A model generated the notes under the pieces. That model was not told where the DNA came from. It saw only the letters and a program-made list of their open reading frames with translations, and did not search any database. Position numbers and translations under genes: made by a program. 62,151 nt of DNA, taken from contig JABMOT010000158.1 in assembly GCA_013202385.1 (NCBI GenBank), positions 1-62,151 on the forward strand, written 5' to 3'. Positions 1 through 62,151 of the stretch are shown piece by piece. How positions within the stretch are numbered: the first letter of the stretch is position 1; every line of letters begins with the position of its first letter. Source of the stretch: Fidelibacterota bacterium. Lineage in GTDB: Bacteria; Fidelibacterota; UBA8477; JABMPR01.

Positions 1-195
1 CCTGCGATTCCAGCGGAATGGAAGCAATATTCCATTACAAGAAAATTCAGAGGAACAGTCTACACCATCAAAATAACTAATCCCAAGCATCGCAAATCTG
101 GTGTCACGGAGATCAAAGTTGATGGTTTGATCATTCAAGGAAACATAATCCCACCTCAACAGACAAATACATGTCTGGTGCATGTGACCATGTGA
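1..195 (+). CDS. GH94-type glycoside phosphorylase, C-terminal fragment (gene starts upstream of the window)
   Basis: Frame 1 is open from the window edge to TGA at 193-195. The translation PAIPAEWKQYSITRKFRGTVYTIKITNPKHRKSGVTEIKVDGLIIQGNIIP follows the C-terminal pattern I recall for cellobiose/chitobiose/laminaribiose phosphorylases (IP.EW..F.vtR.FRG..Y.I.v.NP....GV..I.vDG..i.GN.iP). Confidence 0.7.
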   Translation, partial: PAIPAEWKQYSITRKFRGTVYTIKITNPKHRKSGVTEIKVDGLIIQGNIIPPQQTNTCLVHVTM

Positions 196-231
196 TGTTA
201 GAAAAAAAAGTCCTACTCGGGAGGGGTTGAT

Positions 232-1824
232 TTGGGCTCAATTATGCCAAAGAAATTTATTCCTGTAAAAATCATTATCACATTGATCTTGCAGCTGGTT
301 GCAAGCTGCGTAGCTCCTTCATCCCGAGCGGAATCCAATCCGCATAATGATTCACATTTGGCATCACCAGAACTCCAACAGATTTCTAGCCAGGATAGCC
401 TTTATCTCAGAATACTGGCTGAGGATACCTGGAATTTCTTCACCACATTCGTTGATAGTGCCACTGGTTTGATACCGGACAATCTTAATGCCAGAGATTT
501 TGAGTCTTCCGATTACACATCGGCGACAAATATAGGTCTATATCTGGTTTGTGTGGCTGCTGCTGAAGATTTGGAATTTATTTCTCATGAGAAAGCCCTG
601 GATTATCTGAGTCATACATTGAGTTCCTTGCAGAAAATGGAACGTTATCGCGGATTTCATCTTAACTGGTACAACATTCCTGCTATGAAGGTCACGCGCC
701 AGTATGTATCTAGCGTCGATGCTGCCTGGTTGTATGCCAGCGTGGCTGCAATTTCCGTCAAATACCCAGAATTGAAGAACAGTTGTCAGAACATTTTAAG
801 CGGCGTTGATTTCGCCTGGCTTTTTGATCCAGCGCTTGGACAATTCTATCTGGGTTATGATCGAGAGCAAGAAGTATTCTCACCTTATCACTATGGAATG
901 CTGTGTAGCGAGAGCAGGATTGTGAGTTATCTGGCACTTGCCTGGCAGCAGGTACCTGAAAGCCATTGGACCCAACTTTATCGCGTATTACCCGATTCTG
1001 TGGATCAACAGGGTTCACCCCATCAATTCTCGCAACAATTTGGGCAGCAAAAAAGCTTTAGCAGTGGCTATTACCTCTATGGAGCCCCCCGACTGAACCC
1101 GAGGTCAGCGTTACATGACCCGTCCAAGCGATTGGTTTCGCCGTTGTCATCCGTCCGCAGGGAAGGGCGACATCCCGCTGAAGCTGAAGTCGCTAGCATT
1201 CCTCCACGAGTAAACTCAGGGTTTCCTGCGAAGGTGGATGAAGACTCTTTGCCGATTTTGCCATCCTGGGGCGGGAGCATGTTTGAATATCTTATGCCAA
1301 CGCTATTTGTGGACGAACGAAGCGATGCACCCCTGGGGCTGGGGGAGAACGATAAGCGGATCGTGGCCATTCACAGGGATTATGCCCTGAACCACCTGGG
1401 ATATCAAGTCTGGGGCATGAGTCCAAGTGCGACACCAGATGGTGGCTATGATGTCTTTGGGGTCTCAGCAATTGGGAGCCATAAGGAGGGGAGTCGTGAA
1501 GATATTGTGACACCCCATGCCAGTATTCTGGCATTAAGTTTTGCACCTCGCTGGATTGTGGAGAATCTAGAAATGCTGGAAAAGAATTTTAAGATCCGAG
1601 GAAAGTATGGGTTTTTTGACAGCGTAAACCCTAAAACGGGAGAAGTGGCCAAGAAATACCTCGCTCTTGACCAGGGGATGATTCTACTGTCAATCAATAA
1701 TTATTTGAATACAGGGTCGCTGTCCCTGACTTTCAAACAAGTTGGAGAAATGAAGCGTGTATTGGAAATCATTGCAGCTGAACATTTTTTCCCCGAAGCC
1801 ATGGATCAAAAATATATAGAGTAG
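232..1824 (+). CDS. Secreted lipoprotein, GH144-superfamily ('glucoamylase-like' alpha/alpha-toroid) putative beta-glucanase
   Basis: 530-aa ORF. GGAGGGG RBS at 220-226 precedes a TTG start at 232; an alternative ATG lies at 244. Lipobox LVASC. The C-terminal half (WGGSMFEYLMP, YGFFDSVNP...YLALDQGMILLSINNY) parallels the downstream paralogue (FGFYDAFN...YLAIDQGPIIVMIENY). Confidence 0.55.
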   Translation: MGSIMPKKFIPVKIIITLILQLVASCVAPSSRAESNPHNDSHLASPELQQISSQDSLYLRILAEDTWNFFTTFVDSATGLIPDNLNARDFESSDYTSATNIGLYLVCVAAAEDLEFISHEKALDYLSHTLSSLQKMERYRGFHLNWYNIPAMKVTRQYVSSVDAAWLYASVAAISVKYPELKNSCQNILSGVDFAWLFDPALGQFYLGYDREQEVFSPYHYGMLCSESRIVSYLALAWQQVPESHWTQLYRVLPDSVDQQGSPHQFSQQFGQQKSFSSGYYLYGAPRLNPRSALHDPSKRLVSPLSSVRREGRHPAEAEVASIPPRVNSGFPAKVDEDSLPILPSWGGSMFEYLMPTLFVDERSDAPLGLGENDKRIVAIHRDYALNHLGYQVWGMSPSATPDGGYDVFGVSAIGSHKEGSREDIVTPHASILALSFAPRWIVENLEMLEKNFKIRGKYGFFDSVNPKTGEVAKKYLALDQGMILLSINNYLNTGSLSLTFKQVGEMKRVLEIIAAEHFFPEAMDQKYIE

Positions 1825-1861
1825 AACTACATACCACTATTCATCTTACCAAGGGAGGGAG

Positions 1862-4291
1862 ATGACCATGAAAACATTACTGCTGACTATCATATTGACC
1901 CTGAGCATCACGGCGGAGTTCGCCCAGGCTGAGGATTTTGTTTTTTTTGACGACAGTCCAACATCTACGTCTTACGATCCAAGCTGGTGCTTTGTGAACG
2001 CTCCCAGCGTTTTGGAACGCATCGGTGAGAAATTTCCAGTGGATGAAGCGACAGTATTCCAGGGGAATAATAGTTTACGGCTCCATTGGACCAGCCAATC
2101 GGGAGGTAACTGGGGCGCTGCAGTGGCAGAAATTGGTTGGCCGGGACATGACCTCAGCACCAAGGATCTCCTCACCTTCTGGATCTATTCAGATGGCCTA
2201 CTGCCAGTGGATGATCTACCCAAAATTTATCTGGAGGATACAGGAGGCCAAAAAACCGGTACAGTGAATATGGGAGCCTACGCGGATTCCATCTTCACCG
2301 GACAATGGCAGTTGTTTTCAATGCCCCTGGATACTTTCTATGCAGTCTCCGGCAACGCAAATATGTCATCCATCAAAACGATCTTTTATGGGCAAAGTTC
2401 AGCCGACGCCAGTGAGCATACACTGTTTCTTGATGAAATACGCATGACATCCTTCGGTGAGAGCGATACAACTGCACCAGCTATTCCTGAAAATCTCCTC
2501 GCAACAGGTTATGACCTGCATGTGGATTTGAGCTGGACGCCGGTGGAGGATGAAGATGTAGCCGGATATCGAATTTATCGTAGTAACTGGGGTGGAAGCT
2601 ACTTTCTAGTGGGATACACCCAGAAGGATATTCCTTTCTTTAACCATTTCCTGGGTGAATCGGGTGTCTCTGGTTTCTATAAAGTTTCCGCGCTTGATGG
2701 AAGCTATAACGAATCCGACCTATCCGAAAGCGTTCAGGTGAGTACCCAAACGCTGGATAACGAGGCTTTTCTGGACATGGTTCAGCGATCCACATTCAGA
2801 TATTTCTGGGATTATGCCCATCCCGTCTCAAAGATGGCTCTTGAGCGATCACAGGGGAATAGTGAAACCGTGACCAGCGGTGGAACCGGTTTTGGCATTA
2901 TGGCCATCGTTGTTGGAGCGGAGCGAGGATTTATCACCCGGGCTGAAGCCGCCGCCAGACTCCTTGAAATGTTTCAATTTCTTGAGACGGCAGATCGCTT
3001 CCATGGTGCCTGGTCCCATTGGATGAATGGCACAACAGGAGCTGTGATTCCGTTCAGCCAGTACGATGATGGTGGTGATCTGGTAGAAACTGCTTTCCTG
3101 GTTCAAGGAATCCTGGCAGCCCGAAATTATTTCAATGGCGATGATCCGGTCGAGCAGTCTCTGGTAAGCCTGGCGACGACCCTGTGGGAAGGTGTGGAGT
3201 GGGATTGGTACAGGCGAACACCGACAAACAACTTTCTCTACTGGCACTGGTCGCCCAATCATGAATGGGCCATGAATTTTGCCCTTCAGGGACCCAACGA
3301 AACCGGGATAGTATACATGCTGGCAGTTGCTTCACCCACCCATGGTTTACCAGCTGAACTTTGGGAAGATGGATTTGCATCCTCACCCGCTTATGACAAT
3401 GGCAACAGTTATTACGGAATTCCTCTTGACGTAGGCTGGCCATATGGTGGACCCCTGTTCTTTGCGCATTACTCCTATCTTGGTTTTGATCCCCGCGGTC
3501 TTAAGGATAGTCATACCAACTATTATTTTAACAACCGGAACCATACGCTCATCAACCGGGCTTGGTGTATGGATAATCCAGGGGGATATGTAGGCTATGG
3601 AGAGAATTGTTGGGGACTTACAGCCAGTGATGATCCCTTTGGCTACCTGGCTCACGAACCAACTTTGGATCGCGACAACGGAACCATCACACCCACGGCT
3701 GCTCTCTCAAGTTTTCCATTCACACCCACAGAGTCTATGGCAGCACTTCATCATTTTTATGCAGATCATGGCGAAAGAATATTCGGACCCTTTGGTTTTT
3801 ACGATGCCTTTAATGAATCACAGGACTGGTATTCCAGTTCTTATCTGGCCATTGACCAGGGACCGATCATAGTGATGATTGAAAACTATCGCAGCCACTT
3901 GATTTGGAATCAATTCATGGCCAACCCCGAAATCGCACCAGCACTGGAATCCATGGGATTTATTCCTGATACAACACTTGGGATTCAACCTGAAAATGAA
4001 AACGTGGTCGTGGCACAGGATTTTCGTCTGCTGAGCACCTATCCCAATCCATTCAACAGTCGCGTCGGGATTCGCTTCGAAACTCCGCAGGTCGGCACTG
4101 TAAATCTGATAATCTACAATGTACTGGGTCACGAAATATATCACCATGGACAGCAGCAGGGGACAGGTCCAGGCATGATTTATTGGGATGCAACAAACGA
4201 CCGTGGTGGCGACGTGGCCAGCGGGATGTATTTGTTTCAACTTGAAGGTGCTTCAAAGCATGAATTCGGGAAGTTGCTGCTGATTCGATGA
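1862..4291 (+). CDS. Multi-domain T9SS cargo: N-terminal binding-like module + FN3 + GH144-like (putative endo-beta-glucanase) + C-terminal sorting domain
   Basis: 809 aa, GGGAGGGAG RBS, signal peptide. FN3-like segment (LSWTPVEDEDVAGYRIYRS). Core FRYFWDYAHP...SGGTGFGIMAIVVGAERGFI...HWSPNHEW...WGLTASDDP...AIDQGPIIVMIENY resembles the PF10091/GH144 family. The C-terminus YPNPFNSRVGIRFE...GMYLFQLEG...KLLLIR is a typical T9SS CTD. Confidence 0.7.
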   Translation: MTMKTLLLTIILTLSITAEFAQAEDFVFFDDSPTSTSYDPSWCFVNAPSVLERIGEKFPVDEATVFQGNNSLRLHWTSQSGGNWGAAVAEIGWPGHDLSTKDLLTFWIYSDGLLPVDDLPKIYLEDTGGQKTGTVNMGAYADSIFTGQWQLFSMPLDTFYAVSGNANMSSIKTIFYGQSSADASEHTLFLDEIRMTSFGESDTTAPAIPENLLATGYDLHVDLSWTPVEDEDVAGYRIYRSNWGGSYFLVGYTQKDIPFFNHFLGESGVSGFYKVSALDGSYNESDLSESVQVSTQTLDNEAFLDMVQRSTFRYFWDYAHPVSKMALERSQGNSETVTSGGTGFGIMAIVVGAERGFITRAEAAARLLEMFQFLETADRFHGAWSHWMNGTTGAVIPFSQYDDGGDLVETAFLVQGILAARNYFNGDDPVEQSLVSLATTLWEGVEWDWYRRTPTNNFLYWHWSPNHEWAMNFALQGPNETGIVYMLAVASPTHGLPAELWEDGFASSPAYDNGNSYYGIPLDVGWPYGGPLFFAHYSYLGFDPRGLKDSHTNYYFNNRNHTLINRAWCMDNPGGYVGYGENCWGLTASDDPFGYLAHEPTLDRDNGTITPTAALSSFPFTPTESMAALHHFYADHGERIFGPFGFYDAFNESQDWYSSSYLAIDQGPIIVMIENYRSHLIWNQFMANPEIAPALESMGFIPDTTLGIQPENENVVVAQDFRLLSTYPNPFNSRVGIRFETPQVGTVNLIIYNVLGHEIYHHGQQQGTGPGMIYWDATNDRGGDVASGMYLFQLEGASKHEFGKLLLIR

Positions 4292-4304
4292 AAGTTCAGG
4301 CAGC

Positions 4305-5597
4305 ATGAGGCGTTTGAATTCAGGGAACCTGCTTGCCAAACTGGTCCTGACCGGTGTCCTCACGCTCATGAGCATATCCTGCAGCCAAAGTGGGGGTGAG
4401 AAAACGATCACCTTGGACTTCTGGGCTTTTGGGGCTGAGGGAGACAAGGTTCGTGAATTTGTTACCGAGTTTGAAGCTGAGAATCCCGGCGTTCACGTCA
4501 TCGCGCAGAATATTCCATGGACAGCAGCTCATGAGAAACTCCTCACCGCTTATGCCGGGAATTCGTTGCCGGATATCTGTCAATTGGGCAACACCTGGAT
4601 CCCGGAATTTGTGGTGTTGAACGCCCTTGAAGATTTGGATCAAAGACTGGATTCATCGATTAATATTTCGCCAGATTCTTATTTTTCTGGTATCTGGGAA
4701 ACCAATCGAATTGAAGAAAATCTCTATGGGATTCCCTGGTACGTTGATACACGTGTTCTCTTCTATCGACGTGATTTGCTTGCCAAAATCGGTTGGGAAA
4801 GACCTCCCGAAACCTGGGACGAAATGCTTGAAATTTCCAGGTTGCTGATCAAGGGCGGGCATTCCAAATATGGAATAATTCTCCCTTTGAATGAATGGTC
4901 GGTTCCCATTGTGCTAGGGATACAGCAGGGCTCAGAGATACTCAGGGAGCAGGCCAGCTTTGGTGCTTTCTCAGGTGCGGAATTCCTGCGCGGTCTTGAA
5001 ATTTATGATCAATTTTTCCAAGAGGGGCTTGCACCGAAAGGCATGACTGAGGTGAACAACGTTTATCAGGGGTTCCAGGAAGCTATCTTCGCGATGTACA
5101 TCAGTGGTCCCTGGAATATCGGGGAGATGACCCGCAGACTGCCTGCCGAAATGCAGGATGACTGGGACACTGCCCCTTTGCCTGCTCTCAGGGCTGAAGA
5201 GTATCCCGGACTGTCTCTTGCTGGTGGTTCATCCCTGGTCATTTTTCGCTCCTCCAAGCATAAAGATATTGCCTGGGATTGGATCGAATATCTATCGCGA
5301 CCAGACGTGCAATCCGAATTTTATAGACAAACCGGAGACCTGCCAGGCCGTCTGGAAAGCTGGACTTCAATGGCGTTGTCCGGGAAGAGACCAACAGCAG
5401 CTTTTTTTCGTCAACTCGAATCAGTAAAAAAGACGCCACAGGTACCAGAGTGGGAACAGATAGCCATGAAAATGCAGCAATATCTTGAGTATGTAGTCTT
5501 TGGACAATGGACAGCTAAAGAAGCGATGGACCTGCTGGATAAAGATGTAAACAAAATTCTTGAAAAGCGTCGCTGGCTACTATCACGAGATAAGTGA
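4305..5597 (+). CDS. Sugar ABC transporter substrate-binding lipoprotein (CUT1 / family-1 SBP)
   Basis: 430 aa. Signal peptide with lipobox LMSISC. Family-1 solute-binding features (ITLDFWAFG..., WTAAHEKLLTAYAGNSLPD, YGIPWYVDTRVLFYRRD). Two permease genes follow directly. Confidence 0.85.
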   Translation: MRRLNSGNLLAKLVLTGVLTLMSISCSQSGGEKTITLDFWAFGAEGDKVREFVTEFEAENPGVHVIAQNIPWTAAHEKLLTAYAGNSLPDICQLGNTWIPEFVVLNALEDLDQRLDSSINISPDSYFSGIWETNRIEENLYGIPWYVDTRVLFYRRDLLAKIGWERPPETWDEMLEISRLLIKGGHSKYGIILPLNEWSVPIVLGIQQGSEILREQASFGAFSGAEFLRGLEIYDQFFQEGLAPKGMTEVNNVYQGFQEAIFAMYISGPWNIGEMTRRLPAEMQDDWDTAPLPALRAEEYPGLSLAGGSSLVIFRSSKHKDIAWDWIEYLSRPDVQSEFYRQTGDLPGRLESWTSMALSGKRPTAAFFRQLESVKKTPQVPEWEQIAMKMQQYLEYVVFGQWTAKEAMDLLDKDVNKILEKRRWLLSRDK

Positions 5598-6517
5598 GAA
5601 CTGATGGAACTGAAGATCACATGAAATCGCAGCGTTTTTACAAAGTCTGGATGAGTCCGGCACTTTTTCTTGCTCCAGCGCTCTTGCTCATCGCTGTATT
5701 TTTCTTTATTCCTGTGCTGGCTTCATTTTTAATGAGTTTCACCGACTTCGATATTTATTCCCTGGCCGATAGCTCTAATGCACGATTTGTGGGACTTGAA
5801 AATTATAAAAATTTATTAAGCGATCCACTTTTCTGGAAAGCAATGCGCAATACCCTTTATTTCGTGTTTGTTGGCGTGCCCCTATCTTTGCTGGTTTCTC
5901 TTGGCACGGCCTTGCTGCTAAATTCCAAACTCATTCGCTTTATGTCCCTGTTCAGACTAGCCTACTTCCTCCCGGTGGTTACCACCCTTGTCGCCGTGGC
6001 CGTTGTGTGGCGTTACATCTATCATCCCTCGTTTGGACTGGTGAACTATCTGTTGGGTCTACTGGGTATGAGTACAGTGGATTGGCTCGGGAATCCAAAA
6101 TGGGCTATGCTGGCACTCATTATCATGGCAGTGTGGAAGAATTTTGGATACAACATGATTATCTTTATTGCAGGATTGCAGAATATTCCACCAGAACTGT
6201 ATGAATCCGCTCGCATAGATGGCGCAGGGAAATGGCAGGAATTAATCCACATCACCATCCCCATGCTTATGCCGACAACGGTATTTGTATCTATTATTAC
6301 CATCATCGGCTATTTCCAGCTCTTTGCTGAACCTTATGTCATGACTCAGGGCGGTCCTATGAACGCAACGCTTAGCATTGTTCTACTCATGTATCAGGAA
6401 GGTTTCCGCTGGTGGCGAATGGGTTATTCCGCTGCTCTGGCATTTGTGCTATTCCTCATACTTTTTATGGCAACCCTGGTCCAGTTGAGACTCCAAAAAC
6501 ATTACAGCGGAGTGTAG
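5594..6517 (+). CDS. Sugar ABC transporter permease (MalF/UgpA-like)
   Basis: Six predicted TM segments. EAA loop YESARIDGAGKWQELIHITIPML. The GTG start overlaps the upstream TGA (GTGA). An in-frame ATG at 5621 (MKSQRF...) is an equally plausible start. Confidence 0.85.
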   Translation: MRTDGTEDHMKSQRFYKVWMSPALFLAPALLLIAVFFFIPVLASFLMSFTDFDIYSLADSSNARFVGLENYKNLLSDPLFWKAMRNTLYFVFVGVPLSLLVSLGTALLLNSKLIRFMSLFRLAYFLPVVTTLVAVAVVWRYIYHPSFGLVNYLLGLLGMSTVDWLGNPKWAMLALIIMAVWKNFGYNMIIFIAGLQNIPPELYESARIDGAGKWQELIHITIPMLMPTTVFVSIITIIGYFQLFAEPYVMTQGGPMNATLSIVLLMYQEGFRWWRMGYSAALAFVLFLILFMATLVQLRLQKHYSGV

Positions 6518-6520
6518 AAC

Positions 6521-7336
6521 GTGAATGTAAATAAAATTCTGATACACATCCTGGCTGTAGCTATTGCCCTGATAACACTGATCCCTTTTGTTTGGATGGT
6601 GTCCGCATCTTTCATGCCTCAGGGAGGAGCCAACCAATTTCCACCGCGCTTTATTCCAGAATCATTTAGCCTGGAGCATTATCTACGCTTGTTTAAGTCT
6701 ATGAATATTGCGCGCAACTTCCTTAATAGCCTGATTCTATCAGTCAGTATAACCGGTCTTTCGTTGCTGGTGAATTCCATGGCTGGCTTTGCCTTTGCCA
6801 AATTCCATTTCCCGGGAAAAGAAAGTTTATTCAAACTTCTGCTCGCAGCGATGATCATCCCCGCACAGGTAACCATGCTGCCACTGTTTTTGATGATGAA
6901 TCAGATGGGCTTGATTAACAGCTATCTGGGGGTCATTATTCCTGGGATGGCCAGTATTTTTGGCATCTTCCTTATCCGTCAGTATATAAATTCGCTTCCT
7001 GATTCGCTCATTGAAGCGGCTCGCTTAGATGGTGCCACAGATTTTCAAATATACTGGCGGATTGTTCTCCCGCTGGCCAAGCCCATCCTTGTCACACTGG
7101 GATTATTTACTTTCATGGGTACCTGGAATGATTTCATGTGGCCGCTTATCATCATGACCCGTGAGAACATGTACACACTTCCCGTAGCAATGGCCAATCT
7201 TTCTGGTGAACACGCCCAGGATACGGAATTGATGATGGCAGGTGCCGTGCTCACTGTCCTGCCAGTGATCGTGGTTTTTATGGCGTTACAGAAATTCTAC
7301 ATTGAGGGCATCATGTTGGGCAGTGTCAAAGAGTAG
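6521..7336 (+). CDS. Sugar ABC transporter permease (MalG/UgpE-like)
   Basis: 271 aa with a GTG start 3 nt after the previous stop. EAA loop IEAARLDGATDFQIYWRIVLPLAKP. No ATPase gene follows, which is common for CUT1 systems. Confidence 0.85.
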   Translation: MNVNKILIHILAVAIALITLIPFVWMVSASFMPQGGANQFPPRFIPESFSLEHYLRLFKSMNIARNFLNSLILSVSITGLSLLVNSMAGFAFAKFHFPGKESLFKLLLAAMIIPAQVTMLPLFLMMNQMGLINSYLGVIIPGMASIFGIFLIRQYINSLPDSLIEAARLDGATDFQIYWRIVLPLAKPILVTLGLFTFMGTWNDFMWPLIIMTRENMYTLPVAMANLSGEHAQDTELMMAGAVLTVLPVIVVFMALQKFYIEGIMLGSVKE

Positions 7337-7957
7337 TCATAAATTTGGAATTCAGTCAAACAATTCGCGATTAACTAGCCTGTATCCCTGAGTCAGTTGG
7401 ATCCATAACGAGTATGGTAAACGGAGTCTCACAAATAGTCTTGACATATATTGTTAGAGATTTTTAGTGATATTTAGAAGAATATGTAGGTGCATTATTA
7501 ATATGAAAGAGAGTTAAGTAATGTGTTTATATACGGGAAACGCTCGTCGTAGTACCCTCTAAATCCTTAGATGTGCTAATAATATGGAACCATCTTGATG
7601 ATTCCAATGCCGAAGCCTTTTGAGATTCACCAAACCATCTACTTTTAATCCATTCTTTACAGCATAACCGGTGGCCCCCAATCGGGTAGGCTGCCTTTTC
7701 CTGCAAATACCCTAAGCATTATAATATCAAATTGTTAAAATTGACTGCATCCTTTCTTGCAAGGAGTGGGTCGAGTGTAAGTGGTTTTTGAGCTTTAATA
7801 TCCAAAGAGAGATTGATTTTACTCAGCAACAAATATGATCAAATATTAGGTTGAGTTTTCACAGTGAAGCATTCGCAAAGTTTTATAGCGTATACGCAAT
7901 TTCCATGATAGTCGTAAATAAATGTAAATACGCCAGCTGCGATACACGTTGGTGGAC

Positions 7958-8004
7958 TTCATAAGTAAGTTGTCGGCGGTTCAAATCCGCGACCTGCTAC
8001 ACCA
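7958..8004 (+). pseudogene. tRNA-Met-like 3' half (anticodon loop to ACCA), with no matching 5' half
   Basis: Element spacing is exactly tRNA-like. Order: loop TTCATAA (CAT at the anticodon position), 5 nt, a 5-nt variable loop, T-arm GGCGG-TTCAAAT-CCGCG, 7 nt ACCTGCT, A, then CACCA. The upstream sequence cannot pair with the acceptor 3' strand, there is no D-arm, and the anticodon stem is degenerate. Confidence 0.45.
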
Positions 8005-8008
8005 CTTA

Positions 8009-8047
8009 AGTCCTTGATAATAATGTTATCAGGGACTTTTCTGTTTA
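8009..8047 (+). terminator. Rho-independent terminator
   Basis: 12-bp stem AGTCCTTGATAA / TTATCAGGGACT (one G-U pair), 5-nt loop TAATG, then TTTTCTGTTT. It lies directly after the tRNA-like 3' end. Confidence 0.7.
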
Positions 8048-8489
8048 TCCCAGGACACCCCCCAAAAATGCATGGATGTGCTCTTCGTTAATCACCATCA
8101 TTCACCGTTGAGCTAAAATGTATCCCTTTGTCAATAAATTCGAAATGAAACTTGGTGTTGATCGATGAACATGACCGGTGCTGCCGTTGGACTTCTTGTT
8201 CTGGCCAGATGATATTTACTATAGGTAAAAATGAATAGCGCTTGATCAGCTCTCAGCATTACAGCGTTCAGAATCACAATCCATAAACCGACATACGCGC
8301 TCAATTTAGATATATTTATTTGATATAATATTAGATCAAAGTGAATAGCCCTTCGCTTTCCAATCACAAATTATTAATCCATATAAAATACTGTATATAA
8401 AACAGTTAAACAGCTATTGAAATAATTGGTATAGAGATTGAAATAGGGTGTGCCATGTTAATAACTGACTTCATCAAAGGAGAAATAAA

Positions 8490-8600
8490 ATGAGAACTCA
8501 CGATACAAAAATCAGTAGTATGTTGACAGCCCTGGCAGCAACCGGTTTGGCTGGGACACTGACCTTCAGTATTTATTTGTTATTTGCCCACACACTGTAA
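8490..8600 (+). CDS. Small hydrophobic peptide (36 aa, one predicted TM helix)
   Basis: This ORF is below the ORF-track length cutoff. ATG at 8490 follows AAAGGAG (8477-8483) with a 6-nt spacer. Product: MRTHDTKISSMLTALAATGLAGTLTFSIYLLFAHTL*. No homology is recognisable by eye. Confidence 0.35.
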   Translation: MRTHDTKISSMLTALAATGLAGTLTFSIYLLFAHTL

Positions 8601-8846
8601 GCGACTTCTTACCTTCATTAATCGATAAATCTAGCCGAGAGGTTCCGCTAGGATGGTGACCCTTTTACTTAGCAAGAGTTAAACGCCGCCTTACGTCACT
8701 ACGCATTTTACAAAACCCCTTCCAATATCCACAGATTTTCAATAGCGAATGTCTCAGAATAACATGATGTTGATCAAATAGCTTTTAAATCCATCACAAA
8801 TAATTAAGCTACGGCTAACTAATCACCCTTTTACAGGAGCTAATAA

Positions 8847-9815
8847 ATGAAATATACCAATCTCGGAAGAAGCGGGCTAAAAGTCAGCAGATTATGCCTG
8901 GGCACCATGAATTTCGGCCCTCACACCACCGAAATAGATAGTTTCGCCATATTGGATCATGCACTCGATCAAGGACTGAACTTTATCGATACAGCAGATG
9001 TCTATGGCTGGAAAATTGGTGAGGGAATTACCGAAAAAATCATTGGTCGTTGGCTGGAACAAGGTGGGAGACGGGATAAAATCGTTCTGGCTACCAAGGT
9101 TTATGGCAGTATGGGGAAGGGCGTAAACGATCGCGGACTATCTGCCTATCATATCATACAGGCTTGTGACGCCAGTTTGAAACGTCTCAAGACTGACCAT
9201 ATTGATCTCTACCAAATGCATCACGTTGATCGATCCACGCCCTGGGATGAAATCTGGCAGGCTATGGAAGTTCTGGTCCAGCAGGGGAAAGTGCTCTATG
9301 TGGGTAGCAGTAATTTTGCTGCCATTGACATTGTTAAAGCCCAATATGAAGCCAAAAGTCGCCATTTTATGGGTCTGGTTTCTGAACAAAGTCTCTATAA
9401 TCTGAACACCAGGGCAATTGAACTGGAGCTGGTCCCAGCCTGTCTGGAATATGGCGTAGGGCTGATCCCCTGGAGTCCCCTTGGAGGTGGATTGCTGGGT
9501 GGCGTGCTTACTTCAACAGATACGCTCCGCCGCCAGGAGGATTCACGGAAAGAGCTTATCCAGAAACACCTTGATCAAATCCAACGCTATGAAAAGTATT
9601 GCGCTGAATTGTCCAAACCACCGGGACAAGTGGCTCTGGCCTGGCTTTTAAGTAGACCGGCTGTCACCGCACCTATTATTGGTCCCCGAACCATGGACCA
9701 ATTGACAGATGCGCTCCAGGCGCTAGAGGTTGAGCTCAGTGATGAAGATCAAAAAAGCCTGGATGCAATCTGGCCGGGTCCCGGTGGACATGCCCCTGAA
9801 GCCTATGCCTGGTAA
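8847..9815 (+). CDS. Aldo/keto reductase (Tas/YajO-like)
   Basis: 322 aa with an AGGAG RBS. AKR signatures: GLNFIDTADVYG, LKRLKTDHIDLYQMH, YVGSSNF, GLIPWSPLGGGLL. Confidence 0.9.
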   Translation: MKYTNLGRSGLKVSRLCLGTMNFGPHTTEIDSFAILDHALDQGLNFIDTADVYGWKIGEGITEKIIGRWLEQGGRRDKIVLATKVYGSMGKGVNDRGLSAYHIIQACDASLKRLKTDHIDLYQMHHVDRSTPWDEIWQAMEVLVQQGKVLYVGSSNFAAIDIVKAQYEAKSRHFMGLVSEQSLYNLNTRAIELELVPACLEYGVGLIPWSPLGGGLLGGVLTSTDTLRRQEDSRKELIQKHLDQIQRYEKYCAELSKPPGQVALAWLLSRPAVTAPIIGPRTMDQLTDALQALEVELSDEDQKSLDAIWPGPGGHAPEAYAW

Positions 9816-9956
9816 AAACATGCCTCCTTTTAATTAATAGAAACCCCCGTTAATGGGACCAAGTCCTCAATTATAGCTAAGAATGGGAGATGTCTCTGCT
9901 AAATTCATCTCTGAAACACATGGGAGGCGAATGACTATGGGCAGGGCAAAATATTC

Positions 9957-12146
9957 ATGATTAGATCTATTCTGAGTTTATTCATTCTGTTAAACATCGC
10001 CTGGTCTCAAGACCATTGGGAGACTGCTGTTTTCGCGGGGGATGACTGGCACTATTTTATTGGAAATCAAGAACCACCCAGTGACTGGATGACTATTCCA
10101 TTTGATGATTCTGTTTGGCTGGTTGGTCCTGGTGGAATCGGCTACGGTGATTCAGATGATGCCACAATCATTCCGAGCTGCTCAGCACTTTATCTGCGAA
10201 AATCTTTTCAGATCATAGACACCAATATTCTTGAAGCTGCTTTGCTCCATTTTGATTACGATGATGGTTTTATTGCGTATTTGAATGGCGCTGAGATTCA
10301 TCGTAGTCCCAATATGGGTAATCCAGGCAGCTTTGTCGGTCATAATGCCGGCACCAGTGCCGGGCATGAAGCCGTTGGTTATCAGGGACTTCCCATGGAA
10401 ATGCAAGTTATCGACGCATTACTTGTTCAAAATACGCTCCAAAACGGTGAAAATGTATTGGCCATTCAAGTTCAGAATACGTCGACCTCATCCAGTGATT
10501 TGACCGGGCTTTTCTGGCTTACTTTCGGTATATCAGACGCATCGAATCCCTTTAGTCCTGTCCCTGATTGGTTTATCGCACCCTTCTTGTTTACTTCATC
10601 CCTGCTTCCCATCATAATCATCGACACGCAGGGCCAATCCATCCCCAATGAGCCCAAGATTCATGCCTTTATGGGCGTTATTGATAATGGTCCGGGCCAG
10701 GCGAATCATCTGACGGATCCCTTTACGGGTTATGATGGTCACATTGGGATTGAAGTCCGGGGCGCTTCTTCTCAAATGTATGCCAAAAAGCAGTATGCCA
10801 TGGAAACCCGGGACAATCTTGGCGACGATTTGAAGGTTGAATTGTTAGGATTTCCCGAGGAGAGTGACTGGATTTTACACGCGCCCTACTCAGATAAAAC
10901 CCTGCTCAGAAACGCCCTTGTGTACACACTGGCACGTGAAACTGGAAACTATGCAAGTCGCACAAAATATTTTGAATTGGTGCTTAACGGAATCTATCAG
11001 GGTGTCTACGTCCTGATGGAAAAAATCAAGCGCGATAGTAACCGGATAGACATCGCCAAATTGGATCCAGATGAGATTGACGGCGATGATCTCACCGGTG
11101 GCTATATCATCAAAGTTGATAAATGGGCTGGTGTTGAAACAGATAGATGGTTTTCCGAACCTGGCCTGCCCGGTTATGGTGGGGTGTATTACCAATATCA
11201 CTATCCTAAATACGCGGATATCGCTGATGAGCAAATCGCTTACATTCAAAATTATATGAGCGACTTTGAGCGAATGTTTGCAGATGGATCCTATCTCGAT
11301 CCTGTGGAGGGCTATTACGACAAAATCGATTGGGATCAATTCTTGGATTATGCCATTATGCAGGAATTCGCAAAAAATGTGGATGGTTTTCGATTAAGCT
11401 CCTTTATTTATAAAGATAAAGACAGCAATGATGATCGCCTCCACACTGGGCCAGTCTGGGATTTTAATCTCGCTTTTGGGAATGCCAATTACTACGATGG
11501 TGGCAATCCGATCGGCTGGTATTTTGATACAGATTTCCAGGGCGACCCCTGGGCCATCCCCTTCTGGTGGTATCTGATCTGGGATGATGTTACCTTCAAA
11601 TCCGCCTTTAACATGCGTTGGCAGGAATTGCGGCAGAATGTTTTGAGCCAGGAACATATTATGACCCTGGTTGATTCCATGGTTGCCGAAATGGGAGCTG
11701 CCCGAGATCGCAATTTCGAAGTTTGGCCCGTGCTCAATGAGTGGGTCTGGCCCAATGCATATGTCGGTGGTACCTATGAGAATGAACTGAATTTTCTCAA
11801 AGATTGGATCACATCACGGCTGGATTGGATGGATACTCAAACCGGGTGGACCGATATCGAAGCACCTGAAAACTTCCAGGTGACACACGCTTTCCCAAAC
11901 CCCTTTAACCCTAACCAGACCTTGAGATTCAGAGTTGAATCCCCGGGACATCTCCAGGTTTCAATCATTAATATCCAGGGTCGTCAAATAAAGAGTTTAA
12001 TAACGAAAGCTGGCGAAAATGGAATGGTTGAATTGATTTGGGACGGAACCGATCAAAGGTCAAATGACCTGCCCAGCGGAGTTTACTTTATTGTTCCACA
12101 GACAGGCAGTATTCAACCCGTTTTTAAAGCGACGCTCCTTAGATAA
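9957..12146 (+). CDS. Secreted CotH-domain protein with an N-terminal jelly-roll-like module and a T9SS C-terminal sorting domain
   Basis: 729 aa with a signal peptide. CotH core: LLRNALVYTLARETGNYASRTKYFELVLNGIYQGVYVLMEKIKRD ... GPVWDFNLAFGN. CTD: FPNPFNPNQTLRFRVESPG...GVYFIV...KATLLR. The N-terminal module is paralogous to part of the 15642-19202 protein. Confidence 0.75.
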   Translation: MIRSILSLFILLNIAWSQDHWETAVFAGDDWHYFIGNQEPPSDWMTIPFDDSVWLVGPGGIGYGDSDDATIIPSCSALYLRKSFQIIDTNILEAALLHFDYDDGFIAYLNGAEIHRSPNMGNPGSFVGHNAGTSAGHEAVGYQGLPMEMQVIDALLVQNTLQNGENVLAIQVQNTSTSSSDLTGLFWLTFGISDASNPFSPVPDWFIAPFLFTSSLLPIIIIDTQGQSIPNEPKIHAFMGVIDNGPGQANHLTDPFTGYDGHIGIEVRGASSQMYAKKQYAMETRDNLGDDLKVELLGFPEESDWILHAPYSDKTLLRNALVYTLARETGNYASRTKYFELVLNGIYQGVYVLMEKIKRDSNRIDIAKLDPDEIDGDDLTGGYIIKVDKWAGVETDRWFSEPGLPGYGGVYYQYHYPKYADIADEQIAYIQNYMSDFERMFADGSYLDPVEGYYDKIDWDQFLDYAIMQEFAKNVDGFRLSSFIYKDKDSNDDRLHTGPVWDFNLAFGNANYYDGGNPIGWYFDTDFQGDPWAIPFWWYLIWDDVTFKSAFNMRWQELRQNVLSQEHIMTLVDSMVAEMGAARDRNFEVWPVLNEWVWPNAYVGGTYENELNFLKDWITSRLDWMDTQTGWTDIEAPENFQVTHAFPNPFNPNQTLRFRVESPGHLQVSIINIQGRQIKSLITKAGENGMVELIWDGTDQRSNDLPSGVYFIVPQTGSIQPVFKATLLR

Positions 12147-12192
12147 GCCTGCATCGATCATTTATTTTTACTTGAATAGTTAAATTGGGAAG

Positions 12193-14304
12193 TTGAAAAT
12201 GTCCAAGTTGAAAAACACTACTTTGCTGAAACTCGCCATTTTGTTTATCCTGCTGGGAATCAACAAACCAGCTGAAGCCTACTACACGACCCAGGGTCAG
12301 AATGTGATCAATCAGGAGACCGGTGAAATAGTTCAACTCAGAGGCATCGGGCTTGGGGGTTGGCTGCTCCCTGAAGGATACATGTGGGGAATACGAAAGC
12401 TAGATCGTCCGAGACAATTTGAAGCCGCCATCGAGGAACTGATTGGCCCAAGACAGGCGCAAAAATTCTGGGATGTCTATCATAAAAATTTTGTCACCCG
12501 GGAAGATGTAACCAATATGAAATCCTGGGGTGTGAATACCCTCAGAGTGCCTCTGCTTGCTTCCATGATCCAGCCGCGAGCTGGCCAACCTTCAACGCCA
12601 CCCTTTAGCTATGATGAACATAATTTTCAATTCCTGGATGACTTTGTGGATTGGTGTGAAGAAATAGGCATGGGTGTGATCTGGGATCTCCACGGAGCGC
12701 CTGGTGGCCAGAATGCGGAGAATATTTCAGATAGTGATGGTGAGGCTCGCCTGTGGACTCAAAAGAGCATATACTGGCCCCTGACCATAGATCTTTGGGA
12801 TACGATCACCAAAAGATATGCTGACAAAAAATGTATTGTTGGCTATGACCTTTTAAATGAACCCCTTTTGACCCGCTATCCTGATGTGGACCCAGGAATG
12901 CTCAGGGAGCTATACGTTCTCCTAACCCAAGTCATTCGGGAGACAGACAAAACTGGAATCATTTTTGTCGAAGGCGATGACTGGGCACAGGACTTCTCAC
13001 TACTTGAGCCATTGGATTGGGACGCGCATCTGGTTCTGGCTTTTCATTCCTATCCTCCCAGCAATAGTCAGAATGGGATTCAGCGCTGGGATAATCTGCG
13101 CCAAAAGTATGATATTCCATTATGGCATGGGGAGACTGGGGAGCAGGATCCACCCTGGGAATTATACAAAAGGTCTACCCGATTTTTAGCAGCAGCTAAT
13201 ATTGGTTGGAATTGGTGGACCCATAAAAAATTTGAGCTCAGTCGTCAGCCCTGGAGTATTCACAGGACAGCGGGGTTTGAAAAGATTCTGGATTATTGGA
13301 ATGGCAGTGGTAAGAAACCATCCAAATGGCAGGCCAGAAGATGGCTTTTCAAGCAAGCCCGCATGACCAATTCTGTCAATTGTGAAATTTTGCCTGACAT
13401 GGTGGCATCCCTCCATCCTCTGGATCCATCAGCCTATGTCCAGACCCTGGAAATCAAAGCCCCTGTAATTATTCGACAACCAGAAGATCAACTAGTTGAG
13501 CTTGGGTATAGTGCTGTATTACGCGCAAAGATATCTGGCTACCCCCTAGAGTATCAATGGTATAGAGATAATACTTCAATAAGTGGTGCAACTAGTTATG
13601 AGTTGTATTTGCATAATTTTGCAGCAGCTAACATCCCTGGAATTTATAATGTCACTGCCTCGAATACCAAGGGCACTGTGAAAAGTATATCCGTCCAGGT
13701 AACGACTAAACCGTTTGCTGGAATCACACTCAACCAAAGCCAGGAGGGACCCCTTGTCGATGGTGAAATGGATGCAGTCTGGGAATCTGTTCCCCGCTTA
13801 AATCTGGAGCATGTCATAACCGGGTCTGTGTCATCTGATTCTGATTTAAGTGCTTGGTCATCATTGATATTTGATACAGAAAACCTCTATTTTTTCGTGA
13901 GGGTCTTTGATGATAGCCTCAGTACAAACTCGGCCGTGGATCATATGAAAGATGGCATCGAACTCTATCTGGACACTGATAACAGCAAATCCCCATTTTA
14001 TGGGAAGGATGAATTCCAACTCCGCTATATTCTGGATGAGGCTGTAATGACATCAAGCATTGGACCAATCATCAGCGGTGTTCAAGTCCGGCAAAAACGT
14101 CTGGCCGACGGATATCAGATGGAATTGGCCATCCCCTGGAACAGCATTGATCCGCTTGGAGAAACCCATGAATATCTCGGTTTGGATATTCACGTGAACG
14201 ACAATGATGGCACTACAAGGAATGCCAAACTGGCCTGGTGGGGAACCCGAGACAACGCCTATCAATCGCCTTCCCGATTTGGGACAGTTAGGCTGAGTGA
14301 GTAG
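12193..14304 (+). CDS. GH5 beta-glucanase + Ig-like (I-set type) domain + CBM9-like domain
   Basis: 703 aa. TTG at 12193; an in-frame ATG lies at 12199. Signal peptide. GH5 motifs: WGVNTLRVP, HGAPGGQN, acid/base DLLNEP, nucleophile HGETGE. Ig-like segment: IIRQPEDQ...YQWYRDN...YNVTASN. CBM9-like segment: LYFFVRVFDDS...GIELYLDTD...MELAIPW...DIHVNDND. There is no T9SS CTD. It is a paralogue of 54421-56382. Confidence 0.8.
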   Translation: MKMSKLKNTTLLKLAILFILLGINKPAEAYYTTQGQNVINQETGEIVQLRGIGLGGWLLPEGYMWGIRKLDRPRQFEAAIEELIGPRQAQKFWDVYHKNFVTREDVTNMKSWGVNTLRVPLLASMIQPRAGQPSTPPFSYDEHNFQFLDDFVDWCEEIGMGVIWDLHGAPGGQNAENISDSDGEARLWTQKSIYWPLTIDLWDTITKRYADKKCIVGYDLLNEPLLTRYPDVDPGMLRELYVLLTQVIRETDKTGIIFVEGDDWAQDFSLLEPLDWDAHLVLAFHSYPPSNSQNGIQRWDNLRQKYDIPLWHGETGEQDPPWELYKRSTRFLAAANIGWNWWTHKKFELSRQPWSIHRTAGFEKILDYWNGSGKKPSKWQARRWLFKQARMTNSVNCEILPDMVASLHPLDPSAYVQTLEIKAPVIIRQPEDQLVELGYSAVLRAKISGYPLEYQWYRDNTSISGATSYELYLHNFAAANIPGIYNVTASNTKGTVKSISVQVTTKPFAGITLNQSQEGPLVDGEMDAVWESVPRLNLEHVITGSVSSDSDLSAWSSLIFDTENLYFFVRVFDDSLSTNSAVDHMKDGIELYLDTDNSKSPFYGKDEFQLRYILDEAVMTSSIGPIISGVQVRQKRLADGYQMELAIPWNSIDPLGETHEYLGLDIHVNDNDGTTRNAKLAWWGTRDNAYQSPSRFGTVRLSE

Positions 14305-14315
14305 GAATTAGTAAA

Positions 14316-14350
14316 GTTTGGAGGTTTGGAGGTTTGGAAGAAGTTGGAAG
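14316..14350. repeat. Short tandem repeat (GTTTGGAG x3, then degenerate copies)
   Basis: GTTTGGAG GTTTGGAG GTTTGGAA GAAGTTGGAAG, starting 12 nt after the GH5 stop codon. Confidence 0.6.
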
Positions 14351-14410
14351 ATTCGCTGCCTTTGGTAATCCAGGTTTCCAGTGTCAGCCATAGTTTGACA
14401 AGACGTGTCA

Positions 14411-14579
14411 AAAGTCGCTTTTCCGATGGGTTCAGCAGGGGCGGATACAAAAATCTCTGCGTGCTCTGCGCTCTCTGCGGTTAGCAAAGTTAAAAGTCTG
14501 AAAGTCTCTTTTTCGATGGGTTCAGCGGGGGTGCATACAAAAATCTCTGTGTGCTCTGCGCTCTGCGGTTAGCAAAGTT
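14411..14579. repeat. Two ~80-bp imperfect direct repeats (period 90 bp) in a convergent intergenic region
   Basis: Copy 1 is 14411-14491 and copy 2 is 14501-14579. They share AAAGTC.CTTTT.CGATGGGTTCAGC.GGGG...ATACAAAAATCTCTG.GTGCTCTGCG(CT)CTCTGCGGTTAGCAAAGTT. My hand alignment gives about 6 mismatches plus one 2-nt indel. Confidence 0.8.
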
Positions 14580-14592
14580 CAATCTTAAATAT

Positions 14593-15633
14593 TCAATTCT
14601 GAATCAGTGCCGAGAGCAACTCGTTCCACTCTCCATTCCCAAGATCATAAGCACCAAATCCTGATGCAAACTCCCAATAACTCCAACTAAAACCAAGGTC
14701 TTCACTGAGGGTGACTACACTCCGGGTCCAAATGACTCTCGAAGTCATATCAGCCCTGCGATAGGCTCCAAACTCGCCAATATTGATGGCTCGGTTATGA
14801 TCTAGAGACCAGGATTTGATCCGTTGGAAATCGTATTGAAGAGCACTGAAATCCCCTGCTTGAGTGCCCCAGAGAGTTCCTAGCCAGGCATCTGCGCCTT
14901 CTGACCATTCAGCACCCTGATGAGTGAAGTGGAAAGGATTATAATAATGTACAGTGACGATAAGATTTGAATCTTCAGGGAGCTCGAGATTTTCAAGTCC
15001 ATCGATACCTCCCCAGGGAGCTGTTCCTACCATCAGAGTTCTGGTGCTGTCAAAAACGCGTATCGTGTCAATGATTTGTAGTAGATAGTTATTCCACAAA
15101 TCTGAGCTAAAGGCTTCATTGGGTTCGTTAAAAAGTTCCAGAATCAGGTTATCAGAACGATCCACAAAATGGCTTGCTAATTGCCCCCAGATTCCAAGAA
15201 GTCGTGGAAGATGCTCAGTAGGTGCGGTCATCATCTCCACATAATGATGAGTATTTACCACAATGGCCAGATTCTGTTGAAAGGCCTGATCAATCGCCCA
15301 ATCTACCCGGGCCAGAAAAGCAGGATCGAGGGCATACGGGGCAACAGTGTCTGCATGAGCAGACCAGCGAACTGGCAGGCGTATTCCAGTGAATCCTGCC
15401 TTGGCGATGATGGAAAAATATTCTGCTTGTAAACTTAGACCCCATTCACCCTCTGCAGGGGCTTCGAGCATATTTCCCAGGTTTATAGATCGGGTCAGCT
15501 TGCTGTTTTGAAAAAAGGGATCCGTTTCCGGTACAAAAGAAGCTGGTTTTTGAGAGGCAAGGGGTTTATCACAGCCACAAAAGGTGAGCATCAGAACTAT
15601 GGGAAATAACAGTGGCAGGCAAATATATTTCAT
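14593..15633 (-). CDS. GH5 endoglucanase-type lipoprotein
   Basis: 346 aa. Lipobox LTFCGC. GH5 motifs: INLGNMLEAP, GIRLPVRW, acid/base ELFNEPN, VHYYNPFHFTHQG, nucleophile IGEFGAY. Last gene of the minus-strand operon. Confidence 0.85.
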   Translation of the reverse strand: MKYICLPLLFPIVLMLTFCGCDKPLASQKPASFVPETDPFFQNSKLTRSINLGNMLEAPAEGEWGLSLQAEYFSIIAKAGFTGIRLPVRWSAHADTVAPYALDPAFLARVDWAIDQAFQQNLAIVVNTHHYVEMMTAPTEHLPRLLGIWGQLASHFVDRSDNLILELFNEPNEAFSSDLWNNYLLQIIDTIRVFDSTRTLMVGTAPWGGIDGLENLELPEDSNLIVTVHYYNPFHFTHQGAEWSEGADAWLGTLWGTQAGDFSALQYDFQRIKSWSLDHNRAINIGEFGAYRRADMTSRVIWTRSVVTLSEDLGFSWSYWEFASGFGAYDLGNGEWNELLSALIQN

Positions 15634-15641
15634 GGTAAGTG

Positions 15642-18600
15642 CTACCGTAATAAAGCGATTTTCATACTATTCGATAGCGCAGATTGGGAAACTCTGACGA
15701 TATACATCCCCGATGCACAGTCCCTCCCCATATTCGTTTTTCCGTCCCATACAAAGGTGTATTGGCCAGCTGCGACTGCAGGAATAAAACTATCTCTAAC
15801 CAGTGCTCCGCGTAGATCAAAAATCTGAATTCTGGATTCAACATTTAAATGAAGGCCAAGGGAAATTGAGATTTGGGCATTAAACGGATTTGGATATGCG
15901 CGCTGAATTTTCAGCACGGTGGGGTTTTCAGCCTCAATAGCGCTCGCAGGATCCAGATAACGACTATTTTGGCCTCCAGGTGTACCAACACCCTCGCTTG
16001 CCGCCCAACTCTCACTGAGGCCGTTGTCTAGTGATGGATGAACCAATTCCAGAGTAGCACCTGAACCATCTGCCAGAGCTGGCCAGGGTGCTTCGTCATC
16101 GTAACTCAGACTATCTACCAGATTGCCAAGCGGATCAAAAATTCTGACTAACTCTCCAGCATTGCTAAAGTTGAACCCTAAATCGCCTACAATGCGAGGA
16201 GTCGATCCATGAACCAGCCGGAAAGCAAGGCTATCACTACTTACAACCAGAAAGCCATCTGGTTCAAGACTGACATTTCCTAGTTGAAACCGGTTATCAT
16301 CATTTGAGTCACTCAAATACCATCCGGTTAAATTGATAGGAACCGTTGTGGCATTGTATAATTCAAGCCAGTCTTTGGAATCTGATGCAGAGTCTGAATT
16401 ATAGTTAATTTCATTGATTACTATGCCTGCATTCCCACCGGGTAATGCAGTAAAGACGGCCGTAAGATTTAGAGGTGAAGACATATTCAGCACCAATAAT
16501 ACATCATCGGATGGCAGGTTCTCCCAGTGTGAGAATTCGTAGCCACTTGCGGAAATGGCTTCCACATCAAGGGGAACAAGGGGAAAATAATAGCCTGTCC
16601 AGGGAAGCTCTCGGGGGATAACTGAGTGCACCCTGATTACACCAGCGTTTTCAGGCTGCACCTGAATGGTAAGGGGTTGTTCCTGGGGCAAACCAAATTT
16701 ACTTCGCATGTGGGATCGCATGTAGGAGGGTCGTTGCTCCCCAAAGTTTTGCATGACTGCAAACTCATCGTACCAGTGGCTGAAATTATTGTGATTCCAA
16801 CGTGCGAAATGATCACTCATCCCGCTATAGATTGCACTTCGAGCTGAGGACAGTTTTTCGGTAACCCTGGCGGGTAAAAAATTCGTATTGAGCATGTCTG
16901 AAGCTTTTAGGATAAATTCATGCTTAAAGCTGACATTATTCAAGAATTTTCTCAGCAAAAGAGTCGACCAGGGGGGGTTGGGCCAGTCGGGACCATTGGG
17001 GTTTGTTGCGAAGGCCAGTGTATTATTTTGATAATTATTTGGACCCCAAATCCCGAAACCAAAATCGGTATCGTAAATAATCCAGCGCCAGCGACCGCTC
17101 GGTTCACGGGACTTCCAGAATTTAATATTATTCCCAGGCCAATCCTGATTATCAAAATAGATCTGCGCTATCTGATATTCGATAAAGTTTGTGAGGTCAA
17201 CTCTGTCTCTGACATATTCAAAATCAGTGTCAGAGTTTAGCGTATGTGAATTGACGAAGCTCAACAAATCCTGGTATTGACCATTGCTTCCATGCACAAC
17301 TGAACCGCCGAATTCCAGTAGATCAAGTTCGTCGGAGTCGATATCCCACAAACTTGCAAGCATATGTTCACTGATTTTTTCCCGTAGGTTATAGACTCCC
17401 CAATAGTCACCATTAAAGTAGACTTCTACAGGATGGTAGGCTTGTCGATCTATTGCTCTATCTGCAATCAGACTGTTCATGAAAACGTCACGGTAACCAG
17501 ATTCTTGCCAGTCATTCCCAGCATTACGAAGCACCAGAGATTGAAATTTATCATAGTCGCGCTCTGCAAAAAAGGGGTACTCGAATTCACTGACGCCATA
17601 GCTGCCTCGGGCAAATAAGGACAGAGAGCGTTGGGCATTACCACGACTCCACCCTCCAAATATTTTTACGCCACCTGGGGCGGAAAAACTTAAATCCTGG
17701 GCATCTTCAAAATATTCTATATGAAGGGGTTGTTCCCAATCTTCCCAAAAATTTGACCCAAAATAGGGGAAGTTTTGATCCGCGCCAGCTCCCATCACAT
17801 ATATCCCTGTATCATTGTCAAAAAAAGCGCCTGGATCAAACGTGAGGGACATGACAGACATTTCATGGGGTTCATCTATAAAATAGCTGAAAGTCGAGTA
17901 GTGGTGGTGGAGACCATCAGGACTGTTTACCCTGACTCGGAGAATACTGGTCTGGTTTAATACTATTGGACCTGAATAAAGCGACGAAGTGTTGTCAGGT
18001 CTGCTTCCATCGAGAGTGTAGTAATAAAGACTCCCGTCCGGGGGCACCACAAAATCTACGGCTCGACTTCCACTGTAAAATCCAGGTTCCAATGATGGTA
18101 CAGCGGCTATGGCCAGTTGTGCAAATCCACCAGAATTCTGGCTGCCTGGCGTAGGATTTAAAAAAAAATGATATGCTTCGCTACCGTCAGGTTCACAACC
18201 ATAGGATAGATCGGCGGTCAGTGCTGGACACACCAGACTGTCCACAAGAACACCCTCAGGGTTGCTGAGATAGATATGCTCCCCCGAACTGCTGAGTTTG
18301 AAATTTGTATGAATCTGCTGATCACCAGGGATAATGAGATATTCAGGCAAGGATTCCCCAGTTGATTCAAATTGTCCCAGAGATAGGAAAGGGAGCGCCG
18401 TTAAGTCAGATGAACTGCTACTCTGATTGTGAACTTGTATAGCTAGCACATTATAACCAGGAACCAAATCAGGGTCGTTAATCAGAATGGGGGATAAATC
18501 TATGTTTTGGGGTAACAGGGGTTCCGTATAGCTATCTGAAACTGCCTGGTAGGATTTGAAAGTTCCTGGAGCACCCATATTTTGCCGGGCAAACTCCACC

Positions 18601-19202
18601 CCATTCAAATAGGCGATATAACCATCATCTACATCCATATGAAACATCAGGGATTGCACGGAGCCAGGGTCAGCGACCAGGAAGGTTTTACGCATATACA
18701 GTGAAAGGGTAGGACCGATCACCGTGGCATCATCGTTATCGCCATAGCCAATGCCAGTTGGACCTGTTTGCCAGGATCCATCGGCAAAAGAAAGACTGTT
18801 CCAGCTGCTTTGAGGCTCGCTACTGCCAGGGAAGTACTTCCAGTCATCACCTGCAGTGATTGCCGGATTCCAGTTTATAGCGGCTCCCTGTCTATCCTTC
18901 TCTGAGGCAAAAATTAATAAATGCCCGGCTGGGGGTAGACTACCATCCCGAAAAGTGAATTGAAATGGATCTGAGGAATCATCAGAAATACCATAGCCAT
19001 TGAGGTCAACGGCGCTGGAACCCGGATTATAGAGTTCTATCCAATCAGGGGTATCCCCGTCCTCATCAAATGCACTTGAGTGGTTTGATGAGACCACCTC
19101 GTTAATCACGAGGGCTTGTCCTAGAACAATTACGGGGCAGAGGACAGACAGTATACCGCTCCCTTTAACCATGATTTTTAGTATGTCTATCATTCCATCC
19201 AA
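15642..19202 (-). CDS. LTD - jelly-roll - CHB_HEX_C-like - CotH - LTD - T9SS CTD giant secreted protein
   Basis: 1186 aa. Lamin-tail domains: LVINEVVSSN...DWIELYNPGSSAVDLNGYGISDD and IVINEINYNSD...DWLELYNATTVPINLTGWYLSDS. CotH core: YRDVFMNSLIADRAIDRQAYHPVEVYFNGDYWGVYNLREKI ... WIIYDTDFGFG. CTD: YPNPFNAQISISL...GMYIVRV...KIALLR. The true start may be an internal Met (MVKGSG...). Confidence 0.8.
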   Translation of the reverse strand: MDGMIDILKIMVKGSGILSVLCPVIVLGQALVINEVVSSNHSSAFDEDGDTPDWIELYNPGSSAVDLNGYGISDDSSDPFQFTFRDGSLPPAGHLLIFASEKDRQGAAINWNPAITAGDDWKYFPGSSEPQSSWNSLSFADGSWQTGPTGIGYGDNDDATVIGPTLSLYMRKTFLVADPGSVQSLMFHMDVDDGYIAYLNGVEFARQNMGAPGTFKSYQAVSDSYTEPLLPQNIDLSPILINDPDLVPGYNVLAIQVHNQSSSSSDLTALPFLSLGQFESTGESLPEYLIIPGDQQIHTNFKLSSSGEHIYLSNPEGVLVDSLVCPALTADLSYGCEPDGSEAYHFFLNPTPGSQNSGGFAQLAIAAVPSLEPGFYSGSRAVDFVVPPDGSLYYYTLDGSRPDNTSSLYSGPIVLNQTSILRVRVNSPDGLHHHYSTFSYFIDEPHEMSVMSLTFDPGAFFDNDTGIYVMGAGADQNFPYFGSNFWEDWEQPLHIEYFEDAQDLSFSAPGGVKIFGGWSRGNAQRSLSLFARGSYGVSEFEYPFFAERDYDKFQSLVLRNAGNDWQESGYRDVFMNSLIADRAIDRQAYHPVEVYFNGDYWGVYNLREKISEHMLASLWDIDSDELDLLEFGGSVVHGSNGQYQDLLSFVNSHTLNSDTDFEYVRDRVDLTNFIEYQIAQIYFDNQDWPGNNIKFWKSREPSGRWRWIIYDTDFGFGIWGPNNYQNNTLAFATNPNGPDWPNPPWSTLLLRKFLNNVSFKHEFILKASDMLNTNFLPARVTEKLSSARSAIYSGMSDHFARWNHNNFSHWYDEFAVMQNFGEQRPSYMRSHMRSKFGLPQEQPLTIQVQPENAGVIRVHSVIPRELPWTGYYFPLVPLDVEAISASGYEFSHWENLPSDDVLLVLNMSSPLNLTAVFTALPGGNAGIVINEINYNSDSASDSKDWLELYNATTVPINLTGWYLSDSNDDNRFQLGNVSLEPDGFLVVSSDSLAFRLVHGSTPRIVGDLGFNFSNAGELVRIFDPLGNLVDSLSYDDEAPWPALADGSGATLELVHPSLDNGLSESWAASEGVGTPGGQNSRYLDPASAIEAENPTVLKIQRAYPNPFNAQISISLGLHLNVESRIQIFDLRGALVRDSFIPAVAAGQYTFVWDGKTNMGRDCASGMYIVRVSQSALSNSMKIALLR

Positions 19203-19213
19203 GCGCTTGTGAG

Positions 19214-21541
19214 CTATTTAATGAGCAACATTTTCTTTACGGCCAAATCACCACCTGATGCCAACGAATAGAAATAACTGCCAGAGGGCAAATGAGAAGC
19301 ATCAAAAGATAAGCTGTGTTGACCCGAAGCCATGTGATCATTGACAAGATTTGCAACGATTTGTCCATTTATGTTATAGACATTCAGAACCACAAGACCA
19401 GATGCAACCAGACTGAATCTAAGGGTTGTTGAAGGATTAAAGGGGTTGGGATAATTCTGCTCAAGTGCAAATCCCCGGGGAAGGAGCTCTGCTTGCGTAT
19501 CAATCCCAACGGTATTTGAGTGGAAGTAAAGATTGTCCCAATAAATGGTCCCATTTCCTACGACCTTAAACTGGAAAACATCTGTGAGATCCACATTTGG
19601 ATAGGTGGTCAATGGTATATCTACACTCACCCACTGTTCAGTTTGCAAAGCGAAGGTATGAAAATCACTGTCAACCGTTGGGGTCTGACTGATAATATAG
19701 AATGTCAGCTCGGTGGAATTTCCAGTCCAATAGTCAACGTGCATATAGGTCATTCCCGATACATCCTGGGCTGCAAATTCTGTACCCTGGTAATTTAGAC
19801 CTGAATATAGCAGTGTGTTGTTGCCTTCTATTGAAACTTCAGAAACAACTGTAGCCTGACCCCAATTAGGATTGAAATTGGTAGCAGCAACATTGCTATA
19901 TGTGTCACTGAAAATTGAGTTGACAGCTTCGGCGCTTAGTGTGGGTATTGGAGCATGGGCTGCGGGTCCCGTGGATATCTCCTGGGCTGAAAAACTAATA
20001 TTATCAAAATATCCAGTATTGTCAGTTGTTCTTCCCGCCAAATTGAAATCTGGGAAAACGATGATCTGGTCAACAATACCTGTTGCACCTGCACCAATGC
20101 TGGAGGCCAAATTGAAGGTCAATTCTTCCCATTCATTGATGAGTGTGTTGGCTACTTTTACTTCAATTTGAGCATCGCCATTTGCTTCGGCGAATTTGAT
20201 GCCTACATCACTGATCACAGATTTGTAAACCATTATTTTGACGATACTATTTGAGTTGTCAAAACTGAAGGGGCCAATATCAGCTCCGTGAAGCGATTCG
20301 AATCCTGCCCAGGGGGCTCCTGTTATCAACGCTGTGAATGAGGCCACGGTCGCAGATGTATTGATGCCACCAACACTTGGATTCGCGACTATAGCCAGTG
20401 GGTCATTCGAACCATTCTCAAAGCTGGTCCAGGTCCAGTCTGCTCCGTAACCCTCTGTCTCAAAGTCTATAGGGGAGTAGGGTCCAACCATAGGACCGCC
20501 ACCTTCACCATAAAAATACAAGTTATCCAGATAGACATCACCAGCTCCCACAAATTTGAGTTGGAAAACTTCAGCAAGATTGACCGGGTAAAACGAACTC
20601 ATTGGAATATCTACACTCACCCAGCTCTCAAGTGTGAGTGGTAATGTGTAGGCTGCCTCTACTGGGCCTGGACTAATGAGAAAAACTTCCAGGGAAGTGG
20701 CATTTGCGCTCCAGAAATCAACATGGAGACTTTCCATAGCGGTGAGGTCCTGGGCACTACCCAGCTCGATACCCTGATAATTCAATCCAGCATAGAGGAG
20801 GGTGTTATTACTCTCAACAAGCACTTCAGAGACAACGGTTGCTTGACCCCAACCAGGATAGAAGTTGGTTCCGGCGATATTGGTATAAGGGTCACTGTAG
20901 ATTGAAATGACATCTTCAGCCAGGGCTACAGGTGTGGGAGCATGAGCTGATGGACTCGGAGGGAGGTCAACGCCACTGAAGGTAACATTGTCAATGTAGA
21001 CCGTGTTGTCGGTAGTGCGACCTGCAGAATCAAAGTCTGGGAATATGATGATTTGATCAATGATGCCAGTAATACCAGCGCCTATGTTACCGGAAAGATC
21101 AAAGGTCAGCTCTTCCCACTGGTTGATCTGGGTATTGGAAACCTTGATTTCAGGTTGAGCCTCACCATTGGCCTCGGCAAATTTTACTCCGACATCACTG
21201 ATGACGGATTTATAGACCATAATCTTCACCGTGCTGTTGCTAACATTGAAGCTGAATGATCCGATATCAGCACCATGCAGGGACTCAAAACCTGCCCAGG
21301 GCTGTCCTGTGACAAGTGCTGTATAGGAAGCCACCGTGGCCGAAGTGTTTATCCCGGATGGGTCCGGGTTGGCAACAATGCCGACGGGTAGGTTGCTATC
21401 ATTCTCGAAAGGGGTCCAGGTCCAGGTGGCACCATGTCCTTCTGTCTCAAAATCAATAGGAGCAACCTGGGCAAAGCCCATGCTCCCAAAAGCGAGTAGA
21501 GATGTTAGTATCATTATTTTTTTTGAATTGTTTAAAAACAT
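19214..21541 (-). CDS. T9SS-secreted putative glycan-binding protein built as (A-B)x2 tandem modules + CTD
   Basis: 775 aa with a signal peptide. Module A is PIDFETEG.GA.WTWT.FEN...IVANP..GINTSATVAS.TAL.TG.PWAGFESLHGADIG. Module B is AHAP.P...E.V.SI.SD.Y.N.A.TNF.P.WGQATVVSEV...NNTLLY.GLNYQG...DN LYF. Each module occurs twice. CTD: YPNPFNPSTTLRFSL...GSYFYSL...KKMLLIK. No catalytic motif is recognisable. Confidence 0.7.
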   Translation of the reverse strand: MFLNNSKKIMILTSLLAFGSMGFAQVAPIDFETEGHGATWTWTPFENDSNLPVGIVANPDPSGINTSATVASYTALVTGQPWAGFESLHGADIGSFSFNVSNSTVKIMVYKSVISDVGVKFAEANGEAQPEIKVSNTQINQWEELTFDLSGNIGAGITGIIDQIIIFPDFDSAGRTTDNTVYIDNVTFSGVDLPPSPSAHAPTPVALAEDVISIYSDPYTNIAGTNFYPGWGQATVVSEVLVESNNTLLYAGLNYQGIELGSAQDLTAMESLHVDFWSANATSLEVFLISPGPVEAAYTLPLTLESWVSVDIPMSSFYPVNLAEVFQLKFVGAGDVYLDNLYFYGEGGGPMVGPYSPIDFETEGYGADWTWTSFENGSNDPLAIVANPSVGGINTSATVASFTALITGAPWAGFESLHGADIGPFSFDNSNSIVKIMVYKSVISDVGIKFAEANGDAQIEVKVANTLINEWEELTFNLASSIGAGATGIVDQIIVFPDFNLAGRTTDNTGYFDNISFSAQEISTGPAAHAPIPTLSAEAVNSIFSDTYSNVAATNFNPNWGQATVVSEVSIEGNNTLLYSGLNYQGTEFAAQDVSGMTYMHVDYWTGNSTELTFYIISQTPTVDSDFHTFALQTEQWVSVDIPLTTYPNVDLTDVFQFKVVGNGTIYWDNLYFHSNTVGIDTQAELLPRGFALEQNYPNPFNPSTTLRFSLVASGLVVLNVYNINGQIVANLVNDHMASGQHSLSFDASHLPSGSYFYSLASGGDLAVKKMLLIK
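19520..21460 (-). repeat. Intragenic tandem duplication (~318-aa unit, offset 329 aa / 987 nt)
   Basis: Unit 1 is aa 28-344 (20510-21460) and unit 2 is aa 357-674 (19520-20473). They align colinearly, with long identical runs such as VKIMVYKSVISDVG.KFAEANG and WGQATVVSEV. Confidence 0.85.
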
Positions 21542-21692
21542 ATATTCTCCAATATACCAATAGTTGAATTAGCCAGGTTAGTTTGTGATTCTTATCCAGG
21601 TCAGACTCCTCATAGTGTTTTCAACACTATCAGCCAGAGTGAATCAGCGTGTCATATTATACGGAAGCTTGCTCTCTTTGCTTCTCACTGAC

Positions 21693-22784
21693 TTAAAATT
21701 TCCATTTGGGTTTACGATTCTCGTAAAAAACACCCCAATGCTTTTCCATCACGCTGGGATCTGATTGAAGACCACCGCCTTTCCAGGGCTCATCAAAAGC
21801 TTCAAAAAGGAAAAGGGTGACCTGATTCTCGTTGGTCCAGGAGTTGAGCTGAGTAACAAATGTTTCCTGGGCTTTTATACTAACTTCCGTTTTAACAAGG
21901 GCGCCCTCTTCCCCGGGACCCATTTTTTCGGGATTGTAAAGCGTCGCCCAGCCGGTTTCAGACAATATTATCTCTTTGTCTGGATGAAAAGTCTGAGCCG
22001 CTTTATAAACACTGTCTATCCAGGTCATTGCGTTCTCAAGGGTTTTACCATTCCATAGGGGATACGCGTGCAAAGCCATGAAATCAATCTCTGCAGCAAC
22101 TAATATGCTGTGTCCCTTATTCCAGAAATTATAGTCATCGGCTGTAGTCACAGGCTGTTTGGTAAGATTTCTAACTGCACGAATGTAACGAATAAGATTC
22201 TTCATTTCCATGTGGTGCCAGGACCAATCTACCTGGGATTCATTCCCAACATTGATGGCAATGACTTCATCAGGGAAACGATTGGCTAATTCAATCCCCT
22301 TCGTCACCTGTTTCAGATTCTCCACTTCTCGATCTGGATTCTTTGTTTCGTTCTCCAGCCAGATACCCAGCATCACGCGGATGGGGAGTTGATTTTCATG
22401 AATAACCTTTAGGACACGTTCACTATCATCATCGGATCCGTAAACGCGGATAAGGTTCCACTTTGGAGACAGAATATTGAGGTCCTCAAGAATTTCCGCT
22501 TCGCTGGGACCCTTAACGCCAGGGGCTTGGCCCTCTCGATAACATCCATAGGAAATACCATTGCCAATCCATTTATTATTCAGATAGGGAGTGAATATTC
22601 GTTCAACGAAAGGAGATTCTTTTGCAAAAATAGTTGAATCGGATTCCATGCTGCTGAGAAAGTCTGCAGCCCTTGGAAAAGGTGCTGGCGCACTTTTATT
22701 CAACATAAGTTTCTTGGTTTGACAGGATATCAGGCAGCATGTGACCACCATCAATATCCCAATAGTTGAACTCAGTCTAGTCAT
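21693..22784 (-). CDS. GH17 beta-1,3-glucanase / transglycosylase-type lipoprotein
   Basis: 363 aa. Lipobox LISC. Bacterial GH17 pattern: GISYGCYREGQAPG, IRVYGSDD, acid/base INVGNES, nucleophile SETGWAT, FLFEAFDEPWKG. Confidence 0.8.
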   Translation of the reverse strand: MTRLSSTIGILMVVTCCLISCQTKKLMLNKSAPAPFPRAADFLSSMESDSTIFAKESPFVERIFTPYLNNKWIGNGISYGCYREGQAPGVKGPSEAEILEDLNILSPKWNLIRVYGSDDDSERVLKVIHENQLPIRVMLGIWLENETKNPDREVENLKQVTKGIELANRFPDEVIAINVGNESQVDWSWHHMEMKNLIRYIRAVRNLTKQPVTTADDYNFWNKGHSILVAAEIDFMALHAYPLWNGKTLENAMTWIDSVYKAAQTFHPDKEIILSETGWATLYNPEKMGPGEEGALVKTEVSIKAQETFVTQLNSWTNENQVTLFLFEAFDEPWKGGGLQSDPSVMEKHWGVFYENRKPKWKF

Positions 22785-22831
22785 GAATACTTCTCCAGGC
22801 TTTTGATGGACTTCTCACGATTTAATACTTA

Positions 22832-25800
22832 TCAAGCCAGTGTGACATCAATACGACTCACCTGACGCTGGCGAATCTCAGTGGCCAGCTTACCGATTAT
22901 GGAATTTCCCTCGAACTGATGTGTGTTCCCATCATTATCCAATATTTTCCATTGTTTTGGAATCACCTTCTCAGAACCATAGGTATTTTTCATGGCAGGA
23001 TTGTGATAGGTGACCATTATTTCACCCAGGAACATGAAGCTAAACGTATTGGCAGGGATGGATAAAGGTAAAGAATCATTTATGCCTGCCTCTTCAACAC
23101 GTTGTGTCTTTGTGGTGAATAGCCAGCCGGGGAGCACGGGCTGCAATTGGAACTCCAGTTCACTCTGATTATTTAGCACAAAGGGTTTCGGACCCATGGC
23201 CATATGCATCAAAATTTGAATGAATTCTGCTGTAGCACCACTTAAGCGCGCCACAAAGCCAGTTCCGTGCAAACTTTTATCGGGATTGGCACTACTTACA
23301 ATAAAGGAGGAGTTCTCCAGGATGCTGCGGCCGTAGATCTCTGGTTTCTGGAACGGAATAAATACCTTTTTAAATTCATCAAAGAAGATGTCGTTCAGAC
23401 CATTTCTCAGAATCTCGTACATGTATTTGTATTCCATATGGAGCCAGATGGATTCGTTCTCAAACCAACCCGGGGAAAACACCCTTGCTCGTCCAATCTC
23501 CATGGGTTCGTCATCGAGAACGGCGTTGACCTTGTACATCCCAAGCTTTGTGTCATAAAGATCGCTCTTCCGAATGTCTTCTACCAACTTACGCGCAATA
23601 GACGTCTCAGGCTGGCAACGCAGAAAATGAACTGGACCTTCCAGAAAATGGGGGAGATGATGAATCCTGAACGATTTTACCCGAAAACAGCTCAGACCCT
23701 TGGAATTGGTCTTGGTGGAGAGAGATCCATCAGCCTCAGTGACCTGAATTAGTTCATGCTCCACAACCTCATGGTTGAAATAGGTTGATGGAATCTTGCC
23801 TGCCATATCCCAGGCCATGTTGATCCCAGTTTCAAGTTTAGACAAACAGGCTTCCAAATAAGTCTTAAGCGCAGAAATGCTCACACGGGTTTCGACACCA
23901 GCAATACCCAGAATGATCTGACTCCGAAATTTTTCCTTGGCTGAATTAGCCTGATCCCAGAAGCTGAAGGGTTCAGGGTCATTCTCAAGAATTTCAGCCA
24001 GCGTTGAAATGAACTCGGCCAACTCTTCAAAAATTTCCAAATCAGCTACGCTGTGGCCATGTTCATTGATAGCCTCCAGAAGGAAAAGTATATTTCGTTT
24101 GATTTCCATGGTTTCACTGAGGCTGGAACCCATGATAGCCGATAACCCATTGAGAGCGTCATACCAGTTGGGTTTATCCGATTCCATCTCCACACCGATT
24201 CCAGAGGGGTCCAGGGAAGCCATTTTGTTGGTGATAAGACTGAGCATTTTGGTAATAAGGAAGGTATGATAGACTACTCCGCTACCATACTGAGTCCGGA
24301 CAGAATTCCGATCCTGTTGGCGCGTGTGAATCAACGCTTCTTTTTGCTTGTCAAGATAGACGGCTTCCAATTGCATGGTTTTCCCATCCCAGATGACATA
24401 CTTCTCATCCCGTGGGTGCACCAGATAGGGACTGTCGTGAAATGTGAAGTTCTGCTTCTCAAAAAGGATGTATCCAATTTTCTCGGGATAGATGGCCAGA
24501 TAATTCTCCAGCAGATCCAAATTATAGGTCCAATGATCAGACCAGTAGCCTTCACCGTGGTCAGTGTCATGGATTTTGTGACAGACGGCCAGCAGATCAC
24601 CTAAGAATGCTTCAGCACCGGTTGAAAGTTCAACACCATTCTGATGCAGGTAGACCAGGAGTTCTCCAGGAGTCCTGGATTCCTTCAAGAAATCTAGCAC
24701 GGAGTCAGCGCGATCCTGGGGCACATGGTCTTTTAAGACCTGCGAGGCGGCCGCGGAATCCTTGACTATATACCGCAGTTCTTTGATAACCAGGGGGTTG
24801 AATCCATCGAGCTGGATCAAATTGTAGAAATGTTCCAGATTACCAGATTTTACATCAGGGTTAAAAAGCAGATCAGAGCGACGATTTTGATTGACGTCCC
24901 GGTAGGCACCGTTTCCCTGGGAAAAATTGGTGGGTGTGATGCGGTAGTCATTATAATCTCGCTCGAGATCACCGTGTCTACGTGAGAATAAATGTAAAAC
25001 TGAATCGGATTTTTTGCCTTTGAGTGTATAGGGAAAACCACCGCGCAGCACATTATCCAGAAAGTTTTGGCGAACATAGAGATCCAGAACTGGTTCGCTG
25101 CTGATGATGAGATTTTTGGCAGTCAGCTCATCGATCATTGTATGACTCACCTGCTTTTTATTTTTCAGGTATTCTGCTTTGCTTATGGTCGGCATTAGCT
25201 GATTCAATGTTTCTTTTGAATCAATATGACCGATTATTGAGGTCAGTGTATAAGAATCCCCAGCAGCTAACTCGGTTTTAAAAAGACTCATGGCAGAGGG
25301 AAGTCTATTTTCAAACACTTGCCCCTCCAGTAGGGTGTCAAAATCCGACTCTAAAAAATTGGCAGGGTGACTGTAATCGTTGTGGGGACCAAAGATCCGC
25401 TGCGGGTCGACAATAGGTTGAAGCAGGCGGGTTCCTTCAGAGGTAGCCTCGAGACCGATATAGAAATTGCCCTTGATAATACGCACAACTTCAGGTCGGT
25501 CTGCAGGTTCTACTTTGCCTTTGAAAAGCGGAGCGGAGTGATCATAGTTTGTGACTTCTACAAAAGCCTCTGTCAGGCGACGAAGATGTTTCAATGCAAA
25601 ATTGTTAAGTCCGTGGGGAATGATAAGTGGGAGACCATCCAGACCTTCAAAAGCGATCTCCTGAGTACCGATGTTCTCAATGTGAAGCGTTCTAATCAGC
25701 CCTGCATATTGATCTTCGGGTACCGTATGATATTCAACCTGGAACTTAAGACCGAGGGTTTCATTCACTTCTTCAAGAGTGAGGTGGGAGGAGGATACGA

Positions 25801-26161
25801 ACATGCGCTGGGTTTTTTGCATGGCCTCATCCTGGTAATGATCCTGAAAAGGTTCATAGTACTTAATTTTAGAATCGTTAGGAAATTTGATAAAGGTCCT
25901 GAATCCCTGGCTGGAAACGAGCTGGTAAGCCCAGTTCGCCGGTAGGAATTCCATGATTGGATTGTCTTTGTCCTGGATTCCCATACTGCAAATACCCTGG
26001 CCACGGTTTACAAAAAATACCCACATGGGGATACCAGTCTTGCCGGCAATTCCTGGGAAAAAGCTGGAAAAGGGCTTTGCCGCATTATAATTCTCAATGA
26101 TGAACTCACCTGAATTATTCAATTCAAAACTGGTTTTGGATCTGCTATTCAAAGGTTTCAC
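22832..26161 (-). CDS. Large cytoplasmic GH94-clan-like protein, candidate beta-1,3-glucan (laminari-oligosaccharide) phosphorylase (GH149/GH161-type)
   Basis: 1109 aa with no signal peptide. Its size and N-terminus (FSSFFPGIAGKTGIPMWVFFVNRGQGICSMG) resemble what I recall of bacterial proteins annotated as cellobiose-phosphorylase-like or beta-1,3-glucan phosphorylase. It sits between GH30 and GH17. The family assignment was not verified by any search. Confidence 0.45.
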   Translation of the reverse strand: MKPLNSRSKTSFELNNSGEFIIENYNAAKPFSSFFPGIAGKTGIPMWVFFVNRGQGICSMGIQDKDNPIMEFLPANWAYQLVSSQGFRTFIKFPNDSKIKYYEPFQDHYQDEAMQKTQRMFVSSSHLTLEEVNETLGLKFQVEYHTVPEDQYAGLIRTLHIENIGTQEIAFEGLDGLPLIIPHGLNNFALKHLRRLTEAFVEVTNYDHSAPLFKGKVEPADRPEVVRIIKGNFYIGLEATSEGTRLLQPIVDPQRIFGPHNDYSHPANFLESDFDTLLEGQVFENRLPSAMSLFKTELAAGDSYTLTSIIGHIDSKETLNQLMPTISKAEYLKNKKQVSHTMIDELTAKNLIISSEPVLDLYVRQNFLDNVLRGGFPYTLKGKKSDSVLHLFSRRHGDLERDYNDYRITPTNFSQGNGAYRDVNQNRRSDLLFNPDVKSGNLEHFYNLIQLDGFNPLVIKELRYIVKDSAAASQVLKDHVPQDRADSVLDFLKESRTPGELLVYLHQNGVELSTGAEAFLGDLLAVCHKIHDTDHGEGYWSDHWTYNLDLLENYLAIYPEKIGYILFEKQNFTFHDSPYLVHPRDEKYVIWDGKTMQLEAVYLDKQKEALIHTRQQDRNSVRTQYGSGVVYHTFLITKMLSLITNKMASLDPSGIGVEMESDKPNWYDALNGLSAIMGSSLSETMEIKRNILFLLEAINEHGHSVADLEIFEELAEFISTLAEILENDPEPFSFWDQANSAKEKFRSQIILGIAGVETRVSISALKTYLEACLSKLETGINMAWDMAGKIPSTYFNHEVVEHELIQVTEADGSLSTKTNSKGLSCFRVKSFRIHHLPHFLEGPVHFLRCQPETSIARKLVEDIRKSDLYDTKLGMYKVNAVLDDEPMEIGRARVFSPGWFENESIWLHMEYKYMYEILRNGLNDIFFDEFKKVFIPFQKPEIYGRSILENSSFIVSSANPDKSLHGTGFVARLSGATAEFIQILMHMAMGPKPFVLNNQSELEFQLQPVLPGWLFTTKTQRVEEAGINDSLPLSIPANTFSFMFLGEIMVTYHNPAMKNTYGSEKVIPKQWKILDNDGNTHQFEGNSIIGKLATEIRQRQVSRIDVTLA

Positions 26162-26199
26162 CTCTCATCTATGCTGCTTAATCTTAAGCCAAAATTCGG

Positions 26200-27897
26200 T
26201 TAAAGCTGAACGCGAACGGTTTGGACGGCGTTTGCCGGGATCATGATCTCAGCAAATTCAGTCGCGATCTGGAGTTTGTAGGTGATGGCTGCAGTGCTGG
26301 TGTTAAGAACCTGAACGCTCACATACCCATCGCTGTTAATTGTGGCGCAGCTATGCAAAGCATCTGGATCCAAAGCTAAAATATTTTTGCTGGTTTGAAG
26401 GGCTTTATCGCCGGGGCGGATGCTTCTGCTAAACTGAGATAGCACATCAAAAATTGGGGTGTAGTAAACATCCTGGGATTGTGTATCAATCATAATGGGT
26501 GCCCCACAGAAGTTATCCGCATGGTTTGGACCTCCCTGTTGATCCAGCACAATATTCCAATCTACCCAGCCAGTCACCCAATGATCCAGGCTAACGATGA
26601 TATTGCGGGCATAGCGGTGGACGGGTGTGTACATAGGGTGATCAGCTGCCAATGGTCCGGCCCATGGCACGGCGTAAGCCCAATCCGTAGCTGTGGGGCT
26701 CCACCAGAACGCGTCATTCTTGAACCAGTCTTTTTCGGTTCGTCCTTCTGGATCTGTACATTCAGCCGGTGCCGGCTTGCCCAGATCATCAATACACCCC
26801 TCGGTGTGAACGAAGGCGTACTCAGGGAATTTGGCATGGACTGAATCAAATACGTCTTCATAGACCTTGTTTGTACTTTCATACCAGTGTACAGCAGTTC
26901 CGTATACATATTTTGCCGCTGCTTCGTCTCCAAGAATCACATCTGTCCAGTGCTCGATTCCGTCCCGATTTTGGTCATAAATGAGCAATTTTGTATTTGC
27001 AAAGGCGCTTTGAGTGAGACCTGGTCCCAAATGCTGTTTGAGAAAATTACTCTGGGATTCAGGAGAAAAATTCATGCTCTCCCACTGACCATTATTGCCA
27101 TGGGGTTCATTAACAGGAGTAAGTCCCCAGATCGTGACACCTTCGGCTTTATAGGCAGTTAAATATTTTAAAATGTAATCAGAATAGGTCGAAACATACT
27201 CTGGCTTCAGGGAACCACCTGTACCCTGCCAGTTGTTTTCGGCCGCCATGCCCACATACCAATCCTCAATATCTTTCATCCAGGCAGGGGCTGTCCAGGC
27301 TGAACCAATGATGCGCAATTCCTGATCGGCTTGCTTACTTTTGATACGAAGAGCCTCCTGGATCATGGGGAGCAGATCGTAGGCTGTGTCTTTTATTCCC
27401 GGGTATTTTTCTGGGTCAAAGCCAGCCTGGTCTGGTGCGATGCTGAACGATTCAAGCGCAGTGTCACCTGCTATATCAGCATAGGAATATTTACCTTCTA
27501 CGCAAAAATCGCAGGCACCAATATGAGTGCGGGTCAATGAGAAATTAGCACCGGAAGCACTGTATATGCGTTTCATGACCTCATGTCGTTTCGCTGAATC
27601 CAGGTGAGCCAGAACAAAGGCAGATGATTCTGTAAAAGAGCTGCCAATTCCATCGATGGTTTGTTTTACCTGGTCTGGAAAAACGGAGATCACCACGCCT
27701 TCAGCAGTCCCAGGTTTAAATGCCACGTTAGCCTGGCTTTCCTGTTTCGCTCCTGCAGCGGATGTGAGAATAATTTCAGATGTCATTTTGGCATCGGTTT
27801 TCAAAATAGCATGGGTGCCACATCCCAGCATGGAGAAGGTCATGAGCAAAAGACCAGAACGGCTGATAATATTGGTTGGTTTCATGTAATTCCTCAT
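26200..27897 (-). CDS. GH30 beta-1,6-glucanase / glucosylceramidase-family lipoprotein
   Basis: 565 aa. Lipobox MLGCG. GH30 pattern: IDGIGSSFTESSA, FSLTRTHIGACDF, SAWTAPAWMK, acid/base LTPVNEP, nucleophile region FVHTEGC. Confidence 0.8.
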   Translation of the reverse strand: MRNYMKPTNIISRSGLLLMTFSMLGCGTHAILKTDAKMTSEIILTSAAGAKQESQANVAFKPGTAEGVVISVFPDQVKQTIDGIGSSFTESSAFVLAHLDSAKRHEVMKRIYSASGANFSLTRTHIGACDFCVEGKYSYADIAGDTALESFSIAPDQAGFDPEKYPGIKDTAYDLLPMIQEALRIKSKQADQELRIIGSAWTAPAWMKDIEDWYVGMAAENNWQGTGGSLKPEYVSTYSDYILKYLTAYKAEGVTIWGLTPVNEPHGNNGQWESMNFSPESQSNFLKQHLGPGLTQSAFANTKLLIYDQNRDGIEHWTDVILGDEAAAKYVYGTAVHWYESTNKVYEDVFDSVHAKFPEYAFVHTEGCIDDLGKPAPAECTDPEGRTEKDWFKNDAFWWSPTATDWAYAVPWAGPLAADHPMYTPVHRYARNIIVSLDHWVTGWVDWNIVLDQQGGPNHADNFCGAPIMIDTQSQDVYYTPIFDVLSQFSRSIRPGDKALQTSKNILALDPDALHSCATINSDGYVSVQVLNTSTAAITYKLQIATEFAEIMIPANAVQTVRVQL

Positions 27898-27905
27898 CCT
27901 CTGGG

Positions 27906-29873
27906 TTAGGCTTGCCCACTGTCGGCGGCAGCAACTTTGCCCCGTCTGTTTTCAAGCTCGGCCCGGATTTCATTGGCTTTCTTCTCAGTAATTGTATAGG
28001 TCGCAATGATCCAGAGTGCAATGGCTGAGGTTACGATAGGAATCCCAACATCGAATACCCGAATCCAGAGCAAGGTTGACTCAGATTGTCCAGCTCCCAG
28101 AGCCACATCAAAACCGGAGACTTTAAGCAATATTCCAGTCAGCAATCCAGCCAGTGCCATCCCTACTTTGACCATCCACCAGTAAATGGCTCCAAAAACA
28201 CCTTCGCGGCGTTGATGGGTTTCCAGTTCGTCATAATCACATACATCGGAGATCATGGATCCCATGAGGGTAAACAGAGAGCCCGTTCCAAATGCCACAA
28301 AGGGTGCCGCGAAAAGCAGCCAATAAGGATATTCAGGATTGTAACCGATCCACTTGATGCCATAGCCGATGATGGAGAGGGAAATTGTCAACATAAAGGT
28401 TTTTCGCTTGCCCAATTTGGTTGCTATCCATCCCGTAAATGGGATGACAGCCAGAGTAGCAATTGATGTGAGCATTCCGAACCAGCCCATGAGTTTGCCG
28501 GCGTCACCATCATTTCCGTTAAATAAATAATAGATCATGATGTATATGGAGAAAGACATCCCCAACTGGAAACCGTTGAATACCAGGAAAGTGGATGCGC
28601 AGAGCTTTACGAAGGGCTTATTTCTAAAAGTAATGGCGATGCCCTTGAAAAACCCGCCCATATTTTCCCAGAAACTTTTTCCAGCACTATCCGCCGGAGT
28701 CAGAATCGGTCGCTCCTTGAGAAAGATTGCTGGAATGATTCCAAATACAGCGACAATGACTCCAACGACAATGGCCAGGCTGCGAGCACCATGGACAGTA
28801 TCTCGAAATAGGCTGCTTGCCATGATGGCATAGAACCAGGGGACACCCAGCCAGGCGAGCTGACCCACGGTGTTGGCAAAGGCATGGAGTCGGGTCCGCT
28901 CATGGTAATCCGGTGTCATCTCATAGCCAAAAGCCACAAAGGGTGTTGCAAAAACAGTATAAGCCAGAAAAAAGAGAATTGACATGGCCATGAAATAGCG
29001 GAAATAGAAAATGAAGAAGCGTTCACTCTTTCTCAGTTTAAGCGAATGAATGGTTGCAACTCCAGCCCCCTCAAAGCCAGTGAGTTGCAAAGAAATACTC
29101 TTCATGGCCTGCATATCCAGGTGCTTATTACCGTTTTGATTGCCGGACCATGGACTTTGCACCAGGTCAGCTATGTTGAATTTATATAAATTGCCTTTGC
29201 CATCTACTGATTGATCCAGTGTAAGATCGATATAAAAGGACTCACCGTCTGAGCCTGCTTCCGATACTTCAGCCTCATTGAAAAACACCTGGAAACCATC
29301 AAGCTCAGGCAGAGCAACATTTAGTTCAACCTGAGGGAAATCATCCAGGTTTGTGGCCAGCGATACGGTTTTTTCCAGCGCTAATAATTCTGGTCCAAAG
29401 AAGACGAAATCAGCACCAATTTCCTGCTTTGAATCATAATTCAGAACGGCTCCACCGGCATCATTGAAACGGGTCCCCGTCAGACTCGATGATAGGGTCT
29501 GGTGCTGGGCGATAGGGGTTTTGGCCAGAAAATCAATATATCCAGAGGGCAATTGCCACATGAGAGCGAAAATTATTCCAGCCAGGATTGCGCCGGCGAA
29601 GATGAAGGGTCTGCGGCGGCCCCAACGGGTGCGGGTATTGTCAGAGATATAGCCCAGCATCGGGTCTGAGATGGCGTCAAAGATCCGGGGGATTGCTCCA
29701 ATTAATCCAACCCAGAGTACATCCATGCCCAGCCCAAGATTGAGGATCACAACCATGGCAGGAAGCGCAGCCGCCTGGAGGTTGTTCACCAGCATTCCCA
29801 CGGCGTAAGCCGATTTTTGCTTCAGGGAAATGCGATCTTCCGGGGCAGTTTTGTAATGTTGTGATTCACTCAT
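27906..29873 (-). CDS. GPH-family MFS sugar:cation symporter carrying a ~175-aa inserted soluble domain
   Basis: 655 aa. The GPH signature DPMLGYISDNTRTRWGRRRPF sits between TM2 and TM3. After TM3 there is a non-hydrophobic stretch (aa ~108-284) before the next TM (FFIFYFRYFMAMSILFFLAYTVF). The rest is a normal 12-TM GPH layout. Confidence 0.8.
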   Translation of the reverse strand: MSESQHYKTAPEDRISLKQKSAYAVGMLVNNLQAAALPAMVVILNLGLGMDVLWVGLIGAIPRIFDAISDPMLGYISDNTRTRWGRRRPFIFAGAILAGIIFALMWQLPSGYIDFLAKTPIAQHQTLSSSLTGTRFNDAGGAVLNYDSKQEIGADFVFFGPELLALEKTVSLATNLDDFPQVELNVALPELDGFQVFFNEAEVSEAGSDGESFYIDLTLDQSVDGKGNLYKFNIADLVQSPWSGNQNGNKHLDMQAMKSISLQLTGFEGAGVATIHSLKLRKSERFFIFYFRYFMAMSILFFLAYTVFATPFVAFGYEMTPDYHERTRLHAFANTVGQLAWLGVPWFYAIMASSLFRDTVHGARSLAIVVGVIVAVFGIIPAIFLKERPILTPADSAGKSFWENMGGFFKGIAITFRNKPFVKLCASTFLVFNGFQLGMSFSIYIMIYYLFNGNDGDAGKLMGWFGMLTSIATLAVIPFTGWIATKLGKRKTFMLTISLSIIGYGIKWIGYNPEYPYWLLFAAPFVAFGTGSLFTLMGSMISDVCDYDELETHQRREGVFGAIYWWMVKVGMALAGLLTGILLKVSGFDVALGAGQSESTLLWIRVFDVGIPIVTSAIALWIIATYTITEKKANEIRAELENRRGKVAAADSGQA

Positions 29874-29936
29874 GAACTTGACTCCTTCAATTGGATAAAT
29901 TTAAGTAAGGCTGCATACGAGAATAACAGTGGGTCA

Positions 29937-31220
29937 TCATAGTTGGATTTCTGAAAAATGCTTATCAATATGACTGCGTTTAACTCCTGGTTTATAAGGG
30001 TTTAAAGCGTGGATCTGCTTGAGGGTAAAATAGGCCATCCGCGGCGATAATTGATAGAGACCCTGATCATCACATGCCCCTTTTGCGCAAATTCCAAACC
30101 ATTCTTCATTCATATTATTCTGACCTGGGCTAAAATCTTCTGAATATCCGCCATTAGCCCAGGAGGCGTGGCGATCATGGGTATCAAGATGTGAGTCCAG
30201 GCCGAATTTCCACCAGCCATCGGAAAATTGAAAGGTATAGCCACCAATAGCATTACCTGTATTGCCTTTTCCACTGGATTGCTCATAAATCTCTCTCCAG
30301 TTTCCCAACAGGTATTTAGCTTGTGCTTTTTGGTCCTCCACCAGGGTCCTTGAATTAAAAGCGTCAGCTCCGAATTCAGTAAACAAGACCGGGATTCCCA
30401 ATTTTTGTTCAACCTGTTCAAATAGATCGCCGAAGGAGACTCCGCGATAGACATTACAGCCAAAAATATCGAGATTCTCGATCTCCTCTGCAATGATGTC
30501 AATATATTGAAGATCACCATTAGCAATGGCTACAGGATGTTGATCGTCTAGTGTATGAATGGCATTGATTGCTTCATTTAATAGTGAATACAGCTGATGC
30601 GCTTGAACGACCTGGGGTTTAGCCTGGTCAGGCAGGTTCTGGGATTCAGCAGAATTCCAGTGCAGACCATAATTATTTTCGTTACCGAGAAGCCATATCA
30701 AGATTCCAGGAACATCCTTGTATTGACTAACCATTGTTTCCACATCGGCAATAATAGCCTTTCGCGTCTGCGGATCTCCGTAGTCAACACTGGCAACCCA
30801 ATTACTGTCTACCAGAATGCCATAGCGTCCAAAGGGATGGTTAAGTGTGGTGAATAATCCGAAGTGCTCATAAATATATTTCACCCAGCGGGGAGGAATG
30901 CTGTTGTACTGACGGATTGTGTTGGCGCCCATTTCTTTGAGTAGACCCAGCTCTCGATCCAGAGCTGCTATAATTAACTCATCTGGTTGAGCCCAAAAAT
31001 TGTAGGCGTAATTTGTACCGATGGGGAAATAGTCCCAATTCATCCCAAAAATCATAAAATCTTCGCCAGCCACCTGGAGCTTTTGACCGTCATGATTTGA
31101 AATCACTTTCACCATCACTGATTTAGGGTCCCTCGCACAACCAATAATCGCAATACAGGAAGCTAACACCAGGACCTTAAAAGAAATGCTGCTACCGTGC
31201 AGTTGAAGTTTTTGAATCAT
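29937..31220 (-). CDS. Clan GH-A (beta/alpha)8 glycoside hydrolase lipoprotein (GH2-TIM-like / possibly GH158-type beta-1,3-glucanase)
   Basis: 427 aa. Lipobox IIGC. Motifs: GANTIRQY, acid/base WLLGNENN, nucleophile-like LFTEFGADAF. The family-level call is tentative. Confidence 0.5.
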   Translation of the reverse strand: MIQKLQLHGSSISFKVLVLASCIAIIGCARDPKSVMVKVISNHDGQKLQVAGEDFMIFGMNWDYFPIGTNYAYNFWAQPDELIIAALDRELGLLKEMGANTIRQYNSIPPRWVKYIYEHFGLFTTLNHPFGRYGILVDSNWVASVDYGDPQTRKAIIADVETMVSQYKDVPGILIWLLGNENNYGLHWNSAESQNLPDQAKPQVVQAHQLYSLLNEAINAIHTLDDQHPVAIANGDLQYIDIIAEEIENLDIFGCNVYRGVSFGDLFEQVEQKLGIPVLFTEFGADAFNSRTLVEDQKAQAKYLLGNWREIYEQSSGKGNTGNAIGGYTFQFSDGWWKFGLDSHLDTHDRHASWANGGYSEDFSPGQNNMNEEWFGICAKGACDDQGLYQLSPRMAYFTLKQIHALNPYKPGVKRSHIDKHFSEIQL

Positions 31221-31251
31221 AAGGGTCCCATTAAGTCAATAACCAAAGATT

Positions 31252-33099
31252 TTAATAGCTTAAACCGTAACCCACAGGGAACAGCGGATTATAATCGGAA
31301 TCGCCTGAATTGATGGGGATTTGGTCCATGGATGCTGGCCATGAGACTGATAATTTGCCGGACGGCGCGTAATCCCCGAAGATGATATCTGCAATGCCAT
31401 TGCCCTCGGTGCCAGGTAGCCAGGCAGCCAGGAATGCATCTGATTGTTCAAGAACCTCATTAATAATCAGGGGACGACCGGATAAAAGCACAACGATCAT
31501 AGGCGCACCTGAGGATGTTACCGTATTGATCACTCCAAGATCAGCTTCAGACAGCTCCAGATTCTCACGATCACCATGCATTTCTGCGTATGGGTCTTCA
31601 CCTACAACAACGATAACTGCATCGGCTCCTGCGCTGGCGCTACCATCAACTGATATTACGAGCTCGGTATTTTCAGAAACCAATCCTTGAACACCCTCAT
31701 AAATAGATGTCCCCAAAGTGATATCCCCGTGACCGCCCTGCCACGAAATGCTCCAACCACCGCATTGCATGCCAACATTATCTGCACCCCGACCGGCGAG
31801 CACAATTTTGGCTGCATTTTTGGAAAGGGGGAGTGCCGCATTATTATTTTTTAGCATGACCATTGATTCACGGACAGCCTGACGGGCAAGCGTCCGATGA
31901 TCTGCTGATCCCACTGTTGGCGTCAAAGCTCGGTCATTGTGGTAGGGAAGCTCCAGCAGTCCCATTTTCTGCTTAATAGTGAGGATGCGTGTTACAGCAT
32001 CATCAATGCGGGACATTTCAATTGAGCCTTCGTTCACGGATTCAGTCAGGGTCTCTATAAATTCACGATAGCCCCGGCCAGCCTTACGGGTATCGCCAGG
32101 AACCATGACCATGTCAATTCCAGCATTAATGCTGGTGATAATATCGTTTTTAAAATTTCCGGGAATTTCGTCAATCCCTTGCCAATCGCTAACGATGAAT
32201 CCATCAAAACCCAACTCACCCTTCAAAAGATCGGTGAGTAAATAGTGATGGCCGTGCAATTTGACACCGTTCCAGCTGTTGTAGGATGCCATGATAGTCC
32301 CAGTGCCAGAGGCGATGGCGGCTATGTATTGGGGGAGATGGAGAGCCCGCAATTCTGCTTCTGAAATTTGTGCATCACCGCGATCAATCATACCATTTTC
32401 GCCGGTGGACCAGGTCGGGGCGCCATCACCGATATAGTGCTTGGTGCATGCCAGAATCGCATCATTGGCGTCAAGCGAACTTCCTTGAAATCCTTCCACC
32501 AGAGCAGCACCGAGTTGAGCAATCAAGACTGGATCCTCTCCAAAGGATTCATAAGCCCGACCCCAACGCTCATCGCGTGAATTTGCAACACAGGGGGCAA
32601 AGGTCCAATTTATGCCAGTCCCACGAACTTCTTCAGCAGTAAGTCTGCCCAATTGGCGAACCAGATCAGAGTTCCCAGTTGCTCCCAAACCAATATTGTG
32701 TGGTAGAATGGTGGCGCCGATAACATTGTTATGGCCATGAACAGCGTCAATGCCATAGAGGAGGGGAATTCCGAGACGAGTATGCGCCGCCTGAGCTTGA
32801 AATCCGTCTACCATATCTGCCCAGGCCGCTGGTTCATTTACGGCCGGTGATGAACCCCCACCGCTGAGGATGGAACCCAAAAAATAATTTTTAATATCAT
32901 CTTGATGAATGAGAAAATCGCGACCTACCTGGGTCATCTGCCCGACTTTTTCAGCAAGACTCATCATCTGGACAATACTATCAGCGCTTTTACCAGCTAT
33001 AGACTCGTGGCGGACAATCGGCTCGGTCGTGTTACAGCTACCAAGCAGCAATCCTGTTAAAGGAAGCAGGCAGGCTTTTAATAGTTTAGCTTTGGTCAA
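31252..33099 (-). CDS. GH3 beta-glucosidase lipoprotein
   Basis: 615 aa. TTG start with a GAGGAGAG RBS. Lipobox LLGSC. GH3 motifs: KVGQMTQV, GIDAVHGHN, RDERWGRAYESFGEDP, nucleophile GFIVSDWQG. Confidence 0.9.
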   Translation of the reverse strand: MTKAKLLKACLLPLTGLLLGSCNTTEPIVRHESIAGKSADSIVQMMSLAEKVGQMTQVGRDFLIHQDDIKNYFLGSILSGGGSSPAVNEPAAWADMVDGFQAQAAHTRLGIPLLYGIDAVHGHNNVIGATILPHNIGLGATGNSDLVRQLGRLTAEEVRGTGINWTFAPCVANSRDERWGRAYESFGEDPVLIAQLGAALVEGFQGSSLDANDAILACTKHYIGDGAPTWSTGENGMIDRGDAQISEAELRALHLPQYIAAIASGTGTIMASYNSWNGVKLHGHHYLLTDLLKGELGFDGFIVSDWQGIDEIPGNFKNDIITSINAGIDMVMVPGDTRKAGRGYREFIETLTESVNEGSIEMSRIDDAVTRILTIKQKMGLLELPYHNDRALTPTVGSADHRTLARQAVRESMVMLKNNNAALPLSKNAAKIVLAGRGADNVGMQCGGWSISWQGGHGDITLGTSIYEGVQGLVSENTELVISVDGSASAGADAVIVVVGEDPYAEMHGDRENLELSEADLGVINTVTSSGAPMIVVLLSGRPLIINEVLEQSDAFLAAWLPGTEGNGIADIIFGDYAPSGKLSVSWPASMDQIPINSGDSDYNPLFPVGYGLSY

Positions 33100-33166
33100 A
33101 ATTTACTCTCCTCAATGCGGTCTTGGAATTCCCTAATTTGGATTTATTAAATATGATTTGGCTTGC

Positions 33167-33181
33167 GCAAGAAGAATGCCA
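33167..33181 (-). promoter_or_regulatory. Sigma-54 (-24/-12) promoter
   Basis: On the minus strand this reads TGGCAT-TCTTC-TTGC(G), against the consensus TGGCAC-N5-TTGC(A/T). It lies 68 nt upstream of the GH3 start codon. Confidence 0.7.
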
Positions 33182-33484
33182 TCAATTTGACGCCAACCAG
33201 GTCACCCCTGAATTATCATTTGAATTTGGGAGACAGCAGAGAGCAAGGTTTTTCCCGCCCTCTAATATTATTATACAGTTAAGCGTCTTAAGGTACTGTT
33301 AATATTAACCACAATAGGTGAGAATGGAGCATCGACAAATATTCCCTGCTGGGAATCCATCGTTCTGAATGATTATTTGGGATCTAAATCAATGATACGA
33401 AAAGGGGGAGGGCACACTTTTTATTTAATCTTCTAGATAGACCTTGTATTGTTTTGATATGCCAATTATTATCATTTCAATAAT

Positions 33485-34846
33485 ATGAATGACTATCAGG
33501 AATACGAATTCGGAAAGACTCTCACGCACGGTCGCTCGATTTCCACGAGTCTTCCTTTCCTGTTTACAATTGGTGCATTGATCTTCTTTATTTCTTTCCT
33601 GATCTCCTCTTTTCCATTGGGTCGCAACCCCTTGAATACCGATGGAATTCAACGGGTCTATTTTGCTGATAATATTGGACCTGGCCATGCAAAAATAATA
33701 AGCCAATTTAATGAGCGCCATAAAGGAGAGATCGAAGTAATCGCTATCGATCTACCCTTTTCAAAATTTAATACTAATCAGCGTAAGGAGTTGATTACCC
33801 GTAATTTGAGAAGTCGTAGCAGTAGGATTGACGTGTTCTCTGTTGACTTAATCTGGGTACCCCGGTTTACCAAATGGGCAGAACCTCTGGCCCCTTACTT
33901 TTCACCCCAATTCCTAAAAAATATTGTTGAGAAGCCACTGGAAACCTGTTATGTGGATGGAGCCCTATACGCCATACCGTTATACACCGATATAGGGGCG
34001 CTGTATTATCGGGAAGACATGATCTTGGCATTGCCGGGAGGTGCGGAAATAAATGAGCGGATCAAACAGTCTATCAATTGGGAGGAACTGCTGAGGATTG
34101 GTGAAGAATATTTCCCTGACCAGGCACTCTATATACCTCAGGCTGCAGCCTATGAGGGTTTAATCTGTAATTTCAATGAAATTCTAGGTCAATCGCTGCA
34201 GGACGAGGAAACGGGTGAGCTTATAGACTTGCTTGACCCCAATGTTATTGAGAGGGTCAGCTTTATGCGTGATTTGATTGAGAAGAAAATTGCGCCAATT
34301 GCAAGTTTAAGAATGGCAGAAGATGAGTGTATTCGCTATGCCCTAAGCAATGGTATACCCTTCGTTAGGGGCTGGCCAACGGTCAATAATGATAGCGACG
34401 CTCGTTTTGATTCTATTCTATTTAAAAAGTTGGCAATTGCACCCCTACCTCATTTTGAAGGCGAGCGGTCAACTCCAGTATTTGGAGGCTGGAATATGAT
34501 GCTCTCCAAACACTCACCCGTTAAGGATGCCGCAATTGAATTTATCCAATTTGCCGCTTCCTATGAGGGACAGAAAATCTTCTTCGAATACGACGGATTG
34601 CTTCCCATCCAGCAGCAATTTTATCGCGGGTCAGCTGAAGATCCTCGCCATGCACGCTTGCAGGTAATTGAGAAGATGATGGCAAATGGACTTCATCGCC
34701 CCATGCTTCATCAGTACACCTTGATTTCAGATATTCTTTCTGCCAGGCTGCACCAGATTATTGCTGGAGAAGTCGAAGTGGAAGCAGGGCTGAAACAGGC
34801 GAAGCAAGAAATTGATGCTATCTTGGATCGAGAGCATAATTCTTGA
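33485..34846 (+). CDS. Membrane-anchored family-1 solute-binding protein (sensor partner)
   Basis: 453 aa. One N-terminal TM (LPFLFTIGALIFFISFLISSF), then an SBP-like domain (IEVIAIDLPFSKF..., YAIPLYTDIGALYYRED, FGGWNMMLSK). Its stop codon overlaps the TTG start of the kinase gene. Confidence 0.65.
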   Translation: MNDYQEYEFGKTLTHGRSISTSLPFLFTIGALIFFISFLISSFPLGRNPLNTDGIQRVYFADNIGPGHAKIISQFNERHKGEIEVIAIDLPFSKFNTNQRKELITRNLRSRSSRIDVFSVDLIWVPRFTKWAEPLAPYFSPQFLKNIVEKPLETCYVDGALYAIPLYTDIGALYYREDMILALPGGAEINERIKQSINWEELLRIGEEYFPDQALYIPQAAAYEGLICNFNEILGQSLQDEETGELIDLLDPNVIERVSFMRDLIEKKIAPIASLRMAEDECIRYALSNGIPFVRGWPTVNNDSDARFDSILFKKLAIAPLPHFEGERSTPVFGGWNMMLSKHSPVKDAAIEFIQFAASYEGQKIFFEYDGLLPIQQQFYRGSAEDPRHARLQVIEKMMANGLHRPMLHQYTLISDILSARLHQIIAGEVEVEAGLKQAKQEIDAILDREHNS

Positions 34847-36321
34847 AAAAACTGAGCAAATATGAGAGTTATCATTTCGAGATTCAGCATGTTCTGGTCC
34901 TCTTCATTGTGGTTGTCGTTTTCCAGTCAGCACTCTCTTTCATCAACAGTCAATCAACCCATAAAATATTTAATCAGGCCATGGATTATTATCGCCGCGA
35001 TTCCGCTGAGCGTGTCGCTGATCTGACGACCACTGCACTTGAATTATTGATTGAGCAAGGCCGGATGGATATTTCTGGTCAAGAGAGCCACAAAGACGCC
35101 GCCGTTCTGTCACTGAACAAACTTCTGAGCCAGCAAACGTTACAAAGAAATATTGATGAAGTTTACCTGTTGGTTTTAAAGGGAGATAGTGTATTAGCCC
35201 TTCAAGATGGGGAGGCTATTTACGATCTATATTTTGGTTCTTATACAGGTAGCACAGTCAGCGAAAAAGCAACTGCGAAAAATGCCGTAGCTTATTACAA
35301 TGACAACAAATCTAGTCTTTTGGACGAAGAGCAAATTGTGAGTTCCTTGGAGGGGAACAACACCTTCCATGTATTGGTGCCATATTATGATTCTGGTGAA
35401 ATTGCCGGTGCCACCTATATGCGTATTACACCTGATGTTGCTGGATTTTTGTCCCTGATTGCCTCAGCATATAATCAGTCTGGTATTCTTTTTACAGGTC
35501 TTATCCTGATAGGATTTATGGCCATGTTTTTCATCTATTCCTATACAGCCCAGGAAAGAGATGTTGTTCAACGACAATTGTTTGATCAAAGCTCAAAACA
35601 GCTCCGTGAGCAGGTTGAACACCAGAAAGAATCACTCTTTACTAAACGTATTTATCATACTCATCACAAGGCTGAAAAGGTTATGGGCTTCATCAAAGAA
35701 GATTTGAGGAGTCTGAGTGATGCCAATCTGGATGAAACCAGAGACCGGGTAACCAAGTATGCAAACTTTGTTTCCCGGGTTATTTATGATATGAAGTCCT
35801 ATGATCCTCCACTCCACGTCATTCGCAATCCGATATTTAAAACAGATATAAATGGGGTTATTCAATTCCTGGTGAAAAATATCTTTCAGCGGGTCTACAG
35901 TGTGAGCAAATCTGCAGCAGTCACTGTGAAGTTGGATTTAGCCGAAGATATTCCTGTGCTGCATATCAATGAATATGTCATCTGGGAAATTATTGAACCT
36001 CTGATACAAAATGCCATTGAACACAATGTGGATCAAGATCTCATCATTGAGTTGAAAACCGAATATGATCCTGAATCAAAGCGGCTTCAAATCGAAATTG
36101 GTGATGATGGCAAAGGCTTTCTGGAAGAGCTGTTAGTCAGTGACGAGCTTGGAGTTAAAGCGTTGTTTAAGGAATCAATCAGTACCAAAGAAAGTGGCCA
36201 GAATTCAGGATACGGGTGTTATTTAGCCCGCGAAATAAGTCGTCGCTGTGGCTGGCAGCTGGAAGCCTACAATAAAGCTGAAGGAGGCGCCTGTTTTGTG
36301 ATTCAGGCGACCATAGGATAA
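34843..36321 (+). CDS. Sensor histidine kinase (two TM segments, periplasmic sensor domain, GHKL ATPase)
   Basis: 492 aa. TM1 VLVLFIVVVVFQSALSFI, TM2 ILFTGLILIGFMAMFFIYSY. N-box EPLIQNAIEHN, G1 IGDDGKGF, G2 GYGCYLAREI. The H-box region (IYHTHHKAEKVMGFIKEDL) is atypical. Confidence 0.75.
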   Translation: MKKLSKYESYHFEIQHVLVLFIVVVVFQSALSFINSQSTHKIFNQAMDYYRRDSAERVADLTTTALELLIEQGRMDISGQESHKDAAVLSLNKLLSQQTLQRNIDEVYLLVLKGDSVLALQDGEAIYDLYFGSYTGSTVSEKATAKNAVAYYNDNKSSLLDEEQIVSSLEGNNTFHVLVPYYDSGEIAGATYMRITPDVAGFLSLIASAYNQSGILFTGLILIGFMAMFFIYSYTAQERDVVQRQLFDQSSKQLREQVEHQKESLFTKRIYHTHHKAEKVMGFIKEDLRSLSDANLDETRDRVTKYANFVSRVIYDMKSYDPPLHVIRNPIFKTDINGVIQFLVKNIFQRVYSVSKSAAVTVKLDLAEDIPVLHINEYVIWEIIEPLIQNAIEHNVDQDLIIELKTEYDPESKRLQIEIGDDGKGFLEELLVSDELGVKALFKESISTKESGQNSGYGCYLAREISRRCGWQLEAYNKAEGGACFVIQATIG

Positions 36322-36324
36322 AAA

Positions 36325-37770
36325 ATGGAACAAGATCAAATTAAAGTGCTCCTTATCGAGGATGAAGAATATGATGTTCGTCGGATTAAAAATACCATCA
36401 ATCCTTACCGAGAGCGCATTCAGATAGAGGAAATCGTCTCAACAGGCGAAGATGCCCTCCGAGTATTGGAGAAGAACGGATCCTTTGATGTAGCCATTCT
36501 TGACTATCAAATATCCGGTGGTCTGTACGGTGAAAGACTGATCAAACGCATCAAAATAATTGACCCAAGTATTCAAGTTATTGTCATCACCAAAATGACA
36601 GTGAACCAAACCGATCTTCACTTTGCAAATCAGATGATCGAGAGCGGCGCTTATTGGTTTGGGACCAAATATCCATCCGATATTGAAGATTTTATTTATC
36701 AGCCCACAGATTTCATTTTAACGATTCTAAATGCTGCAGAGAAGAAACGCCTGGAGCTTGAAAAAATGAAATCCCAAAACCGACTTGATAAAAAAATTGA
36801 TCGGATCGTCCAGGAGCGACCCATGTTGGGAAATTCCCCAAGCATCCTGAAGGTTCGGGAACACATCTCGAAATACGCCGCCACCCATGCGAATGTGCTC
36901 ATCACAGGTGAATCTGGCTCTGGGAAGGAGCTTATCGCTCGAAGCATCCATTATCAGAGTGCCCGCCGTTATGACAATTTCGTCACCGTTAACTGCGCTG
37001 CAATTCCAGATGAACTCATTGAAAGCGAACTATTTGGATTTGTCAAGGGGGCTTTCACTGGTGCCAGTGAGGACAAATTAGGACTTTTTGAACAGGCCCA
37101 TCATGGCACCATTTTTCTCGATGAAATTTCGGAGTTACCCTATCAGGCTCAGGCAAAACTGCTCCGCGTTTTGGAAACAGGGGAGCTGGATAAAATTGGA
37201 CGCAAAAAGAGCTATAATGTAGATGTCAGAGTTATTTCAGCCACCAATAAAGACATCAAAGAATTGATGAAACAGAATCGTTTCAGGGAGGATCTTTATT
37301 ATCGTCTTAATATCTTGAATATACAAGCACCTCCCCTCAAAGAGCGGGCTGAGGACATACGCATACTAATTGATTATTTTGTTGGGCACCACTGCCGGGA
37401 TCTCAGCATTACTTTACCATCAATTAGCGATGAGGCCTGGTCGATCCTGCAACATTTTGAATGGCCAGGTAACGTGCGTCAATTGAAAAATGTCACTCAG
37501 AGACTGGTCATTCTCAGTAATGATACGATTAGTAAAGCGACAGTGGATTTGGCCTTAGATGTTCAAAGTCAAGGTTCAGGTGCTGCCCTGACCAATCCCG
37601 TTTTTTCGAGCGAAAATATATTGCCACTGAGAGATGTCGAGCAGAGTTTCAGAAAGCAGTATTTTGAATTCGTTCGGCTTCATAGCCATACGGATACTGA
37701 AGCGGCTGGGAAGCTCGGTTTGGCTCCACCAAATTTCCACCGCATGTGCAAGGAGTTGGGTCTGAAATAG
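36325..37770 (+). CDS. Sigma-54-dependent response regulator (REC + AAA+ EBP + Fis-type HTH)
   Basis: 481 aa. REC: VLLIEDEE...DVAILDYQ. Walker A GESGSGKE, exact GAFTGA motif, ELFGF, Walker B FLDEI. C-terminal HTH: AAGKLGLAPPNFHRMCKELGL. Confidence 0.9.
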   Translation: MEQDQIKVLLIEDEEYDVRRIKNTINPYRERIQIEEIVSTGEDALRVLEKNGSFDVAILDYQISGGLYGERLIKRIKIIDPSIQVIVITKMTVNQTDLHFANQMIESGAYWFGTKYPSDIEDFIYQPTDFILTILNAAEKKRLELEKMKSQNRLDKKIDRIVQERPMLGNSPSILKVREHISKYAATHANVLITGESGSGKELIARSIHYQSARRYDNFVTVNCAAIPDELIESELFGFVKGAFTGASEDKLGLFEQAHHGTIFLDEISELPYQAQAKLLRVLETGELDKIGRKKSYNVDVRVISATNKDIKELMKQNRFREDLYYRLNILNIQAPPLKERAEDIRILIDYFVGHHCRDLSITLPSISDEAWSILQHFEWPGNVRQLKNVTQRLVILSNDTISKATVDLALDVQSQGSGAALTNPVFSSENILPLRDVEQSFRKQYFEFVRLHSHTDTEAAGKLGLAPPNFHRMCKELGLK

Positions 37771-38094
37771 CAGCATGACGTTATTTCCGGTCTTATTATA
37801 ATAATAAGAATATTATTCCTATAATAAGTCAATCAGATAATATCAAATATAGAACAAACTTCTTTTCTAAAAATAATTCAAATATATTTTAGCCCCATAT
37901 TGGGTTCATTTAGCATCTGTAAACTCCTGTTATATAATTGATTTACACTGTTACATAGATGTGCGGGTGATGCGCCTGGGTAAGCGTCTTGATTTACATT
38001 TTTCAAGAGTGGCACTTATGGTCTGGTATTTGACTTACATAGGTTAACTAATGAAAAAGATTCTCCAAAATCTGACGATTCTGAAGGTAGCTGC

Positions 38095-39702
38095 GTGAGC
38101 GGTCTGGATTACTCAGTTATCGTAATCTATTTCCTCATTGTGCTGGGGATCGGAATCTATTTTTCCCGGCGCACGTCAGACAGTACTGAGTATTTCCTGG
38201 CTGGCCGCAATGTTGGTTGGATAGCGATTGGTGCTTCATTGTTCGCTTCCAACATTTCTAGCGAACATTTCATCGATCTTGCGGGAACAGGCTCCAGTAG
38301 TGGCTTGGCTGTAGGACATTTTGAATGGCTTGCCGCTTTCATGGTTTTATTTCTGGGCTGGATTTTTGTACCCTTCTATTTGAAATCTGGTGTTTTCACC
38401 ATGCCAGAATTTCTAGAACGGCGTTATGGTCGCGCCAGCCGCATGTATTTGACCTCAGTATCAATCATTGCCTATGTCATTACAAAAATTTCGGTCACTT
38501 TATTTGCAGGTGGACTGCTCCTGAACAAGATTTTGGGCTGGGATATGATGACTTCCGCCGTTGTACTCATCATCGTTACCGGTATTTACACAATTGCCGG
38601 TGGTCTTAGTGCAGTCATCTATACAGAATTGGTGCAGACCTTTATCCTTATAGGGGGTGCAGTGGCATTGACCCTCCTTGGTTTGAATGAAGTAGGTGGT
38701 TTTTCAGGCTTACAGGCCAAACTGCCACCAGAATTCTTTGATATGTTTAAAGCCATGGATCATCCGGATTTCCCCTGGACTGGAATCATATTTGGGGCAC
38801 CCATATTGGGTGTCTGGTACTGGTGTACGGATCAGTTTATCGTTCAACGGGTGTTGAGTGCAAAAAATATTAATCATGCTCGCTCAGGGGCCATCCTTGC
38901 AGGTTTCCTGAAGATATTACCCGTATTCATACTGGTATTGCCCGGTTTGATTGCCGCCGCATTATTTGGAACAACGGGGGATGAGGCCTACCCAACCCTG
39001 GTGACCAGTTATTTACTCCCTTCAGGTGTTAAGGGCATTGTGATTGCCAGTTTGCTAGCTGCGCTCATGTCATCATTGGCCAGTGTATTCAATAGTACTT
39101 CAACATTATTTACGATAGATTTTTATAAAAATTTCCGACCAGATTCAACTGAAGTTGAACTGGTTCTCGTCGGTCGCCTTGCAACGACAGTCATGGTGGT
39201 ATTGGGTGTGCTTTCTGTTCCGTTGATCACCATGCTCAGCAGTCAGCTGTTTGTCTATCTACAAAGTGTCCAGGCCTACATTAGTCCTCCCATTGCAGCA
39301 GTATTCATCTTGGGAATATTCTGGGACAGGGCCAATTCTCAGGGCGCCATTTCAGCATTGGGTGCAGGGGCAGTCCTGGGAGCATTACGGTTTGTTTTGG
39401 AGATCTTGGTCAAGAGCGGCACATCACTAGGTAGCTTTGAATGGTTTGCCACCATGAATTTTCTCCATTTTGCAGTGTTTTTATTCATAATTTCAGTTGG
39501 GGTCGTGGTGGTCGTCAGTTTGGCAACTTCAGTGCCCGATCGCAGGCAAATTTCTGGACTTACCCTGGCCACAGCATCGGAGTTGCAGACAGATTTAAGT
39601 AGAAGGATGGATGTTCAGGATTCAAAATGGAATCAGATCAACATTCTAGCATCTATTGTGCTGGTTGTGGCAATACTGGCACTCTGGATTCGATTCGCAT
39701 GA
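38095..39702 (+). CDS. Sodium:solute symporter (SSF, SGLT-like sugar transporter)
   Basis: 535 aa with a GTG start. Motif YFLAGRNVGWIAIGASLFASNISSEHFIDLAG. About 14 TM segments. Confidence 0.85.
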   Translation: MSGLDYSVIVIYFLIVLGIGIYFSRRTSDSTEYFLAGRNVGWIAIGASLFASNISSEHFIDLAGTGSSSGLAVGHFEWLAAFMVLFLGWIFVPFYLKSGVFTMPEFLERRYGRASRMYLTSVSIIAYVITKISVTLFAGGLLLNKILGWDMMTSAVVLIIVTGIYTIAGGLSAVIYTELVQTFILIGGAVALTLLGLNEVGGFSGLQAKLPPEFFDMFKAMDHPDFPWTGIIFGAPILGVWYWCTDQFIVQRVLSAKNINHARSGAILAGFLKILPVFILVLPGLIAAALFGTTGDEAYPTLVTSYLLPSGVKGIVIASLLAALMSSLASVFNSTSTLFTIDFYKNFRPDSTEVELVLVGRLATTVMVVLGVLSVPLITMLSSQLFVYLQSVQAYISPPIAAVFILGIFWDRANSQGAISALGAGAVLGALRFVLEILVKSGTSLGSFEWFATMNFLHFAVFLFIISVGVVVVVSLATSVPDRRQISGLTLATASELQTDLSRRMDVQDSKWNQINILASIVLVVAILALWIRFA

Positions 39703-39767
39703 ATCAAATAAAAAATTATCAAGGAGGATTGATGATGATTAACATAACCAAAGAAGGAGGGAGCATA

Positions 39768-42700
39768 ATGCTACCTAAACGTTACTTAATTAACCTAACA
39801 GTTACCCTGTTGGTTTTGCTGCCTGTGCTTTTGACCGCACAGCTGGCAGAAACATGGAAACTTGCTCCTGAGGCAGGTGCCTTGGTTGTTGGACCAAACC
39901 CAACTGATGTTTGGTGGGCAAACTCTGCCGGCGATGTTGAAACGCGAGCATGCTTGTGGGATGATGAGTATGTTTTTGGTGCAGATGGGACTTTTCATAA
40001 TGTCCAGCAAGACGAAACCTGGCTTGAAGGCTGGCAAACTGCTACGGAAGGCTGTGGAACTCCCGTTGCTCCTCACAATGACTCAAATGCCGCAACATGG
40101 GTCATTGATGAAGAAGCGGGTACGCTCACAGTGCTTGGAACGGGTGCCTATCTGGGTATTCCCAAGCCATTCAATGGTGGTGAGCTTTCAGACCCGGCTA
40201 ACGCCCCTGCTTCAATCACCTATGAAATAACGCTTTCAGAAGATGACAATGTGATGACCTTAGGCTTAGACATTAGCACAGGGTATTGGACTTTTAAGCT
40301 GGTATCACCTGACTGGGAACCGTATGTACCTAGTGGTCCTTTAGCGGCAGCTCCAACACCCACTGAACTTGAAGCTGATGTAATTTCAGTTTACAGTGAT
40401 GCCTATACAGATATTCTTGGCACCAACTTTAACCCCAATTGGGGACAGGCTACGGCTTATTCTGAAGTAATGATTGAAGACAACGCCACAATATTGTATG
40501 CTGGATTGAATTATCAGGGAATCGATTTAGGTAGCCATCAGGATGTTTCTGGAAAGGGCTACCTGCATATTGATTACTGGACCGCAAATTCTACGGCGCT
40601 AAACGTATTTTTGATAAGTCCAGGAACTCCCAATGTTGAAACTGCCTATGAATTACCAGTTAGTTTCGAAACCTGGATGAGCGTAGATATTCGTTTGAAT
40701 GACTTTGCACCTGTTGATTTGGCTGATATTTTTCAGTTCAAATTCGACGGCAATGGTGATATTTATTTAGACAATATCTATTTCCATGGAGTACCATGGG
40801 TACAACCTGATGATCTCGTCCTGAACGGTTTTGAGACCGCAGAAGAAATTGGCATTGGCGATGAGGCCTTCTGGCAATTTGATTATCCCGTTGAGTCCGA
40901 GGGTATCGACTTCATCACTTCCACACTTGTTAACAGTGCTGGATTACCTCAGGATGGTGTGGGTGCTGGTCAGTTTAACTATGCCGTTGAACACTACTAT
41001 CAATATGGTGGTTTTGCCTCTGTAAATCATATTGCAGATGATTATCTGGATATGTCTGGTCTCAACTATATCAGCTTTCAGATTCAGAACTACATTCCAA
41101 CCAATATTGATTCTTCAATGGCCCTACGCTTTACGCTCGCTGAGGCAAGTGAACAACCTGATCCAACCAAGTGGAGCAAGGACAGTTGCGAATTCTATTA
41201 CTCTTTCATCGAGGATGATTACTTCCTGGATGATGAAGCTGGCTCAGGCTGGTCAGAGATCAGGATTCCACTTATAAAATCAAGTTCCAATACAGGTGGA
41301 CAAGAGTATAATAATGGTTTTGTTCACACGGGTTGGGCTGGCATTACTGGTAATGATCAACTGGATCTGGATAAGATTGTTGGTTTTGGTTTTGAGTGGG
41401 TTTCCCCACCGTGGAACACAGTAATTGGTGATGTCATTACTGGAGCTGTCTGGTTTGACAATCTAAAAGCAATTTATTCCAATGATATATACGGTTGTAT
41501 GGATCCCTCAAGTCTCAACTATAATCCAGATGCCACTATCGACGACGAGAGCTGTCTCTATGACACGGATGTTGTGGATGTCACATTTGAATTGAATATG
41601 AGTATGCAGACCGTTAATGAAGAGGGAGTGCATATTGCAGGAGGAAATTATTTTGGTCCTCCTATCCCACGCTTCAAATTCAATGATGATGGAATCGCCG
41701 GTGATCGGATCGCCGGTGATGATATCTATACCATTGTCGTACAGTTGCTTAACAATTTCAACGAAAACTATACCTTCTCCAATGGCGCAGACCAGGATTT
41801 TCAGGACAAAGAAAATATTGCAGGTCAGTCCTGTGCAGATGGCCAATATAATGATCGTCGGCTTACAGTTGGTATAAATGATACAACTATTACCACTTGT
41901 TTCGCTGAATGTTCAGATGATGGCTCTTGCACTAATGTAGATATGGTCGATGTTACTTTCAGAGTCGATATGCGCGATCAGATCGTGAATGTTGCCGGTG
42001 TTTTTATGGCTGGTGGTGGTCTCGGTGATGATGGATATGTAATGGATGATTCTGACGGCGATGATGTATGGGAATTAGATATGAGCATCCCAGCAGGCAT
42101 TGAATTCTTCTGGAAGTTTAGAAATGGACCCACTCTCGGTGGCTGGCAAGGTGACTGGGAAGGTGGAGATAATGGTATCCAGTTAGGAGATGGTGGCTGT
42201 GGCGCGAATCAGTACAATGATCGCTCCGTGACCCTGGATGTTGATACAGTCCTTCCAGCATATTGTTTTGGTTACTGCTATGCATGTTCACCAGTGCATG
42301 ATGTCGTAGTCACATTCAGTGTGGACATGAGTGCTGAATCAGCCTTCAACCCTGCCACGGATGCACCTTATGTGATTAGCTCAATAGATGAGTGGAGTTT
42401 CGATAATATTGTGCTCTTTACTCAATCTGCTCTCAGTGGCGTCTGGGATGGAACTCTCACTTTATCTTCACGTGATACCGTAAACTATCTGTTTGTGTAT
42501 GGTGCTGGAACTTATGAAGATATGACGGGGGATGCATGCGCCGTTTATGATGATGTAGCCACCCTTGACGTACGTCAACTCATCATGCCCGTCGATGAAA
42601 CCACAGAATTCGAACCTGGAATACAGATATTTGGATCCTGTGCTTATGTTGGGGTTGATGATAAGAATCTCGCACTACCTACAGAGTTTCTGGTAAGTAC

Positions 42701-42956
42701 ATTTCCCAATCCCTTCAACCCGGATGTAACCGTCCAGTATCAGCTTCCTGCAGTTGAGGATATCAAAATCGATGTCTACAATATGTTGGGTCAGAGTGTC
42801 AAATCTCTGGTTAATAGACGACATGCTGGTGGACATTATAGTGTTGTCTGGAATGGTCGAAACGAAAATGGACAAGCAGTCGGAACGGGAATCTACTTTG
42901 TTGTGGTTACCCGTGCCTCTGGTACATCAGTATCAAAAGTGACGTTGCTTAAGTAA
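39768..42956 (+). CDS. Large multi-module T9SS cargo, putative surface glycan-binding protein
   Basis: The ORF-track start (39627) overlaps the SSF gene. ATG 39768 has a GAAGGAGGG RBS and gives the signal peptide MLPKRYLINLTVTLLVLLPVLLTAQ (alternative ATG at 39732). Contents: a WKLAPEAGALVVGP...RACLWDDEY module; one copy of module B shared with 19214-21541; a Cys-bounded CMDPSSLNYNPDATIDDESC motif; three VDVTF/VVVTF beta-sandwich-like repeats. CTD: FPNPFNPDVTVQYQL...GIYFVVV...KVTLLK. Confidence 0.7.
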   Translation: MLPKRYLINLTVTLLVLLPVLLTAQLAETWKLAPEAGALVVGPNPTDVWWANSAGDVETRACLWDDEYVFGADGTFHNVQQDETWLEGWQTATEGCGTPVAPHNDSNAATWVIDEEAGTLTVLGTGAYLGIPKPFNGGELSDPANAPASITYEITLSEDDNVMTLGLDISTGYWTFKLVSPDWEPYVPSGPLAAAPTPTELEADVISVYSDAYTDILGTNFNPNWGQATAYSEVMIEDNATILYAGLNYQGIDLGSHQDVSGKGYLHIDYWTANSTALNVFLISPGTPNVETAYELPVSFETWMSVDIRLNDFAPVDLADIFQFKFDGNGDIYLDNIYFHGVPWVQPDDLVLNGFETAEEIGIGDEAFWQFDYPVESEGIDFITSTLVNSAGLPQDGVGAGQFNYAVEHYYQYGGFASVNHIADDYLDMSGLNYISFQIQNYIPTNIDSSMALRFTLAEASEQPDPTKWSKDSCEFYYSFIEDDYFLDDEAGSGWSEIRIPLIKSSSNTGGQEYNNGFVHTGWAGITGNDQLDLDKIVGFGFEWVSPPWNTVIGDVITGAVWFDNLKAIYSNDIYGCMDPSSLNYNPDATIDDESCLYDTDVVDVTFELNMSMQTVNEEGVHIAGGNYFGPPIPRFKFNDDGIAGDRIAGDDIYTIVVQLLNNFNENYTFSNGADQDFQDKENIAGQSCADGQYNDRRLTVGINDTTITTCFAECSDDGSCTNVDMVDVTFRVDMRDQIVNVAGVFMAGGGLGDDGYVMDDSDGDDVWELDMSIPAGIEFFWKFRNGPTLGGWQGDWEGGDNGIQLGDGGCGANQYNDRSVTLDVDTVLPAYCFGYCYACSPVHDVVVTFSVDMSAESAFNPATDAPYVISSIDEWSFDNIVLFTQSALSGVWDGTLTLSSRDTVNYLFVYGAGTYEDMTGDACAVYDDVATLDVRQLIMPVDETTEFEPGIQIFGSCAYVGVDDKNLALPTEFLVSTFPNPFNPDVTVQYQLPAVEDIKIDVYNMLGQSVKSLVNRRHAGGHYSVVWNGRNENGQAVGTGIYFVVVTRASGTSVSKVTLLK

Positions 42957-42975
42957 ATGTAATGCATGAGTTAGG

Positions 42976-43006
42976 CTCACCGGGAGTATGCAAATACTCC
43001 CGGGAG
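42976..43006 (+). terminator. Strong hairpin after the cargo gene (possible terminator, no clear T-tract)
   Basis: Perfect 10-bp stem CCGGGAGTAT / ATACTCCCGG with a GCAA loop (42980-43003), extendable by CTC/GAG. Confidence 0.35.
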
Positions 43007-43017
43007 CCCTGCTTGCA
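43002..43017 (+). promoter_or_regulatory. Candidate second sigma-54 promoter (weaker -24 element)
   Basis: gGGagc-cctgc-TTGCA. The GG and GC are spaced exactly as in the consensus and the -12 TTGCA is perfect, but the -24 element is only GG..C. It lies 47 nt upstream of the TonB-dependent receptor ATG. Confidence 0.3.
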
Positions 43018-43063
43018 TTGCATATAGATTCTGAAAAAGAATTCATTAAAAAAAAAGTGCGCT

Positions 43064-45979
43064 ATGAATAGAATATTTACCTCCCTGATCCTCCTTTCAA
43101 TAATCTTTTCAAGTCTGTTTGCGCAGACCACCGGCAAAATCGCGGGAAAAATAAAAGATGCCGAAAATAAAGAGCCCATGATTGGCGTAAATGTTATTGT
43201 AGATGGAGCTGGTGTGGGAGCAGTGACTGATATAGATGGATATTATGACATCATTAATTTGTCTCCTGGCACTTATACGGTAAAAGTTTCAATGATTGGC
43301 TATGAGATATATGTCGTTGAAGAAGTTCGGGTTTCTACAAATCGAACAACATATCTGGATGCCGATCTCAATAGTAGCCTCTTGGAGGGGACTGAAGTAG
43401 TCGTTACCGCCAGTAAAATTTCAACCAAGCGGGATCAAACCAGCACGGTAAAAAATATTTCTGGCGACGATATGCAGATTTTACCAGTTGAGAGTATTGG
43501 TGCGGTAGTCAATATGCAGGCTGGCGTCGTTGCAGGGCATTTTCGGGGTGGTCGTAGCGGCGAAGTGAGTTATTTAATCGATGGTATAAAGGTAGATGAA
43601 GTTTTTGGTGGAAATAGCGCCACTGTAAGTGTTGAAACTGAAGCTGTCCAGGATCTGGAAGTAATAACCGGTACCTTTAACGCAGAGTATGGAAATGCCA
43701 TGAGTGGCATTGTAAATGCTGTTACCAGAAACGGTGAAGAACAGTTTCACGCCAGTCTGTCTTCATCGATTTCCACGTATTTCACAACAAATAATTTTGA
43801 AGATGAAGAAGATATCTTTCTCGGTTTAAAGCCGTTTGGGTTCACCGGCAAAAAGGAAGATCAATTTAATCTAAATACAAACTATGATAATAAACTTATG
43901 CTTACCGGTCCCATTCTAGGTGATCGGATCGGATTTTTTATAAATTATCGGGAACAGGTTACGGCAGGTCATTTAAACGGAATTAGACGTTTTAACATTT
44001 GGGATCTAAGTGATTACGCTGCATCTGATTCTATAGAGTGGCAAGACATACATACTGGAGATAGTAGCTTCGTTTCCATGAGCTCCAGCAAACACACGTC
44101 TCTTATGACAAAAATTTCTTTTAAGCCAAATCCTAAAATACGCTCCTCCATCATGTTCAACCGAAATGTGGATGAATGGCAGGGATATAGCCATTTCAAT
44201 AAATATAATCCTGATGGTGTTAATAAAAATAACTCCAACACGGATTTTATCGCTTTTCAATTGAATCACATGCTTTCCAACTCATTTTTCTATGACCTTA
44301 AGCTCAGTCAGTCCACCAATTATTATGGGAACTACCTGTTTAAAGACGAACAGTCAATCTACACAATCGCCAGTGCTGAAGGTGCGTATGATCATGTTTT
44401 GTATTTTCCTGACAATACCCTGTACTCTATTAGAGGTGCCTGGTATGAAGAAGGGGATACGGTTTATAATTACATCCATGATTTATATGCCAATTCATAC
44501 GGACCAGGGTTCTCACTGGGTGGTCAGGATAAAGGTCACACAGAGCGAGAAACCACAACTAAAAACGTAAAATTTGATATGACCTGGCAGGTGAATAATA
44601 CGCATAGCCTGAAAACAGGTTTTCAAGTATCCCAGCACGATATCACCAGCGCTTATCACCTCATCAAAAATGCCTATGCAGGCACGGCGGATGAATATAA
44701 GTATAAACCGATAATGCTTGGGAATAACACACTGGATGCTGATAGCTATCGGAAGAAACCCGTAGATGGATCTTTCTATTTGCAGGATAAGATGGAATTC
44801 GATGAGATGGTCATCAATCTCGGTTTGCGTTATGATCATTTTGACGCCAACACTGTTTATCCATCTCAGAGACGAAATCCGGCCAACAGCTCGACTTACT
44901 TTTTAAAAGACTCGCTGGGTAATAACATATTGGAATGGGATGCCGAGCTTTCAGATAGTGTCAAAGTCCTCGATGAATCCAGAATGTCGGAGTATTTAGA
45001 CTCAAAATCTGTGTATCAGATAAGTCCTAGATTTGGACTGGCCTATCAACTGGGCAATCGGGCCGTATTGCACTTTAGTTATGGTCACTTCTTTCAAATG
45101 CCATCATACTCAGCCATTTACAGCAATGATGCCTTTCTTGTCGGTTCAGCTGATTATGGAACCACGATGGGAAACGGCAACCTTGGAGGAGAGACCCTGG
45201 GATTAAATGCACAGAAAACAGTAAGTTATGAAATAGGTTTATGGCAAGAACTTGCCGAGGGTTTAGGATTGGAAGTCAACCTTTACTATCGTGATATCTA
45301 CGATTTACTCACAGCAGCTGTTGTAACAACCTATAACCAGATAAACTATGGTTTATATACCAATAAAGACTATGGCAACGTGAGAGGTCTTGAAGTCAAA
45401 CTCGACTTCAACAAAGGTGGCTTTCGTACCAATCTGAATTATACCCTGCAATATACCAAAGGTAATGCTGACAATCCTCAGCAGACCTTTAACCGGGCTG
45501 GAGCAAAAATTGATGAAGTCAATAAAATGATTCCCATGAGCTGGGATCAACGACATACCTTTAACCTCTCGGCGGGATTCACCGCCCCCAATTATGGAGG
45601 TTTTTTTACTGGATACATCAATTCGGGTACCACTTACACCTATTCTCCAATGACGGGGAGTACACTCACCAATATTAATCTAGCCCCCAACAACAATTAT
45701 CGGGCAGCGGGTTATCATGTGGATTTCACAGGATATGTTCAACTGCCGCTGGTGTTTGGAGTTCACGCCCGAATGAATCTGTCAGTTTATAATGTGCTTG
45801 ATCGTTATAATGAGAATTGGGTTAATGGCACTACAGGACGAGCCTATTCTGATGTGGTGGAAGAAGGCGATCTTGAGGGGCACCGAAGTAAATTCAATGA
45901 ATATGCAGATATTTACAAAAACCCTGCAATGTTTAGCACACCTCGTGAAATAAAAATTGGTTTGGAAGTAGACTTATAG
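43064..45979 (+). CDS. TonB-dependent receptor with an N-terminal carboxypeptidase-regulatory-like domain
   Basis: 971 aa with a signal peptide. CarbopepD_reg-like: GKIAGKIKDAENKEPMIGVNVIV...TDIDGYYDIINLSPGTYTVKVSMIGYE. Plug: GDDMQILPVESIGAVVNMQAGVV...GGRSGEVSYLIDGIKV. A long beta-barrel region follows. Confidence 0.85.
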   Translation: MNRIFTSLILLSIIFSSLFAQTTGKIAGKIKDAENKEPMIGVNVIVDGAGVGAVTDIDGYYDIINLSPGTYTVKVSMIGYEIYVVEEVRVSTNRTTYLDADLNSSLLEGTEVVVTASKISTKRDQTSTVKNISGDDMQILPVESIGAVVNMQAGVVAGHFRGGRSGEVSYLIDGIKVDEVFGGNSATVSVETEAVQDLEVITGTFNAEYGNAMSGIVNAVTRNGEEQFHASLSSSISTYFTTNNFEDEEDIFLGLKPFGFTGKKEDQFNLNTNYDNKLMLTGPILGDRIGFFINYREQVTAGHLNGIRRFNIWDLSDYAASDSIEWQDIHTGDSSFVSMSSSKHTSLMTKISFKPNPKIRSSIMFNRNVDEWQGYSHFNKYNPDGVNKNNSNTDFIAFQLNHMLSNSFFYDLKLSQSTNYYGNYLFKDEQSIYTIASAEGAYDHVLYFPDNTLYSIRGAWYEEGDTVYNYIHDLYANSYGPGFSLGGQDKGHTERETTTKNVKFDMTWQVNNTHSLKTGFQVSQHDITSAYHLIKNAYAGTADEYKYKPIMLGNNTLDADSYRKKPVDGSFYLQDKMEFDEMVINLGLRYDHFDANTVYPSQRRNPANSSTYFLKDSLGNNILEWDAELSDSVKVLDESRMSEYLDSKSVYQISPRFGLAYQLGNRAVLHFSYGHFFQMPSYSAIYSNDAFLVGSADYGTTMGNGNLGGETLGLNAQKTVSYEIGLWQELAEGLGLEVNLYYRDIYDLLTAAVVTTYNQINYGLYTNKDYGNVRGLEVKLDFNKGGFRTNLNYTLQYTKGNADNPQQTFNRAGAKIDEVNKMIPMSWDQRHTFNLSAGFTAPNYGGFFTGYINSGTTYTYSPMTGSTLTNINLAPNNNYRAAGYHVDFTGYVQLPLVFGVHARMNLSVYNVLDRYNENWVNGTTGRAYSDVVEEGDLEGHRSKFNEYADIYKNPAMFSTPREIKIGLEVDL

Positions 45980-45980
45980 A

Positions 45981-48900
45981 ATGAATACAATAAACAAACT
46001 CCGATTAGCTATCATATTCAGCTTTGTCCTTGGCTTGCCATTGGTTTTAAGCAGCCAGGGGAGACCTTATGATGGACCCATTGATGTCGCTGGCGATTTT
46101 GACGCCGAACGTGAAGGAACGATGAATGGAAATCGCATTCATCTTGAGTTTACAAACAATACCGAATTATCCAATTGGCCTGATGAAGCCGCATCCAAGT
46201 GGCCCAATAATAATTCCGGATACAAAATGCTTGATGGTATTGGATTGCTGGTAGGAGCCAGGGTCTACATTGAAAACGATTTGGATGATACTACAGTGGA
46301 CTCGATTGTGGTCACAGATCCAAATATCATTGCATCAGATCCTGATCTCCATATCCTGCATTTTTTGCAAACCAGTTACCGCGAACATATGGATCGAAGC
46401 GATACCAGTAGTACGGAGTGGGGTTTTTATCCGGTATGGGGATATTTTAACGAATTGAGTGAACACCCTGCCATGAGTAATGATACGCTGACATGGCCAG
46501 TTGAAGGTTGGCCAAAAGGGGGATATGCCAGGGAATGGCCGCTGGAATGGGATGGACGATTCGGTCGAGGTATCCAATATGCTGATCTAGAGACTTACTT
46601 TGTGGTTAATGATGCCCAGGACCAGGAATATCTTGGCGACGATGATATGGTAAAATACTACCCCAGACCCGGGAAAATCATAGGCCAAGAAGGACACGAC
46701 ATTACAATTCAAAACGGAGCTCCCTGGGGAGGTTTAGGGCTCCGGGTCGAGACCCGTGGATTCCAATGGAATAATCCCCAAGTACGGGACGCGCTTTTCT
46801 GGGAATACAATATCACCAATAATTCAGTTTATGATCTTCCTGAAGTCTGTTTTGGATATTGGGTAGACAACGCCATTGGTGGCGAAGGTCCCGATGATGA
46901 CATTGGGTTTTATAACGCTGAGTTGGATCTCGCGTATTCGTGGGATAAGGATGAGTCAGCCTCAGACGGCGGCACTCCTGGAATTATGGGGTTTGCATAT
47001 CTGGAGAGCCCTGGACTTGCCTATGACAATATGGATAACGATGATGATGGTCTGATTGATGAGAAACGAGACAATCAAGCTACTGTTCTCCTCCCTGGAG
47101 CCACCGATGGGATTTATGATCTGGAGAAATTTTTAAATTTTTACGGTTTAAAAGAGTCCGAATTGAAAGCCCATTGGGATGCTGATGAAGATCAAGATTG
47201 GCAAGATGGTGATGATTTAAACGGTGATGGATTCTACCAGGCTTCTGAACCCTATGGTGATGATGTGGGTCTGGATGGATTGGGACCCCTGGATTTGAAT
47301 TATCCCGGGCGCGATCAGGGCGAGTGCAACCACATGCCCGATTATGATGAGGCTCTGGGCTGCGAACCAAATTTTGCTGAGACCGATGTGAGTGAGTCGG
47401 ACATGCTGGGATTAACATCTTTTCAGCTCTTTACAATCGTAGGCGTACCAGATGGTCCAGCACCTCCTGGAACAAAGTGGTTTAGCAACGACGAAATTAT
47501 GTGGGATATGGTTGCAGCAGATACACTTGTCAAATTGTACGACGTAAATGCCAACCTGGTGGAATTATTTGCCTCTGGTCCATTTCCCTTATTCGCAGGG
47601 AGAACCGAAAGAATATCCATGGCTGAGCTTCACTCAACCGATGAGAATATGGCAACACCAGATTATGTAGCTCCCGCCTTGTACGAGTTAAAATCCGTGG
47701 TTCAGTTGATTTATGAATCAGATTATCGTTTCGCACAACCACCCCTGATGCCCACCCTTGAAGCCACTGCTCTAGATGGAAAAGTGATTTTAACCTGGGA
47801 TGATCGCTCGGACAAACTTACCCGTGATCCATTCATCGGCAACGTGAACGATTTTGAAGGTTACAAACTCTATAAGTCAACGGACAAATTCTTTGAAGAT
47901 TCCGAAATAATAACCGATGGCTATGGTTTACCAACATTCAAAGACCCTATCTTTGAGTGCGATTTAGTGGACTCTGTATTCGGTTTTGCTGGATTCGGCT
48001 TGGTGAATGGTATTGCCTTTAACCTTGGAACAGAAACCGGGCTTAAACATTATTTTATTGATGATAAGGTGGAGAATGGCAGAACATACTATTATGGTTT
48101 AACTGCCTATGATTATGGGATCAGCACCAGTACTCCTGGTATTGCGCCGTCTGAAAACAATCTGGTGGTAAGTATCAACGAATACGACGAGATTTTAGGC
48201 GTCGGCAAGAATGTTCAGATTGTAACCCCCAGAAGTACGGCGGCTGGCTTTCATGATCCGGTTGTATTACTTGATTCCCTCCAAAAACCCACACTCGGCA
48301 GTGGCTCCATTTCACCCACTATCTTTGCCAGGGATCAGGTTAAAGATGGGCATAGCTATGAAGTCAGCTTCCTAATAGATACACTTAAGACTAAAATAGG
48401 TAACATCTTTTACCCAAGCAATTATATAACAAAGGGCTATCAGGTTATGGATGTTACTGGTGCAGAACCCCTCATGGTCCATAGTGAATCTTACCTCGAC
48501 TCCCTGGGCAACCCTAATTATATAGATGATAATATTGTCTATGATGAAGACTTGCGAGTATGGGTCCTCAACTCAGATACCTTGCTCTATACCGATATTT
48601 TTGATGGTATCCAGCTTCAAATTGATCAGAATGTGACCCTTCCTGAATTAGATATGGGACCATTTGCCACTGGCTGGATAAATGGCTCGCCTATCAACCA
48701 TATGTTAGTTTCGCTCACAAGGCGTGAAACCAATCTATTTCCATTTGATTATGAAATTGTTTTCACTGGCGACTCGTTGGCATATACCAGTCAGGTGGGA
48801 TCCAACACCGGTATCCGGGGTGAGAACGACAACGGGCTATGGTTTCCACCAAAAATTATTCTGAACCAGTCTTTTGACTTCTATGTGCTCAATACGAGTC

Positions 48901-49526
48901 TGCTCGATTCTAATGGTAATCACCCAGTAATGGATCTGGTGGTCCAGGATCATTTTGGTCCAACTTGGGGTCTTGATGGTAATTTTAACAAATTTCAGGA
49001 CAAAATCCTTGTGGGCAGCATCGATAGCTCCGCCAAATGGTTGGGTACGGCCTTTGTAATCGATTTTATCGGGGGTGGAGAGTTTGACTATCCTGGAGTT
49101 GGTGATAGATATCAACTTAGCTTTAAAAGGCAATTCTGGAGTTCAGACACCATCCGGTTTACCACAAGTTCCGTCCCTGAGCTCGATCTCGTTCGTGAGG
49201 CTCAAACCATGGACAGTATCAAGGTGGTTCCAAATCCATATGTTGGTACGAACGCCATGGAACAGGCCTTGAGGAACCGTCTCTTGAACCAGCCACGCAA
49301 GTTAATGTTCACCCATCTTCCAGCGAGCTGTACAATCAGAATATTCACATCCTCAGGGGTTTTGATAAAAACCATTGACGTAGCTAACGCGGCGGCCAAT
49401 GGGTCTATGCATTGGAACCTGCTTACTGAGGAAAATTTAGAGATTGCGGCGGGTATGTACATCTACCATGTCGAGTCCATGGAATCTGGCAGAGAACATA
49501 TTGGAAAATTTGCGGTGTTGAAATGA
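45981..49526 (+). CDS. 1181-aa secreted protein of unknown function with acidic Ca-binding-like repeats, an FN3-like segment and a variant CTD-like C-terminus
   Basis: It starts 1 nt after the receptor stop codon and has a signal peptide. Acidic stretches: DNMDNDDDGLIDEKRDN and DADEDQDWQDGDDLNGDGFY...GDDVGLDGLG. FN3-like: LDGKVILTWDDRSDK...FEGYKLYKS...GRTYYYGLTAYDYG. C-terminus: VVPNPYVG...CTIRIFTSSGVLIKTI...GMYIYHVES...GKFAVLK. Confidence 0.6.
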   Translation: MNTINKLRLAIIFSFVLGLPLVLSSQGRPYDGPIDVAGDFDAEREGTMNGNRIHLEFTNNTELSNWPDEAASKWPNNNSGYKMLDGIGLLVGARVYIENDLDDTTVDSIVVTDPNIIASDPDLHILHFLQTSYREHMDRSDTSSTEWGFYPVWGYFNELSEHPAMSNDTLTWPVEGWPKGGYAREWPLEWDGRFGRGIQYADLETYFVVNDAQDQEYLGDDDMVKYYPRPGKIIGQEGHDITIQNGAPWGGLGLRVETRGFQWNNPQVRDALFWEYNITNNSVYDLPEVCFGYWVDNAIGGEGPDDDIGFYNAELDLAYSWDKDESASDGGTPGIMGFAYLESPGLAYDNMDNDDDGLIDEKRDNQATVLLPGATDGIYDLEKFLNFYGLKESELKAHWDADEDQDWQDGDDLNGDGFYQASEPYGDDVGLDGLGPLDLNYPGRDQGECNHMPDYDEALGCEPNFAETDVSESDMLGLTSFQLFTIVGVPDGPAPPGTKWFSNDEIMWDMVAADTLVKLYDVNANLVELFASGPFPLFAGRTERISMAELHSTDENMATPDYVAPALYELKSVVQLIYESDYRFAQPPLMPTLEATALDGKVILTWDDRSDKLTRDPFIGNVNDFEGYKLYKSTDKFFEDSEIITDGYGLPTFKDPIFECDLVDSVFGFAGFGLVNGIAFNLGTETGLKHYFIDDKVENGRTYYYGLTAYDYGISTSTPGIAPSENNLVVSINEYDEILGVGKNVQIVTPRSTAAGFHDPVVLLDSLQKPTLGSGSISPTIFARDQVKDGHSYEVSFLIDTLKTKIGNIFYPSNYITKGYQVMDVTGAEPLMVHSESYLDSLGNPNYIDDNIVYDEDLRVWVLNSDTLLYTDIFDGIQLQIDQNVTLPELDMGPFATGWINGSPINHMLVSLTRRETNLFPFDYEIVFTGDSLAYTSQVGSNTGIRGENDNGLWFPPKIILNQSFDFYVLNTSLLDSNGNHPVMDLVVQDHFGPTWGLDGNFNKFQDKILVGSIDSSAKWLGTAFVIDFIGGGEFDYPGVGDRYQLSFKRQFWSSDTIRFTTSSVPELDLVREAQTMDSIKVVPNPYVGTNAMEQALRNRLLNQPRKLMFTHLPASCTIRIFTSSGVLIKTIDVANAAANGSMHWNLLTEENLEIAAGMYIYHVESMESGREHIGKFAVLK

Positions 49527-50620
49527 GAAATAATATAAGGATAATTACGAAGCTAACACTTTTGGGTCTCTTTTTGGTGAGTTCTCTATACGCTCAGAAA
49601 CCCTATCGATATGGCACGACAGCAGCCAGTTTTCTTGAAATTGGAATCGGCTCGGCCGTGGCAATGGGTGAGGCTTATGTAAGTGTAGGTAAGGATATTT
49701 CTTCAATCTACTGGAATCCTGCTGGTCTAGCCTTTCAAGAACGAAACGAGATGATTGTCATGGATCAATCCTGGGTGGCTGGCATAGCCAACAGGTACGC
49801 TGGCATCGCGATCACAATTCCAAATGTTGGTAACATCGGATTGACTATTAACCATGTAGATTTTGGTAGTATTGCTGTTACAAACCTAAAGTATCAGGAC
49901 GGCACGGGAGAATTTTATCGGGCATCGGAATACGCCATGGCGCTTACCTATGCCCGCTCCATTGTAAATTGGTTCTCTTTTGGTGTGACCACCAAATATA
50001 TCGGCTCTACAATATGGCACAGCGGAGCCAATGCGCTGGCTCTGGATCTGGGTGTTTCCATTATTACCGAATTTCTGAGTCCTACCGGGAACAAGAAAGA
50101 AGGCATGCGGATTGGAATGAGTATTTCAAATTATGGATCTAAAATGTCTTATAGCGGCATCGATATGCTTAATGCCATCGATATTTTACCGGATGAAGCT
50201 GGTAATTATTCAGCAGTTCAAGGTGTATATCGAACGGAGTCCTGGGATCTCCCCGTAATTTTTAGAGCTGGGATATCATTCTATCCCCTATATACGCACA
50301 AACAGAATCTGCTGTTCGCCATTGACGTGCTCCATCCCAATAACAATAGTGAATCCCTTAATTTGGGACTTCAATATGATCTATCCTTCATCCGTGATAC
50401 GCATATCTATTTACGGACAGGTATGCGCGGGTTGTATTTGGTTAATGCAGATGAAGAGTTATCGCTATTTGGAGCTAATATTCCCTACTCAGCGTTAACA
50501 TACGGGGGTGGACTGGAATTTAGACTGTTTGGAGGACAGGCTGTTGCCTTGGATTATGCTTACAGATCAATGGGTATTCTAGGCTATGCAAACTCATTTA
50601 CATTGACATATCAATTCTAG
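49523..50620 (+). CDS. PorV/PorQ-family outer-membrane beta-barrel protein
   Basis: 365 aa. The start overlaps the upstream stop (ATGA). Signal peptide. Family N-terminal pattern: AASFLEIGIGSAVAMGEAYVSVGKDISSIYWNPAGLAF. C-terminal ...TLTYQF, with the terminal Phe typical of OMPs. Confidence 0.7.
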   Translation: MRNNIRIITKLTLLGLFLVSSLYAQKPYRYGTTAASFLEIGIGSAVAMGEAYVSVGKDISSIYWNPAGLAFQERNEMIVMDQSWVAGIANRYAGIAITIPNVGNIGLTINHVDFGSIAVTNLKYQDGTGEFYRASEYAMALTYARSIVNWFSFGVTTKYIGSTIWHSGANALALDLGVSIITEFLSPTGNKKEGMRIGMSISNYGSKMSYSGIDMLNAIDILPDEAGNYSAVQGVYRTESWDLPVIFRAGISFYPLYTHKQNLLFAIDVLHPNNNSESLNLGLQYDLSFIRDTHIYLRTGMRGLYLVNADEELSLFGANIPYSALTYGGGLEFRLFGGQAVALDYAYRSMGILGYANSFTLTYQF

Positions 50621-50641
50621 TTCTGTATTAATATATAGCTG

Positions 50642-52159
50642 ATGGATAAGCTAAATATCAATGGAATTGTATTTGTCATTGTTTCCTCTTTTCTGTTTCT
50701 GATTTCCTGCGAAAGAAAAGAGCCGGATCGGTACCCTGACTCAGTTGTTCTGGCCCGCGTGGGTGACCGCGTGATAACAAAATCTGAATTTGTTCGTCGT
50801 GCAGAATACACACCCAGACCAGCTTATTGTCGGGGGGATAATAATATTCATAAAAAGATCGTTCTCAATTCTCTCATCGCCGAAAAACTTTTAGCACTTG
50901 ATGTCCTCTCAAAACCTCAATACAAAGCACCCGCTAAACTGGAAGATTACATCCAGGGGAGACGGGAGCAGGCCATGCGCCAATCGTACAGGTACGAGTA
51001 TGGGATGAAGCGGGTTGAAACCTCGGATGAAGAATTGAAGTATAGTTTCAAGATAGCCAGCCGTGAATACAAATTGGGATTCATCACGCTGCCTGATTCC
51101 CATTATGCATATGCTACAAAGCAATTTCTGGATGATGGAGCAAGCTTTGAGAGTATCTATTCCAGGATTTTTGGAACTCAGGAGCTTGAAATCAAAAAGG
51201 TGTCCTGGTTTGATGACGATGATCCGAAAATTAGAGAGGCACTCTACAGTCAGTCGCTGAAAAAAGATACCGTTGTAGGACCCCTTGAACTTAGCGATGG
51301 AAAGTTTCTCATTTTTAAAGTGGTTGGCTGGCAAGATAATTTGCACCTCAGCGAATCGGCCAAGGGGACATTTTGGGATGATGTCATTTCAAAAGTCAAG
51401 CAGCGCAAAGCCAACCTGCTGTATAACGAGCATGTGGCCAATCTCATGCGTGGTAAAAGTTTTTTATTAGAAGAGGCGGCTTTTCGGCCATTGGTGGAGA
51501 ACCTGTCTGAGCAGTATCTCATGAAAGAGTCTGAAAAAGGGTCCATGTTAAATGAGACTATCTGGGAGTTGGAAAAACAACATTTGAGCCCTGACAACTC
51601 TGACGCTGGCGCTTTACATATGGATCAGGTACTATTTCGATTTGACGGTAAGGACTGGTTGATAAAAGACTTTTATGATTTGCTCTCAAGACACCCCCTT
51701 GTTTTTCGAAAAAAACGCTTCGAAATGTCAGAATTTGCAGAACAGCTAAAGTTCTCTATTGCAGATTTACTCAAGGACTATATTGTCACAGGCGAAGCGT
51801 ATAAAGAGGGTTTTGGTGATCGTAAAGAAACTATAAGCTATGGTCAAATGTGGCAGGATCAGTATTTATCAGGAATTTACAAGGAGCTATTCAATTACTC
51901 ACTGGCTGACAGCATCACTCAATCTCCGAATTCAATTTACTTTATCGAAGCCTATATGAATCCGATTATCGATAGTCTGCAGGTGAAATACTCTGATGTT
52001 ATTTCCATCAATTTCGACCTGTATGATGATATAAAGCTCACACACATTGATATGTTTGTTGCCGAGGAGAATGTTCCCTATCCAGTGGTAGTCCCGCCAT
52101 TTCCCCAGATAACAACCGATCATGTATTTGACTATGGGAGCAAGCTTGTACTCAAATAA
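50642..52159 (+). CDS. SurA/PpiD-like lipoprotein (putative periplasmic chaperone with a degenerate parvulin-like segment)
   Basis: 505 aa. Lipobox FLISC. The N-terminus LARVGDRVITKSEFVRR resembles the SurA N-domain. VVGPLELSDGKFLIFKVVG resembles the end of a parvulin fold. The assignment is weak. Confidence 0.35.
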   Translation: MDKLNINGIVFVIVSSFLFLISCERKEPDRYPDSVVLARVGDRVITKSEFVRRAEYTPRPAYCRGDNNIHKKIVLNSLIAEKLLALDVLSKPQYKAPAKLEDYIQGRREQAMRQSYRYEYGMKRVETSDEELKYSFKIASREYKLGFITLPDSHYAYATKQFLDDGASFESIYSRIFGTQELEIKKVSWFDDDDPKIREALYSQSLKKDTVVGPLELSDGKFLIFKVVGWQDNLHLSESAKGTFWDDVISKVKQRKANLLYNEHVANLMRGKSFLLEEAAFRPLVENLSEQYLMKESEKGSMLNETIWELEKQHLSPDNSDAGALHMDQVLFRFDGKDWLIKDFYDLLSRHPLVFRKKRFEMSEFAEQLKFSIADLLKDYIVTGEAYKEGFGDRKETISYGQMWQDQYLSGIYKELFNYSLADSITQSPNSIYFIEAYMNPIIDSLQVKYSDVISINFDLYDDIKLTHIDMFVAEENVPYPVVVPPFPQITTDHVFDYGSKLVLK

Positions 52160-53147
52160 TAATTATAGTTTCGTATGGATTACAGCTTTTGCCTTACTCA
52201 CATCAATGGTGTCATGTGAATCGGCGTCCAGCACATTGAAAGAAAAAGTAGACATCGTCAGAGGTTGCATGGATACAAACGCTCTGAATTACGACAGTCT
52301 TTCCACTGAAGATGATGGGAGCTGTCAATATTATGGTTGTACAGATTCCAGTGCCTACAATTATGATCCGGATGCGACGAATGATGATGGCAATTGTATT
52401 TCGCCTTCACTGGTTCCAGATGGTTGGGAATTGGTCTGGAACGATGAATTCAATGCTGACGCCATTAATGAAGCCAAATGGAATCATGAGAGCTGGGCGC
52501 CAGGTCGAGTCAATAACGAGCTTCAAGAATACACCAGAAACTTGCAGAATTCAGGAGTGAACCAGGGTTACCTGTATATCACAGCGCGCAAAAACAATCC
52601 CTTCGATGCGGCGAATCCAGTTTATAATTCAGCTCGGATGCATACGAGGAGGAAGGGGGATTGGAAATATGGTCGTGTTGAAGTTCGTGCCAAAATGCCC
52701 AGAGGGCAGGGACTCTGGCCAGCCATCTGGATGATGCCCAGCTATTCGGTATATGGTGGATGGCCGGTAAGTGGTGAAATAGATATCATGGAATTCCTAG
52801 GTCACGATCTCTCCCGCGTGTATGGAACAATTCATTATGGGAATTACTATCCTGACAAGAGCTCAACTGGAACATCCTATGTATTACCAGCAGGTGATTT
52901 TTCTGAATCATTTCACACTTTCGCCCTTGAATGGGAAGCCAATGAATTACGTTGGTACGTGGACGATATACTTTATCAAACGCTTAACAACTGGTACTCA
53001 ATCGGTGGGGAATACCCAGCACCCTTTGATCAGGAATTTCATCTCATTTTAAATGTAGCCGTTGGTGGTGAATGGCCAGGGAATCCTGATCCATCCACAC
53101 TATTTCCACAGACAATGCTGGTTGACTATGTGCGGATTTTCCAGTAG
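52122..53147 (+). CDS. GH16 laminarinase-type lipoprotein with two N-terminal Cys-bounded 20-aa motifs
   Basis: 341 aa. Lipobox LLTSMVSC. Motifs: ELVWNDEFN, catalytic SGEIDIMEF (E-I-D-I-M-E, the form with the extra residue typical of laminarinases), FHTFALEW, RWYVDD, LNVAVGG.W. The 5' end overlaps the upstream gene by 38 nt, so a later start is possible. Confidence 0.85.
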   Translation: MYLTMGASLYSNNNYSFVWITAFALLTSMVSCESASSTLKEKVDIVRGCMDTNALNYDSLSTEDDGSCQYYGCTDSSAYNYDPDATNDDGNCISPSLVPDGWELVWNDEFNADAINEAKWNHESWAPGRVNNELQEYTRNLQNSGVNQGYLYITARKNNPFDAANPVYNSARMHTRRKGDWKYGRVEVRAKMPRGQGLWPAIWMMPSYSVYGGWPVSGEIDIMEFLGHDLSRVYGTIHYGNYYPDKSSTGTSYVLPAGDFSESFHTFALEWEANELRWYVDDILYQTLNNWYSIGGEYPAPFDQEFHLILNVAVGGEWPGNPDPSTLFPQTMLVDYVRIFQ

Positions 53148-53301
53148 AGCTGATTTTGAGCAAAAGGGGGCAATATAGCAATTCCAGTAGCATGACCGGC
53201 AAGTTCACATTCGGTCCTCATCCCGGAATATTGATTGACCAATCGACACGCTCCAAATCAACTTCAAAATCCTTACTCCTGATTCAAACGGGACAACAAA
53301 A

Positions 53302-54396
53302 TTGACCCATTTTTATTCAATTTCTACACGAGGCCTCGGCATCCTGATCTTGATCTGGATCCAAACTTTATCTTTAATGGCAAAGGACTACCGTGGAGCC
53401 GAATTGCGTACGATTGAGACTTTTCAATATGGTCGCTTCGAAGCGCGCATTAAATCGGCACCCCATTCTGGGACGGTTTCAAGTTTATTCACTTACCACG
53501 AGCTTGGCGGTGCAGGTATTCAGGATTGGAGCGAAATTGATATTGAGTTCTTAGGGCGTTATACGGATCGGGTACAATTCAATACGATCACTGACTGGCA
53601 GATAAATCACGAGCACTTTGTTACTTTGGATTATGACCCCGCGACAGAATTTCATGATTATGCTTTTGAATGGACTCCCAGCTATGTGGCCTGGTTTGTT
53701 GACGGCATCGAAGTATACCGCCAGGTAATGGGTCATATTGTAGAATTGAATCGATATCAAAAACTGATGATGAACATTTGGCTACCGAACTATCCTGGCT
53801 GGGTTGGGACCTTTAATCCGTCTGATCTTCCCATCTATGCTTATTATGACTGGGTGAGTTACTGTGAGTATACACCTCTGAGTGGAAATACCGGTTCATC
53901 AAATAATTTTACTCAACTGTGGCGAGATGACTTCGATGGATGGGATACGAATCGTTGGCAAAAAGCCAGCCATACCTGGGATGGTAACAATTGCGATTTT
54001 ACGCCAGCTAATGTGGTTTTTAATGGTGGTTTCATGATTTTATGCCTGACAACCCCTTCAAATACTGGCTATGATGGCCCCGCTCTGGCGGTTGATGGAG
54101 GGCAGGGCCGGATTCCTTCTGATTTGCGTCTTAATCCAGCCTGGCCAAACCCCTTTAATGCCACTACCAATCTGGTAGTGGAAGGTTTTTCGGAGGGTGA
54201 GCTTACCCTGCAAATCCATAGCCTGACTGGCAGTCTGATTCGCTCTGAAATTATCGCGGCCAATCCTGTTGGTTCCCATACATTGCAGTGGAATGGTCAG
54301 GATAATCTTGGCGAATTGGTTTCCAGCGGTTCCTATATCATCCAGGTAATTTCTGGCAAAGATCAGATTTGTCAAAAAGTCGTCCTGCTGAAATGA
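53302..54396 (+). CDS. GH16 (lichenase-type active-site spacing) + extra domain + T9SS CTD
   Basis: 364 aa with a TTG start and a signal peptide. Motifs: YGRFEARIK, catalytic WSEIDIEFLG (E-I-D-I-E, without the extra residue), FHDYAFEWTP.YVAWFVDG. CTD: WPNPFNATTNLVVE...GSYIIQVIS...KVVLLK. Confidence 0.8.
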   Translation: MTHFYSISTRGLGILILIWIQTLSLMAKDYRGAELRTIETFQYGRFEARIKSAPHSGTVSSLFTYHELGGAGIQDWSEIDIEFLGRYTDRVQFNTITDWQINHEHFVTLDYDPATEFHDYAFEWTPSYVAWFVDGIEVYRQVMGHIVELNRYQKLMMNIWLPNYPGWVGTFNPSDLPIYAYYDWVSYCEYTPLSGNTGSSNNFTQLWRDDFDGWDTNRWQKASHTWDGNNCDFTPANVVFNGGFMILCLTTPSNTGYDGPALAVDGGQGRIPSDLRLNPAWPNPFNATTNLVVEGFSEGELTLQIHSLTGSLIRSEIIAANPVGSHTLQWNGQDNLGELVSSGSYIIQVISGKDQICQKVVLLK

Positions 54397-54420
54397 TCAA
54401 AATTAAGGCAATTTAACGAG

Positions 54421-56382
54421 TTGAAACGAATGATAATATTCTTGCTGATGGTCATCATAGTCATACCTGTGCATGCCTTCGTGCATGCCTCCGGTCAGAA
54501 TATTGTCGATGCGGATGGCATTCAGGTATTGCGAAAAGGAATGGGGTTGGGGGGCTGGCTGGTTCCCGAAGGATACATGTTGCATACACCAGGAATGGGT
54601 TCACCTACCAGCATCAGAGCACAGATCGTTGATGTTGTCGGTGAGTCTGTTGCTGATGAATTTTATGCGGCTTATCATGCAAATTATGTAACCAGAGCAG
54701 ATATTGCAGAGTTGGCTGAATGGGGCTTCGACCATGTCAGGATGCCATTTCACTATAATATGTTTTCGCCATACCGAGGTGTATGGAACGAATGGGGTTT
54801 TGAAGTAACCGATTCACTTGTCGCCTGGTGTTCCGCTGTTGGTATGCATGTTGTCCTGGATATGCATTGCGCCCCTGGTGGACAAAATGGGGGTCCCATC
54901 AGTGATAGTGATGGAACTGCTCGCCTGTGGCTGGCTGATACAAACAAAACACATACCATGATGATCTGGGAGGCGATTGCAACGCGATATGCCGATGAGC
55001 CCTGGATCGGTGGCTATGATCTTTTAAATGAACCAGTATTACCCGATGGTGTGACTAGCCAGGCATTTAAAAATTTGTATCTGGATATAGCCACCGTTAT
55101 CCGAGCTGTGGATAACAATCATATTCTATTCATTGAGGGGAATTGGTATGCCACAGATTTTACAGGTCTAACACCACCGTTTGATGATAATATGGCCTAT
55201 AGTTTCCACAAATATTGGAGCACAAATAACCTGGGGTCAATAGCTAGCTATTTGAGTATGCGTAACAATTTTAATGTGCCGTTGTGGATGAGTGAAACAG
55301 GTGAGAATTCCAATCCGTGGTTTCATGAAGCAGTCGAGCTCTTTGAAGCAACTAATGTGGGTTGGTGCTGGTGGACGACAAAAAAAATTGATACCATAAC
55401 CAGTCCCTATTCGATTCCCCGACCTGCAGCCTACGACCAATTGATCAGCTATTGGGACACAGGGCAAAATAAACCATCGGCATCAGTAGCTGAGGCAATC
55501 TTAATGGAACTGGCTGAAAATATTCGAACTGAGCACTGTAGCTTTCGTCCCGGTGTAGTGGCCTCACTATTCGACCCCGATTATGGGATTCAAAGCAAAC
55601 CTTTCAAAACTCTCAAAATTCCCGGTACAATTCTGTGTGCCGATTATGATATTGGTAACCAGGGAATTGCCTATAGCGATCTCGTTTATCAAACCGTTCA
55701 TTGGGATGATTACACTGCCTGGAATAATGGGTACCAATACCGAAATGATGGTGTAGACATCGAGCTGGATCCTCAAGGCACTCCAATTGTCGGCTGGACC
55801 AGCGATGGTGAATGGCTTAGATATTCATTTAGTGCCGAAGAAGGTGGTAGCTACAGTCTTGGACTTGAAGTTGCGAGTCTAACTTCCTCTGGATATGTAA
55901 GGCTTTATATTGATGGAGAACTGATTCGTAGCATAACTGAAACCCCTATTACCGGTGGGTGGCAGAACTGGTCGATCCTCCTGGTGGAAGATATTCCGAT
56001 TAGTATTGGGAGTCACAAGCTGACTCTGGAGATTCTCCAGGCTGGAATTAATCTGAGAACTATGGAATTTTCGCTTGATTCATCCGATACCGGCATTGAA
56101 ACAGCCAATAATTTTAGCCTGGGCCAGAACTACCCCAATCCATTTAATGGCGGGACAAAAATACAGGTGAGCACGCTGACCGACGAACCGTTGACTATTG
56201 AGATTCTTGACTTGAGCGGTTCCATAGTTAAAACATTCACAGTTGATAAACAGAGTGGCGTCAAATACCTTGATTGGAGTGGCATTGATGTTGATGGAAA
56301 ATTTGTTCCTGCTGGAGCATATTTGTATCGCGCACGCACTAGCAACGACCAATTGGTCAAAAAAATGATTTTTCTGCCCTAA
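54421..56382 (+). CDS. GH5 beta-glucanase + CBM6/35-like module + T9SS CTD
   Basis: 653 aa. TTG start, with an in-frame ATG at 54430. GH5 motifs: WGFDHVRMP, HCAPGGQN, DLLNEP, MSETGE. CBM6-like: IPGTILCADYDIGNQGIAYSD...GWTSDGEWLRYSF...GGWQNWS. CTD: YPNPFNGGTKIQVS...GAYLYRA...KKMIFLP. Confidence 0.8.
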   Translation: MKRMIIFLLMVIIVIPVHAFVHASGQNIVDADGIQVLRKGMGLGGWLVPEGYMLHTPGMGSPTSIRAQIVDVVGESVADEFYAAYHANYVTRADIAELAEWGFDHVRMPFHYNMFSPYRGVWNEWGFEVTDSLVAWCSAVGMHVVLDMHCAPGGQNGGPISDSDGTARLWLADTNKTHTMMIWEAIATRYADEPWIGGYDLLNEPVLPDGVTSQAFKNLYLDIATVIRAVDNNHILFIEGNWYATDFTGLTPPFDDNMAYSFHKYWSTNNLGSIASYLSMRNNFNVPLWMSETGENSNPWFHEAVELFEATNVGWCWWTTKKIDTITSPYSIPRPAAYDQLISYWDTGQNKPSASVAEAILMELAENIRTEHCSFRPGVVASLFDPDYGIQSKPFKTLKIPGTILCADYDIGNQGIAYSDLVYQTVHWDDYTAWNNGYQYRNDGVDIELDPQGTPIVGWTSDGEWLRYSFSAEEGGSYSLGLEVASLTSSGYVRLYIDGELIRSITETPITGGWQNWSILLVEDIPISIGSHKLTLEILQAGINLRTMEFSLDSSDTGIETANNFSLGQNYPNPFNGGTKIQVSTLTDEPLTIEILDLSGSIVKTFTVDKQSGVKYLDWSGIDVDGKFVPAGAYLYRARTSNDQLVKKMIFLP

Positions 56383-56514
56383 ATACTAGAATGCCAGGAG
56401 GATTTATCTCCAAGTTGTTGAGGATTCAAATAACTTGCGAAAGGATAAATCATTTCTAGCGTCAAAGGGTTATGTTGATGATGTCTATATGAGAAAAAGG
56501 TTACCGATAACGAG

Positions 56515-57561
56515 ATGAATGTAAGGCACACCAAAACGACAGCATATATGGGGATGGCTGCAGTGCTCTTGCTAATCCTGTTGTTTATTCCATTTTCCCA
56601 ACACGATACACTCAAAGCTGTCGTACTACCTGCGCTGGAATTCCAAATTCTCTCAATTGGAAGCGGAACCTACGCTACGGTGCTTACAGACAACTGGAGC
56701 AATCAAACGTTGACAACGCGGAGTTTCGTCCCGGATAGAGGCGGACTCATTCATTATGAAGCCAGACGTCTGCGTGGCGGAGGATTGGTCACCGTCGGGG
56801 ATACCCTTGCGGCGTTGTATTCGTCTACTGTCATGGACAAAATTGCTACACTTGAAGGGAATATCACCACTCTCCGAGCTTCTCTTGACTATGAACGTTC
56901 CGGTGCCAGAGATACTGAGATTGAAGCAGCCCGCCTGGGATTGGAATATGCCAAAACCAGACATGCAGAACAGCTGAAGGTCCTGGAAAGATCAAAAATT
57001 CTTCTGGAAAGAAACGTGATAACCCTGGCGGAATATGAAATTGATGAACGTCGTGAGCGGCTGGATGCCATCCGCGTCTCCATTGCCGAGGCCGATCTAG
57101 GTTCAGCTCTAACCGGAGCCCAATCCAGTAGGCTGGAGATCTTTCGATCCCAGATAGCAGATGAGGTTCGGAAATTAAATATCACCAAACAAGTTTTGGC
57201 AGAAATGACCCTAACAAGTCCCATTTCGGGACATCTCTTTTTTCCGCTGGATACAGATTCATTGCTCATGGTTGGTAACACAGATTCCATGGTGGTTATG
57301 CTCCCCATTCAAAAAGGATCCCAGGGCAGGGTAGATTGGGGTTCAAACCTCATTTTGAATGGCATCGATTTCCAAATCGAAGTACAGCCCCAACATATAT
57401 CACTTGAGAATCAGATCCTGAGATCGGGAAACAATCAGCTGGTACTGGCAAGAATATTGGTTGACAATTCAGCTCAGAAATTACGCCCGGGTCAGTTGCT
57501 CGAGACCACCATGCGTTATGAATCCAGAAGCGTTTTTCAAATTTTGAAGGATTTATTTTAG
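56515..57561 (+). CDS. HlyD-family membrane-fusion / periplasmic adaptor-like protein
   Basis: 348 aa. N-terminal TM AAVLLLILLFIPF. Long coiled-coil segment (LRASLDYERSGARDTEIEAARLGLEYAKTRHAEQLKVLERSKILLERNVITLAEYEIDERR). Beta-barrel-like C-terminus. No cognate ABC or RND pump gene is adjacent. Confidence 0.55.
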   Translation: MNVRHTKTTAYMGMAAVLLLILLFIPFSQHDTLKAVVLPALEFQILSIGSGTYATVLTDNWSNQTLTTRSFVPDRGGLIHYEARRLRGGGLVTVGDTLAALYSSTVMDKIATLEGNITTLRASLDYERSGARDTEIEAARLGLEYAKTRHAEQLKVLERSKILLERNVITLAEYEIDERRERLDAIRVSIAEADLGSALTGAQSSRLEIFRSQIADEVRKLNITKQVLAEMTLTSPISGHLFFPLDTDSLLMVGNTDSMVVMLPIQKGSQGRVDWGSNLILNGIDFQIEVQPQHISLENQILRSGNNQLVLARILVDNSAQKLRPGQLLETTMRYESRSVFQILKDLF

Positions 57562-57570
57562 GTCAGCATC

Positions 57571-58338
57571 ATGGCAGGCCGACGCGAAGATAAATACCTC
57601 ATCCCCATGTATTTCATGGATGCTATTCGTGAAGCAGTCGCTCCTTATGTCATCGCTGATAATCACAGAGCCTTGTTACACTCAAACGTATATGAGATTA
57701 GATCGATCTATTTTGATTCCTTTGATCTCAAGGACTACTACGAAAAACATGCCGGTCTGCAAATGCGCAAAAAGCTGCGGATGCGCGGGTATAATGAGTT
57801 GCAGGGTGATGCTGACGTGTTTCTGGAGATAAAATGGAAGAACAACATGTTTATCTCCAAGGATCGGACACCGGTCAAATTTAAGGATGTTGCCACGGTT
57901 TTGTTTGGAGGCGATCTGGATGTCTATTTTCCATATCGGAAAGATTTTCCAAATTCTCGGGAAAAAGCCAGCAAATTTCTGTTTTATTTGAAGCGCAGCT
58001 CAAGGGTCCCCATGAATCTGGTGACCTATACCAGAGAAGCTTTTATCGGGAAATTCAATCATCAGGACAGAATAACTTTTGACTCAAACATCCGATCCAT
58101 GATGTACCCCGGCCTGGATGATCTTTATGAAGAAAACAGGCTGAAGACTTTTCTGGATCGGGAATTTGTTCTGGAATACAAATCTGAAAACGCCGTCCCT
58201 GAGTGGTTCAAAAATATCATCAGAAAATTCAATTTGAGTAAACAGGCTTACTCAAAATATGTGAGAGGTATTGATGCGCACTATCGCCATATGGGTGATT
58301 GCAGCAAACATGAAATCATCTCCATGAGTCATTTTTAG
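57571..58338 (+). CDS. VTC-domain (polyphosphate-polymerase-like, triphosphate tunnel fold) protein
   Basis: 255 aa. N-terminal RREDKYLIP (E-x-K), IRSIYFDSFDL, FLEIKWK, RITFDSNIR. These resemble what I recall of bacterial VTC-domain proteins. Confidence 0.6.
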   Translation: MAGRREDKYLIPMYFMDAIREAVAPYVIADNHRALLHSNVYEIRSIYFDSFDLKDYYEKHAGLQMRKKLRMRGYNELQGDADVFLEIKWKNNMFISKDRTPVKFKDVATVLFGGDLDVYFPYRKDFPNSREKASKFLFYLKRSSRVPMNLVTYTREAFIGKFNHQDRITFDSNIRSMMYPGLDDLYEENRLKTFLDREFVLEYKSENAVPEWFKNIIRKFNLSKQAYSKYVRGIDAHYRHMGDCSKHEIISMSHF

Positions 58339-58349
58339 AAAGAATACAA

Positions 58350-59033
58350 ATGCAATTACAAGATTTACAATCACTCATGGACACGAACATCGCTACCAGG
58401 GATGTCTTATTCAGCCTGCTCGTCGCATTTCTATGTGGCTGGTTTATCGCTCAAACCTATAAGATTACTTTCGGTGGAGCCTCGTATTCAAAAAGTATTG
58501 CCAATGCTTTGGTCGTGCTTTCCATGATTACAGCTGTGGTTATCACTGTTATCGGGAATAACCTGGCCCGCGCTTTTGGACTGGTTGGAGCCATGTCCAT
58601 TATTCGTTTTCGAACTGCTGTTAAAGACCCCATGGATATCGTGTTCATTTTCTTCTCACTCTCCATTGGACTGGCTGCTGGTGTAGGATTAGCTCAAATT
58701 GCAATTATTGGAACGCTAAGCATCAGTGGGGTACTGCTGGTGATGAGCAAGCTGGGATATGGATCTACCCGATCCCAGGAAAATTTACTCCAGTTTGCTT
58801 ATGCGGGTGACCATAATGGGGGAGAACCCCCTTATCTTGAACTTGTTAAGTCCTATTGCAGAACATATTCCATGATCAATGTCCGTTCCCTGGGGAGCAG
58901 TAAGCAGTATGAGATATCCTATTATGTGACTTTGAGGGACGCAAATAAAGCAAATGAATTTGTTAAGGCTTTGGCAAGTATCAAGGATGTTGAAAATATT
59001 AATCTGTACTCGGATGAATCACTAACTCAATAA
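58350..59033 (+). CDS. DUF4956-family integral membrane protein
   Basis: 227 aa. Several TM segments and the conserved-looking AFGLVGAMSIIRFRTAVKDPMDIVFIFFSLSIGLAAGVG. It lies 11 nt downstream of the VTC gene. Confidence 0.55.
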   Translation: MQLQDLQSLMDTNIATRDVLFSLLVAFLCGWFIAQTYKITFGGASYSKSIANALVVLSMITAVVITVIGNNLARAFGLVGAMSIIRFRTAVKDPMDIVFIFFSLSIGLAAGVGLAQIAIIGTLSISGVLLVMSKLGYGSTRSQENLLQFAYAGDHNGGEPPYLELVKSYCRTYSMINVRSLGSSKQYEISYYVTLRDANKANEFVKALASIKDVENINLYSDESLTQ

Positions 59034-59132
59034 TTGCCAAGACGCTATTCTGTCTGTTGATTACTCGGGTTGATCTATACCAAAATGGATCATTTCAAAT
59101 TGGGTCAAAATGAGAACTTTAAGGAATAAGTC

Positions 59133-60962
59133 ATGCTCAGAGTAGTCGTTTTGCTGATCCTCAGCGCTTGCACATATGGAAATGATCTCCTGATCCAGAA
59201 TATACCCGGGCGTGCAGGTATGACGTTAAATGGTACCTGGAATTATATCGTCGATCCTTATGAGAACGGTTTCTACAATTATCGATACATACCATTTGAT
59301 AGCACCTCGAATCCAACGACGAGTCAGGGATATTTTGTCAATCAAAAGCCAGCTCATAAATCTGAACGAATCGAATATGATTTTGATAAATCGGATCGCA
59401 TTAACGTGCCCGGTGATTGGAATTATCAGAAAGAAAAACTTTATTACTATGAAGGCACCGTATGGTACAAGAAATCCTTCGATTATCAAAAAAGTCAGGC
59501 GGATCATCGTGTTTTCCTGACCTTTGGCGCGGCAAATTATCAGACCGATGTCTATGTAAATGCTCAAAAATTAGGGGCTCATAAGGGCGGCTTCACACCA
59601 TTTCACTATGAAATCACTGATATTCTTAAGGAAAAGGACAATTTTGTCGTTGTCAAAGTTGACAACAAGCGTCATCAAGATGAAGTTCCCACTGTAAACA
59701 CAGACTGGTGGAACTTTGGTGGAATAACCCGCGATGTGACCCTTGTGGAAATGCCTTCAACCTTTATTTCAGATTATTTCATCCAGCTCGAAAAAGGTTC
59801 TAAGAACAGGATAAAGGGATATATCCAGTTAAATGGTCCAAACAAGGCGGGCCAGGCAGTCACTTTGGAGATTAGCGGAACGCGTCTGAAACAAAAATTT
59901 AAGACCGATAACAGAGGCAGGGCAGTGGTTGATGTTTCTGTTAAAAAATTAAAGCTTTGGTCGCCAGATGATCCGTTTCTGTATGATGTTTCCCTCTCCA
60001 CAGATGAGGAGATAGTGCATGACCAGATCGGGTTTAGAACGATTGCCACAAAAGGGCAGAATATTTTGCTGAATGGTGAATCCATTTTCCTTCGGGGCAT
60101 ATCCATTCATGAAGAAAATCCCATTCGAGGGGGGCGAGCCTATAGTATGGACGATGCACGCCTGCTGCTCGGGTGGGCCAAAGAATTAGGCTGTAACTAT
60201 GTCCGTTTGGCTCACTATCCACACAATGAAAATATGGTTCGTCTGGCCGATGAAATGGGCATACTGGTCTGGGAGGAGAATCCGGTTTATTGGACCATAT
60301 CCTGGGAAAATAAAATGACCTATGCCACTGCACAGCAGCAACTTAGCGAACTTATATCACGTGACAAGAATCGAGCATCGGTTATCATCTGGTCCATGGC
60401 CAACGAGACACCGGTGAGTCAAGCTCGGATGGAATTTTTGGTCAATCTTCGAACCCACGCTCTCAGTATGGATGATACCCGGCTTATCAGCGCGGCTTTG
60501 GAAGTTCATGGTGAGGGTGAGGGTGGTTTGACCCGGAAGATCTCAGATCCCTTTGCTGAATATGTAGACGTATTGAGTTTCAACCAGTATGTCGGTTGGT
60601 ATGATGGATTGCCGGATAAATGTGATCAGATAAACTGGGCGATTGACCAGAATAAACCTGTGATCATATCTGAATTTGGTGGTGGCGCGCTTCAAGGACT
60701 CCACGGGGATAGTCTCACAATCTGGACTGAAGAATTTCAAGAATATCTCTATGAGGAATCGATTGAAATGCTTCGCCGTATTCCTCAACTCCGTGGCGCA
60801 ACACCATGGATTCTGGCTGATTTCCATTCCCCGCGTCGCGTGCTACCTGGAATCCAGGATGGCTGGAACCGCAAAGGGCTGATTGGTGACACAGGTGCGA
60901 AGAAAAAAGCGTTTTACGTATTGCAAAACTTTTATCTTGAAATCGCAAAAGAATTTAAATAA
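59133..60962 (+). CDS. GH2 glycoside hydrolase (beta-glucuronidase/beta-galactosidase-like architecture)
   Basis: 609 aa. Sugar-binding domain: WYKKSF, VFLTFGAANYQTDVYVNAQKLGAHKGGFTPFHYEITD, DWWNFGGITRDV. TIM barrel: NYVRLAHYPHNE, acid/base WSMANE, nucleophile IISEFGG. Confidence 0.8.
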   Translation: MLRVVVLLILSACTYGNDLLIQNIPGRAGMTLNGTWNYIVDPYENGFYNYRYIPFDSTSNPTTSQGYFVNQKPAHKSERIEYDFDKSDRINVPGDWNYQKEKLYYYEGTVWYKKSFDYQKSQADHRVFLTFGAANYQTDVYVNAQKLGAHKGGFTPFHYEITDILKEKDNFVVVKVDNKRHQDEVPTVNTDWWNFGGITRDVTLVEMPSTFISDYFIQLEKGSKNRIKGYIQLNGPNKAGQAVTLEISGTRLKQKFKTDNRGRAVVDVSVKKLKLWSPDDPFLYDVSLSTDEEIVHDQIGFRTIATKGQNILLNGESIFLRGISIHEENPIRGGRAYSMDDARLLLGWAKELGCNYVRLAHYPHNENMVRLADEMGILVWEENPVYWTISWENKMTYATAQQQLSELISRDKNRASVIIWSMANETPVSQARMEFLVNLRTHALSMDDTRLISAALEVHGEGEGGLTRKISDPFAEYVDVLSFNQYVGWYDGLPDKCDQINWAIDQNKPVIISEFGGGALQGLHGDSLTIWTEEFQEYLYEESIEMLRRIPQLRGATPWILADFHSPRRVLPGIQDGWNRKGLIGDTGAKKKAFYVLQNFYLEIAKEFK

Positions 60963-60993
60963 TAGATTCAAATGAATACAGGAGCAGACAGCT

Positions 60994-62151
60994 ATGACCC
61001 TTCATATTGTTGATGTTTCAATAATCGTCATCTATCTCGTTTCAGTGGTGCTTGTGGGTCTCTGGCTCAGAAGTCGGGCAGGAGCAGGGATGGATGCCTA
61101 TTTCCTCGGTGGCAGAAGCATCCCCTGGTATGTTTTAGGTATTTCCAATGCTTCAAGCATGTTTGATATCGCCGGTACCATGTGGCTGGTTTCCATGTTG
61201 TTCATATATGGCTTAAAAGGTACCTGGCTACCCTGGTTATGGCCAACATTTAACCAGATCTTCCTCATGGTGTATCTGGCGGTCTGGATCAGGCGAAGTG
61301 GTGTGGTGACTGGAGCAGAGTGGATTGGTACCAGATTTGGTAAGGGGCGCGGTGCAGAACTATCTAGAATTGCCATCGTTGTATTTGCACTTATCTCCGT
61401 CGTTAGTTTTTTGATTTATGCATATCAGGGTGTCGGCAGATTCGCAGCAGCTTTCCTGCCCTGGGACTGGACACCTGATACCTATGCCATCATTCTCATG
61501 GGTATCACCACTTTTTATGTGATTCTGGGTGGCATGTTCAGCGTGGTTATCACCGATGTGTTCCAATTCATCATGCTCACAATTGCTTCAATATTTATCG
61601 CAGTCATAGCCATGAGCAATATTGCTCCAGATGCGCTAAATGCTGTGATACCAGAGGGTTGGAGACAATTATTCTTTGGCTATCGTCTTGATCTTGATTG
61701 GTCTAACCTGATTCCCTCGGTGACCGAAAAAATCACTGCCGATGGCTACAGCATGTTTACCATTGTATGGATGATGATGTTATTCAAAGGCATCCTCACC
61801 AGCATGGCAGGAACCGCCCCCAATTATGATATGCAAAGAGTTCTGGCAACGAAAAGCCCGAGAGAATCCGCGCTCATGAGCAGCATGGTATCCGTGGCAC
61901 TTATCCCACGCTGGCTCATGATAGGTGGAATTGCCATCCTCGGTCTGGTATTTTTTAGCGGGGAGCTGCGCAACATGGCTGGTGGTGCAGATTTTGAAAT
62001 GCTCATGCCCTTTGTCATTCGTGAATTTTTCCCGGTTGGTGTGACTGGACTTGTTATCGCCGGTTTACTGGCTGCCTATATGAGCACTTTCGATTCCACA
62101 GTGAATGCCGGTGCTGCTTATCTGGTGAATGACATCTACAAACGCTACATC
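60994..62151 (+). CDS. Sodium:solute symporter family transporter, 3'-truncated by the window end
   Basis: Absent from the ORF track because no stop codon is reached. ATG 60994 follows a CAGGAGC RBS. 386 codons are open to the window edge. Motif YFLGGRSIPWYVLGISNASSMFD, multiple TM segments. Confidence 0.8.
   Translation, partial: MTLHIVDVSIIVIYLVSVVLVGLWLRSRAGAGMDAYFLGGRSIPWYVLGISNASSMFDIAGTMWLVSMLFIYGLKGTWLPWLWPTFNQIFLMVYLAVWIRRSGVVTGAEWIGTRFGKGRGAELSRIAIVVFALISVVSFLIYAYQGVGRFAAAFLPWDWTPDTYAIILMGITTFYVILGGMFSVVITDVFQFIMLTIASIFIAVIAMSNIAPDALNAVIPEGWRQLFFGYRLDLDWSNLIPSVTEKITADGYSMFTIVWMMMLFKGILTSMAGTAPNYDMQRVLATKSPRESALMSSMVSVALIPRWLMIGGIAILGLVFFSGELRNMAGGADFEMLMPFVIREFFPVGVTGLVIAGLLAAYMSTFDSTVNAGAAYLVNDIYKRYI

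Follow-up and report, generated by a model that had tools for sequence, protein, structure and literature searches.

A beta-sandwich domain inserted into the periplasmic TM3-TM4 loop of a GPH-family symporter from a laminarin locus: a candidate glycan-capture module

Introduction

What role does a folded, soluble domain play when it is inserted into the membrane core of a sugar transporter? This question was raised by a 655-amino-acid protein encoded in a 62,151-nucleotide stretch of DNA (hereafter the window), for which the original prediction, made from the letters of the DNA, had placed a soluble domain of about 175 residues in a periplasmic loop. Laminarin represents one of the largest oceanic fluxes of organic carbon; Marinimicrobia are uncultivated bacteria of high abundance. 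In current models of glycan use, capture takes place at the outer membrane through SusD-like and surface glycan-binding proteins, and the inner-membrane MFS transporter is treated as a plain permease. With a tethered periplasmic glycan-binding module on the permease, if true, capture would take place at the inner membrane as well.

Transporter gene and membrane core

The transporter is encoded by a single open reading frame with an ATG start (27906-29873, minus strand) and belongs, as had been anticipated, to the GPH family (Pfam MFS_2) of cation:sugar symporters. The match to PF13347 (MFS_2; 5.2e-64, 216.8 bits, cut-off 27) fell into two stretches that together covered profile positions ~1-427. 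In the MFS_2 and TIGR00792 matches, residues ~15-109 corresponded to profile positions ~1-100 and residues 290-630 to positions 96-427, and the protein had ~180 extra residues relative to these profiles. The match to TIGR00792 (gph, NCBIfam; 3.5e-54) reached 184.1 bits against a trusted cut-off of 231.35, the insert splitting the match and lowering its score. The full-length AlphaFold2 model (pLDDT 80.6, pTM 0.77) consisted of TM helices and one all-beta domain, with pLDDT 80-88 for the insert. According to this model and the K/R distribution, the protein has twelve TM helices with both termini in the cytoplasm, where the basic TM2-TM3 loop also lies, as expected for GPH transporters.

The N-terminus and TM1-TM3 (residues 1-107; 29553-29873, minus strand) included predicted helices at residues 17-48, 52-79, and 88-105. 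Residues 47-106 aligned with MelB 35-95, and residues 10-110 with MFSD2A 29-131. TM4-TM12 and the cytoplasmic C-terminus (residues 285-655 plus the stop codon; 27906-29021, minus strand) were assigned from the MFS_2 match, the AlphaFold2 helices, and the K/R distribution. Two TM2 aspartates, D66 and D70 in FDAISDP (29664-29678, minus strand), aligned with WDAVTDP of MFSD2A and were invariant among 101 homologues. In MelB and MFSD2A, the corresponding D..D pair serves as the Na+/H+ site, and D66/D70 probably form the cation-coupling site here. The cytoplasmic TM2-TM3 loop contained the motif RTRWGRRRP (residues 81-89; 29607-29633, minus strand) with five K/R. Its RWGRRRP portion (residues 83-89) is the RxGRRRP motif that the original prediction had placed in this loop, and G85, R86, R87, R88, and P89 were invariant in the homologue alignment.

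Position and fold of the inserted domain

The inserted periplasmic domain comprises exactly residues 108-284 (177 aa; 29022-29552, minus strand), between TM3 and TM4, and breaks the MFS_2 match; its length agrees with the original estimate of about 175 residues. Hydrophobic segments flank it at residues 87-107 (FIFAGAILAGIIFALMW) and 285-317 (FFIFYFRYFMAMSILFF...), and close orthologues have about six residues (MWQLPPGHSQMFYFW) at this site. K/R were confined to predicted cytoplasmic loops and the short periplasmic loops carried none, in agreement with the positive-inside rule; the insert itself contained 11 K/R versus 24 D/E. This rule, together with the alignment of the flanks with TM2-TM3 of MelB and MFSD2A, indicates that the insert loop faces the periplasm, as originally proposed, and a cytoplasmic placement did not result.

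When modelled alone, the insert was predicted by AlphaFold2 with confidence as an all-beta domain of 12 beta-strands (pLDDT 90.5, pTM 0.88), with a folded beta-sandwich core at residues 112-281 (29031-29540, minus strand; DSSP elements). The last strand (270-281) enters TM4 (helix from 284) through a two-residue link, and this near-linkerless junction suggests a location of the insert beside the substrate entrance, on the periplasmic side of the transporter's N-terminal half.

Carbohydrate-binding modules were the nearest Foldseek matches, which, with the all-beta model, bore out the initial guess of a beta-sandwich. The top match was the CBM-like domain of a GH50 agarase (6xj9, 6.2e-6). CtCBM11 with beta-glucan tetrasaccharides was also matched (6r31/6r3m/1v0a; E 1e-5, probability 1.0, TM 0.51-0.55), NDUFAF1/CIA30 was among the closest folds (TMq 0.60), and GH16 beta-glucanases were found at 2e-4 to 1e-3. 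The TM-scores were moderate (0.45-0.60). As modelled, the insert is a beta-sandwich of the CBM11 / CIA30 / agarase-CBM-like type. To our knowledge, CIA30, which has the same fold, is not a lectin. None of the Foldseek matches listed was labelled as one of the laminarin-binding CBM families newly reported in Christiangramia.

Sequence family and conserved residues

The insert of the window itself had no Pfam or NCBIfam family match, and PDB searches with its sequence or profile gave marginal matches only. Family-level matches of its relatives were all below curated cut-offs. CBM_11 was matched by insert relatives only (0.002 and, at best, 3.4e-4), below the gathering score of 27 bits. For CIA30 (PF08547), 12 sub-threshold matches were obtained over two overlapping alignments (7/39 and 5/25; best E 0.004), none of them from the window's own insert. 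Agarase_CBM (PF17992) was matched at 0.11-0.13 in Pfam, and the profile-to-PDB match to the 6xj9 domain had an E value of 0.015. These recurring faint signals led to the same families as Foldseek.

As modelled, the insert has its beta-sandwich fold class in common with CBM11 (C. thermocellum Lic26A-Cel5E), the GH50 Agarase_CBM, and CIA30/NDUFAF1, but the sequence identity was 9-13%, and the insert has its own signature (YGP, FPQVE.N, NEA, GES, GNQ.GN..LD, and KLRK) and is embedded in a membrane protein, not appended to an enzyme. The domain represents a family within the galactose-binding-like superfamily that is as yet unclassified. In GH42-like, GH113-like, and Glyco_hydro_cc-like proteins, relatives of the insert were found C-terminally, where CBMs are usually located. 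Across the transporter inserts and these GH-appended relatives, E200 (NEA) and E211 (GES) (29241-29276, minus strand) were invariant, with a loop of variable length between them. In the GNQNGNxxLD loop (residues 244-253; 29115-29144, minus strand), G248 was invariant and Q246 and D253 were nearly invariant. The W or Y preceding GNQ in the GH-appended relatives was not conserved among transporter inserts.

Laminarin locus

The gene immediately downstream of the transporter encodes a GH30 lipoprotein (26200-27897, minus strand; PF02055, 3.9e-62; lipobox LGC), probably a debranching beta-1,6-glucosidase; in the synteny comparison, nearly every phylum showed this linkage of GH30 and transporter. 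Further genes on the minus strand encode a GH161 beta-1,3-glucan phosphorylase (22832-26161; PDB 9qqk GH161A, 6.6e-218) and a GH17 lipoprotein (beta-1,3-glucanase; 21693-22784; PF00332, 2.8e-7, and synteny). Upstream of the transporter, and likewise on the minus strand, are a 427-aa clan GH-A lipoprotein with weak similarity to GH2_C and GH158 (29937-31220; PF02836, 6.7e-7; GH158 PDB 9oro, E 0.003) and a GH3 lipoprotein (exo-beta-glucosidase; 31252-33099; PF00933, 8e-74; PF01915, 1.8e-46). The window also has two GH16 genes and a TBDT at 43064-45979. GH16, GH17, GH30, and GH3 genes are therefore clustered with a TonB-dependent receptor and an inner-membrane transporter, as in laminarin loci (cf. 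PMC6246565), and the GPH-GH30-GH17 linkage was conserved across phyla. Gene adjacency suggests a laminari-oligosaccharide as the substrate of the transporter, in a locus that likewise holds an SSF symporter and an ABC system.

The GH161 protein had no Pfam match and no signal peptide at its N-terminus, the latter indicating a cytoplasmic enzyme. The characterised GH161 PapP requires acceptors with a DP of at least 2 (PMC6484121), and with GH161 in the cytoplasm this implies that oligomers must cross the inner membrane. The laminarin locus, GH161, and synteny support the original proposal that the transporter serves an oligosaccharide pathway.

Comparison with known systems

GPH symporters (TC 2.A.2; MelB, XylP, and GusB) and MFS transporters of marine laminarin loci resemble the present protein in the MFS_2 core of 12 TM helices, the GRRRP motif in a cytoplasmic loop, the pair of Asp residues in TM2, and the GH30/GH17 neighbourhood, but have the short loop in place of the folded 177-aa domain. 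In this comparison, orthologues without the insert had 80-81% core identity. The nearest solved structures, MelB and MFSD2A, are likewise without an inserted domain. In Formosa (Flavobacteriia), the laminarin-locus MFS carries a C-terminal catalytic GH17 (MFS-GH17B; Unfried et al. 2018, PMC6246565), and the authors proposed periplasmic processing coupled with uptake (PMC6246565). This fusion represents the same pathway, with a soluble carbohydrate-active module on an importer whose MFS part is probably of the same family. In contrast, the present domain is CBM-like and non-catalytic in appearance and lies between TM3 and TM4, with GH17 encoded separately. Another bacterial MFS protein that imports glycan fragments, AmpG1 of Acinetobacter baumannii (PMC13507758), also has a periplasmic domain specific to its lineage, but that domain binds Slt, and the family, substrate, and presumably fold differ.

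The comparison extends to transporters of other kinds. The P2 domain of MalF, in the maltose ABC importer, is a large folded extracytoplasmic domain of about 180 aa that also lies between TM3 and TM4, and PepT1/PepT2, likewise nutrient importers, have a large folded extracellular domain inserted between two of their TM helices. Both are thought to bring a partner or substrate to the entrance. These proteins belong to other transporter superfamilies or have the domain at other positions, and their partners are proteins (MalE and trypsin), not glycans.

Evolution and proposed role of the insert

Insert-less orthologues had a membrane core 80-90% identical to that of the insert-bearing forms, and homologues of 800-920 aa carried two tandem copies of the module. 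The module is thus accessory and dispensable for the core, being present, absent, or doubled on near-identical cores; CBMs are often duplicated in tandem. The mean identity was 49% for the insert and 81% for the core, and dN/dS was 8-fold higher in the insert (0.127) than in the core (0.016). The insert is under purifying selection.

In our preferred reading, whose chances we consider evenly balanced, the insert would be a module tethered to a laminari-oligosaccharide importer, capturing glycans in the periplasm. The transporter would act as a cation-coupled importer in the inner membrane, serving the laminarin (beta-1,3/1,6-glucan) locus of a Neomarinimicrobiota (Marinimicrobia) bacterium, with the predicted beta-sandwich inserted into its short periplasmic TM3-TM4 hairpin. 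The GH17, GH30, and GH158-like lipoprotein hydrolases would release laminari-oligosaccharides in the periplasm, and the insert would bind these oligomers, hold them at the transporter mouth, and hand them over, so that the local substrate concentration would increase and import of oligomers would be favoured over complete hydrolysis by GH3. The imported oligomers would then undergo phosphorolysis by cytoplasmic GH161. Such capture, if true, could explain how oligomers are kept for energy-saving phosphorolysis instead of full hydrolysis. As insert-less orthologues with an 80-90% identical core work, any benefit of the insert would be auxiliary.

Several observations touch on this role from both sides. 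The architecture and topology, the confidently predicted fold and its Foldseek class, the faint sequence signals to the same families, the pathway, the tandem duplication in homologues, the C-terminal GH-appended relatives, the invariant E200, E211, and G248 with the nearly invariant Q246 and D253, and the selection on the insert speak for it. CIA30 with the same fold, the aromatic residue not kept before GNQ, the moderate TM-scores, the sub-threshold family matches, the insert-less orthologues, and the SSF symporter and ABC system in the locus speak against it.

More tentatively, the insert may be a true substrate-receptor domain, by which an otherwise ordinary secondary symporter of the MFS type would import oligosaccharides with high affinity, assisted by a binding domain. 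If so, the protein would correspond, among MFS transporters, to the ABC importers that have substrate-binding domains fused to them, or to TRAP/TTT systems. The domain would then be a plug-in cassette gained, lost, and duplicated by lineages, tuning the affinity for laminarin fragments in dilute seawater, and would found a new CBM family; no other is known to lie embedded within a transporter.

The main rival of glycan capture is the docking of periplasmic enzymes, which we regard as rather unlikely. Here the domain would bind a protein, such as a lipoprotein hydrolase (GH30, GH17, or GH3) or an outer-membrane component, and would couple cleavage physically to import, as with AmpG1 and Slt or the MalF P2 loop and MalE. 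CIA30, among the closest folds, is a protein-binding assembly factor, and the GH30 gene was consistently the neighbour of the transporter gene in the synteny comparison. Docking is also in line with the binding of the lytic transglycosylase Slt by the periplasmic domain of the permease AmpG1 (PMC13507758), and the fusion of a Formosa laminarin-locus MFS to GH17 (PMC6246565) suggests selection for enzyme-transporter proximity in this pathway. Nevertheless, GH30, GH17, and the GH158-like gene were equally often found beside insert-less orthologues, and other relatives of the domain are attached to GH catalytic domains in the manner of ordinary CBMs. No gene co-occurring only with insert-bearing forms was found in the synteny comparison.

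It appears improbable that the insert is a structural or regulatory lid without a specific ligand, which would cap or gate the periplasmic vestibule, stabilise a conformation via the rigid TM4 link, or serve in oligomerisation. The two-residue link between the final strand and TM4 would suit such a lid, as would the invariant K282 and nearly invariant K279 at the membrane interface. The N-terminal segment PSGYIDIL.K.P..QHQ, kept in transporter forms and missing from GH-appended relatives, suggests a transporter-specific contact. However, the much faster evolution of the insert relative to the core, and its presence, absence, or doubling on cores of near identity, are a better fit to an accessory, ligand-facing module.

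It is highly improbable that the insert is a small catalytic domain that trims oligosaccharides at the mouth of the transporter, with E200 and E211 on neighbouring jelly-roll strands as the catalytic pair of a glycosidase or transglycosylase. The family-wide invariance of the two glutamates, the GH16 beta-glucanases among the Foldseek matches, and the Formosa MFS-GH17 precedent for an enzyme-transporter fusion in this pathway are compatible with catalysis, but these acidic residues could as well bind Ca2+ or sugar hydroxyls. Moreover, the core of about 150-170 aa is shorter than the 185-245 aa of the GH16-type jelly-roll hydrolases among the Foldseek matches, the insert is without the ExDxxE motif of GH16, its closest structural matches are modules that are not catalytic, and the domain follows a separate catalytic TIM barrel in other proteins.

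Occurrence of the insert architecture

Related loci were gathered with the full-length transporter alignment; protein database searches with the insert only returned 1 and 7 short proteins and were unsuitable for counting insert-bearing transporters. The in-frame architecture was present in all 120 of the best-matching protein clusters, which came from many sources, and in 14 species-level genomes of three phyla. More than 100 protein clusters with the insert in frame were from Neomarinimicrobiota, Cloacimonadota, and Lentisphaeria. A 93%-identical gene was found on 20 contigs with unchanged synteny, independent metagenome contigs crossed both insert junctions, and one metatranscriptome contig crossed the TM4 junction. 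An assembly or frameshift artefact joining two genes has a negligible probability and was dropped, given this widespread in-frame architecture, the independent junction-spanning contigs, and the fact that TM3 and TM4 are halves of a single MFS domain. Accordingly, none of the three outcomes named in advance as contradicting the original prediction (a cytoplasmic insert, disorder, or a gene-joining artefact) occurred.

The description of the architecture as unusual held in part. The literature searched yielded nothing specific on an MFS/GPH transporter with an inserted CBM-like domain. In databases, however, this architecture occurs commonly, and the Formosa MFS-GH17 fusion is a related case. 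It appears to be undescribed in that literature, yet widespread in uncultivated phyla. The near-identical cores that lack the domain or carry it singly or in duplicate constitute a natural experiment for the MFS transport cycle, in which the effect of an extracytoplasmic binding domain is directly measurable. Among other candidates, three apparent long forms of ~2400 nt (L052, L061, and L078) were in fact ordinary 481-aa proteins, and an apparent stand-alone domain protein of 142 aa (P0151) was a fragment cut by a contig end.

Domain architecture and topology of the transporter

The transporter is encoded by a single ORF of 655 aa (27906-29873, minus strand), in which the insert (29022-29552, minus strand) occupies exactly residues 108-284, bounded by the hydrophobic segments 87-107 and 285-317. 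The Pfam profile MFS_2 matched the transporter strongly (5.2e-64), yet the match was split in two, with residues ~15-109 aligned to profile positions ~1-100 and residues 290-630 to positions 96-427; the NCBIfam GPH model likewise matched in two stretches. These split matches indicate ~180 surplus residues at the TM3-TM4 junction and, together with the ORF and the residue coordinates, confirm the original prediction of a domain inserted in a GPH/MFS symporter. The insert alone matched no family in NCBIfam or Pfam.

The K/R residues were clustered in the N-terminus, loops 2-3, 6-7, 8-9, and 10-11, and the C-terminus, and loops 1-2, 7-8, 9-10, and 11-12 contained none. The insert, which lacks cysteine, is acidic (24 D/E, 11 K/R). 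The closest solved structures were MFSD2A and MelB, with the TM2-loop-TM3 region aligned over transporter residues 10-110 and 47-106, respectively, including the TM2 aspartate pair D66/D70. Because both termini of MelB are inside, loop 3-4 is placed in the periplasm, and the topology originally proposed for the TM3-TM4 loop holds on both the K/R distribution and these alignments.

Authenticity and distribution of the insert

All of the 120 best protein clusters, obtained from many sources, were in frame and 635-921 aa long, with 65-100% identity; the ~105 single-insert forms aligned over 96-100% of the query and the fifteen longer forms over 77-83%. A 93%-identical transporter gene was found on 20 contigs with identical synteny, and contigs of three independent metagenomes spanned both insert junctions without indels. 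The insert-TM4 junction was also spanned by a metatranscriptome contig, where DNA carry-over is possible. The in-frame clusters, syntenic contigs, and junction-spanning metagenome contigs rule out the assembly or frameshift artefact considered in the original prediction, and the insert is genuine. In the C-terminal half of the transporter, one low-depth metatranscriptome contig (run X18) omits 282 nt (94 codons, in frame; 28249-28532), which is probably an assembly chimera, with only 22 letters on its shorter side.

Compared with the 93% relative, the core had a dN/dS of 0.016 and the insert one of 0.127; the insert is constrained, though about eightfold less tightly than the membrane part. 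Over 100 homologues, identity averaged 81% outside the insert and 49% within it.

Scanning one genome for each GTDB species yielded at least 588 transporter relatives. Among the 79 best of these loci, insert carriers belonged to Neomarinimicrobiota, Cloacimonadota, and Lentisphaeria, and insert-less versions of ~475 aa, with a TM3-TM4 loop consisting of just MWQLP(P/E)GHSQ.FYFW, belonged to Verrucomicrobiota, Planctomycetota (Phycisphaerae, Pirellulales), Kiritimatiellia, Omnitrophota, and Bacteroidota. The core was 81% identical to insert-less proteins of Verrucomicrobiota and Anaerohalosphaeraceae, which equals or exceeds its identity to insert-bearing proteins of Lentisphaeria (80%) and Cloacimonadales (77.5%). 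Homologues of 800-920 aa (P0027, P0042, P0048, P0050, and P0066) carried two tandem domain copies in the same loop, of which the first resembled the GH-appended relatives more (AGDDGES, YGNQNGKKQLD); some second copies had an extra segment of ~40 aa. The cores of the double-insert P0066 and an insert-less Verrucomicrobiota transporter (locus L012, 8001-9440) were 90.2% identical, which implies that a ~416-aa segment was gained or lost very recently. A neighbour-joining tree of the cores was crude and had no support values; the pairwise identities on their own show that closely related cores have acquired, dropped, or swapped the domain. The domain is therefore an accessory cassette, which the core does not require.

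Predicted fold and relatives of the domain

AlphaFold2 modeling from the full-length alignment (pLDDT 80.6, pTM 0.77) gave an all-beta insert with strands between residues 112 and 281 (pLDDT 80-88), the last of which continues into TM4 through just two linking residues. The insert modeled alone had twelve strands (pLDDT 90.5, pTM 0.88). Foldseek against the PDB gave as best matches a GH50 agarase in its CBM-like N-terminal domain (6xj9; E 6e-6, TM-score 0.46), CBM11 of C. thermocellum including beta-glucan tetrasaccharide complexes (6r31, 6r3m, 1v0a; E 1e-5 to 3e-5, TM-score 0.51-0.55), and the complex I assembly factor NDUFAF1/CIA30 (7zkp; E 3e-5, TM-score 0.60), followed by several GH16 lichenases and legume lectins (E 2e-4 and weaker, lower TM-scores). 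The beta-sandwich that had been read from the sequence was thus recovered. Sequence signals were weak and sub-threshold, though they agree in direction with the Foldseek families: 12 weak CIA30 matches from two overlapping insert alignments (7/39 and 5/25 sequences), a CBM_11 match in one insert relative (3.4e-4) and an Agarase_CBM match (~0.1), both under the curated thresholds, and a profile-to-PDB match to the 6xj9 domain (E 0.015). Based on the fold matches and these signals, we assign the insert to the galactose-binding-like beta-sandwich superfamily, as a family not yet classified. Membership in CBM11 itself was rejected because the sequence matches stay below curated thresholds.

An exhaustive phmmer search with the insert only against 1.84 billion representatives returned 29 clusters. 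Outside GPH transporters, the domain was found in one protein containing a cyclase and as the C-terminal part of proteins whose TIM barrels are GH42-like, GH113-like, or Glyco_hydro_cc-like; a C-terminal position behind the catalytic domain is the usual place of CBMs. The insert and its relatives share the signature FGP, TDLDGY, DEAG, GDDGES, WGNQ.G..D, and IHS..L.R, with E200, E211, and G248 invariant and Q246 and D253 nearly invariant in their alignment.

Full-text literature searches turned up no account of a CBM-like domain inserted in a GPH or MFS sugar importer, and databases label the homologues simply 'GPH family symporter' or 'MFS transporter'. What is already known comprises the transporter family, the fold superfamily, and the concept of soluble modules fused to MFS transporters of laminarin loci; the pairing of this transporter with a CBM-like domain and the TM3-TM4 site of insertion appear undescribed and are widespread.

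Genomic context

The transporter lies in a minus-strand run of GH3, a GH158-like clan GH-A protein, GPH, GH30, an ORF of 1109 aa, GH17, and a T9SS protein. The 1109-aa ORF (22832-26161, minus strand) had no Pfam match, and its similarity to GH161 phosphorylases (PDB 9qqk, 6.6e-218; 9h8v, E about 1e-217) clearly identifies it as a GH161 beta-1,3-glucan phosphorylase. It lacks a signal peptide, whereas lipoprotein signals are present in the GH3, GH30, GH17, and GH5 proteins and in the 427-aa clan GH-A protein. Since the characterised GH161 PapP requires beta-1,3 acceptors of DP>=2 (PMC6484121), a cytoplasmic GH161 implies the import of oligomers. The GPH-GH30-GH17 adjacency was kept in nearly all phyla examined, with the insert present or absent, and it matches laminarin loci of Flavobacteriia, in which GH30 is debranching and GH17 cleaves the backbone (PMC6246565). 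GH161 homologues (37% identity) also occur near insert-less transporters in Planctomycetota.

Proposed function of the insert

The best-supported reading is that the insert serves as a tethered periplasmic module capturing glycans for a laminari-oligosaccharide:cation symporter. An accessory domain that faces the ligand is consistent with the fold, with relatives placed as CBMs typically are, with the beta-glucan context and the tandem duplication, and with a domain that evolves faster than the core and is dispensable to it; the binding itself we infer from these features. In the AlphaFold2 model, the near-rigid junction with TM4 would set the insert beside the vestibule; TM4 of MelB carries substrate and cation ligands.

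The fold class includes non-lectin members too. The main rival is that the insert docks a partner protein, for which AmpG1-Slt (PMC13507758) and the Formosa MFS-GH17B fusion (PMC6246565) are precedents; against docking, synteny across the examined loci revealed no gene co-occurring specifically with the insert. A lid or regulatory domain, or a catalytic one, is less likely.

Other genes of the window

Elsewhere, the window contained a TonB-dependent receptor, two GH16, GH5+CBM6, GH2, an SSF symporter, GH144-like enzymes, and an ABC sugar system, and the nearest named relatives were Candidatus Marinimicrobia/Neomarinimicrobiota. The receptor gene (43064-45979) is followed directly by an ORF of 1181 aa without a Pfam match (45981-49526, plus strand), which may encode a surface glycan-binding protein replacing SusD, and by a PorV-like gene (49523-50620, plus strand). 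A trio of genes transcribed divergently beside GH3 (33485-37770, plus strand) is likely the sensor of the locus and is also conserved in the 93% relative; it encodes a histidine kinase, a sigma-54 response regulator, and a membrane-anchored solute-binding-like protein. At 232-7336 (plus strand), an ABC sugar importer (SBP and two permeases) follows two GH144-like proteins ('Glycoamylase' PF10091), one of which has CBM30 and a T9SS tail; together they may form a beta-1,2-glucan module of their own.

The SSF sodium:solute symporter ORF (38095-39702, plus strand) overlaps by 76 nt, as listed, the following T9SS-tailed ORF of 1109 aa (39627-42956, plus strand), the true start of which is probably further downstream. 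Two CotH kinase-like proteins are encoded within the glycan locus (9957-12146, plus strand; 15642-19202, minus strand), one with Lamin-tail domains, chitobiase-like domains, and a T9SS sorting tail, and genes for a VTC-domain protein and a DUF4956 protein lie side by side between glycoside hydrolase genes (57571-59033, plus strand). In a Balneola locus (L057, 9450-11320), two ORFs lacking obvious signal peptides come after an insert-less transporter, and the second of them matches the GH17 of the window (33% identity); these ORFs may represent a cytoplasmic hydrolytic route replacing GH161 phosphorolysis.

What the first reader, a model, noticed from the sequence alone, without database searches (positions are those of the whole stretch)
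43064..52159. SusD-less outer-membrane cassette: TonB-dependent receptor, 1181-aa secreted protein, PorV/PorQ-like barrel, SurA-like lipoprotein
Seen: four genes with gaps of 1 nt, a 4-nt overlap and 21 nt. The fourth gene then overlaps the GH16 gene. The receptor has the CarbopepD_reg N-domain typical of SusC-like proteins, but no SusD-like gene follows. In its place is a giant protein with a CTD-like end, then a PorV/PorQ-family barrel.
Known: PorV shuttles T9SS cargo, and SusC normally pairs with SusD.
Inference: this may be an alternative glycan-import complex in which the giant protein, possibly tethered through the PorV-like barrel, plays the substrate-delivery role. I know of no characterisation of such a cassette.
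Basis: partly seen in the sequence, partly recalled or inferred. Interest (0 to 1): 0.7.

Follow-up and report, generated by a model that had tools for sequence, protein, structure and literature searches.

The report
SusD-less outer-membrane glycan uptake module
A tightly linked gene set (TonB-dependent outer-membrane transporter, an uncharacterised 1,181-residue secreted protein, a PorV-like barrel and a folding helper) sits in a marine Marinimicrobia beta-glucan locus and recurs in sugar-degradation loci of several related phyla; it probably does the job that SusC/SusD does in Bacteroides, and I found no study of it.

Summary
The four ORFs lie at the stated coordinates with the stated junctions: a 1-nt gap, an ATGA overlap and a 21-nt gap.

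The domain calls hold, with one correction. The receptor has the CarboxypepD_reg domain, a plug and a barrel, but it is not a SusC/RagA-family member (47 bits against a 368-bit cut-off).

The 1,181-aa protein belongs to a large family with no annotation: about 3,300 clusters at 50% identity and no Pfam or NCBIfam model for its body. It ends in a divergent, unusually conserved T9SS-type C-terminal domain (CTD).

In 52 of 54 GTDB loci with room on both sides, the receptor, the large protein and the PorV/PorQ-family barrel are adjacent. The loci are labelled Marinimicrobia, KSB1, Calditrichota, Ignavibacteriota, Rhodothermales/Balneola and others. About half also carry the PrsA/SurA-like lipoprotein.

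The neighbouring enzymes vary (GH16, GH10, a GH9-like gene, xylose genes), so this is a general glycan-locus core. Rhodothermus marinus, which is cultured, has it in its published xylan locus, where the genes were left as 'hypothetical'.

Best reading (about 0.5): a TonB-dependent glycan importer whose surface partner is secreted by the T9SS and held on its own PorV-like barrel. Physical association, tethering and substrate binding are inferred, not shown. I rate it a new variant of a known kind, of high interest.

The parts
38095..39702 (+). Sodium:solute symporter (SSF), the likely inner-membrane sugar importer; a frequent upstream neighbour of the module
   Evidence: Pfam SSF, E 1.4e-91. 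SSF homologues lie upstream of the module in many related loci.
39627..42956 (+). 1109-aa T9SS cargo protein (type-A CTD) directly upstream of the receptor; homologues carry CBM9
   Evidence: TIGR04183 Por_Secre_tail, 34 bits (cut-off 23). Pfam FlgD_ig also passes its cut-off; Pfam Por_Secre_tail is just under (25.9 against 27). Homologous neighbours are CBM9_1 + Por_Secre_tail proteins. Recurrent.
43064..45979 (+). TonB-dependent receptor/transporter, 971 aa, signal peptide ending ...LFA|Q
   Evidence: Pfam barrel E 6.6e-27, Plug, CarbopepD_reg_2. SusC/RagA TIGR04056 scores only 47 bits against a 368 cut-off. No SusC among PDB sequence matches.
43139..43405 (+). N-terminal CarboxypepD_reg-like domain of the receptor (res 26-114)
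   Evidence: PF13715, E 3.9e-19.
43394..43411 (+). TonB-box-like motif EVVVTA (res 111-116), between the N-domain and the plug
   Evidence: Motif position. Its reading as a TonB box rests on my knowledge of SusC-like transporters, so it is an inference.
45981..49526 (+). 1181-aa secreted protein of an unannotated family (the 'giant' protein); Sec signal peptide, mature N-terminus probably Q26
   Evidence: No Pfam or NCBIfam hit for the body. At least 1828 homologues. 3329 clusters at 50% identity. AlphaFold2 model with pLDDT 89 and pTM 0.81. Q26 is invariant among close homologues.
46056..47750 (+). Conserved N-terminal body (res 26-590), beta-rich
   Evidence: Per-block conservation and secondary structure of the model.
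47016..47420 (+). Acidic, loop-rich insert (res 346-480) with DNDDDG / DADEDQD / DLNGDG motifs and invariant Asp/Glu; looks like Ca2+-binding loops
   Evidence: 27% Asp+Glu against 16% overall, motifs listed. Invariant D352, D354, D356, E361, D402, D428, E462, D469, E472, D474. Ca2+ binding is an inference.
47751..48155 (+). FN3-like conserved domain (res 591-725; DFEGYK..., NGRTYYY)
   Evidence: Conserved motifs were used successfully as search patterns. Foldseek hits to FN3 arrays. Conservation.
48228..49130 (+). Fast-evolving beta-sandwich region (res 750-1050)
   Evidence: 14-26% block identity against 35-52% elsewhere. Only 31-34% even in laminarin-type orthologues that are 55-70% identical elsewhere.
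49206..49523 (+). Divergent T9SS-type CTD (res 1076-1181; VVPNPY ... GKFAVLK), with an extra stretch after PNPY that the window's type-A CTDs lack (alignments)
   Evidence: hhalign against the window's type-A CTDs: probability 97.5%, E 8e-12. More conserved than the protein body (0.62 against 0.52), the opposite of cargo CTDs in the same loci.
49523..50620 (+). PorV/PorQ-family outer-membrane barrel, 365 aa; start overlaps the giant's stop (ATGA); ends ...TYQF
   Evidence: NF033709, 162.7 bits against a 90 cut-off. The PorV, PorQ and PorV2 equivalogs are all far below cut-off. PDB PorV 6h3i_F, E 1e-6.
50642..52159 (+). PrsA/SurA/PpiD-like parvulin-type chaperone lipoprotein, 505 aa (lipobox LISC)
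   Evidence: Family profile against PrsA 4wo7, E 2e-11. Rotamase_2 and SurA_N hits in family members. The family is present in 34 of 78 related loci, mostly right after the PorV-like gene.
52122..56382 (+). Downstream enzymes: GH16; GH16 + CTD; GH5 + CBM6 + CTD (T9SS cargo)
   Evidence: Pfam. The same order occurs in other Marinimicrobia loci.

Best explanation
This is the outer-membrane core of a beta-1,3-glucan (laminarin-type) utilisation locus in a Marinimicrobia (SAR406) genome. It is built on a plan that several Fibrobacteres-Chlorobi-Bacteroidetes (FCB) group phyla share, one that does not use SusD.

Proposed mechanism:
1. GH16 and GH5 enzymes carrying T9SS CTDs are displayed or released at the cell surface and cut the glucan.
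2. The 971-aa TonB-dependent transporter imports the oligosaccharides into the periplasm.
3. SSF, MFS and ABC systems encoded in the window carry them into the cytoplasm.
4. The 1,181-aa protein is exported by Sec and secreted by the T9SS through its CTD.
5. Unlike ordinary cargo, it keeps that CTD and stays bound through it to the dedicated PorV/PorQ-family barrel encoded next to it, as PorU does on PorV and PorZ on PorQ. This would place a large Ca2+-stabilised surface protein beside or over the transporter, where it captures or hands over glycan. That would make it a functional counterpart of SusD or the surface glycan-binding proteins.
6. The PrsA/SurA-like lipoprotein helps fold or assemble these large envelope proteins.

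Shown: gene content, domain homologies, tight coupling, conserved synteny across phyla, association with varied glycan loci, and the atypical conservation of the CTD.

Inferred: CTD retention, the tether, contact with the transporter, glycan binding, and the client of the chaperone.
For: - The window is a beta-glucan locus: GH16 x2, GH5, GH17, GH30, GH3, a GH149-like gene, SSF, MFS, ABC. This receptor is its only TonB-dependent receptor.
- The junctions suggest translational coupling.
- Receptor, giant and PorV-like genes are adjacent in 52 of 54 GTDB loci with room. Median gaps are 22 and 14 nt.
- Bit scores of the three proteins co-vary across loci (Spearman 0.85 and 0.83).
- The same core sits with GH10 xylanases, xylose-catabolism genes, a GH9-like gene and GH35/42-like genes, often with a LacI regulator. 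It therefore behaves like a PUL core.
- There are paralogous copies in one MAG (L029 and L040) and tandem giants (L015).
- The giant's CTD is homologous to type-A CTDs, yet more conserved than its body. Cargo CTDs in the same loci are much less conserved than their bodies.
- Precedent for uncleaved CTDs held by cognate PorV-like barrels: PMC10202324.
- The chaperone family recurs in 34 of 78 loci.
Against: - No direct evidence of a complex. No multimer prediction could be run.
- The variable region does not track the linked enzyme family, and no known carbohydrate-binding module is detectable in the giant. A glycan-binding role is therefore unsupported.
- In Rhodothermales the module lies in the same locus as a classical SusC/SusD pair. 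It is thus not simply a replacement for SusCD.
- The best structural matches are PorZ and PorU, but with TM-scores of only 0.07-0.13. That could point to a secretion or attachment role instead.
- The chaperone is missing from about half the loci.
Confidence: 0.5

Rival explanations
1. A locus-dedicated T9SS display device. The giant protein and its PorV-like barrel form a local attachment or scaffold platform, comparable to PorZ-PorQ or PorU-PorV. The platform would hold or process the neighbouring CTD-bearing enzymes and CBM9 proteins at the surface. It would be linked to the receptor only by co-regulation, with no part in transport itself.
For: - Foldseek's best hits are PorZ (E 1.7e-8, probability 1.0) and PorU.
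- CTD-bearing enzymes and a CBM9-CTD protein flank the module almost everywhere.
- The conserved part of the giant does not depend on substrate.
Against: - TM-scores of 0.07-0.13 mean there is no real global fold match.
- No invariant Cys or His, so it is not a PorU-type sortase.
- The near-obligatory adjacency and tight junctions with the receptor are not explained by a display role alone.
Confidence: 0.25
2. The giant protein is itself a surface enzyme, a new carbohydrate-active family that perhaps depends on Ca2+. The barrel would merely anchor it.
For: Many invariant Asp/Glu residues in a conserved core. There is no annotation to contradict the idea.
Against: - The same conserved core goes with beta-1,3-glucan, xylan and a GH9-like gene context. 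That would be unusual for one catalytic specificity.
- The acidic residues sit in DxDxDG-type loop motifs, which are typical of Ca2+ binding rather than catalysis.
- No match to any solved enzyme by sequence and no convincing one by fold.
Confidence: 0.1
3. A general (housekeeping) T9SS or envelope-biogenesis component that only happens to lie in a glycan locus here. In a variant of this idea, the receptor exports the giant protein, as Myxococcus Oar is reported to export PopC (recalled from memory).
For: PorV-family barrels and peptidyl-prolyl isomerases both occur in core envelope machines: a PorV chain is deposited in PDB 6h3i, and peptidyl-prolyl isomerases co-purify with Bacteroides BamA (PMC12578637). 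The giant is well conserved.
Against: - Several paralogous copies occur in one genome, and there are tandem giants.
- The module is always embedded in varied sugar-utilisation loci with LacI-type regulators.
- The barrel fails the PorV, PorQ and PorV2 equivalog models.
- The giant carries its own T9SS signal, so it needs no other exporter.
Confidence: 0.07

Closest known systems
SusC/SusD (RagA/RagB) core of Bacteroidota polysaccharide utilisation loci
   Same: A TonB-dependent transporter with an N-terminal CarboxypepD_reg-like domain sits in a glycan locus. The gene right after it encodes a cell-surface protein. Different copies of the core go with different enzyme sets, regulators and inner-membrane transporters.
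   Different: - The receptor is not in the SusC/RagA family (47 bits against a 368 cut-off; no SusC match in PDB).
- The partner is not a SusD-family protein and is not a lipoprotein: no SusD-family hit, and its signal peptide has no Cys (first Cys at residue 290). It is a 1,181-aa beta-rich protein with a T9SS-type CTD.
- A PorV-like barrel and often a parvulin-type chaperone belong to the set.
- It co-occurs with a true SusC/SusD pair in Rhodothermales.
PorU-PorV and PorZ-PorQ pairs of the T9SS attachment complex
   Same: A CTD-bearing surface protein is paired with a PorV/PorQ-family barrel. In the known pairs the CTD is not cleaved and serves as the anchor (PMC10202324). PorZ and PorU are the top Foldseek hits.
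   Different: - Those pairs are single-copy housekeeping parts of the secretion system. This pair is multi-copy and embedded in glycan loci next to a TonB-dependent receptor.
- There are no invariant Cys/His residues of the kind a Cys-protease sortase would need (that PorU is a Cys protease is from memory).
- The barrel fails the PorV and PorQ equivalog models.
- There is no global fold match (TM 0.07-0.13).
Type-B CTD cargo with cognate PorP/SprF-like barrels (e.g. SprB-SprF)
   Same: The cargo and its own dedicated outer-membrane barrel are encoded side by side. The barrel is proposed to anchor the cargo at the surface (PMC10202324).
   Different: The barrel belongs to a different family (PorV/PorQ, not PorP/SprF). 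The CTD is closer to type A. There is no link to gliding adhesins, and here the pair is tied to a TonB-dependent receptor.
PrsA / SurA / PpiD parvulin-type chaperones
   Same: The fourth gene's family matches PrsA (E 2e-11). Members hit the SurA_N and Rotamase models. Like PrsA, it is a lipoprotein.
   Different: The window copy's own Rotamase_2 hit is below cut-off (15 bits against 27), so isomerase activity is uncertain. It is encoded within a glycan locus rather than as a general chaperone.

Membership tests
SusC/RagA family TonB-linked outer membrane protein | Score at or above the curated cut-off of TIGR04056 | tested here: not met
   47 bits against a 368.25 cut-off.
SusC/RagA family TonB-linked outer membrane protein | A SusD/RagB-family lipoprotein gene immediately downstream | tested here: not met
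   The next gene is the 1181-aa protein, 1 nt away. No SusD Pfam hit in the window. In 52 of 54 related loci the next genes are the giant or the PorV-like gene.
SusC/RagA family TonB-linked outer membrane protein | N-terminal CarboxypepD_reg-like domain ahead of the plug | tested here: met
   PF13715, E 3.9e-19, res 26-114. The domain is shared with other receptor families, so it does not define membership.
TonB-dependent transporter (general) | Plug domain plus TonB-dependent receptor barrel | tested here: met
   PF07715, 34.2 bits (cut-off 23.9); PF00593, 95.9 bits (cut-off 27).
TonB-dependent transporter (general) | A functional TonB box and energy-dependent import | not testable with these tools
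   An EVVVTA motif at res 111-116 resembles the TonB box of SusC-like proteins (from memory).
PorV/PorQ family outer-membrane barrel | Score at or above the cut-off of NF033709 | tested here: met
   162.7 bits against 90. PDB PorV 6h3i_F, E 1e-6.
PorV proper / PorQ proper / PorV2 (equivalogs) | Score at or above the cut-off of NF033710 / NF033711 / NF052325 | tested here: not met
   75 against 250, 67.8 against 220, and 65.9 against 325.
T9SS type-A C-terminal sorting domain (PF18962 / TIGR04183) | Match to the curated CTD models | tested here: not met
   No Por_Secre_tail hit for the window protein at E <= 0.01. Only FlgD_ig at E 0.037. Only 1 of 25 family members hits PF18962 weakly.
T9SS type-A C-terminal sorting domain (PF18962 / TIGR04183) | Homology of the last ~75 residues to bona fide CTDs | tested here: met
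   hhalign, family CTD profile against seven CTDs from the window: probability 97.5%, E 8.4e-12.
T9SS cargo | Secretion that depends on the T9SS; fate of the CTD (cleaved or retained) | not testable with these tools
   Only indirect evidence: the CTD is more conserved than the body, unlike cargo CTDs in the same loci.
PorU (C25-type CTD signal peptidase/sortase) | Conserved catalytic Cys/His in a peptidase domain (the requirement itself is from memory) | tested here: not met
   No invariant Cys or His among 64 family members. No Peptidase_C25 hit. The NF033707 match covers only the CTD (14 bits against 420).
PrsA/SurA/PpiD-like parvulin chaperones | SurA_N-like domain plus parvulin (Rotamase) domain | tested here: met
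   At family level. Profile against PrsA 4wo7, E 2e-11. Rotamase_2 in 10 of 23 members and SurA_N_2 in 7 of 23. Clear Rotamase hits in the Rhodothermus and Rhodocaloribacter copies. The window copy alone is below cut-off.

The most novel reading that the evidence does not exclude
FCB-group bacteria outside the classical Bacteroidia (Marinimicrobia/SAR406, KSB1, Calditrichota, Ignavibacteriota, Rhodothermota) may use a previously unrecognised class of glycan-uptake machine. In it, a TonB-dependent transporter would be physically coupled to a T9SS-secreted protein of about 1,150 residues from a new family. That protein would be permanently held by its uncleaved CTD on a dedicated PorV-like barrel. 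This would be a second, SusD-independent solution to surface capture and import of polysaccharides, and a direct structural link between type IX secretion and TonB-dependent import.
Probability: 0.35. Interest if true: 0.85.

Novelty: new variant of a known kind. Interest (0 to 1): 0.72.

Why it matters
Polysaccharide utilisation loci are normally found by searching for SusC/SusD pairs. That search would not detect a core like this one, which has no SusD and whose receptor fails the SusC/RagA model.

One study notes that Marinisomatota MAGs lack most common sugar transporters yet carry many TonB-dependent receptors (PMC8630151). How that phylum takes up algal glycans such as laminarin is, as far as I know, unresolved.

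A conserved three- to four-gene core would help in several ways:
- It gives a marker for glycan loci in these phyla.
- It gives a function to a protein family of about 3,300 clusters at 50% identity, whose named members are all called 'hypothetical' or 'FlgD Ig-like domain-containing'.
- It raises a testable link between the T9SS and TonB-dependent import.

It can be tested in culture, because Rhodothermus marinus, Rhodocaloribacter litoris, Rubrivirga marina and a Balneola strain all carry it.

Tried and rejected
1. Giant plus PorV-like as a divergent housekeeping PorU-PorV pair, with the 505-aa protein as a T9SS-associated isomerase. Rejected for four reasons: there are no invariant Cys/His; paralogous copies exist; the module is always embedded in varied glycan loci; and the barrel fails the PorV and PorQ equivalogs.

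2. Variable region 750-1050 as a substrate-specific binding site. It is 15-19% identical to the window protein in GH16-linked Ignavibacteria loci and in GH10-linked loci alike. This gives no support; it is simply the fastest-evolving part.

3. First AlphaFold2 run with 34 close homologues: a poor model (pLDDT 57). A 64-sequence diverse alignment gave pLDDT 89.

4. Whole-chain Foldseek gave only low-TM multi-domain matches.

5. Sequence and profile searches of the giant against PDB, Pfam and NCBIfam found nothing for the body.

6. The sigma-70 promoter and terminator scan was uninformative. Rfam found nothing in the window.

7. Ten literature searches found no description of the module. The library does not cover most subscription journals.

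8. A single-sequence phmmer search under-counted the chaperone. An HMM of its family raised the count from 21 loci to 34 of 78.

9. A possible link to Cytophaga hutchinsonii outer-membrane cellulose-utilisation proteins (recalled from memory) could not be tested.

Full report
**Observation**

The four ORFs exist exactly as described: 43064-45979 (971 aa), 45981-49526 (1181 aa), 49523-50620 (365 aa) and 50642-52159 (505 aa), followed by a GH16 ORF from 52122. The junctions, read from the DNA, are TAG-A-ATG (1-nt gap), ATGA (4-nt overlap) and a 21-nt gap.

The window is a beta-glucan utilisation region:
- Enzymes and transporters: two GH16, GH5 (some with CBM6 or CBM9), GH17, GH30, GH3, GH2-like, a GH149-like protein, glucoamylase-like proteins, SSF and MFS transporters, ABC components.
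- Regulator: a sensor kinase with a sigma-54 activator.
- At least eight proteins carry T9SS C-terminal sorting domains (CTDs).
- No SusD-family hit was found, and there is no second TonB-dependent receptor.

The best homologues of the large protein come from Marinimicrobia (Neomarinimicrobiota, SAR406) MAGs, at up to 86% identity.

**The four proteins**

(i) Receptor.
- It has CarbopepD_reg_2 (res 26-114), a plug and a TonB-dependent barrel, with an EVVVTA motif between the N-domain and the plug.
- It is not a SusC/RagA-family member: TIGR04056 gives 47 bits against a cut-off of 368. A PDB sequence search returns no SusC.

(ii) The 1181-aa protein.
- It has a Sec signal peptide with no lipobox; its first Cys is at residue 290.
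- Q26 is invariant among close homologues.
- Its body has no Pfam or NCBIfam match, even when 25 diverse members are scanned, and no PDB sequence match.
- With a diverse 64-sequence alignment, AlphaFold2 gives a confident model (pLDDT 89, pTM 0.81).
- Layout along the chain: a beta-rich conserved body (26-590); within it an acidic, loop-rich insert (346-480; 27% Asp+Glu; DNDDDG, DADEDQD and DLNGDG motifs; ten invariant acidic residues); an FN3-like domain (591-725); fast-evolving beta-sandwiches (750-1050); and a C-terminal beta-sandwich.
- Foldseek against the PDB ranks PorZ first (E 1.7e-8) and PorU third. TM-scores are only 0.07-0.13, and the remaining hits are FN3 arrays and complement MG-domain proteins. 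I read this as 'multi-domain beta surface protein', not as a fold assignment.
- The last ~75 residues are homologous to the window's own type-A CTDs (hhalign 97.5%, E 8e-12). There is an extra stretch after the PNPY motif that those CTDs lack, and the end is a highly conserved GKFAV(I/L)K.

(iii) The 365-aa protein passes the PorV/PorQ family model (162.7 bits against 90). It fails the PorV, PorQ and PorV2 equivalogs. It matches F. johnsoniae PorV in PDB 6h3i.

(iv) The 505-aa protein has a lipobox (LISC). Its family profile matches PrsA (E 2e-11), and members hit Rotamase_2 and SurA_N models.

The exception is 'SusC-like', which holds only for the N-terminal domain.

**Conservation elsewhere**

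The large protein's family is big and unnamed:
- At least 1828 hits in one search, every named one 'hypothetical'.
- 3329 clusters at 50% identity with E <= 1e-3, of which 380 have E <= 1e-30.

A scan of one genome per GTDB species found at least 558 loci. The best 79 carry labels of Marinimicrobia, KSB1, Calditrichota, Ignavibacteriota, Rhodothermales/Balneola and Stahlbacteria. Some MAGs are labelled Bacteroidota, Cytophagia or Chitinophagales; I did not verify those labels.

I annotated ORFs in these loci with the window's proteins and counted:
- 52 of 54 loci with room on both sides have both a receptor homologue and a PorV-like homologue within 6 kb.
- Median gaps are 22 nt (receptor to giant) and 14 nt (giant to barrel).
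- Four loci have the order receptor, barrel, giant.
- Bit scores of the three proteins co-vary (Spearman 0.85 and 0.83). This is also what inheritance as a unit would give.

An HMM of the chaperone family finds it in 34 of 78 loci, and in 17 of 31 loci with at least 7 kb on both sides. It usually lies right after the barrel gene, and sometimes upstream of the receptor.

A CBM9-plus-CTD protein and an SSF symporter are common upstream neighbours.

**Context varies with the glycan**

- Close homologues (54% identity or more), including KSB1 and Calditrichota, sit with GH16, GH5 and GH3, as in the window.
- More distant members sit with two GH10 xylanases (L085).
- Others sit with xylulokinase and a xylose-isomerase-like gene (L088).
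- Others sit with a GH9-like gene (L034), GH35/42-like genes (L041), and LacI regulators or ABC binding proteins.
- One Marinimicrobia MAG has two copies on different contigs (L029, L040), and a KSB1 locus has three tandem giants (L015).

This is how a PUL core behaves, not a housekeeping gene.

**Cultured carriers**

Rubrivirga marina, Rhodocaloribacter litoris and Balneola sp. MJW-20 carry family members. The cluster of P0374 contains Rhodothermus marinus proteins such as WP_161552431.1.

The R. marinus locus reads: LacI, receptor, giant, PorV-like, CBM9/CTD, GH10, Rotamase chaperone, ECF sigma, FecR, SusC-like (L092). This matches, gene for gene, the published xylan locus Rmar_1067-1078. 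There Rmar_1070 is a 'TonB-dependent receptor', Rmar_1071-1073 are 'hypothetical proteins' (two with a Por sorting domain), and a susC/susD pair follows (PMC6987092).

So the module has been seen in print, but it was not recognised or studied. It can also co-exist with a classical SusC/SusD pair. L078, a Rhodothermales chromosome, likewise has a SusD gene about 3 kb upstream of the receptor gene.

**Evidence on mechanism**

In T9SS biology, PorU and PorZ keep their CTDs and are held by PorV and PorQ. A review suggests that cognate PorV-like barrels protect CTDs from cleavage and anchor their partners (PMC10202324).

I compared CTD and body conservation within the same set of loci:

| Protein | Body identity | CTD identity |
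|---|---|---|
| GH5 cargo | 0.53 | 0.32 |
| GH16 cargo | 0.51 | 0.27 |
| Giant | 0.52 | 0.62 |

The giant's CTD is among its best-conserved parts across the whole family. That fits a lasting, specific protein-protein contact rather than a disposable signal. The ATGA overlap with the barrel gene points the same way.

There are no invariant Cys or His residues, so a PorU-like protease role is unlikely.

One test went against a simple SusD analogy. The variable region (750-1050) is equally diverged in GH16-linked Ignavibacteria proteins and in GH10-linked proteins (15-19% identity). It therefore does not look like a conserved substrate-specific site, and no known CBM is detectable.

**Conclusion**

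The best-supported reading (confidence about 0.5) is a SusD-independent glycan-uptake core linked to the T9SS:
- The TonB-dependent transporter imports oligosaccharides made by the neighbouring CTD enzymes.
- The large protein is secreted by the T9SS and stays on its dedicated PorV-like barrel next to the transporter, as a capture or lid component.
- The PrsA/SurA-like lipoprotein assists assembly.

The main rival (about 0.25) is that the giant and its barrel form a local display or attachment platform for the locus's CTD proteins, with no direct part in import. Lesser rivals are a new surface enzyme, and a housekeeping or export role.

All the components belong to known kinds. The large protein's family, and the conserved combination of genes, are undescribed in the literature I could search (ten searches; most subscription journals are not covered). 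I therefore rate it a new variant of a known kind, of high interest, and directly testable in R. marinus.

Noticed in passing
window 7337-8846: About 1.5 kb between an ABC permease gene and an aldo/keto reductase gene has no ORF of 80 aa or more on either strand. It has no Rfam match, no tRNA and only short chance-level repeats. This is unusual in an otherwise tightly packed region; it could be a decayed gene (for example a missing ABC ATPase) or a regulatory region.
   Followed up: partly
window 9957-12146 (+), 15642-19202 (-), 57571-59033 (+); also L003-L005: There are two CotH-kinase-family proteins with T9SS CTDs, one of which also has lamin-tail and Fn3-associated domains. There is also a VTC-domain plus DUF4956 gene pair. 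A CotH gene also flanks the laminarin-type module in other Marinimicrobia contigs. The role of secreted CotH-like proteins in a glucan locus is unclear.
   Followed up: no
window 22832-26161 (-): A 1109-aa protein has no Pfam hit and only a partial, far sub-threshold match to the GH149 beta-1,3-glucan phosphorylase model (125 bits against a 1150 cut-off). It sits between GH17 and GH30 genes and may be a divergent beta-1,3-glucan phosphorylase-like enzyme.
   Followed up: no
window 33485-37770 (+): A solute-binding protein, a histidine kinase and a sigma-54-dependent response regulator lie just upstream of the SSF/receptor block. They are a likely regulator of the locus. Related loci in other phyla use LacI-type regulators instead.
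   Followed up: no
window 56515-57561 (+); L014 19099-19452: A 348-aa ORF with no Pfam hit lies downstream of the GH5-CBM6-CTD gene. It is conserved at the same position in another Marinimicrobia locus.
   Followed up: no
L015 282-10980 (KSB1); L072 622-6419 (Calditrichia): Tandem paralogues of the large protein occur: three in a row in L015, followed by a single PorV-like gene, and two in L072 ahead of the receptor. If the tether model is right, several large proteins may share one barrel.
   Followed up: no
L092 (Rhodothermus marinus) 5902-23432; L078 609-2306: In Rhodothermales the module lies in the same xylan-type locus as an ECF-sigma/FecR-regulated SusC/SusD pair. This is a natural system in which to compare the two uptake designs side by side.
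   Followed up: partly

Follow-up and report, generated by a model that had tools for sequence, protein, structure and literature searches.

We identified a module of three adjacent genes, encoding a periplasmic adaptor, a Vtc4-like tunnel enzyme and a DUF4956 membrane protein, that may couple polyphosphate synthesis to export across the cell envelope, with the product serving extracellular CotH kinases. This is the best reading of the data, which we hold tentatively and rate a little below an even chance. The genes lie on the forward strand of the window (the whole stretch of 62,151 nt that was analyzed, part of a marine Marinimicrobia genome), with the adaptor first (56515-57561, 348 aa), the VTC protein second (57571-58338, 255 aa) and the DUF4956 protein third (58350-59033, 227 aa). 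An earlier reading, made from sequence only, had described this layout, and the open reading frame coordinates reproduced it, with gaps of 9 nt between adaptor and VTC and 11 nt between VTC and DUF4956. The three tightly spaced genes form a single operon-like unit that is widely conserved.

Gene order was compared across loci of 80 species, with flanks of +/-10 kb. DUF4956 directly followed VTC in 75 of 78 evaluable loci, and the same adaptor subfamily lay immediately upstream of VTC in 58 of 73 species loci. The triad as a whole was seen again in dozens of species spread over several phyla. Unbiased clustering of all open reading frames from the 80 species loci returned only four recurrent families, namely, VTC (76), DUF4956 (71), the adaptor (60) and CotH (42); the next-commonest cluster was present at just 7 loci. 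The flanks were otherwise mixed, every family accounting for at most 4 of 95 flanking proteins. The module is found in marine Marinimicrobia, Bacteroidota, gut and oral Firmicutes, Clostridium perfringens pathogenicity loci and Asgard archaea. A profile search (E<=1e-10) gave 8,829 cluster representatives for the VTC family, eukaryotic VTC proteins included, and for DUF4956 the homologues number over 3,400. Compared with the proteins of the window, homologues had a median identity of 46% for DUF4956, 38% for VTC and 24% for the adaptor, making DUF4956 the most conserved part.

The middle gene (57571..58338, + strand) encodes a soluble Vtc4-like triphosphate-tunnel enzyme, a putative polyphosphate polymerase. 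Pfam VTC (PF09359) matched the protein over its full length (E=5.7e-38, 131 bits against a cut-off of 23). A single-sequence PDB search returned only a marginal match to Vtc2, and a profile was needed to reach Vtc4: the profile of VTC homologues matched Vtc4 structures 3g3q and 8i6v at E=5e-19. The 255-aa protein has no transmembrane segment by hydropathy and neither an SPX domain nor a Vtc1-type (DUF202) transmembrane domain, and consists of the tunnel domain only. We found no functional study of any bacterial VTC-domain protein in the literature searched, and no biochemical activity is known for one, which counted against our best reading.

The N terminus of the VTC protein, M-A-G-R-R-E-D-K-Y, contains the beta-1 motif R4-R-E6-D-K8 (57580..57594, + strand), in which K8 aligns to the Vtc4 tunnel lysine K200. 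The N-terminal E-x-K motif pointed out earlier is E6-x-K8, with conservation of at least 90% among 21 homologues. Each of the twelve Vtc4 tunnel residues that could be mapped recurs unchanged in the window protein and is invariant in those homologues (window=Vtc4: K8=K200, R70=R264, R72=R266, K88=K281, K97=K294, Y153=Y359, R155=R361, R167=R373, E202=E426, K204=K428, S228=S457 and K229=K458). The sequence-only reading had named loss of the tunnel residues as an outcome that would refute it; all twelve are retained. E6, R66 and K68 are additional invariant positions. Based on these profile matches and alignments, the protein has the VTC fold and keeps its catalytic residues. On two contigs, a multi-TM processive GT2 synthase is naturally fused to a VTC domain, followed by DUF4956 and CotH; this fusion puts VTC on the cytoplasmic side of a membrane machine that translocates a polymer.

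The first gene (56515..57561, + strand) encodes a predicted periplasmic adaptor of the PAP/MFP fold, directly upstream of VTC. Its AF2 model (pLDDT 82) shows a transmembrane anchor at the N terminus and a beta-barrel at the C terminus, along with a beta domain and a long alpha-hairpin (approximately residues 104 to 230). Profile searches gave little: Pfam returned zero matches even at E<5, and the NCBIfam HlyD and RND_mfp models reached E values of 1.5e-7 and 3e-4 with 31 and 20 bits, far under their cut-offs of 393 and 95, so that the protein falls below threshold for every Pfam and NCBIfam adaptor model. Foldseek matched the model nearly full length to MacA (3fpp, 5nik and 9qgy), EmrA (4tko and 8zal) and AcrA/MexA, with E values from 1e-11 to 1e-8; against MacA, EmrA and AcrA the probability was 1.00, with E of about 1e-11 over about 340 columns. 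Because of these nearly full-length matches, the original label of HlyD-like adaptor is correct at the level of the fold.

The adaptor anchor covers approximately residues 5 to 24 (56527..56586, + strand), with a hydropathy peak of 2.26 at residues 9 to 27 and a helix at 5 to 24 in the AF2 model, and 59 of 60 members of the adaptor family have such a segment. Basic residues precede the anchor, which indicates an N-in, C-out topology. At the hairpin tip, where the AF2 model predicts the turn at residues 166 to 170, we found R159-x3-L163-x6-T170 (56989..57024, + strand). This motif is of the RxxxLxxxxxxS/T type, through which periplasmic adaptors bind the outer membrane factor TolC (PMC3391258). 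The window protein carries the HlyD-type form, RLT, and the family consensus is RLS: among 61 VTC-linked adaptors, R is present in 56 (92%), L in 55 (90%) and S in 40 (66%; T in the window). As modeled, and judging by its conserved anchor and conserved tip motif, this protein is a genuine periplasmic adaptor.

The adaptor had been described as an orphan. This description is wrong, as its position at 58 of 73 loci makes it a dedicated, conserved third component. It is present at 50 of 53 loci from double-membraned lineages (Bacteroidota, Ignavibacteriota, Marinimicrobia, Calditrichota, KSB1 and Acidobacteriota) and at 0 of 9 loci from Firmicutes, Chloroflexota and Asgard archaea. Adaptor presence thus matches envelope type (Fisher p=1e-8, uncorrected for phylogeny, the correlation with taxon being confounded by shared ancestry). 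The window locus has no adjacent pump, as first observed, and across the 80 species loci no pump or outer membrane factor is conserved near the module (an outer membrane factor is 1 of 95 flanking genes). The missing link to an outer membrane factor was counted against our best reading. At two loci (L001 and L003), a MacAB-type pump lies downstream; we rejected it as the adaptor's partner, as it has its own adaptor, is missing from the window and is not conserved. An HMM of the VTC-linked adaptors separates them (scores of at least 100) from other adaptor-like proteins at these loci, such as the MacA-type protein in L001 (24 to 39).

The third gene (58350..59033, + strand) encodes a DUF4956 protein (Pfam DUF4956, E=1.4e-11), a candidate membrane partner or conduit that is distantly MgtC-like. 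In line with its description as polytopic, it has four transmembrane segments by hydropathy and five helices in the AF2 model (pLDDT 73). All 33 aligned DUF4956 members show weak MgtC similarity (best, 6.9e-5), and the membrane protein neighboring VTC never matched DUF202, but DUF4956/MgtC instead. MgtC is known as a regulator rather than a channel, with no known transport role, and this likeness was also counted against the best reading. Invariant columns of the 33-sequence alignment fall in the near-invariant helix motif G69-N-N-L-A-R-A-F-G-L-V-G-A-M-S-I-I-R-F-R88 (58554..58613, + strand). Its arginines R74, R86 and R88, followed by K92, make this Arg-rich helix a candidate anion-contacting element; the AF2 model of the monomer has its lowest confidence here. 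Residues 145 to 221 (58782..59012, + strand) form an ACT/ferredoxin-like beta-alpha-beta-beta-alpha-beta domain, based on AF2 secondary structure, and Foldseek matched the model only to ACT-like domains (2ko1, 3ibw and IlvN; E of about 1e-2). Under the five-helix model, and given the loop charge distribution, this domain is predicted to be cytoplasmic. Foldseek found no solved relative of the transmembrane part and no solved structure with a pore, which also counted against the best reading; a channel role for DUF4956 is therefore putative.

Two CotH genes had been placed in the same window, and both are present. The first (9957..12146, + strand; Pfam CotH, E=1e-57) encodes a 729-aa exported CotH-family kinase, a putative functional partner, with a signal peptide at the N terminus, a C-terminal FlgD_ig/T9SS-type tail and both the catalytic-loop Asp and the WD Asp. 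The second (15642..19202, - strand; Pfam) encodes another exported CotH-family kinase, of 1186 aa, with LTD, Fn3_assoc, CHB_HEX_C and a Por_Secre_tail T9SS sorting domain; it has a signal sequence and the catalytic Asp residues, with W replaced by Y in the WD motif. A single-sequence PDB search with CotH gave no match, and a profile matched Bacillus cereus CotH (5jd9). These genes lie 46 kb and 37 kb from the module, respectively, and CotH is likewise not adjacent at the other four Marinimicrobia-type loci. To our knowledge, the CotH enzymes characterized so far use ATP as the donor; this, and the nonadjacent CotH here and in the closest relatives, also went on the debit side of the best reading.

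Elsewhere, CotH is closely linked. In 38 of 80 species it is found no more than 600 bp from the module, and the stop and start codons of the neighbors frequently overlap; 38 of 54 CotH genes fall in the nearest 8.6% of the flank (binomial p=1.5e-28). The neighborhood of VTC/DUF4956 and CotH that the sequence-only reading had mentioned holds at these loci, and it also appears in the literature (PMC7112168, PMC2879425 and PMC12345266). That reading would have been refuted by a lack of linkage among the families, and linkage is what we found, for VTC with DUF4956 as well as for CotH. Of 54 CotH proteins, 50 have a hydrophobic segment of the export type at the N terminus. Kinases that are exported require a source of phosphate outside the cell.

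The mechanism we propose has four steps. VTC would take the gamma-phosphate from ATP or a different NTP and build polyphosphate from it on the inner side of the cytoplasmic membrane. DUF4956, a protein of five transmembrane helices with its ACT-like domain in the cytoplasm, would work with VTC and provide the path through that membrane, analogous but not homologous to the eukaryotic Vtc1/2/3/4 transmembrane channel. In double-membraned bacteria, the inner-membrane-anchored adaptor would carry the path across the periplasm, its RLS/RLT hairpin tip docking onto a TolC-like outer membrane channel encoded elsewhere. The exported product, most likely a polyphosphate chain, would then be used outside by exported CotH kinases or act with them. 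CotH would be a fourth, facultatively linked component, represented here by two T9SS-secreted proteins in the same glycan-utilization island. We infer the polymerase activity, the physical coupling of VTC and DUF4956, the translocation of the product, the outer membrane partner and the use of the product by CotH.

The strongest competitor, which we consider unlikely, keeps the polyphosphate made by VTC inside the cell. DUF4956, as an MgtC-like protein with an ACT sensor, would anchor or regulate the enzyme in phosphate and energy homeostasis, the adaptor would only stabilize or regulate the membrane protein, and the CotH linkage would reflect co-regulation. MgtC proteins regulate ATP synthase and phosphate metabolism according to the cited literature, and both the weak MgtC-likeness of all 33 DUF4956 members and the ligand sensing suggested by the ACT-like domain fit such a role. 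The authors of a study in Streptococcus intermedius favored a cytoplasmic location, stating that polyphosphate may stay there, because a Vtc1-type channel is absent (PMC12345266). In that study, deletion of the VTC gene gave no aggregation phenotype, and deletion of the DUF4956 and CotH genes did (PMC12345266); the VTC result was counted against our best reading. However, retention in the cytoplasm leaves unexplained why a full adaptor with a conserved TolC-binding tip stands beside the pair at most loci and is gone exactly where the outer membrane is absent. Moreover, the partner kinase CotH is almost always exported, and PPK1/PPK2 already supply cytoplasmic polyphosphate in most bacteria.

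Less likely still is that VTC, instead of being a polymerase, hydrolyzes triphosphate or polyphosphate or is a tunnel enzyme that processes NTPs in some other way. DUF4956 would then sense the product or substrate of VTC through its ACT domain, and the module would signal to or energize a process at the cell surface, for example the action of CotH or the handling of exopolysaccharide. Triphosphate-tunnel enzymes are mostly hydrolases or cyclases, and AtTTM3 has the same tunnel-center residues as Vtc4 but does not produce polyphosphate (PMC4641920). E6, kept in the bacterial family, stands where the TTM ExExK motif has its second Glu and Vtc4 has T198 (interpretation from PMC4641920). This one glutamate of the hydrolase-type motif, absent from Vtc4, was also counted against the best reading. 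Yet it is the single acidic-patch glutamate: at the three mappable positions of the hydrolase-type patch (the AtTTM3 E90 site left out), E6 is acidic, whereas R4 and K204 match Vtc4 in being basic. The hydrolase reading is also opposed by the invariance of K229, the counterpart of the polymerase-specific catalytic lysine K458, and of the basic residues at the exit, and by the Pfam search, which assigned the protein to VTC with no match to CYTH.

The surroundings of the triad in the window are glycoside hydrolases rather than pel genes, with GH5/CBM6 upstream and GH2 and then a partial SSF symporter downstream; PelG makes up 2 of 95 flanking proteins across species. In the window and at four Marinimicrobia-type loci, GH16/GH5 genes precede the triad and GH2 or transporter/pump genes follow it, in conserved order, as would be expected if it were an accessory of a beta-glucan utilization locus (for example, in oligosaccharide uptake or efflux), unrelated to polyphosphate or CotH. 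We regard this as improbable, given that the flanks are unrelated outside the Marinimicrobia-type loci while the triad itself is conserved, and that sugar transport does not call for a soluble Vtc4-like enzyme. Chance juxtaposition, with the adaptor serving a pump encoded elsewhere and no functional unit, might be suggested by the adaptor's lack of a Pfam assignment and of an adjacent classical transporter, but it is refuted by the recurrence of one adaptor subfamily, set apart by its HMM scores, directly upstream of VTC in several phyla.

Other scans of the window were negative or neutral. All three proteins had zero PADLOC matches, and we dropped an anti-phage defense reading. Rfam and tRNA scans of the window returned nothing. 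A promoter/terminator scan of 52 to 62 kb was uninformative on the operon because counts were at shuffle level and the consensus is unsuited to FCB-group bacteria. In a metatranscriptome whose library may contain DNA, each of the three genes was covered by short contigs of strains 90-99% identical, which is only weak evidence of expression, and no contig spanned a gene junction that would point to co-transcription.

Among the closest known systems to the preferred arrangement, synthesis coupled to export, is the eukaryotic VTC complex (Vtc4 tunnel plus Vtc1/2/3 channel; 3g3q, 7ytj and 8i6v), with which the module shares the Pfam VTC domain and the mapped tunnel residues. As in that complex, VTC is genetically tied to a membrane protein, suggesting that synthesis is coupled to translocation. 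The eukaryotic complex has SPX and Vtc1-type (DUF202) domains and delivers to the vacuole, whereas the module lacks both, has a separate MgtC-like DUF4956 and would deliver to the cell exterior, with an adaptor, CotH and the invariant E6, R66 and K68 in addition. The adaptor shares its anchor, beta domains, long alpha-hairpin and RxxxLxxxxxxS/T tip with MacA, EmrA, AcrA and HlyD; these have ABC, RND or MFS partners, whereas the window adaptor stands beside a small MgtC-like protein and a soluble tunnel enzyme and, unlike tripartite-pump adaptors, has no outer membrane factor gene nearby. DUF4956 resembles the MgtC/SapB/YhiD family in its weak but consistent transmembrane similarity and in its roughly five helices plus C-terminal ACT-like domain, but it is a separate Pfam family with its own near-invariant Arg-rich helix and an obligatory VTC pairing. 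With synthase-dependent exopolysaccharide secretion (Pel, cellulose and PNAG), the module shares the concept of an inner membrane polymerase threading its product outwards, and it is repeatedly linked to exopolysaccharide synthase systems (PelG flanks) and even fused to one (GT2::VTC). The proposed polymer differs, being inorganic polyphosphate, as does the efflux-type adaptor in place of a TPR/porin scaffold.

A bolder version, which we consider doubtful, is a new class of trans-envelope secretion machine with the polymerase as its motor. The Vtc4-like enzyme would extrude polyphosphate via an MgtC-like DUF4956 channel, to which diderms add the adaptor and a TolC-like pore. It would thereby furnish extracellular high-energy phosphate on which secreted CotH kinases could draw, or else an anionic polymer for the matrix. 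On this view the Asgard copies of CotH-VTC-DUF4956 may represent the prokaryotic origin of the eukaryotic VTC system. What the phosphate donor of secreted kinases is, and whether bacteria export polyphosphate deliberately, are questions to which the module gives a concrete answer that can be tested. If the proposal is true, prokaryotes would have a second, PPK-independent polyphosphate pathway, DUF4956 would gain a function that sheds light on the enigmatic MgtC superfamily, and tripartite-pump architecture would extend to a polymerase-driven system. It would also matter for how abundant ocean bacteria cycle phosphorus and, via the Pel and GT2 links, for biofilm matrix biology.

The association of CotH, VTC and DUF4956 is not new, having been published for Gram-positive pel loci. 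New here are the dedicated adaptor, the agreement of its presence with envelope type, the glycosyltransferase-VTC fusion and the Asgard copies of CotH-VTC-DUF4956. The Gram-positive pel accessory genes (Whitfield 2020, PMC7112168; S. intermedius SIR_1594-1592, PMC12345266) and C. perfringens NELoc-2 (PMC2879425) contain the same VTC-DUF4956 pair with the same CotH link. Those loci belong to monoderm bacteria, lack the adaptor and lie beside pel or chitin-synthase-like genes, whereas at the window locus the adaptor is dedicated, CotH is not adjacent and the context is one of glycan degradation. One study reported that it found no synteny of the three genes beyond pel loci (PMC12345266); our comparison yielded many non-pel instances of CotH-VTC-DUF4956 synteny.

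Three plus-strand ORFs make up the module in the window: an adaptor gene of 348 aa (positions 56515 to 57561), a VTC gene of 255 aa (57571 to 58338; full-length Pfam VTC match, E = 5.7e-38), and a DUF4956 gene of 227 aa (58350 to 59033; Pfam DUF4956, E = 1.4e-11). The ORF coordinates bear out the layout and the gaps of 9 nt (adaptor to VTC) and 11 nt (VTC to DUF4956) given in an earlier model reading made without database searches (the sequence-only reading); its other observations on the module were confirmed as well. The genes 5' of the module encode two GH16 enzymes and a GH5/CBM6 protein with type IX secretion (T9SS) tails, and those 3' of it encode a GH2 enzyme and then a sodium:solute symporter (SSF) cut by the window end. 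Nearest homologues come from metagenome-assembled Candidatus Marinimicrobia and FCB-group genomes.

The module is a putative prokaryotic version of the VTC polyphosphate machinery joined to the architecture of an efflux pump, and the best-supported model is that it couples the synthesis of polyphosphate to its export. VTC would polymerize phosphate from NTP, and DUF4956, coupled physically to the other two proteins, would supply a membrane path for translocation. In diderm bacteria, the adaptor would link onward to a TolC-like pore encoded elsewhere, and exported CotH kinases could use the product or act together with it. The module merits experimental follow-up.

DUF4956 has 4 strong hydrophobic segments by hydropathy and five helices in its AF2 model (pLDDT 73; residues 16 to 41, 48 to 68, 70 to 87, 94 to 111, and 115 to 134), consistent with the polytopic protein expected from sequence. 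C-terminal of the helices, residues 145 to 221 form a beta-alpha-beta-beta-alpha-beta domain similar to ACT domains; loop charges fit a 5-TM model that would place it in the cytoplasm. The 20 residues of G69-NNLARAFGLVGAMSIIRF-R88, including R74, R86, and R88, are near-invariant across phyla. All 33 aligned members weakly matched Pfam MgtC (best 6.9e-5), and none of the 33 matched the Vtc1-type DUF202 domain. A main rival to export is that polyphosphate is retained in the cytoplasm and DUF4956 is an MgtC-like regulator; the authors of a Streptococcus intermedius study likewise suggested that polyphosphate is cytoplasmic (PMC12345266 and preprint). The features that point to export instead are the periplasmic adaptor and its distribution, the signals on CotH, and a natural fusion of VTC to a membrane synthase, each described below.

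Polyphosphate synthesis and export would begin at VTC. A profile of 21 VTC homologues matched structures of yeast Vtc4, the catalytic tunnel subunit of the eukaryotic complex (3g3q and 8i6v, E ~5e-19), and we read residue equivalences from the profile alignment in full-length Vtc4 numbering. Window residues K8, R70, R72, K88, K97, Y153, R155, R167, E202, K204, S228, and K229 correspond to Vtc4 K200, R264, R266, K281, K294, Y359, R361, R373, E426, K428, S457, and K458, respectively. All 12 mapped tunnel residues are invariant in the alignment of VTC homologues; the earlier proposal, which hung on their retention, survived this comparison, and the E-x-K motif that it had picked out is present as E6 and K8. 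In tunnel enzymes of the hydrolase type, four glutamates form an acidic patch, in place of which Vtc4 has basic residues (Martinez et al. 2015, PMC4641920). The window protein is likewise basic at acidic-patch positions R4 and K204, whereas its E6 puts an acidic residue at the position of T198 in Vtc4. From these residues, the active site is predicted to be polymerase-like with a single hydrolase-like feature. A second main rival casts the tunnel enzyme as a non-polymerase with a signaling role; E6 leans toward it, and R4 and K204 lean toward a polymerase. The protein is soluble and lacks both an SPX and a transmembrane domain, and our literature search found no biochemical study of any bacterial VTC-domain protein.

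The adaptor matched nothing in Pfam at a threshold as loose as E<5, and its NCBIfam matches to HlyD and RND_mfp models were all sub-threshold. Its AF2 model (pLDDT 82) comprises an N-terminal membrane helix (residues 5 to 24), a beta domain, a helical hairpin with arms of ~60 residues each (104 to 165 and 171 to 230), and a C-terminal beta-barrel. Foldseek matched this model near full length to MacA, EmrA, AcrA, MexA, and ZneB (probability 1.00, E 1e-11 to 1e-8), in agreement with the HlyD-like fold first proposed. Across 61 aligned VTC-linked adaptors (~24% identity), only 21 positions reach 80% conservation, among them R159 and L163; position 170 is S in 40 of the 61 and T in the window. Together these residues form an RxxxLxxxxxxS/T motif at the predicted hairpin turn, the motif that is the TolC-binding tip in MacA, AcrA, MexA, and HlyD (PMC3391258). 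In two Marinimicrobia loci (L001, 12156 to 16588, and L003, 12145 to 16545), a MacA-like adaptor, an ABC ATPase, and a MacB/FtsX permease lie ~700 bp 3' of the triad, where the window instead has the GH2 and SSF genes.

A scan of one genome per GTDB species yielded 576 relatives; we analyzed the best 80 of these 576 loci, a sample skewed to the query's clade, with HMMs built for this analysis. DUF4956 lies immediately 3' of VTC in 75 of 78 evaluable loci. The adaptor, called an orphan in the sequence-only reading, is instead a dedicated subfamily found directly 5' of VTC in 58 of 73 evaluable loci. Unbiased all-against-all clustering recovered four recurrent families, VTC (76 loci), DUF4956 (71), adaptor (60), and CotH (42), with the next at 7. 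In a Pfam census of 95 immediate flanking proteins, every family occurred at most 4 times (PelG 2, PPK2 1, outer-membrane efflux protein 1). A third main rival, that the triad is an accessory of the local glycan pathway, draws on its setting in the window; with only four recurrent families and no common flanking family, the module is therefore autonomous and the glycoside-hydrolase context specific to Marinimicrobia. Chance juxtaposition of the three genes is excluded by this conserved order.

Neighborhood look-ups, separate from the HMM survey, gave the same picture. Marinimicrobia loci had the gene order of the window, a locus with 44% VTC identity read CotH-LTD, small PLD-like gene, adaptor, VTC, DUF4956, and Firmicute-type loci had a response regulator and histidine kinase (RR-HK) followed by VTC, DUF4956, and CotH. 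One lineage has two further genes between CotH and the adaptor (L004, 8143 to 8879; L005, 1836 to 2521): a small ORF, of 81 aa in L004 and 64 aa in L005, and a PLD-like (PLDc_2) gene of 157 aa. A phosphodiesterase-type enzyme of this kind may bear on the module's phosphate chemistry. Tandem Firmicute-type modules, RR-HK-VTC-DUF4956-CotH and then CotH-VTC-DUF4956, occur in L007 (10001 to 18688) and also in L008 and L009. Marinimicrobia- or FCB-type modules also appear under the labels Lentisphaeria, Heliobacteriaceae, and Heliomicrobium (L013, L059, and L063), which look doubtful; in L013, VTC is 79% identical and the glycoside-hydrolase context is the same.

Presence of the adaptor follows envelope type. 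Counting only evaluable loci whose taxon label was usable, it is present in 50 of 53 from double-membraned lineages: Bacteroidota (28/30), Ignavibacteriota (10/11), Marinimicrobia-type (4/4), Calditrichota (2/2), KSB1 (2/2), and single loci from Acidobacteriota, Chlorobiota, Chlorobi-type, and Balneolaceae (4/4). It is present in 0 of 9 from single-membrane lineages (Firmicutes, 0/4; Chloroflexota, 0/3; Asgard archaea, 0/2; Fisher p=1e-8, uncorrected for shared ancestry). Such a distribution would be expected if the component were required only by cells that have a periplasm and an outer membrane to span.

A CotH-domain gene occurs somewhere in 41 of the 80 loci and within 600 bp of the module edge in 38, often with overlapping stop and start codons. 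Of 54 CotH genes, 38 fall in this zone, which is 8.6% of flank sequence (binomial p=1.5e-28), so the linkage among families on which the earlier proposal leaned held up. The two CotH genes that it reported in the window are there (9957 to 12146, plus strand; 15642 to 19202, minus strand); its claim that CotH neighbors VTC and DUF4956 holds across loci but not locally, where they lie 37 to 46 kb from the triad. Both window proteins have a signal peptide and a T9SS-type C-terminal domain and keep the catalytic-loop Asp and the (P)WD Asp, as aligned to Bacillus cereus CotH (5jd9). Of the 54 CotH proteins across loci whose N terminus is complete, 50 have a strongly hydrophobic segment N-terminal of the kinase domain, and the CotH partners are thus predicted to be exported.

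The CotH-VTC-DUF4956 link is already published: cotH, "poly-phosphate polymerase," and DUF4956 accompany the pel operons of Gram-positive bacteria as accessory genes (PMC7112168), and the same set is recorded in Clostridium perfringens NELoc-2 (PMC2879425). In S. intermedius, deleting the DUF4956 and CotH genes altered aggregation and the amount of Pel, deleting the VTC gene changed neither, and the authors reported that they did not find the synteny outside pel loci (PMC12345266 and preprint). The adaptor, the envelope match, the non-pel distribution, the GT2::VTC fusion, and the Asgard copies are absent from PMC7112168, PMC2879425, and PMC12345266.

A VTC profile search of 1.84 billion representatives gave 15,392 hits at E<=1e-3, of which 8,829 had E<=1e-10. 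Among the hits is P0303, a protein of 718 aa in which a multi-TM glycosyltransferase of the GT2 processive-synthase type is fused to a VTC domain at the C terminus, in an operon ordered DUF2334 (deacetylase-like), GT2::VTC, DUF4956, CotH (CotH-LTD). The fusion occurs on two independent metagenome contigs (L092, 1265 to 8560; L093, 607 to 5916). It would put VTC on the cytoplasmic side of a membrane enzyme that exports a polymer, and it is in keeping with the link to Pel loci already in the literature. In Asgard archaea, an uninterrupted CotH-VTC-DUF4956 set that lacks the adaptor is found on the Promethearchaeum syntrophicum MK-D1 chromosome (L079, 7212 to 11442) and in L084; this set may be relevant to how the eukaryotic VTC polyphosphate system arose.

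The 62-kb window is a glycan-utilization island, probably for beta-glucan. Its glycoside hydrolases span families GH2, GH3, GH5, GH16, GH17, and GH30, many of them with T9SS sorting tails. Sugar transporters of the ABC, MFS, and SSF types, a sigma-54 two-component pair, a TonB-dependent receptor, and a PorV-like protein are encoded as well. About 1.5 kb between the ABC permease and aldo/keto reductase genes (7337 to 8846) has no ORF of at least 80 aa and gave no Rfam or tRNA match, only short two-copy repeats. Three large proteins had no significant Pfam match (22832 to 26161, minus strand, 1109 aa; 45981 to 49526, plus strand, 1181 aa; 50642 to 52159, plus strand, 505 aa) and may be surface glycan-binding or chaperone components. 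The 1181- and 505-aa ORFs lie among the TonB-dependent receptor, PorV-like, and GH16 genes, in the same order in L001 and L003. The SSF symporter ORF (38095 to 39702) overlaps a 1109-aa T9SS-tailed ORF (39627 to 42956) by 76 nt, and the true start of the latter is probably further 3'.
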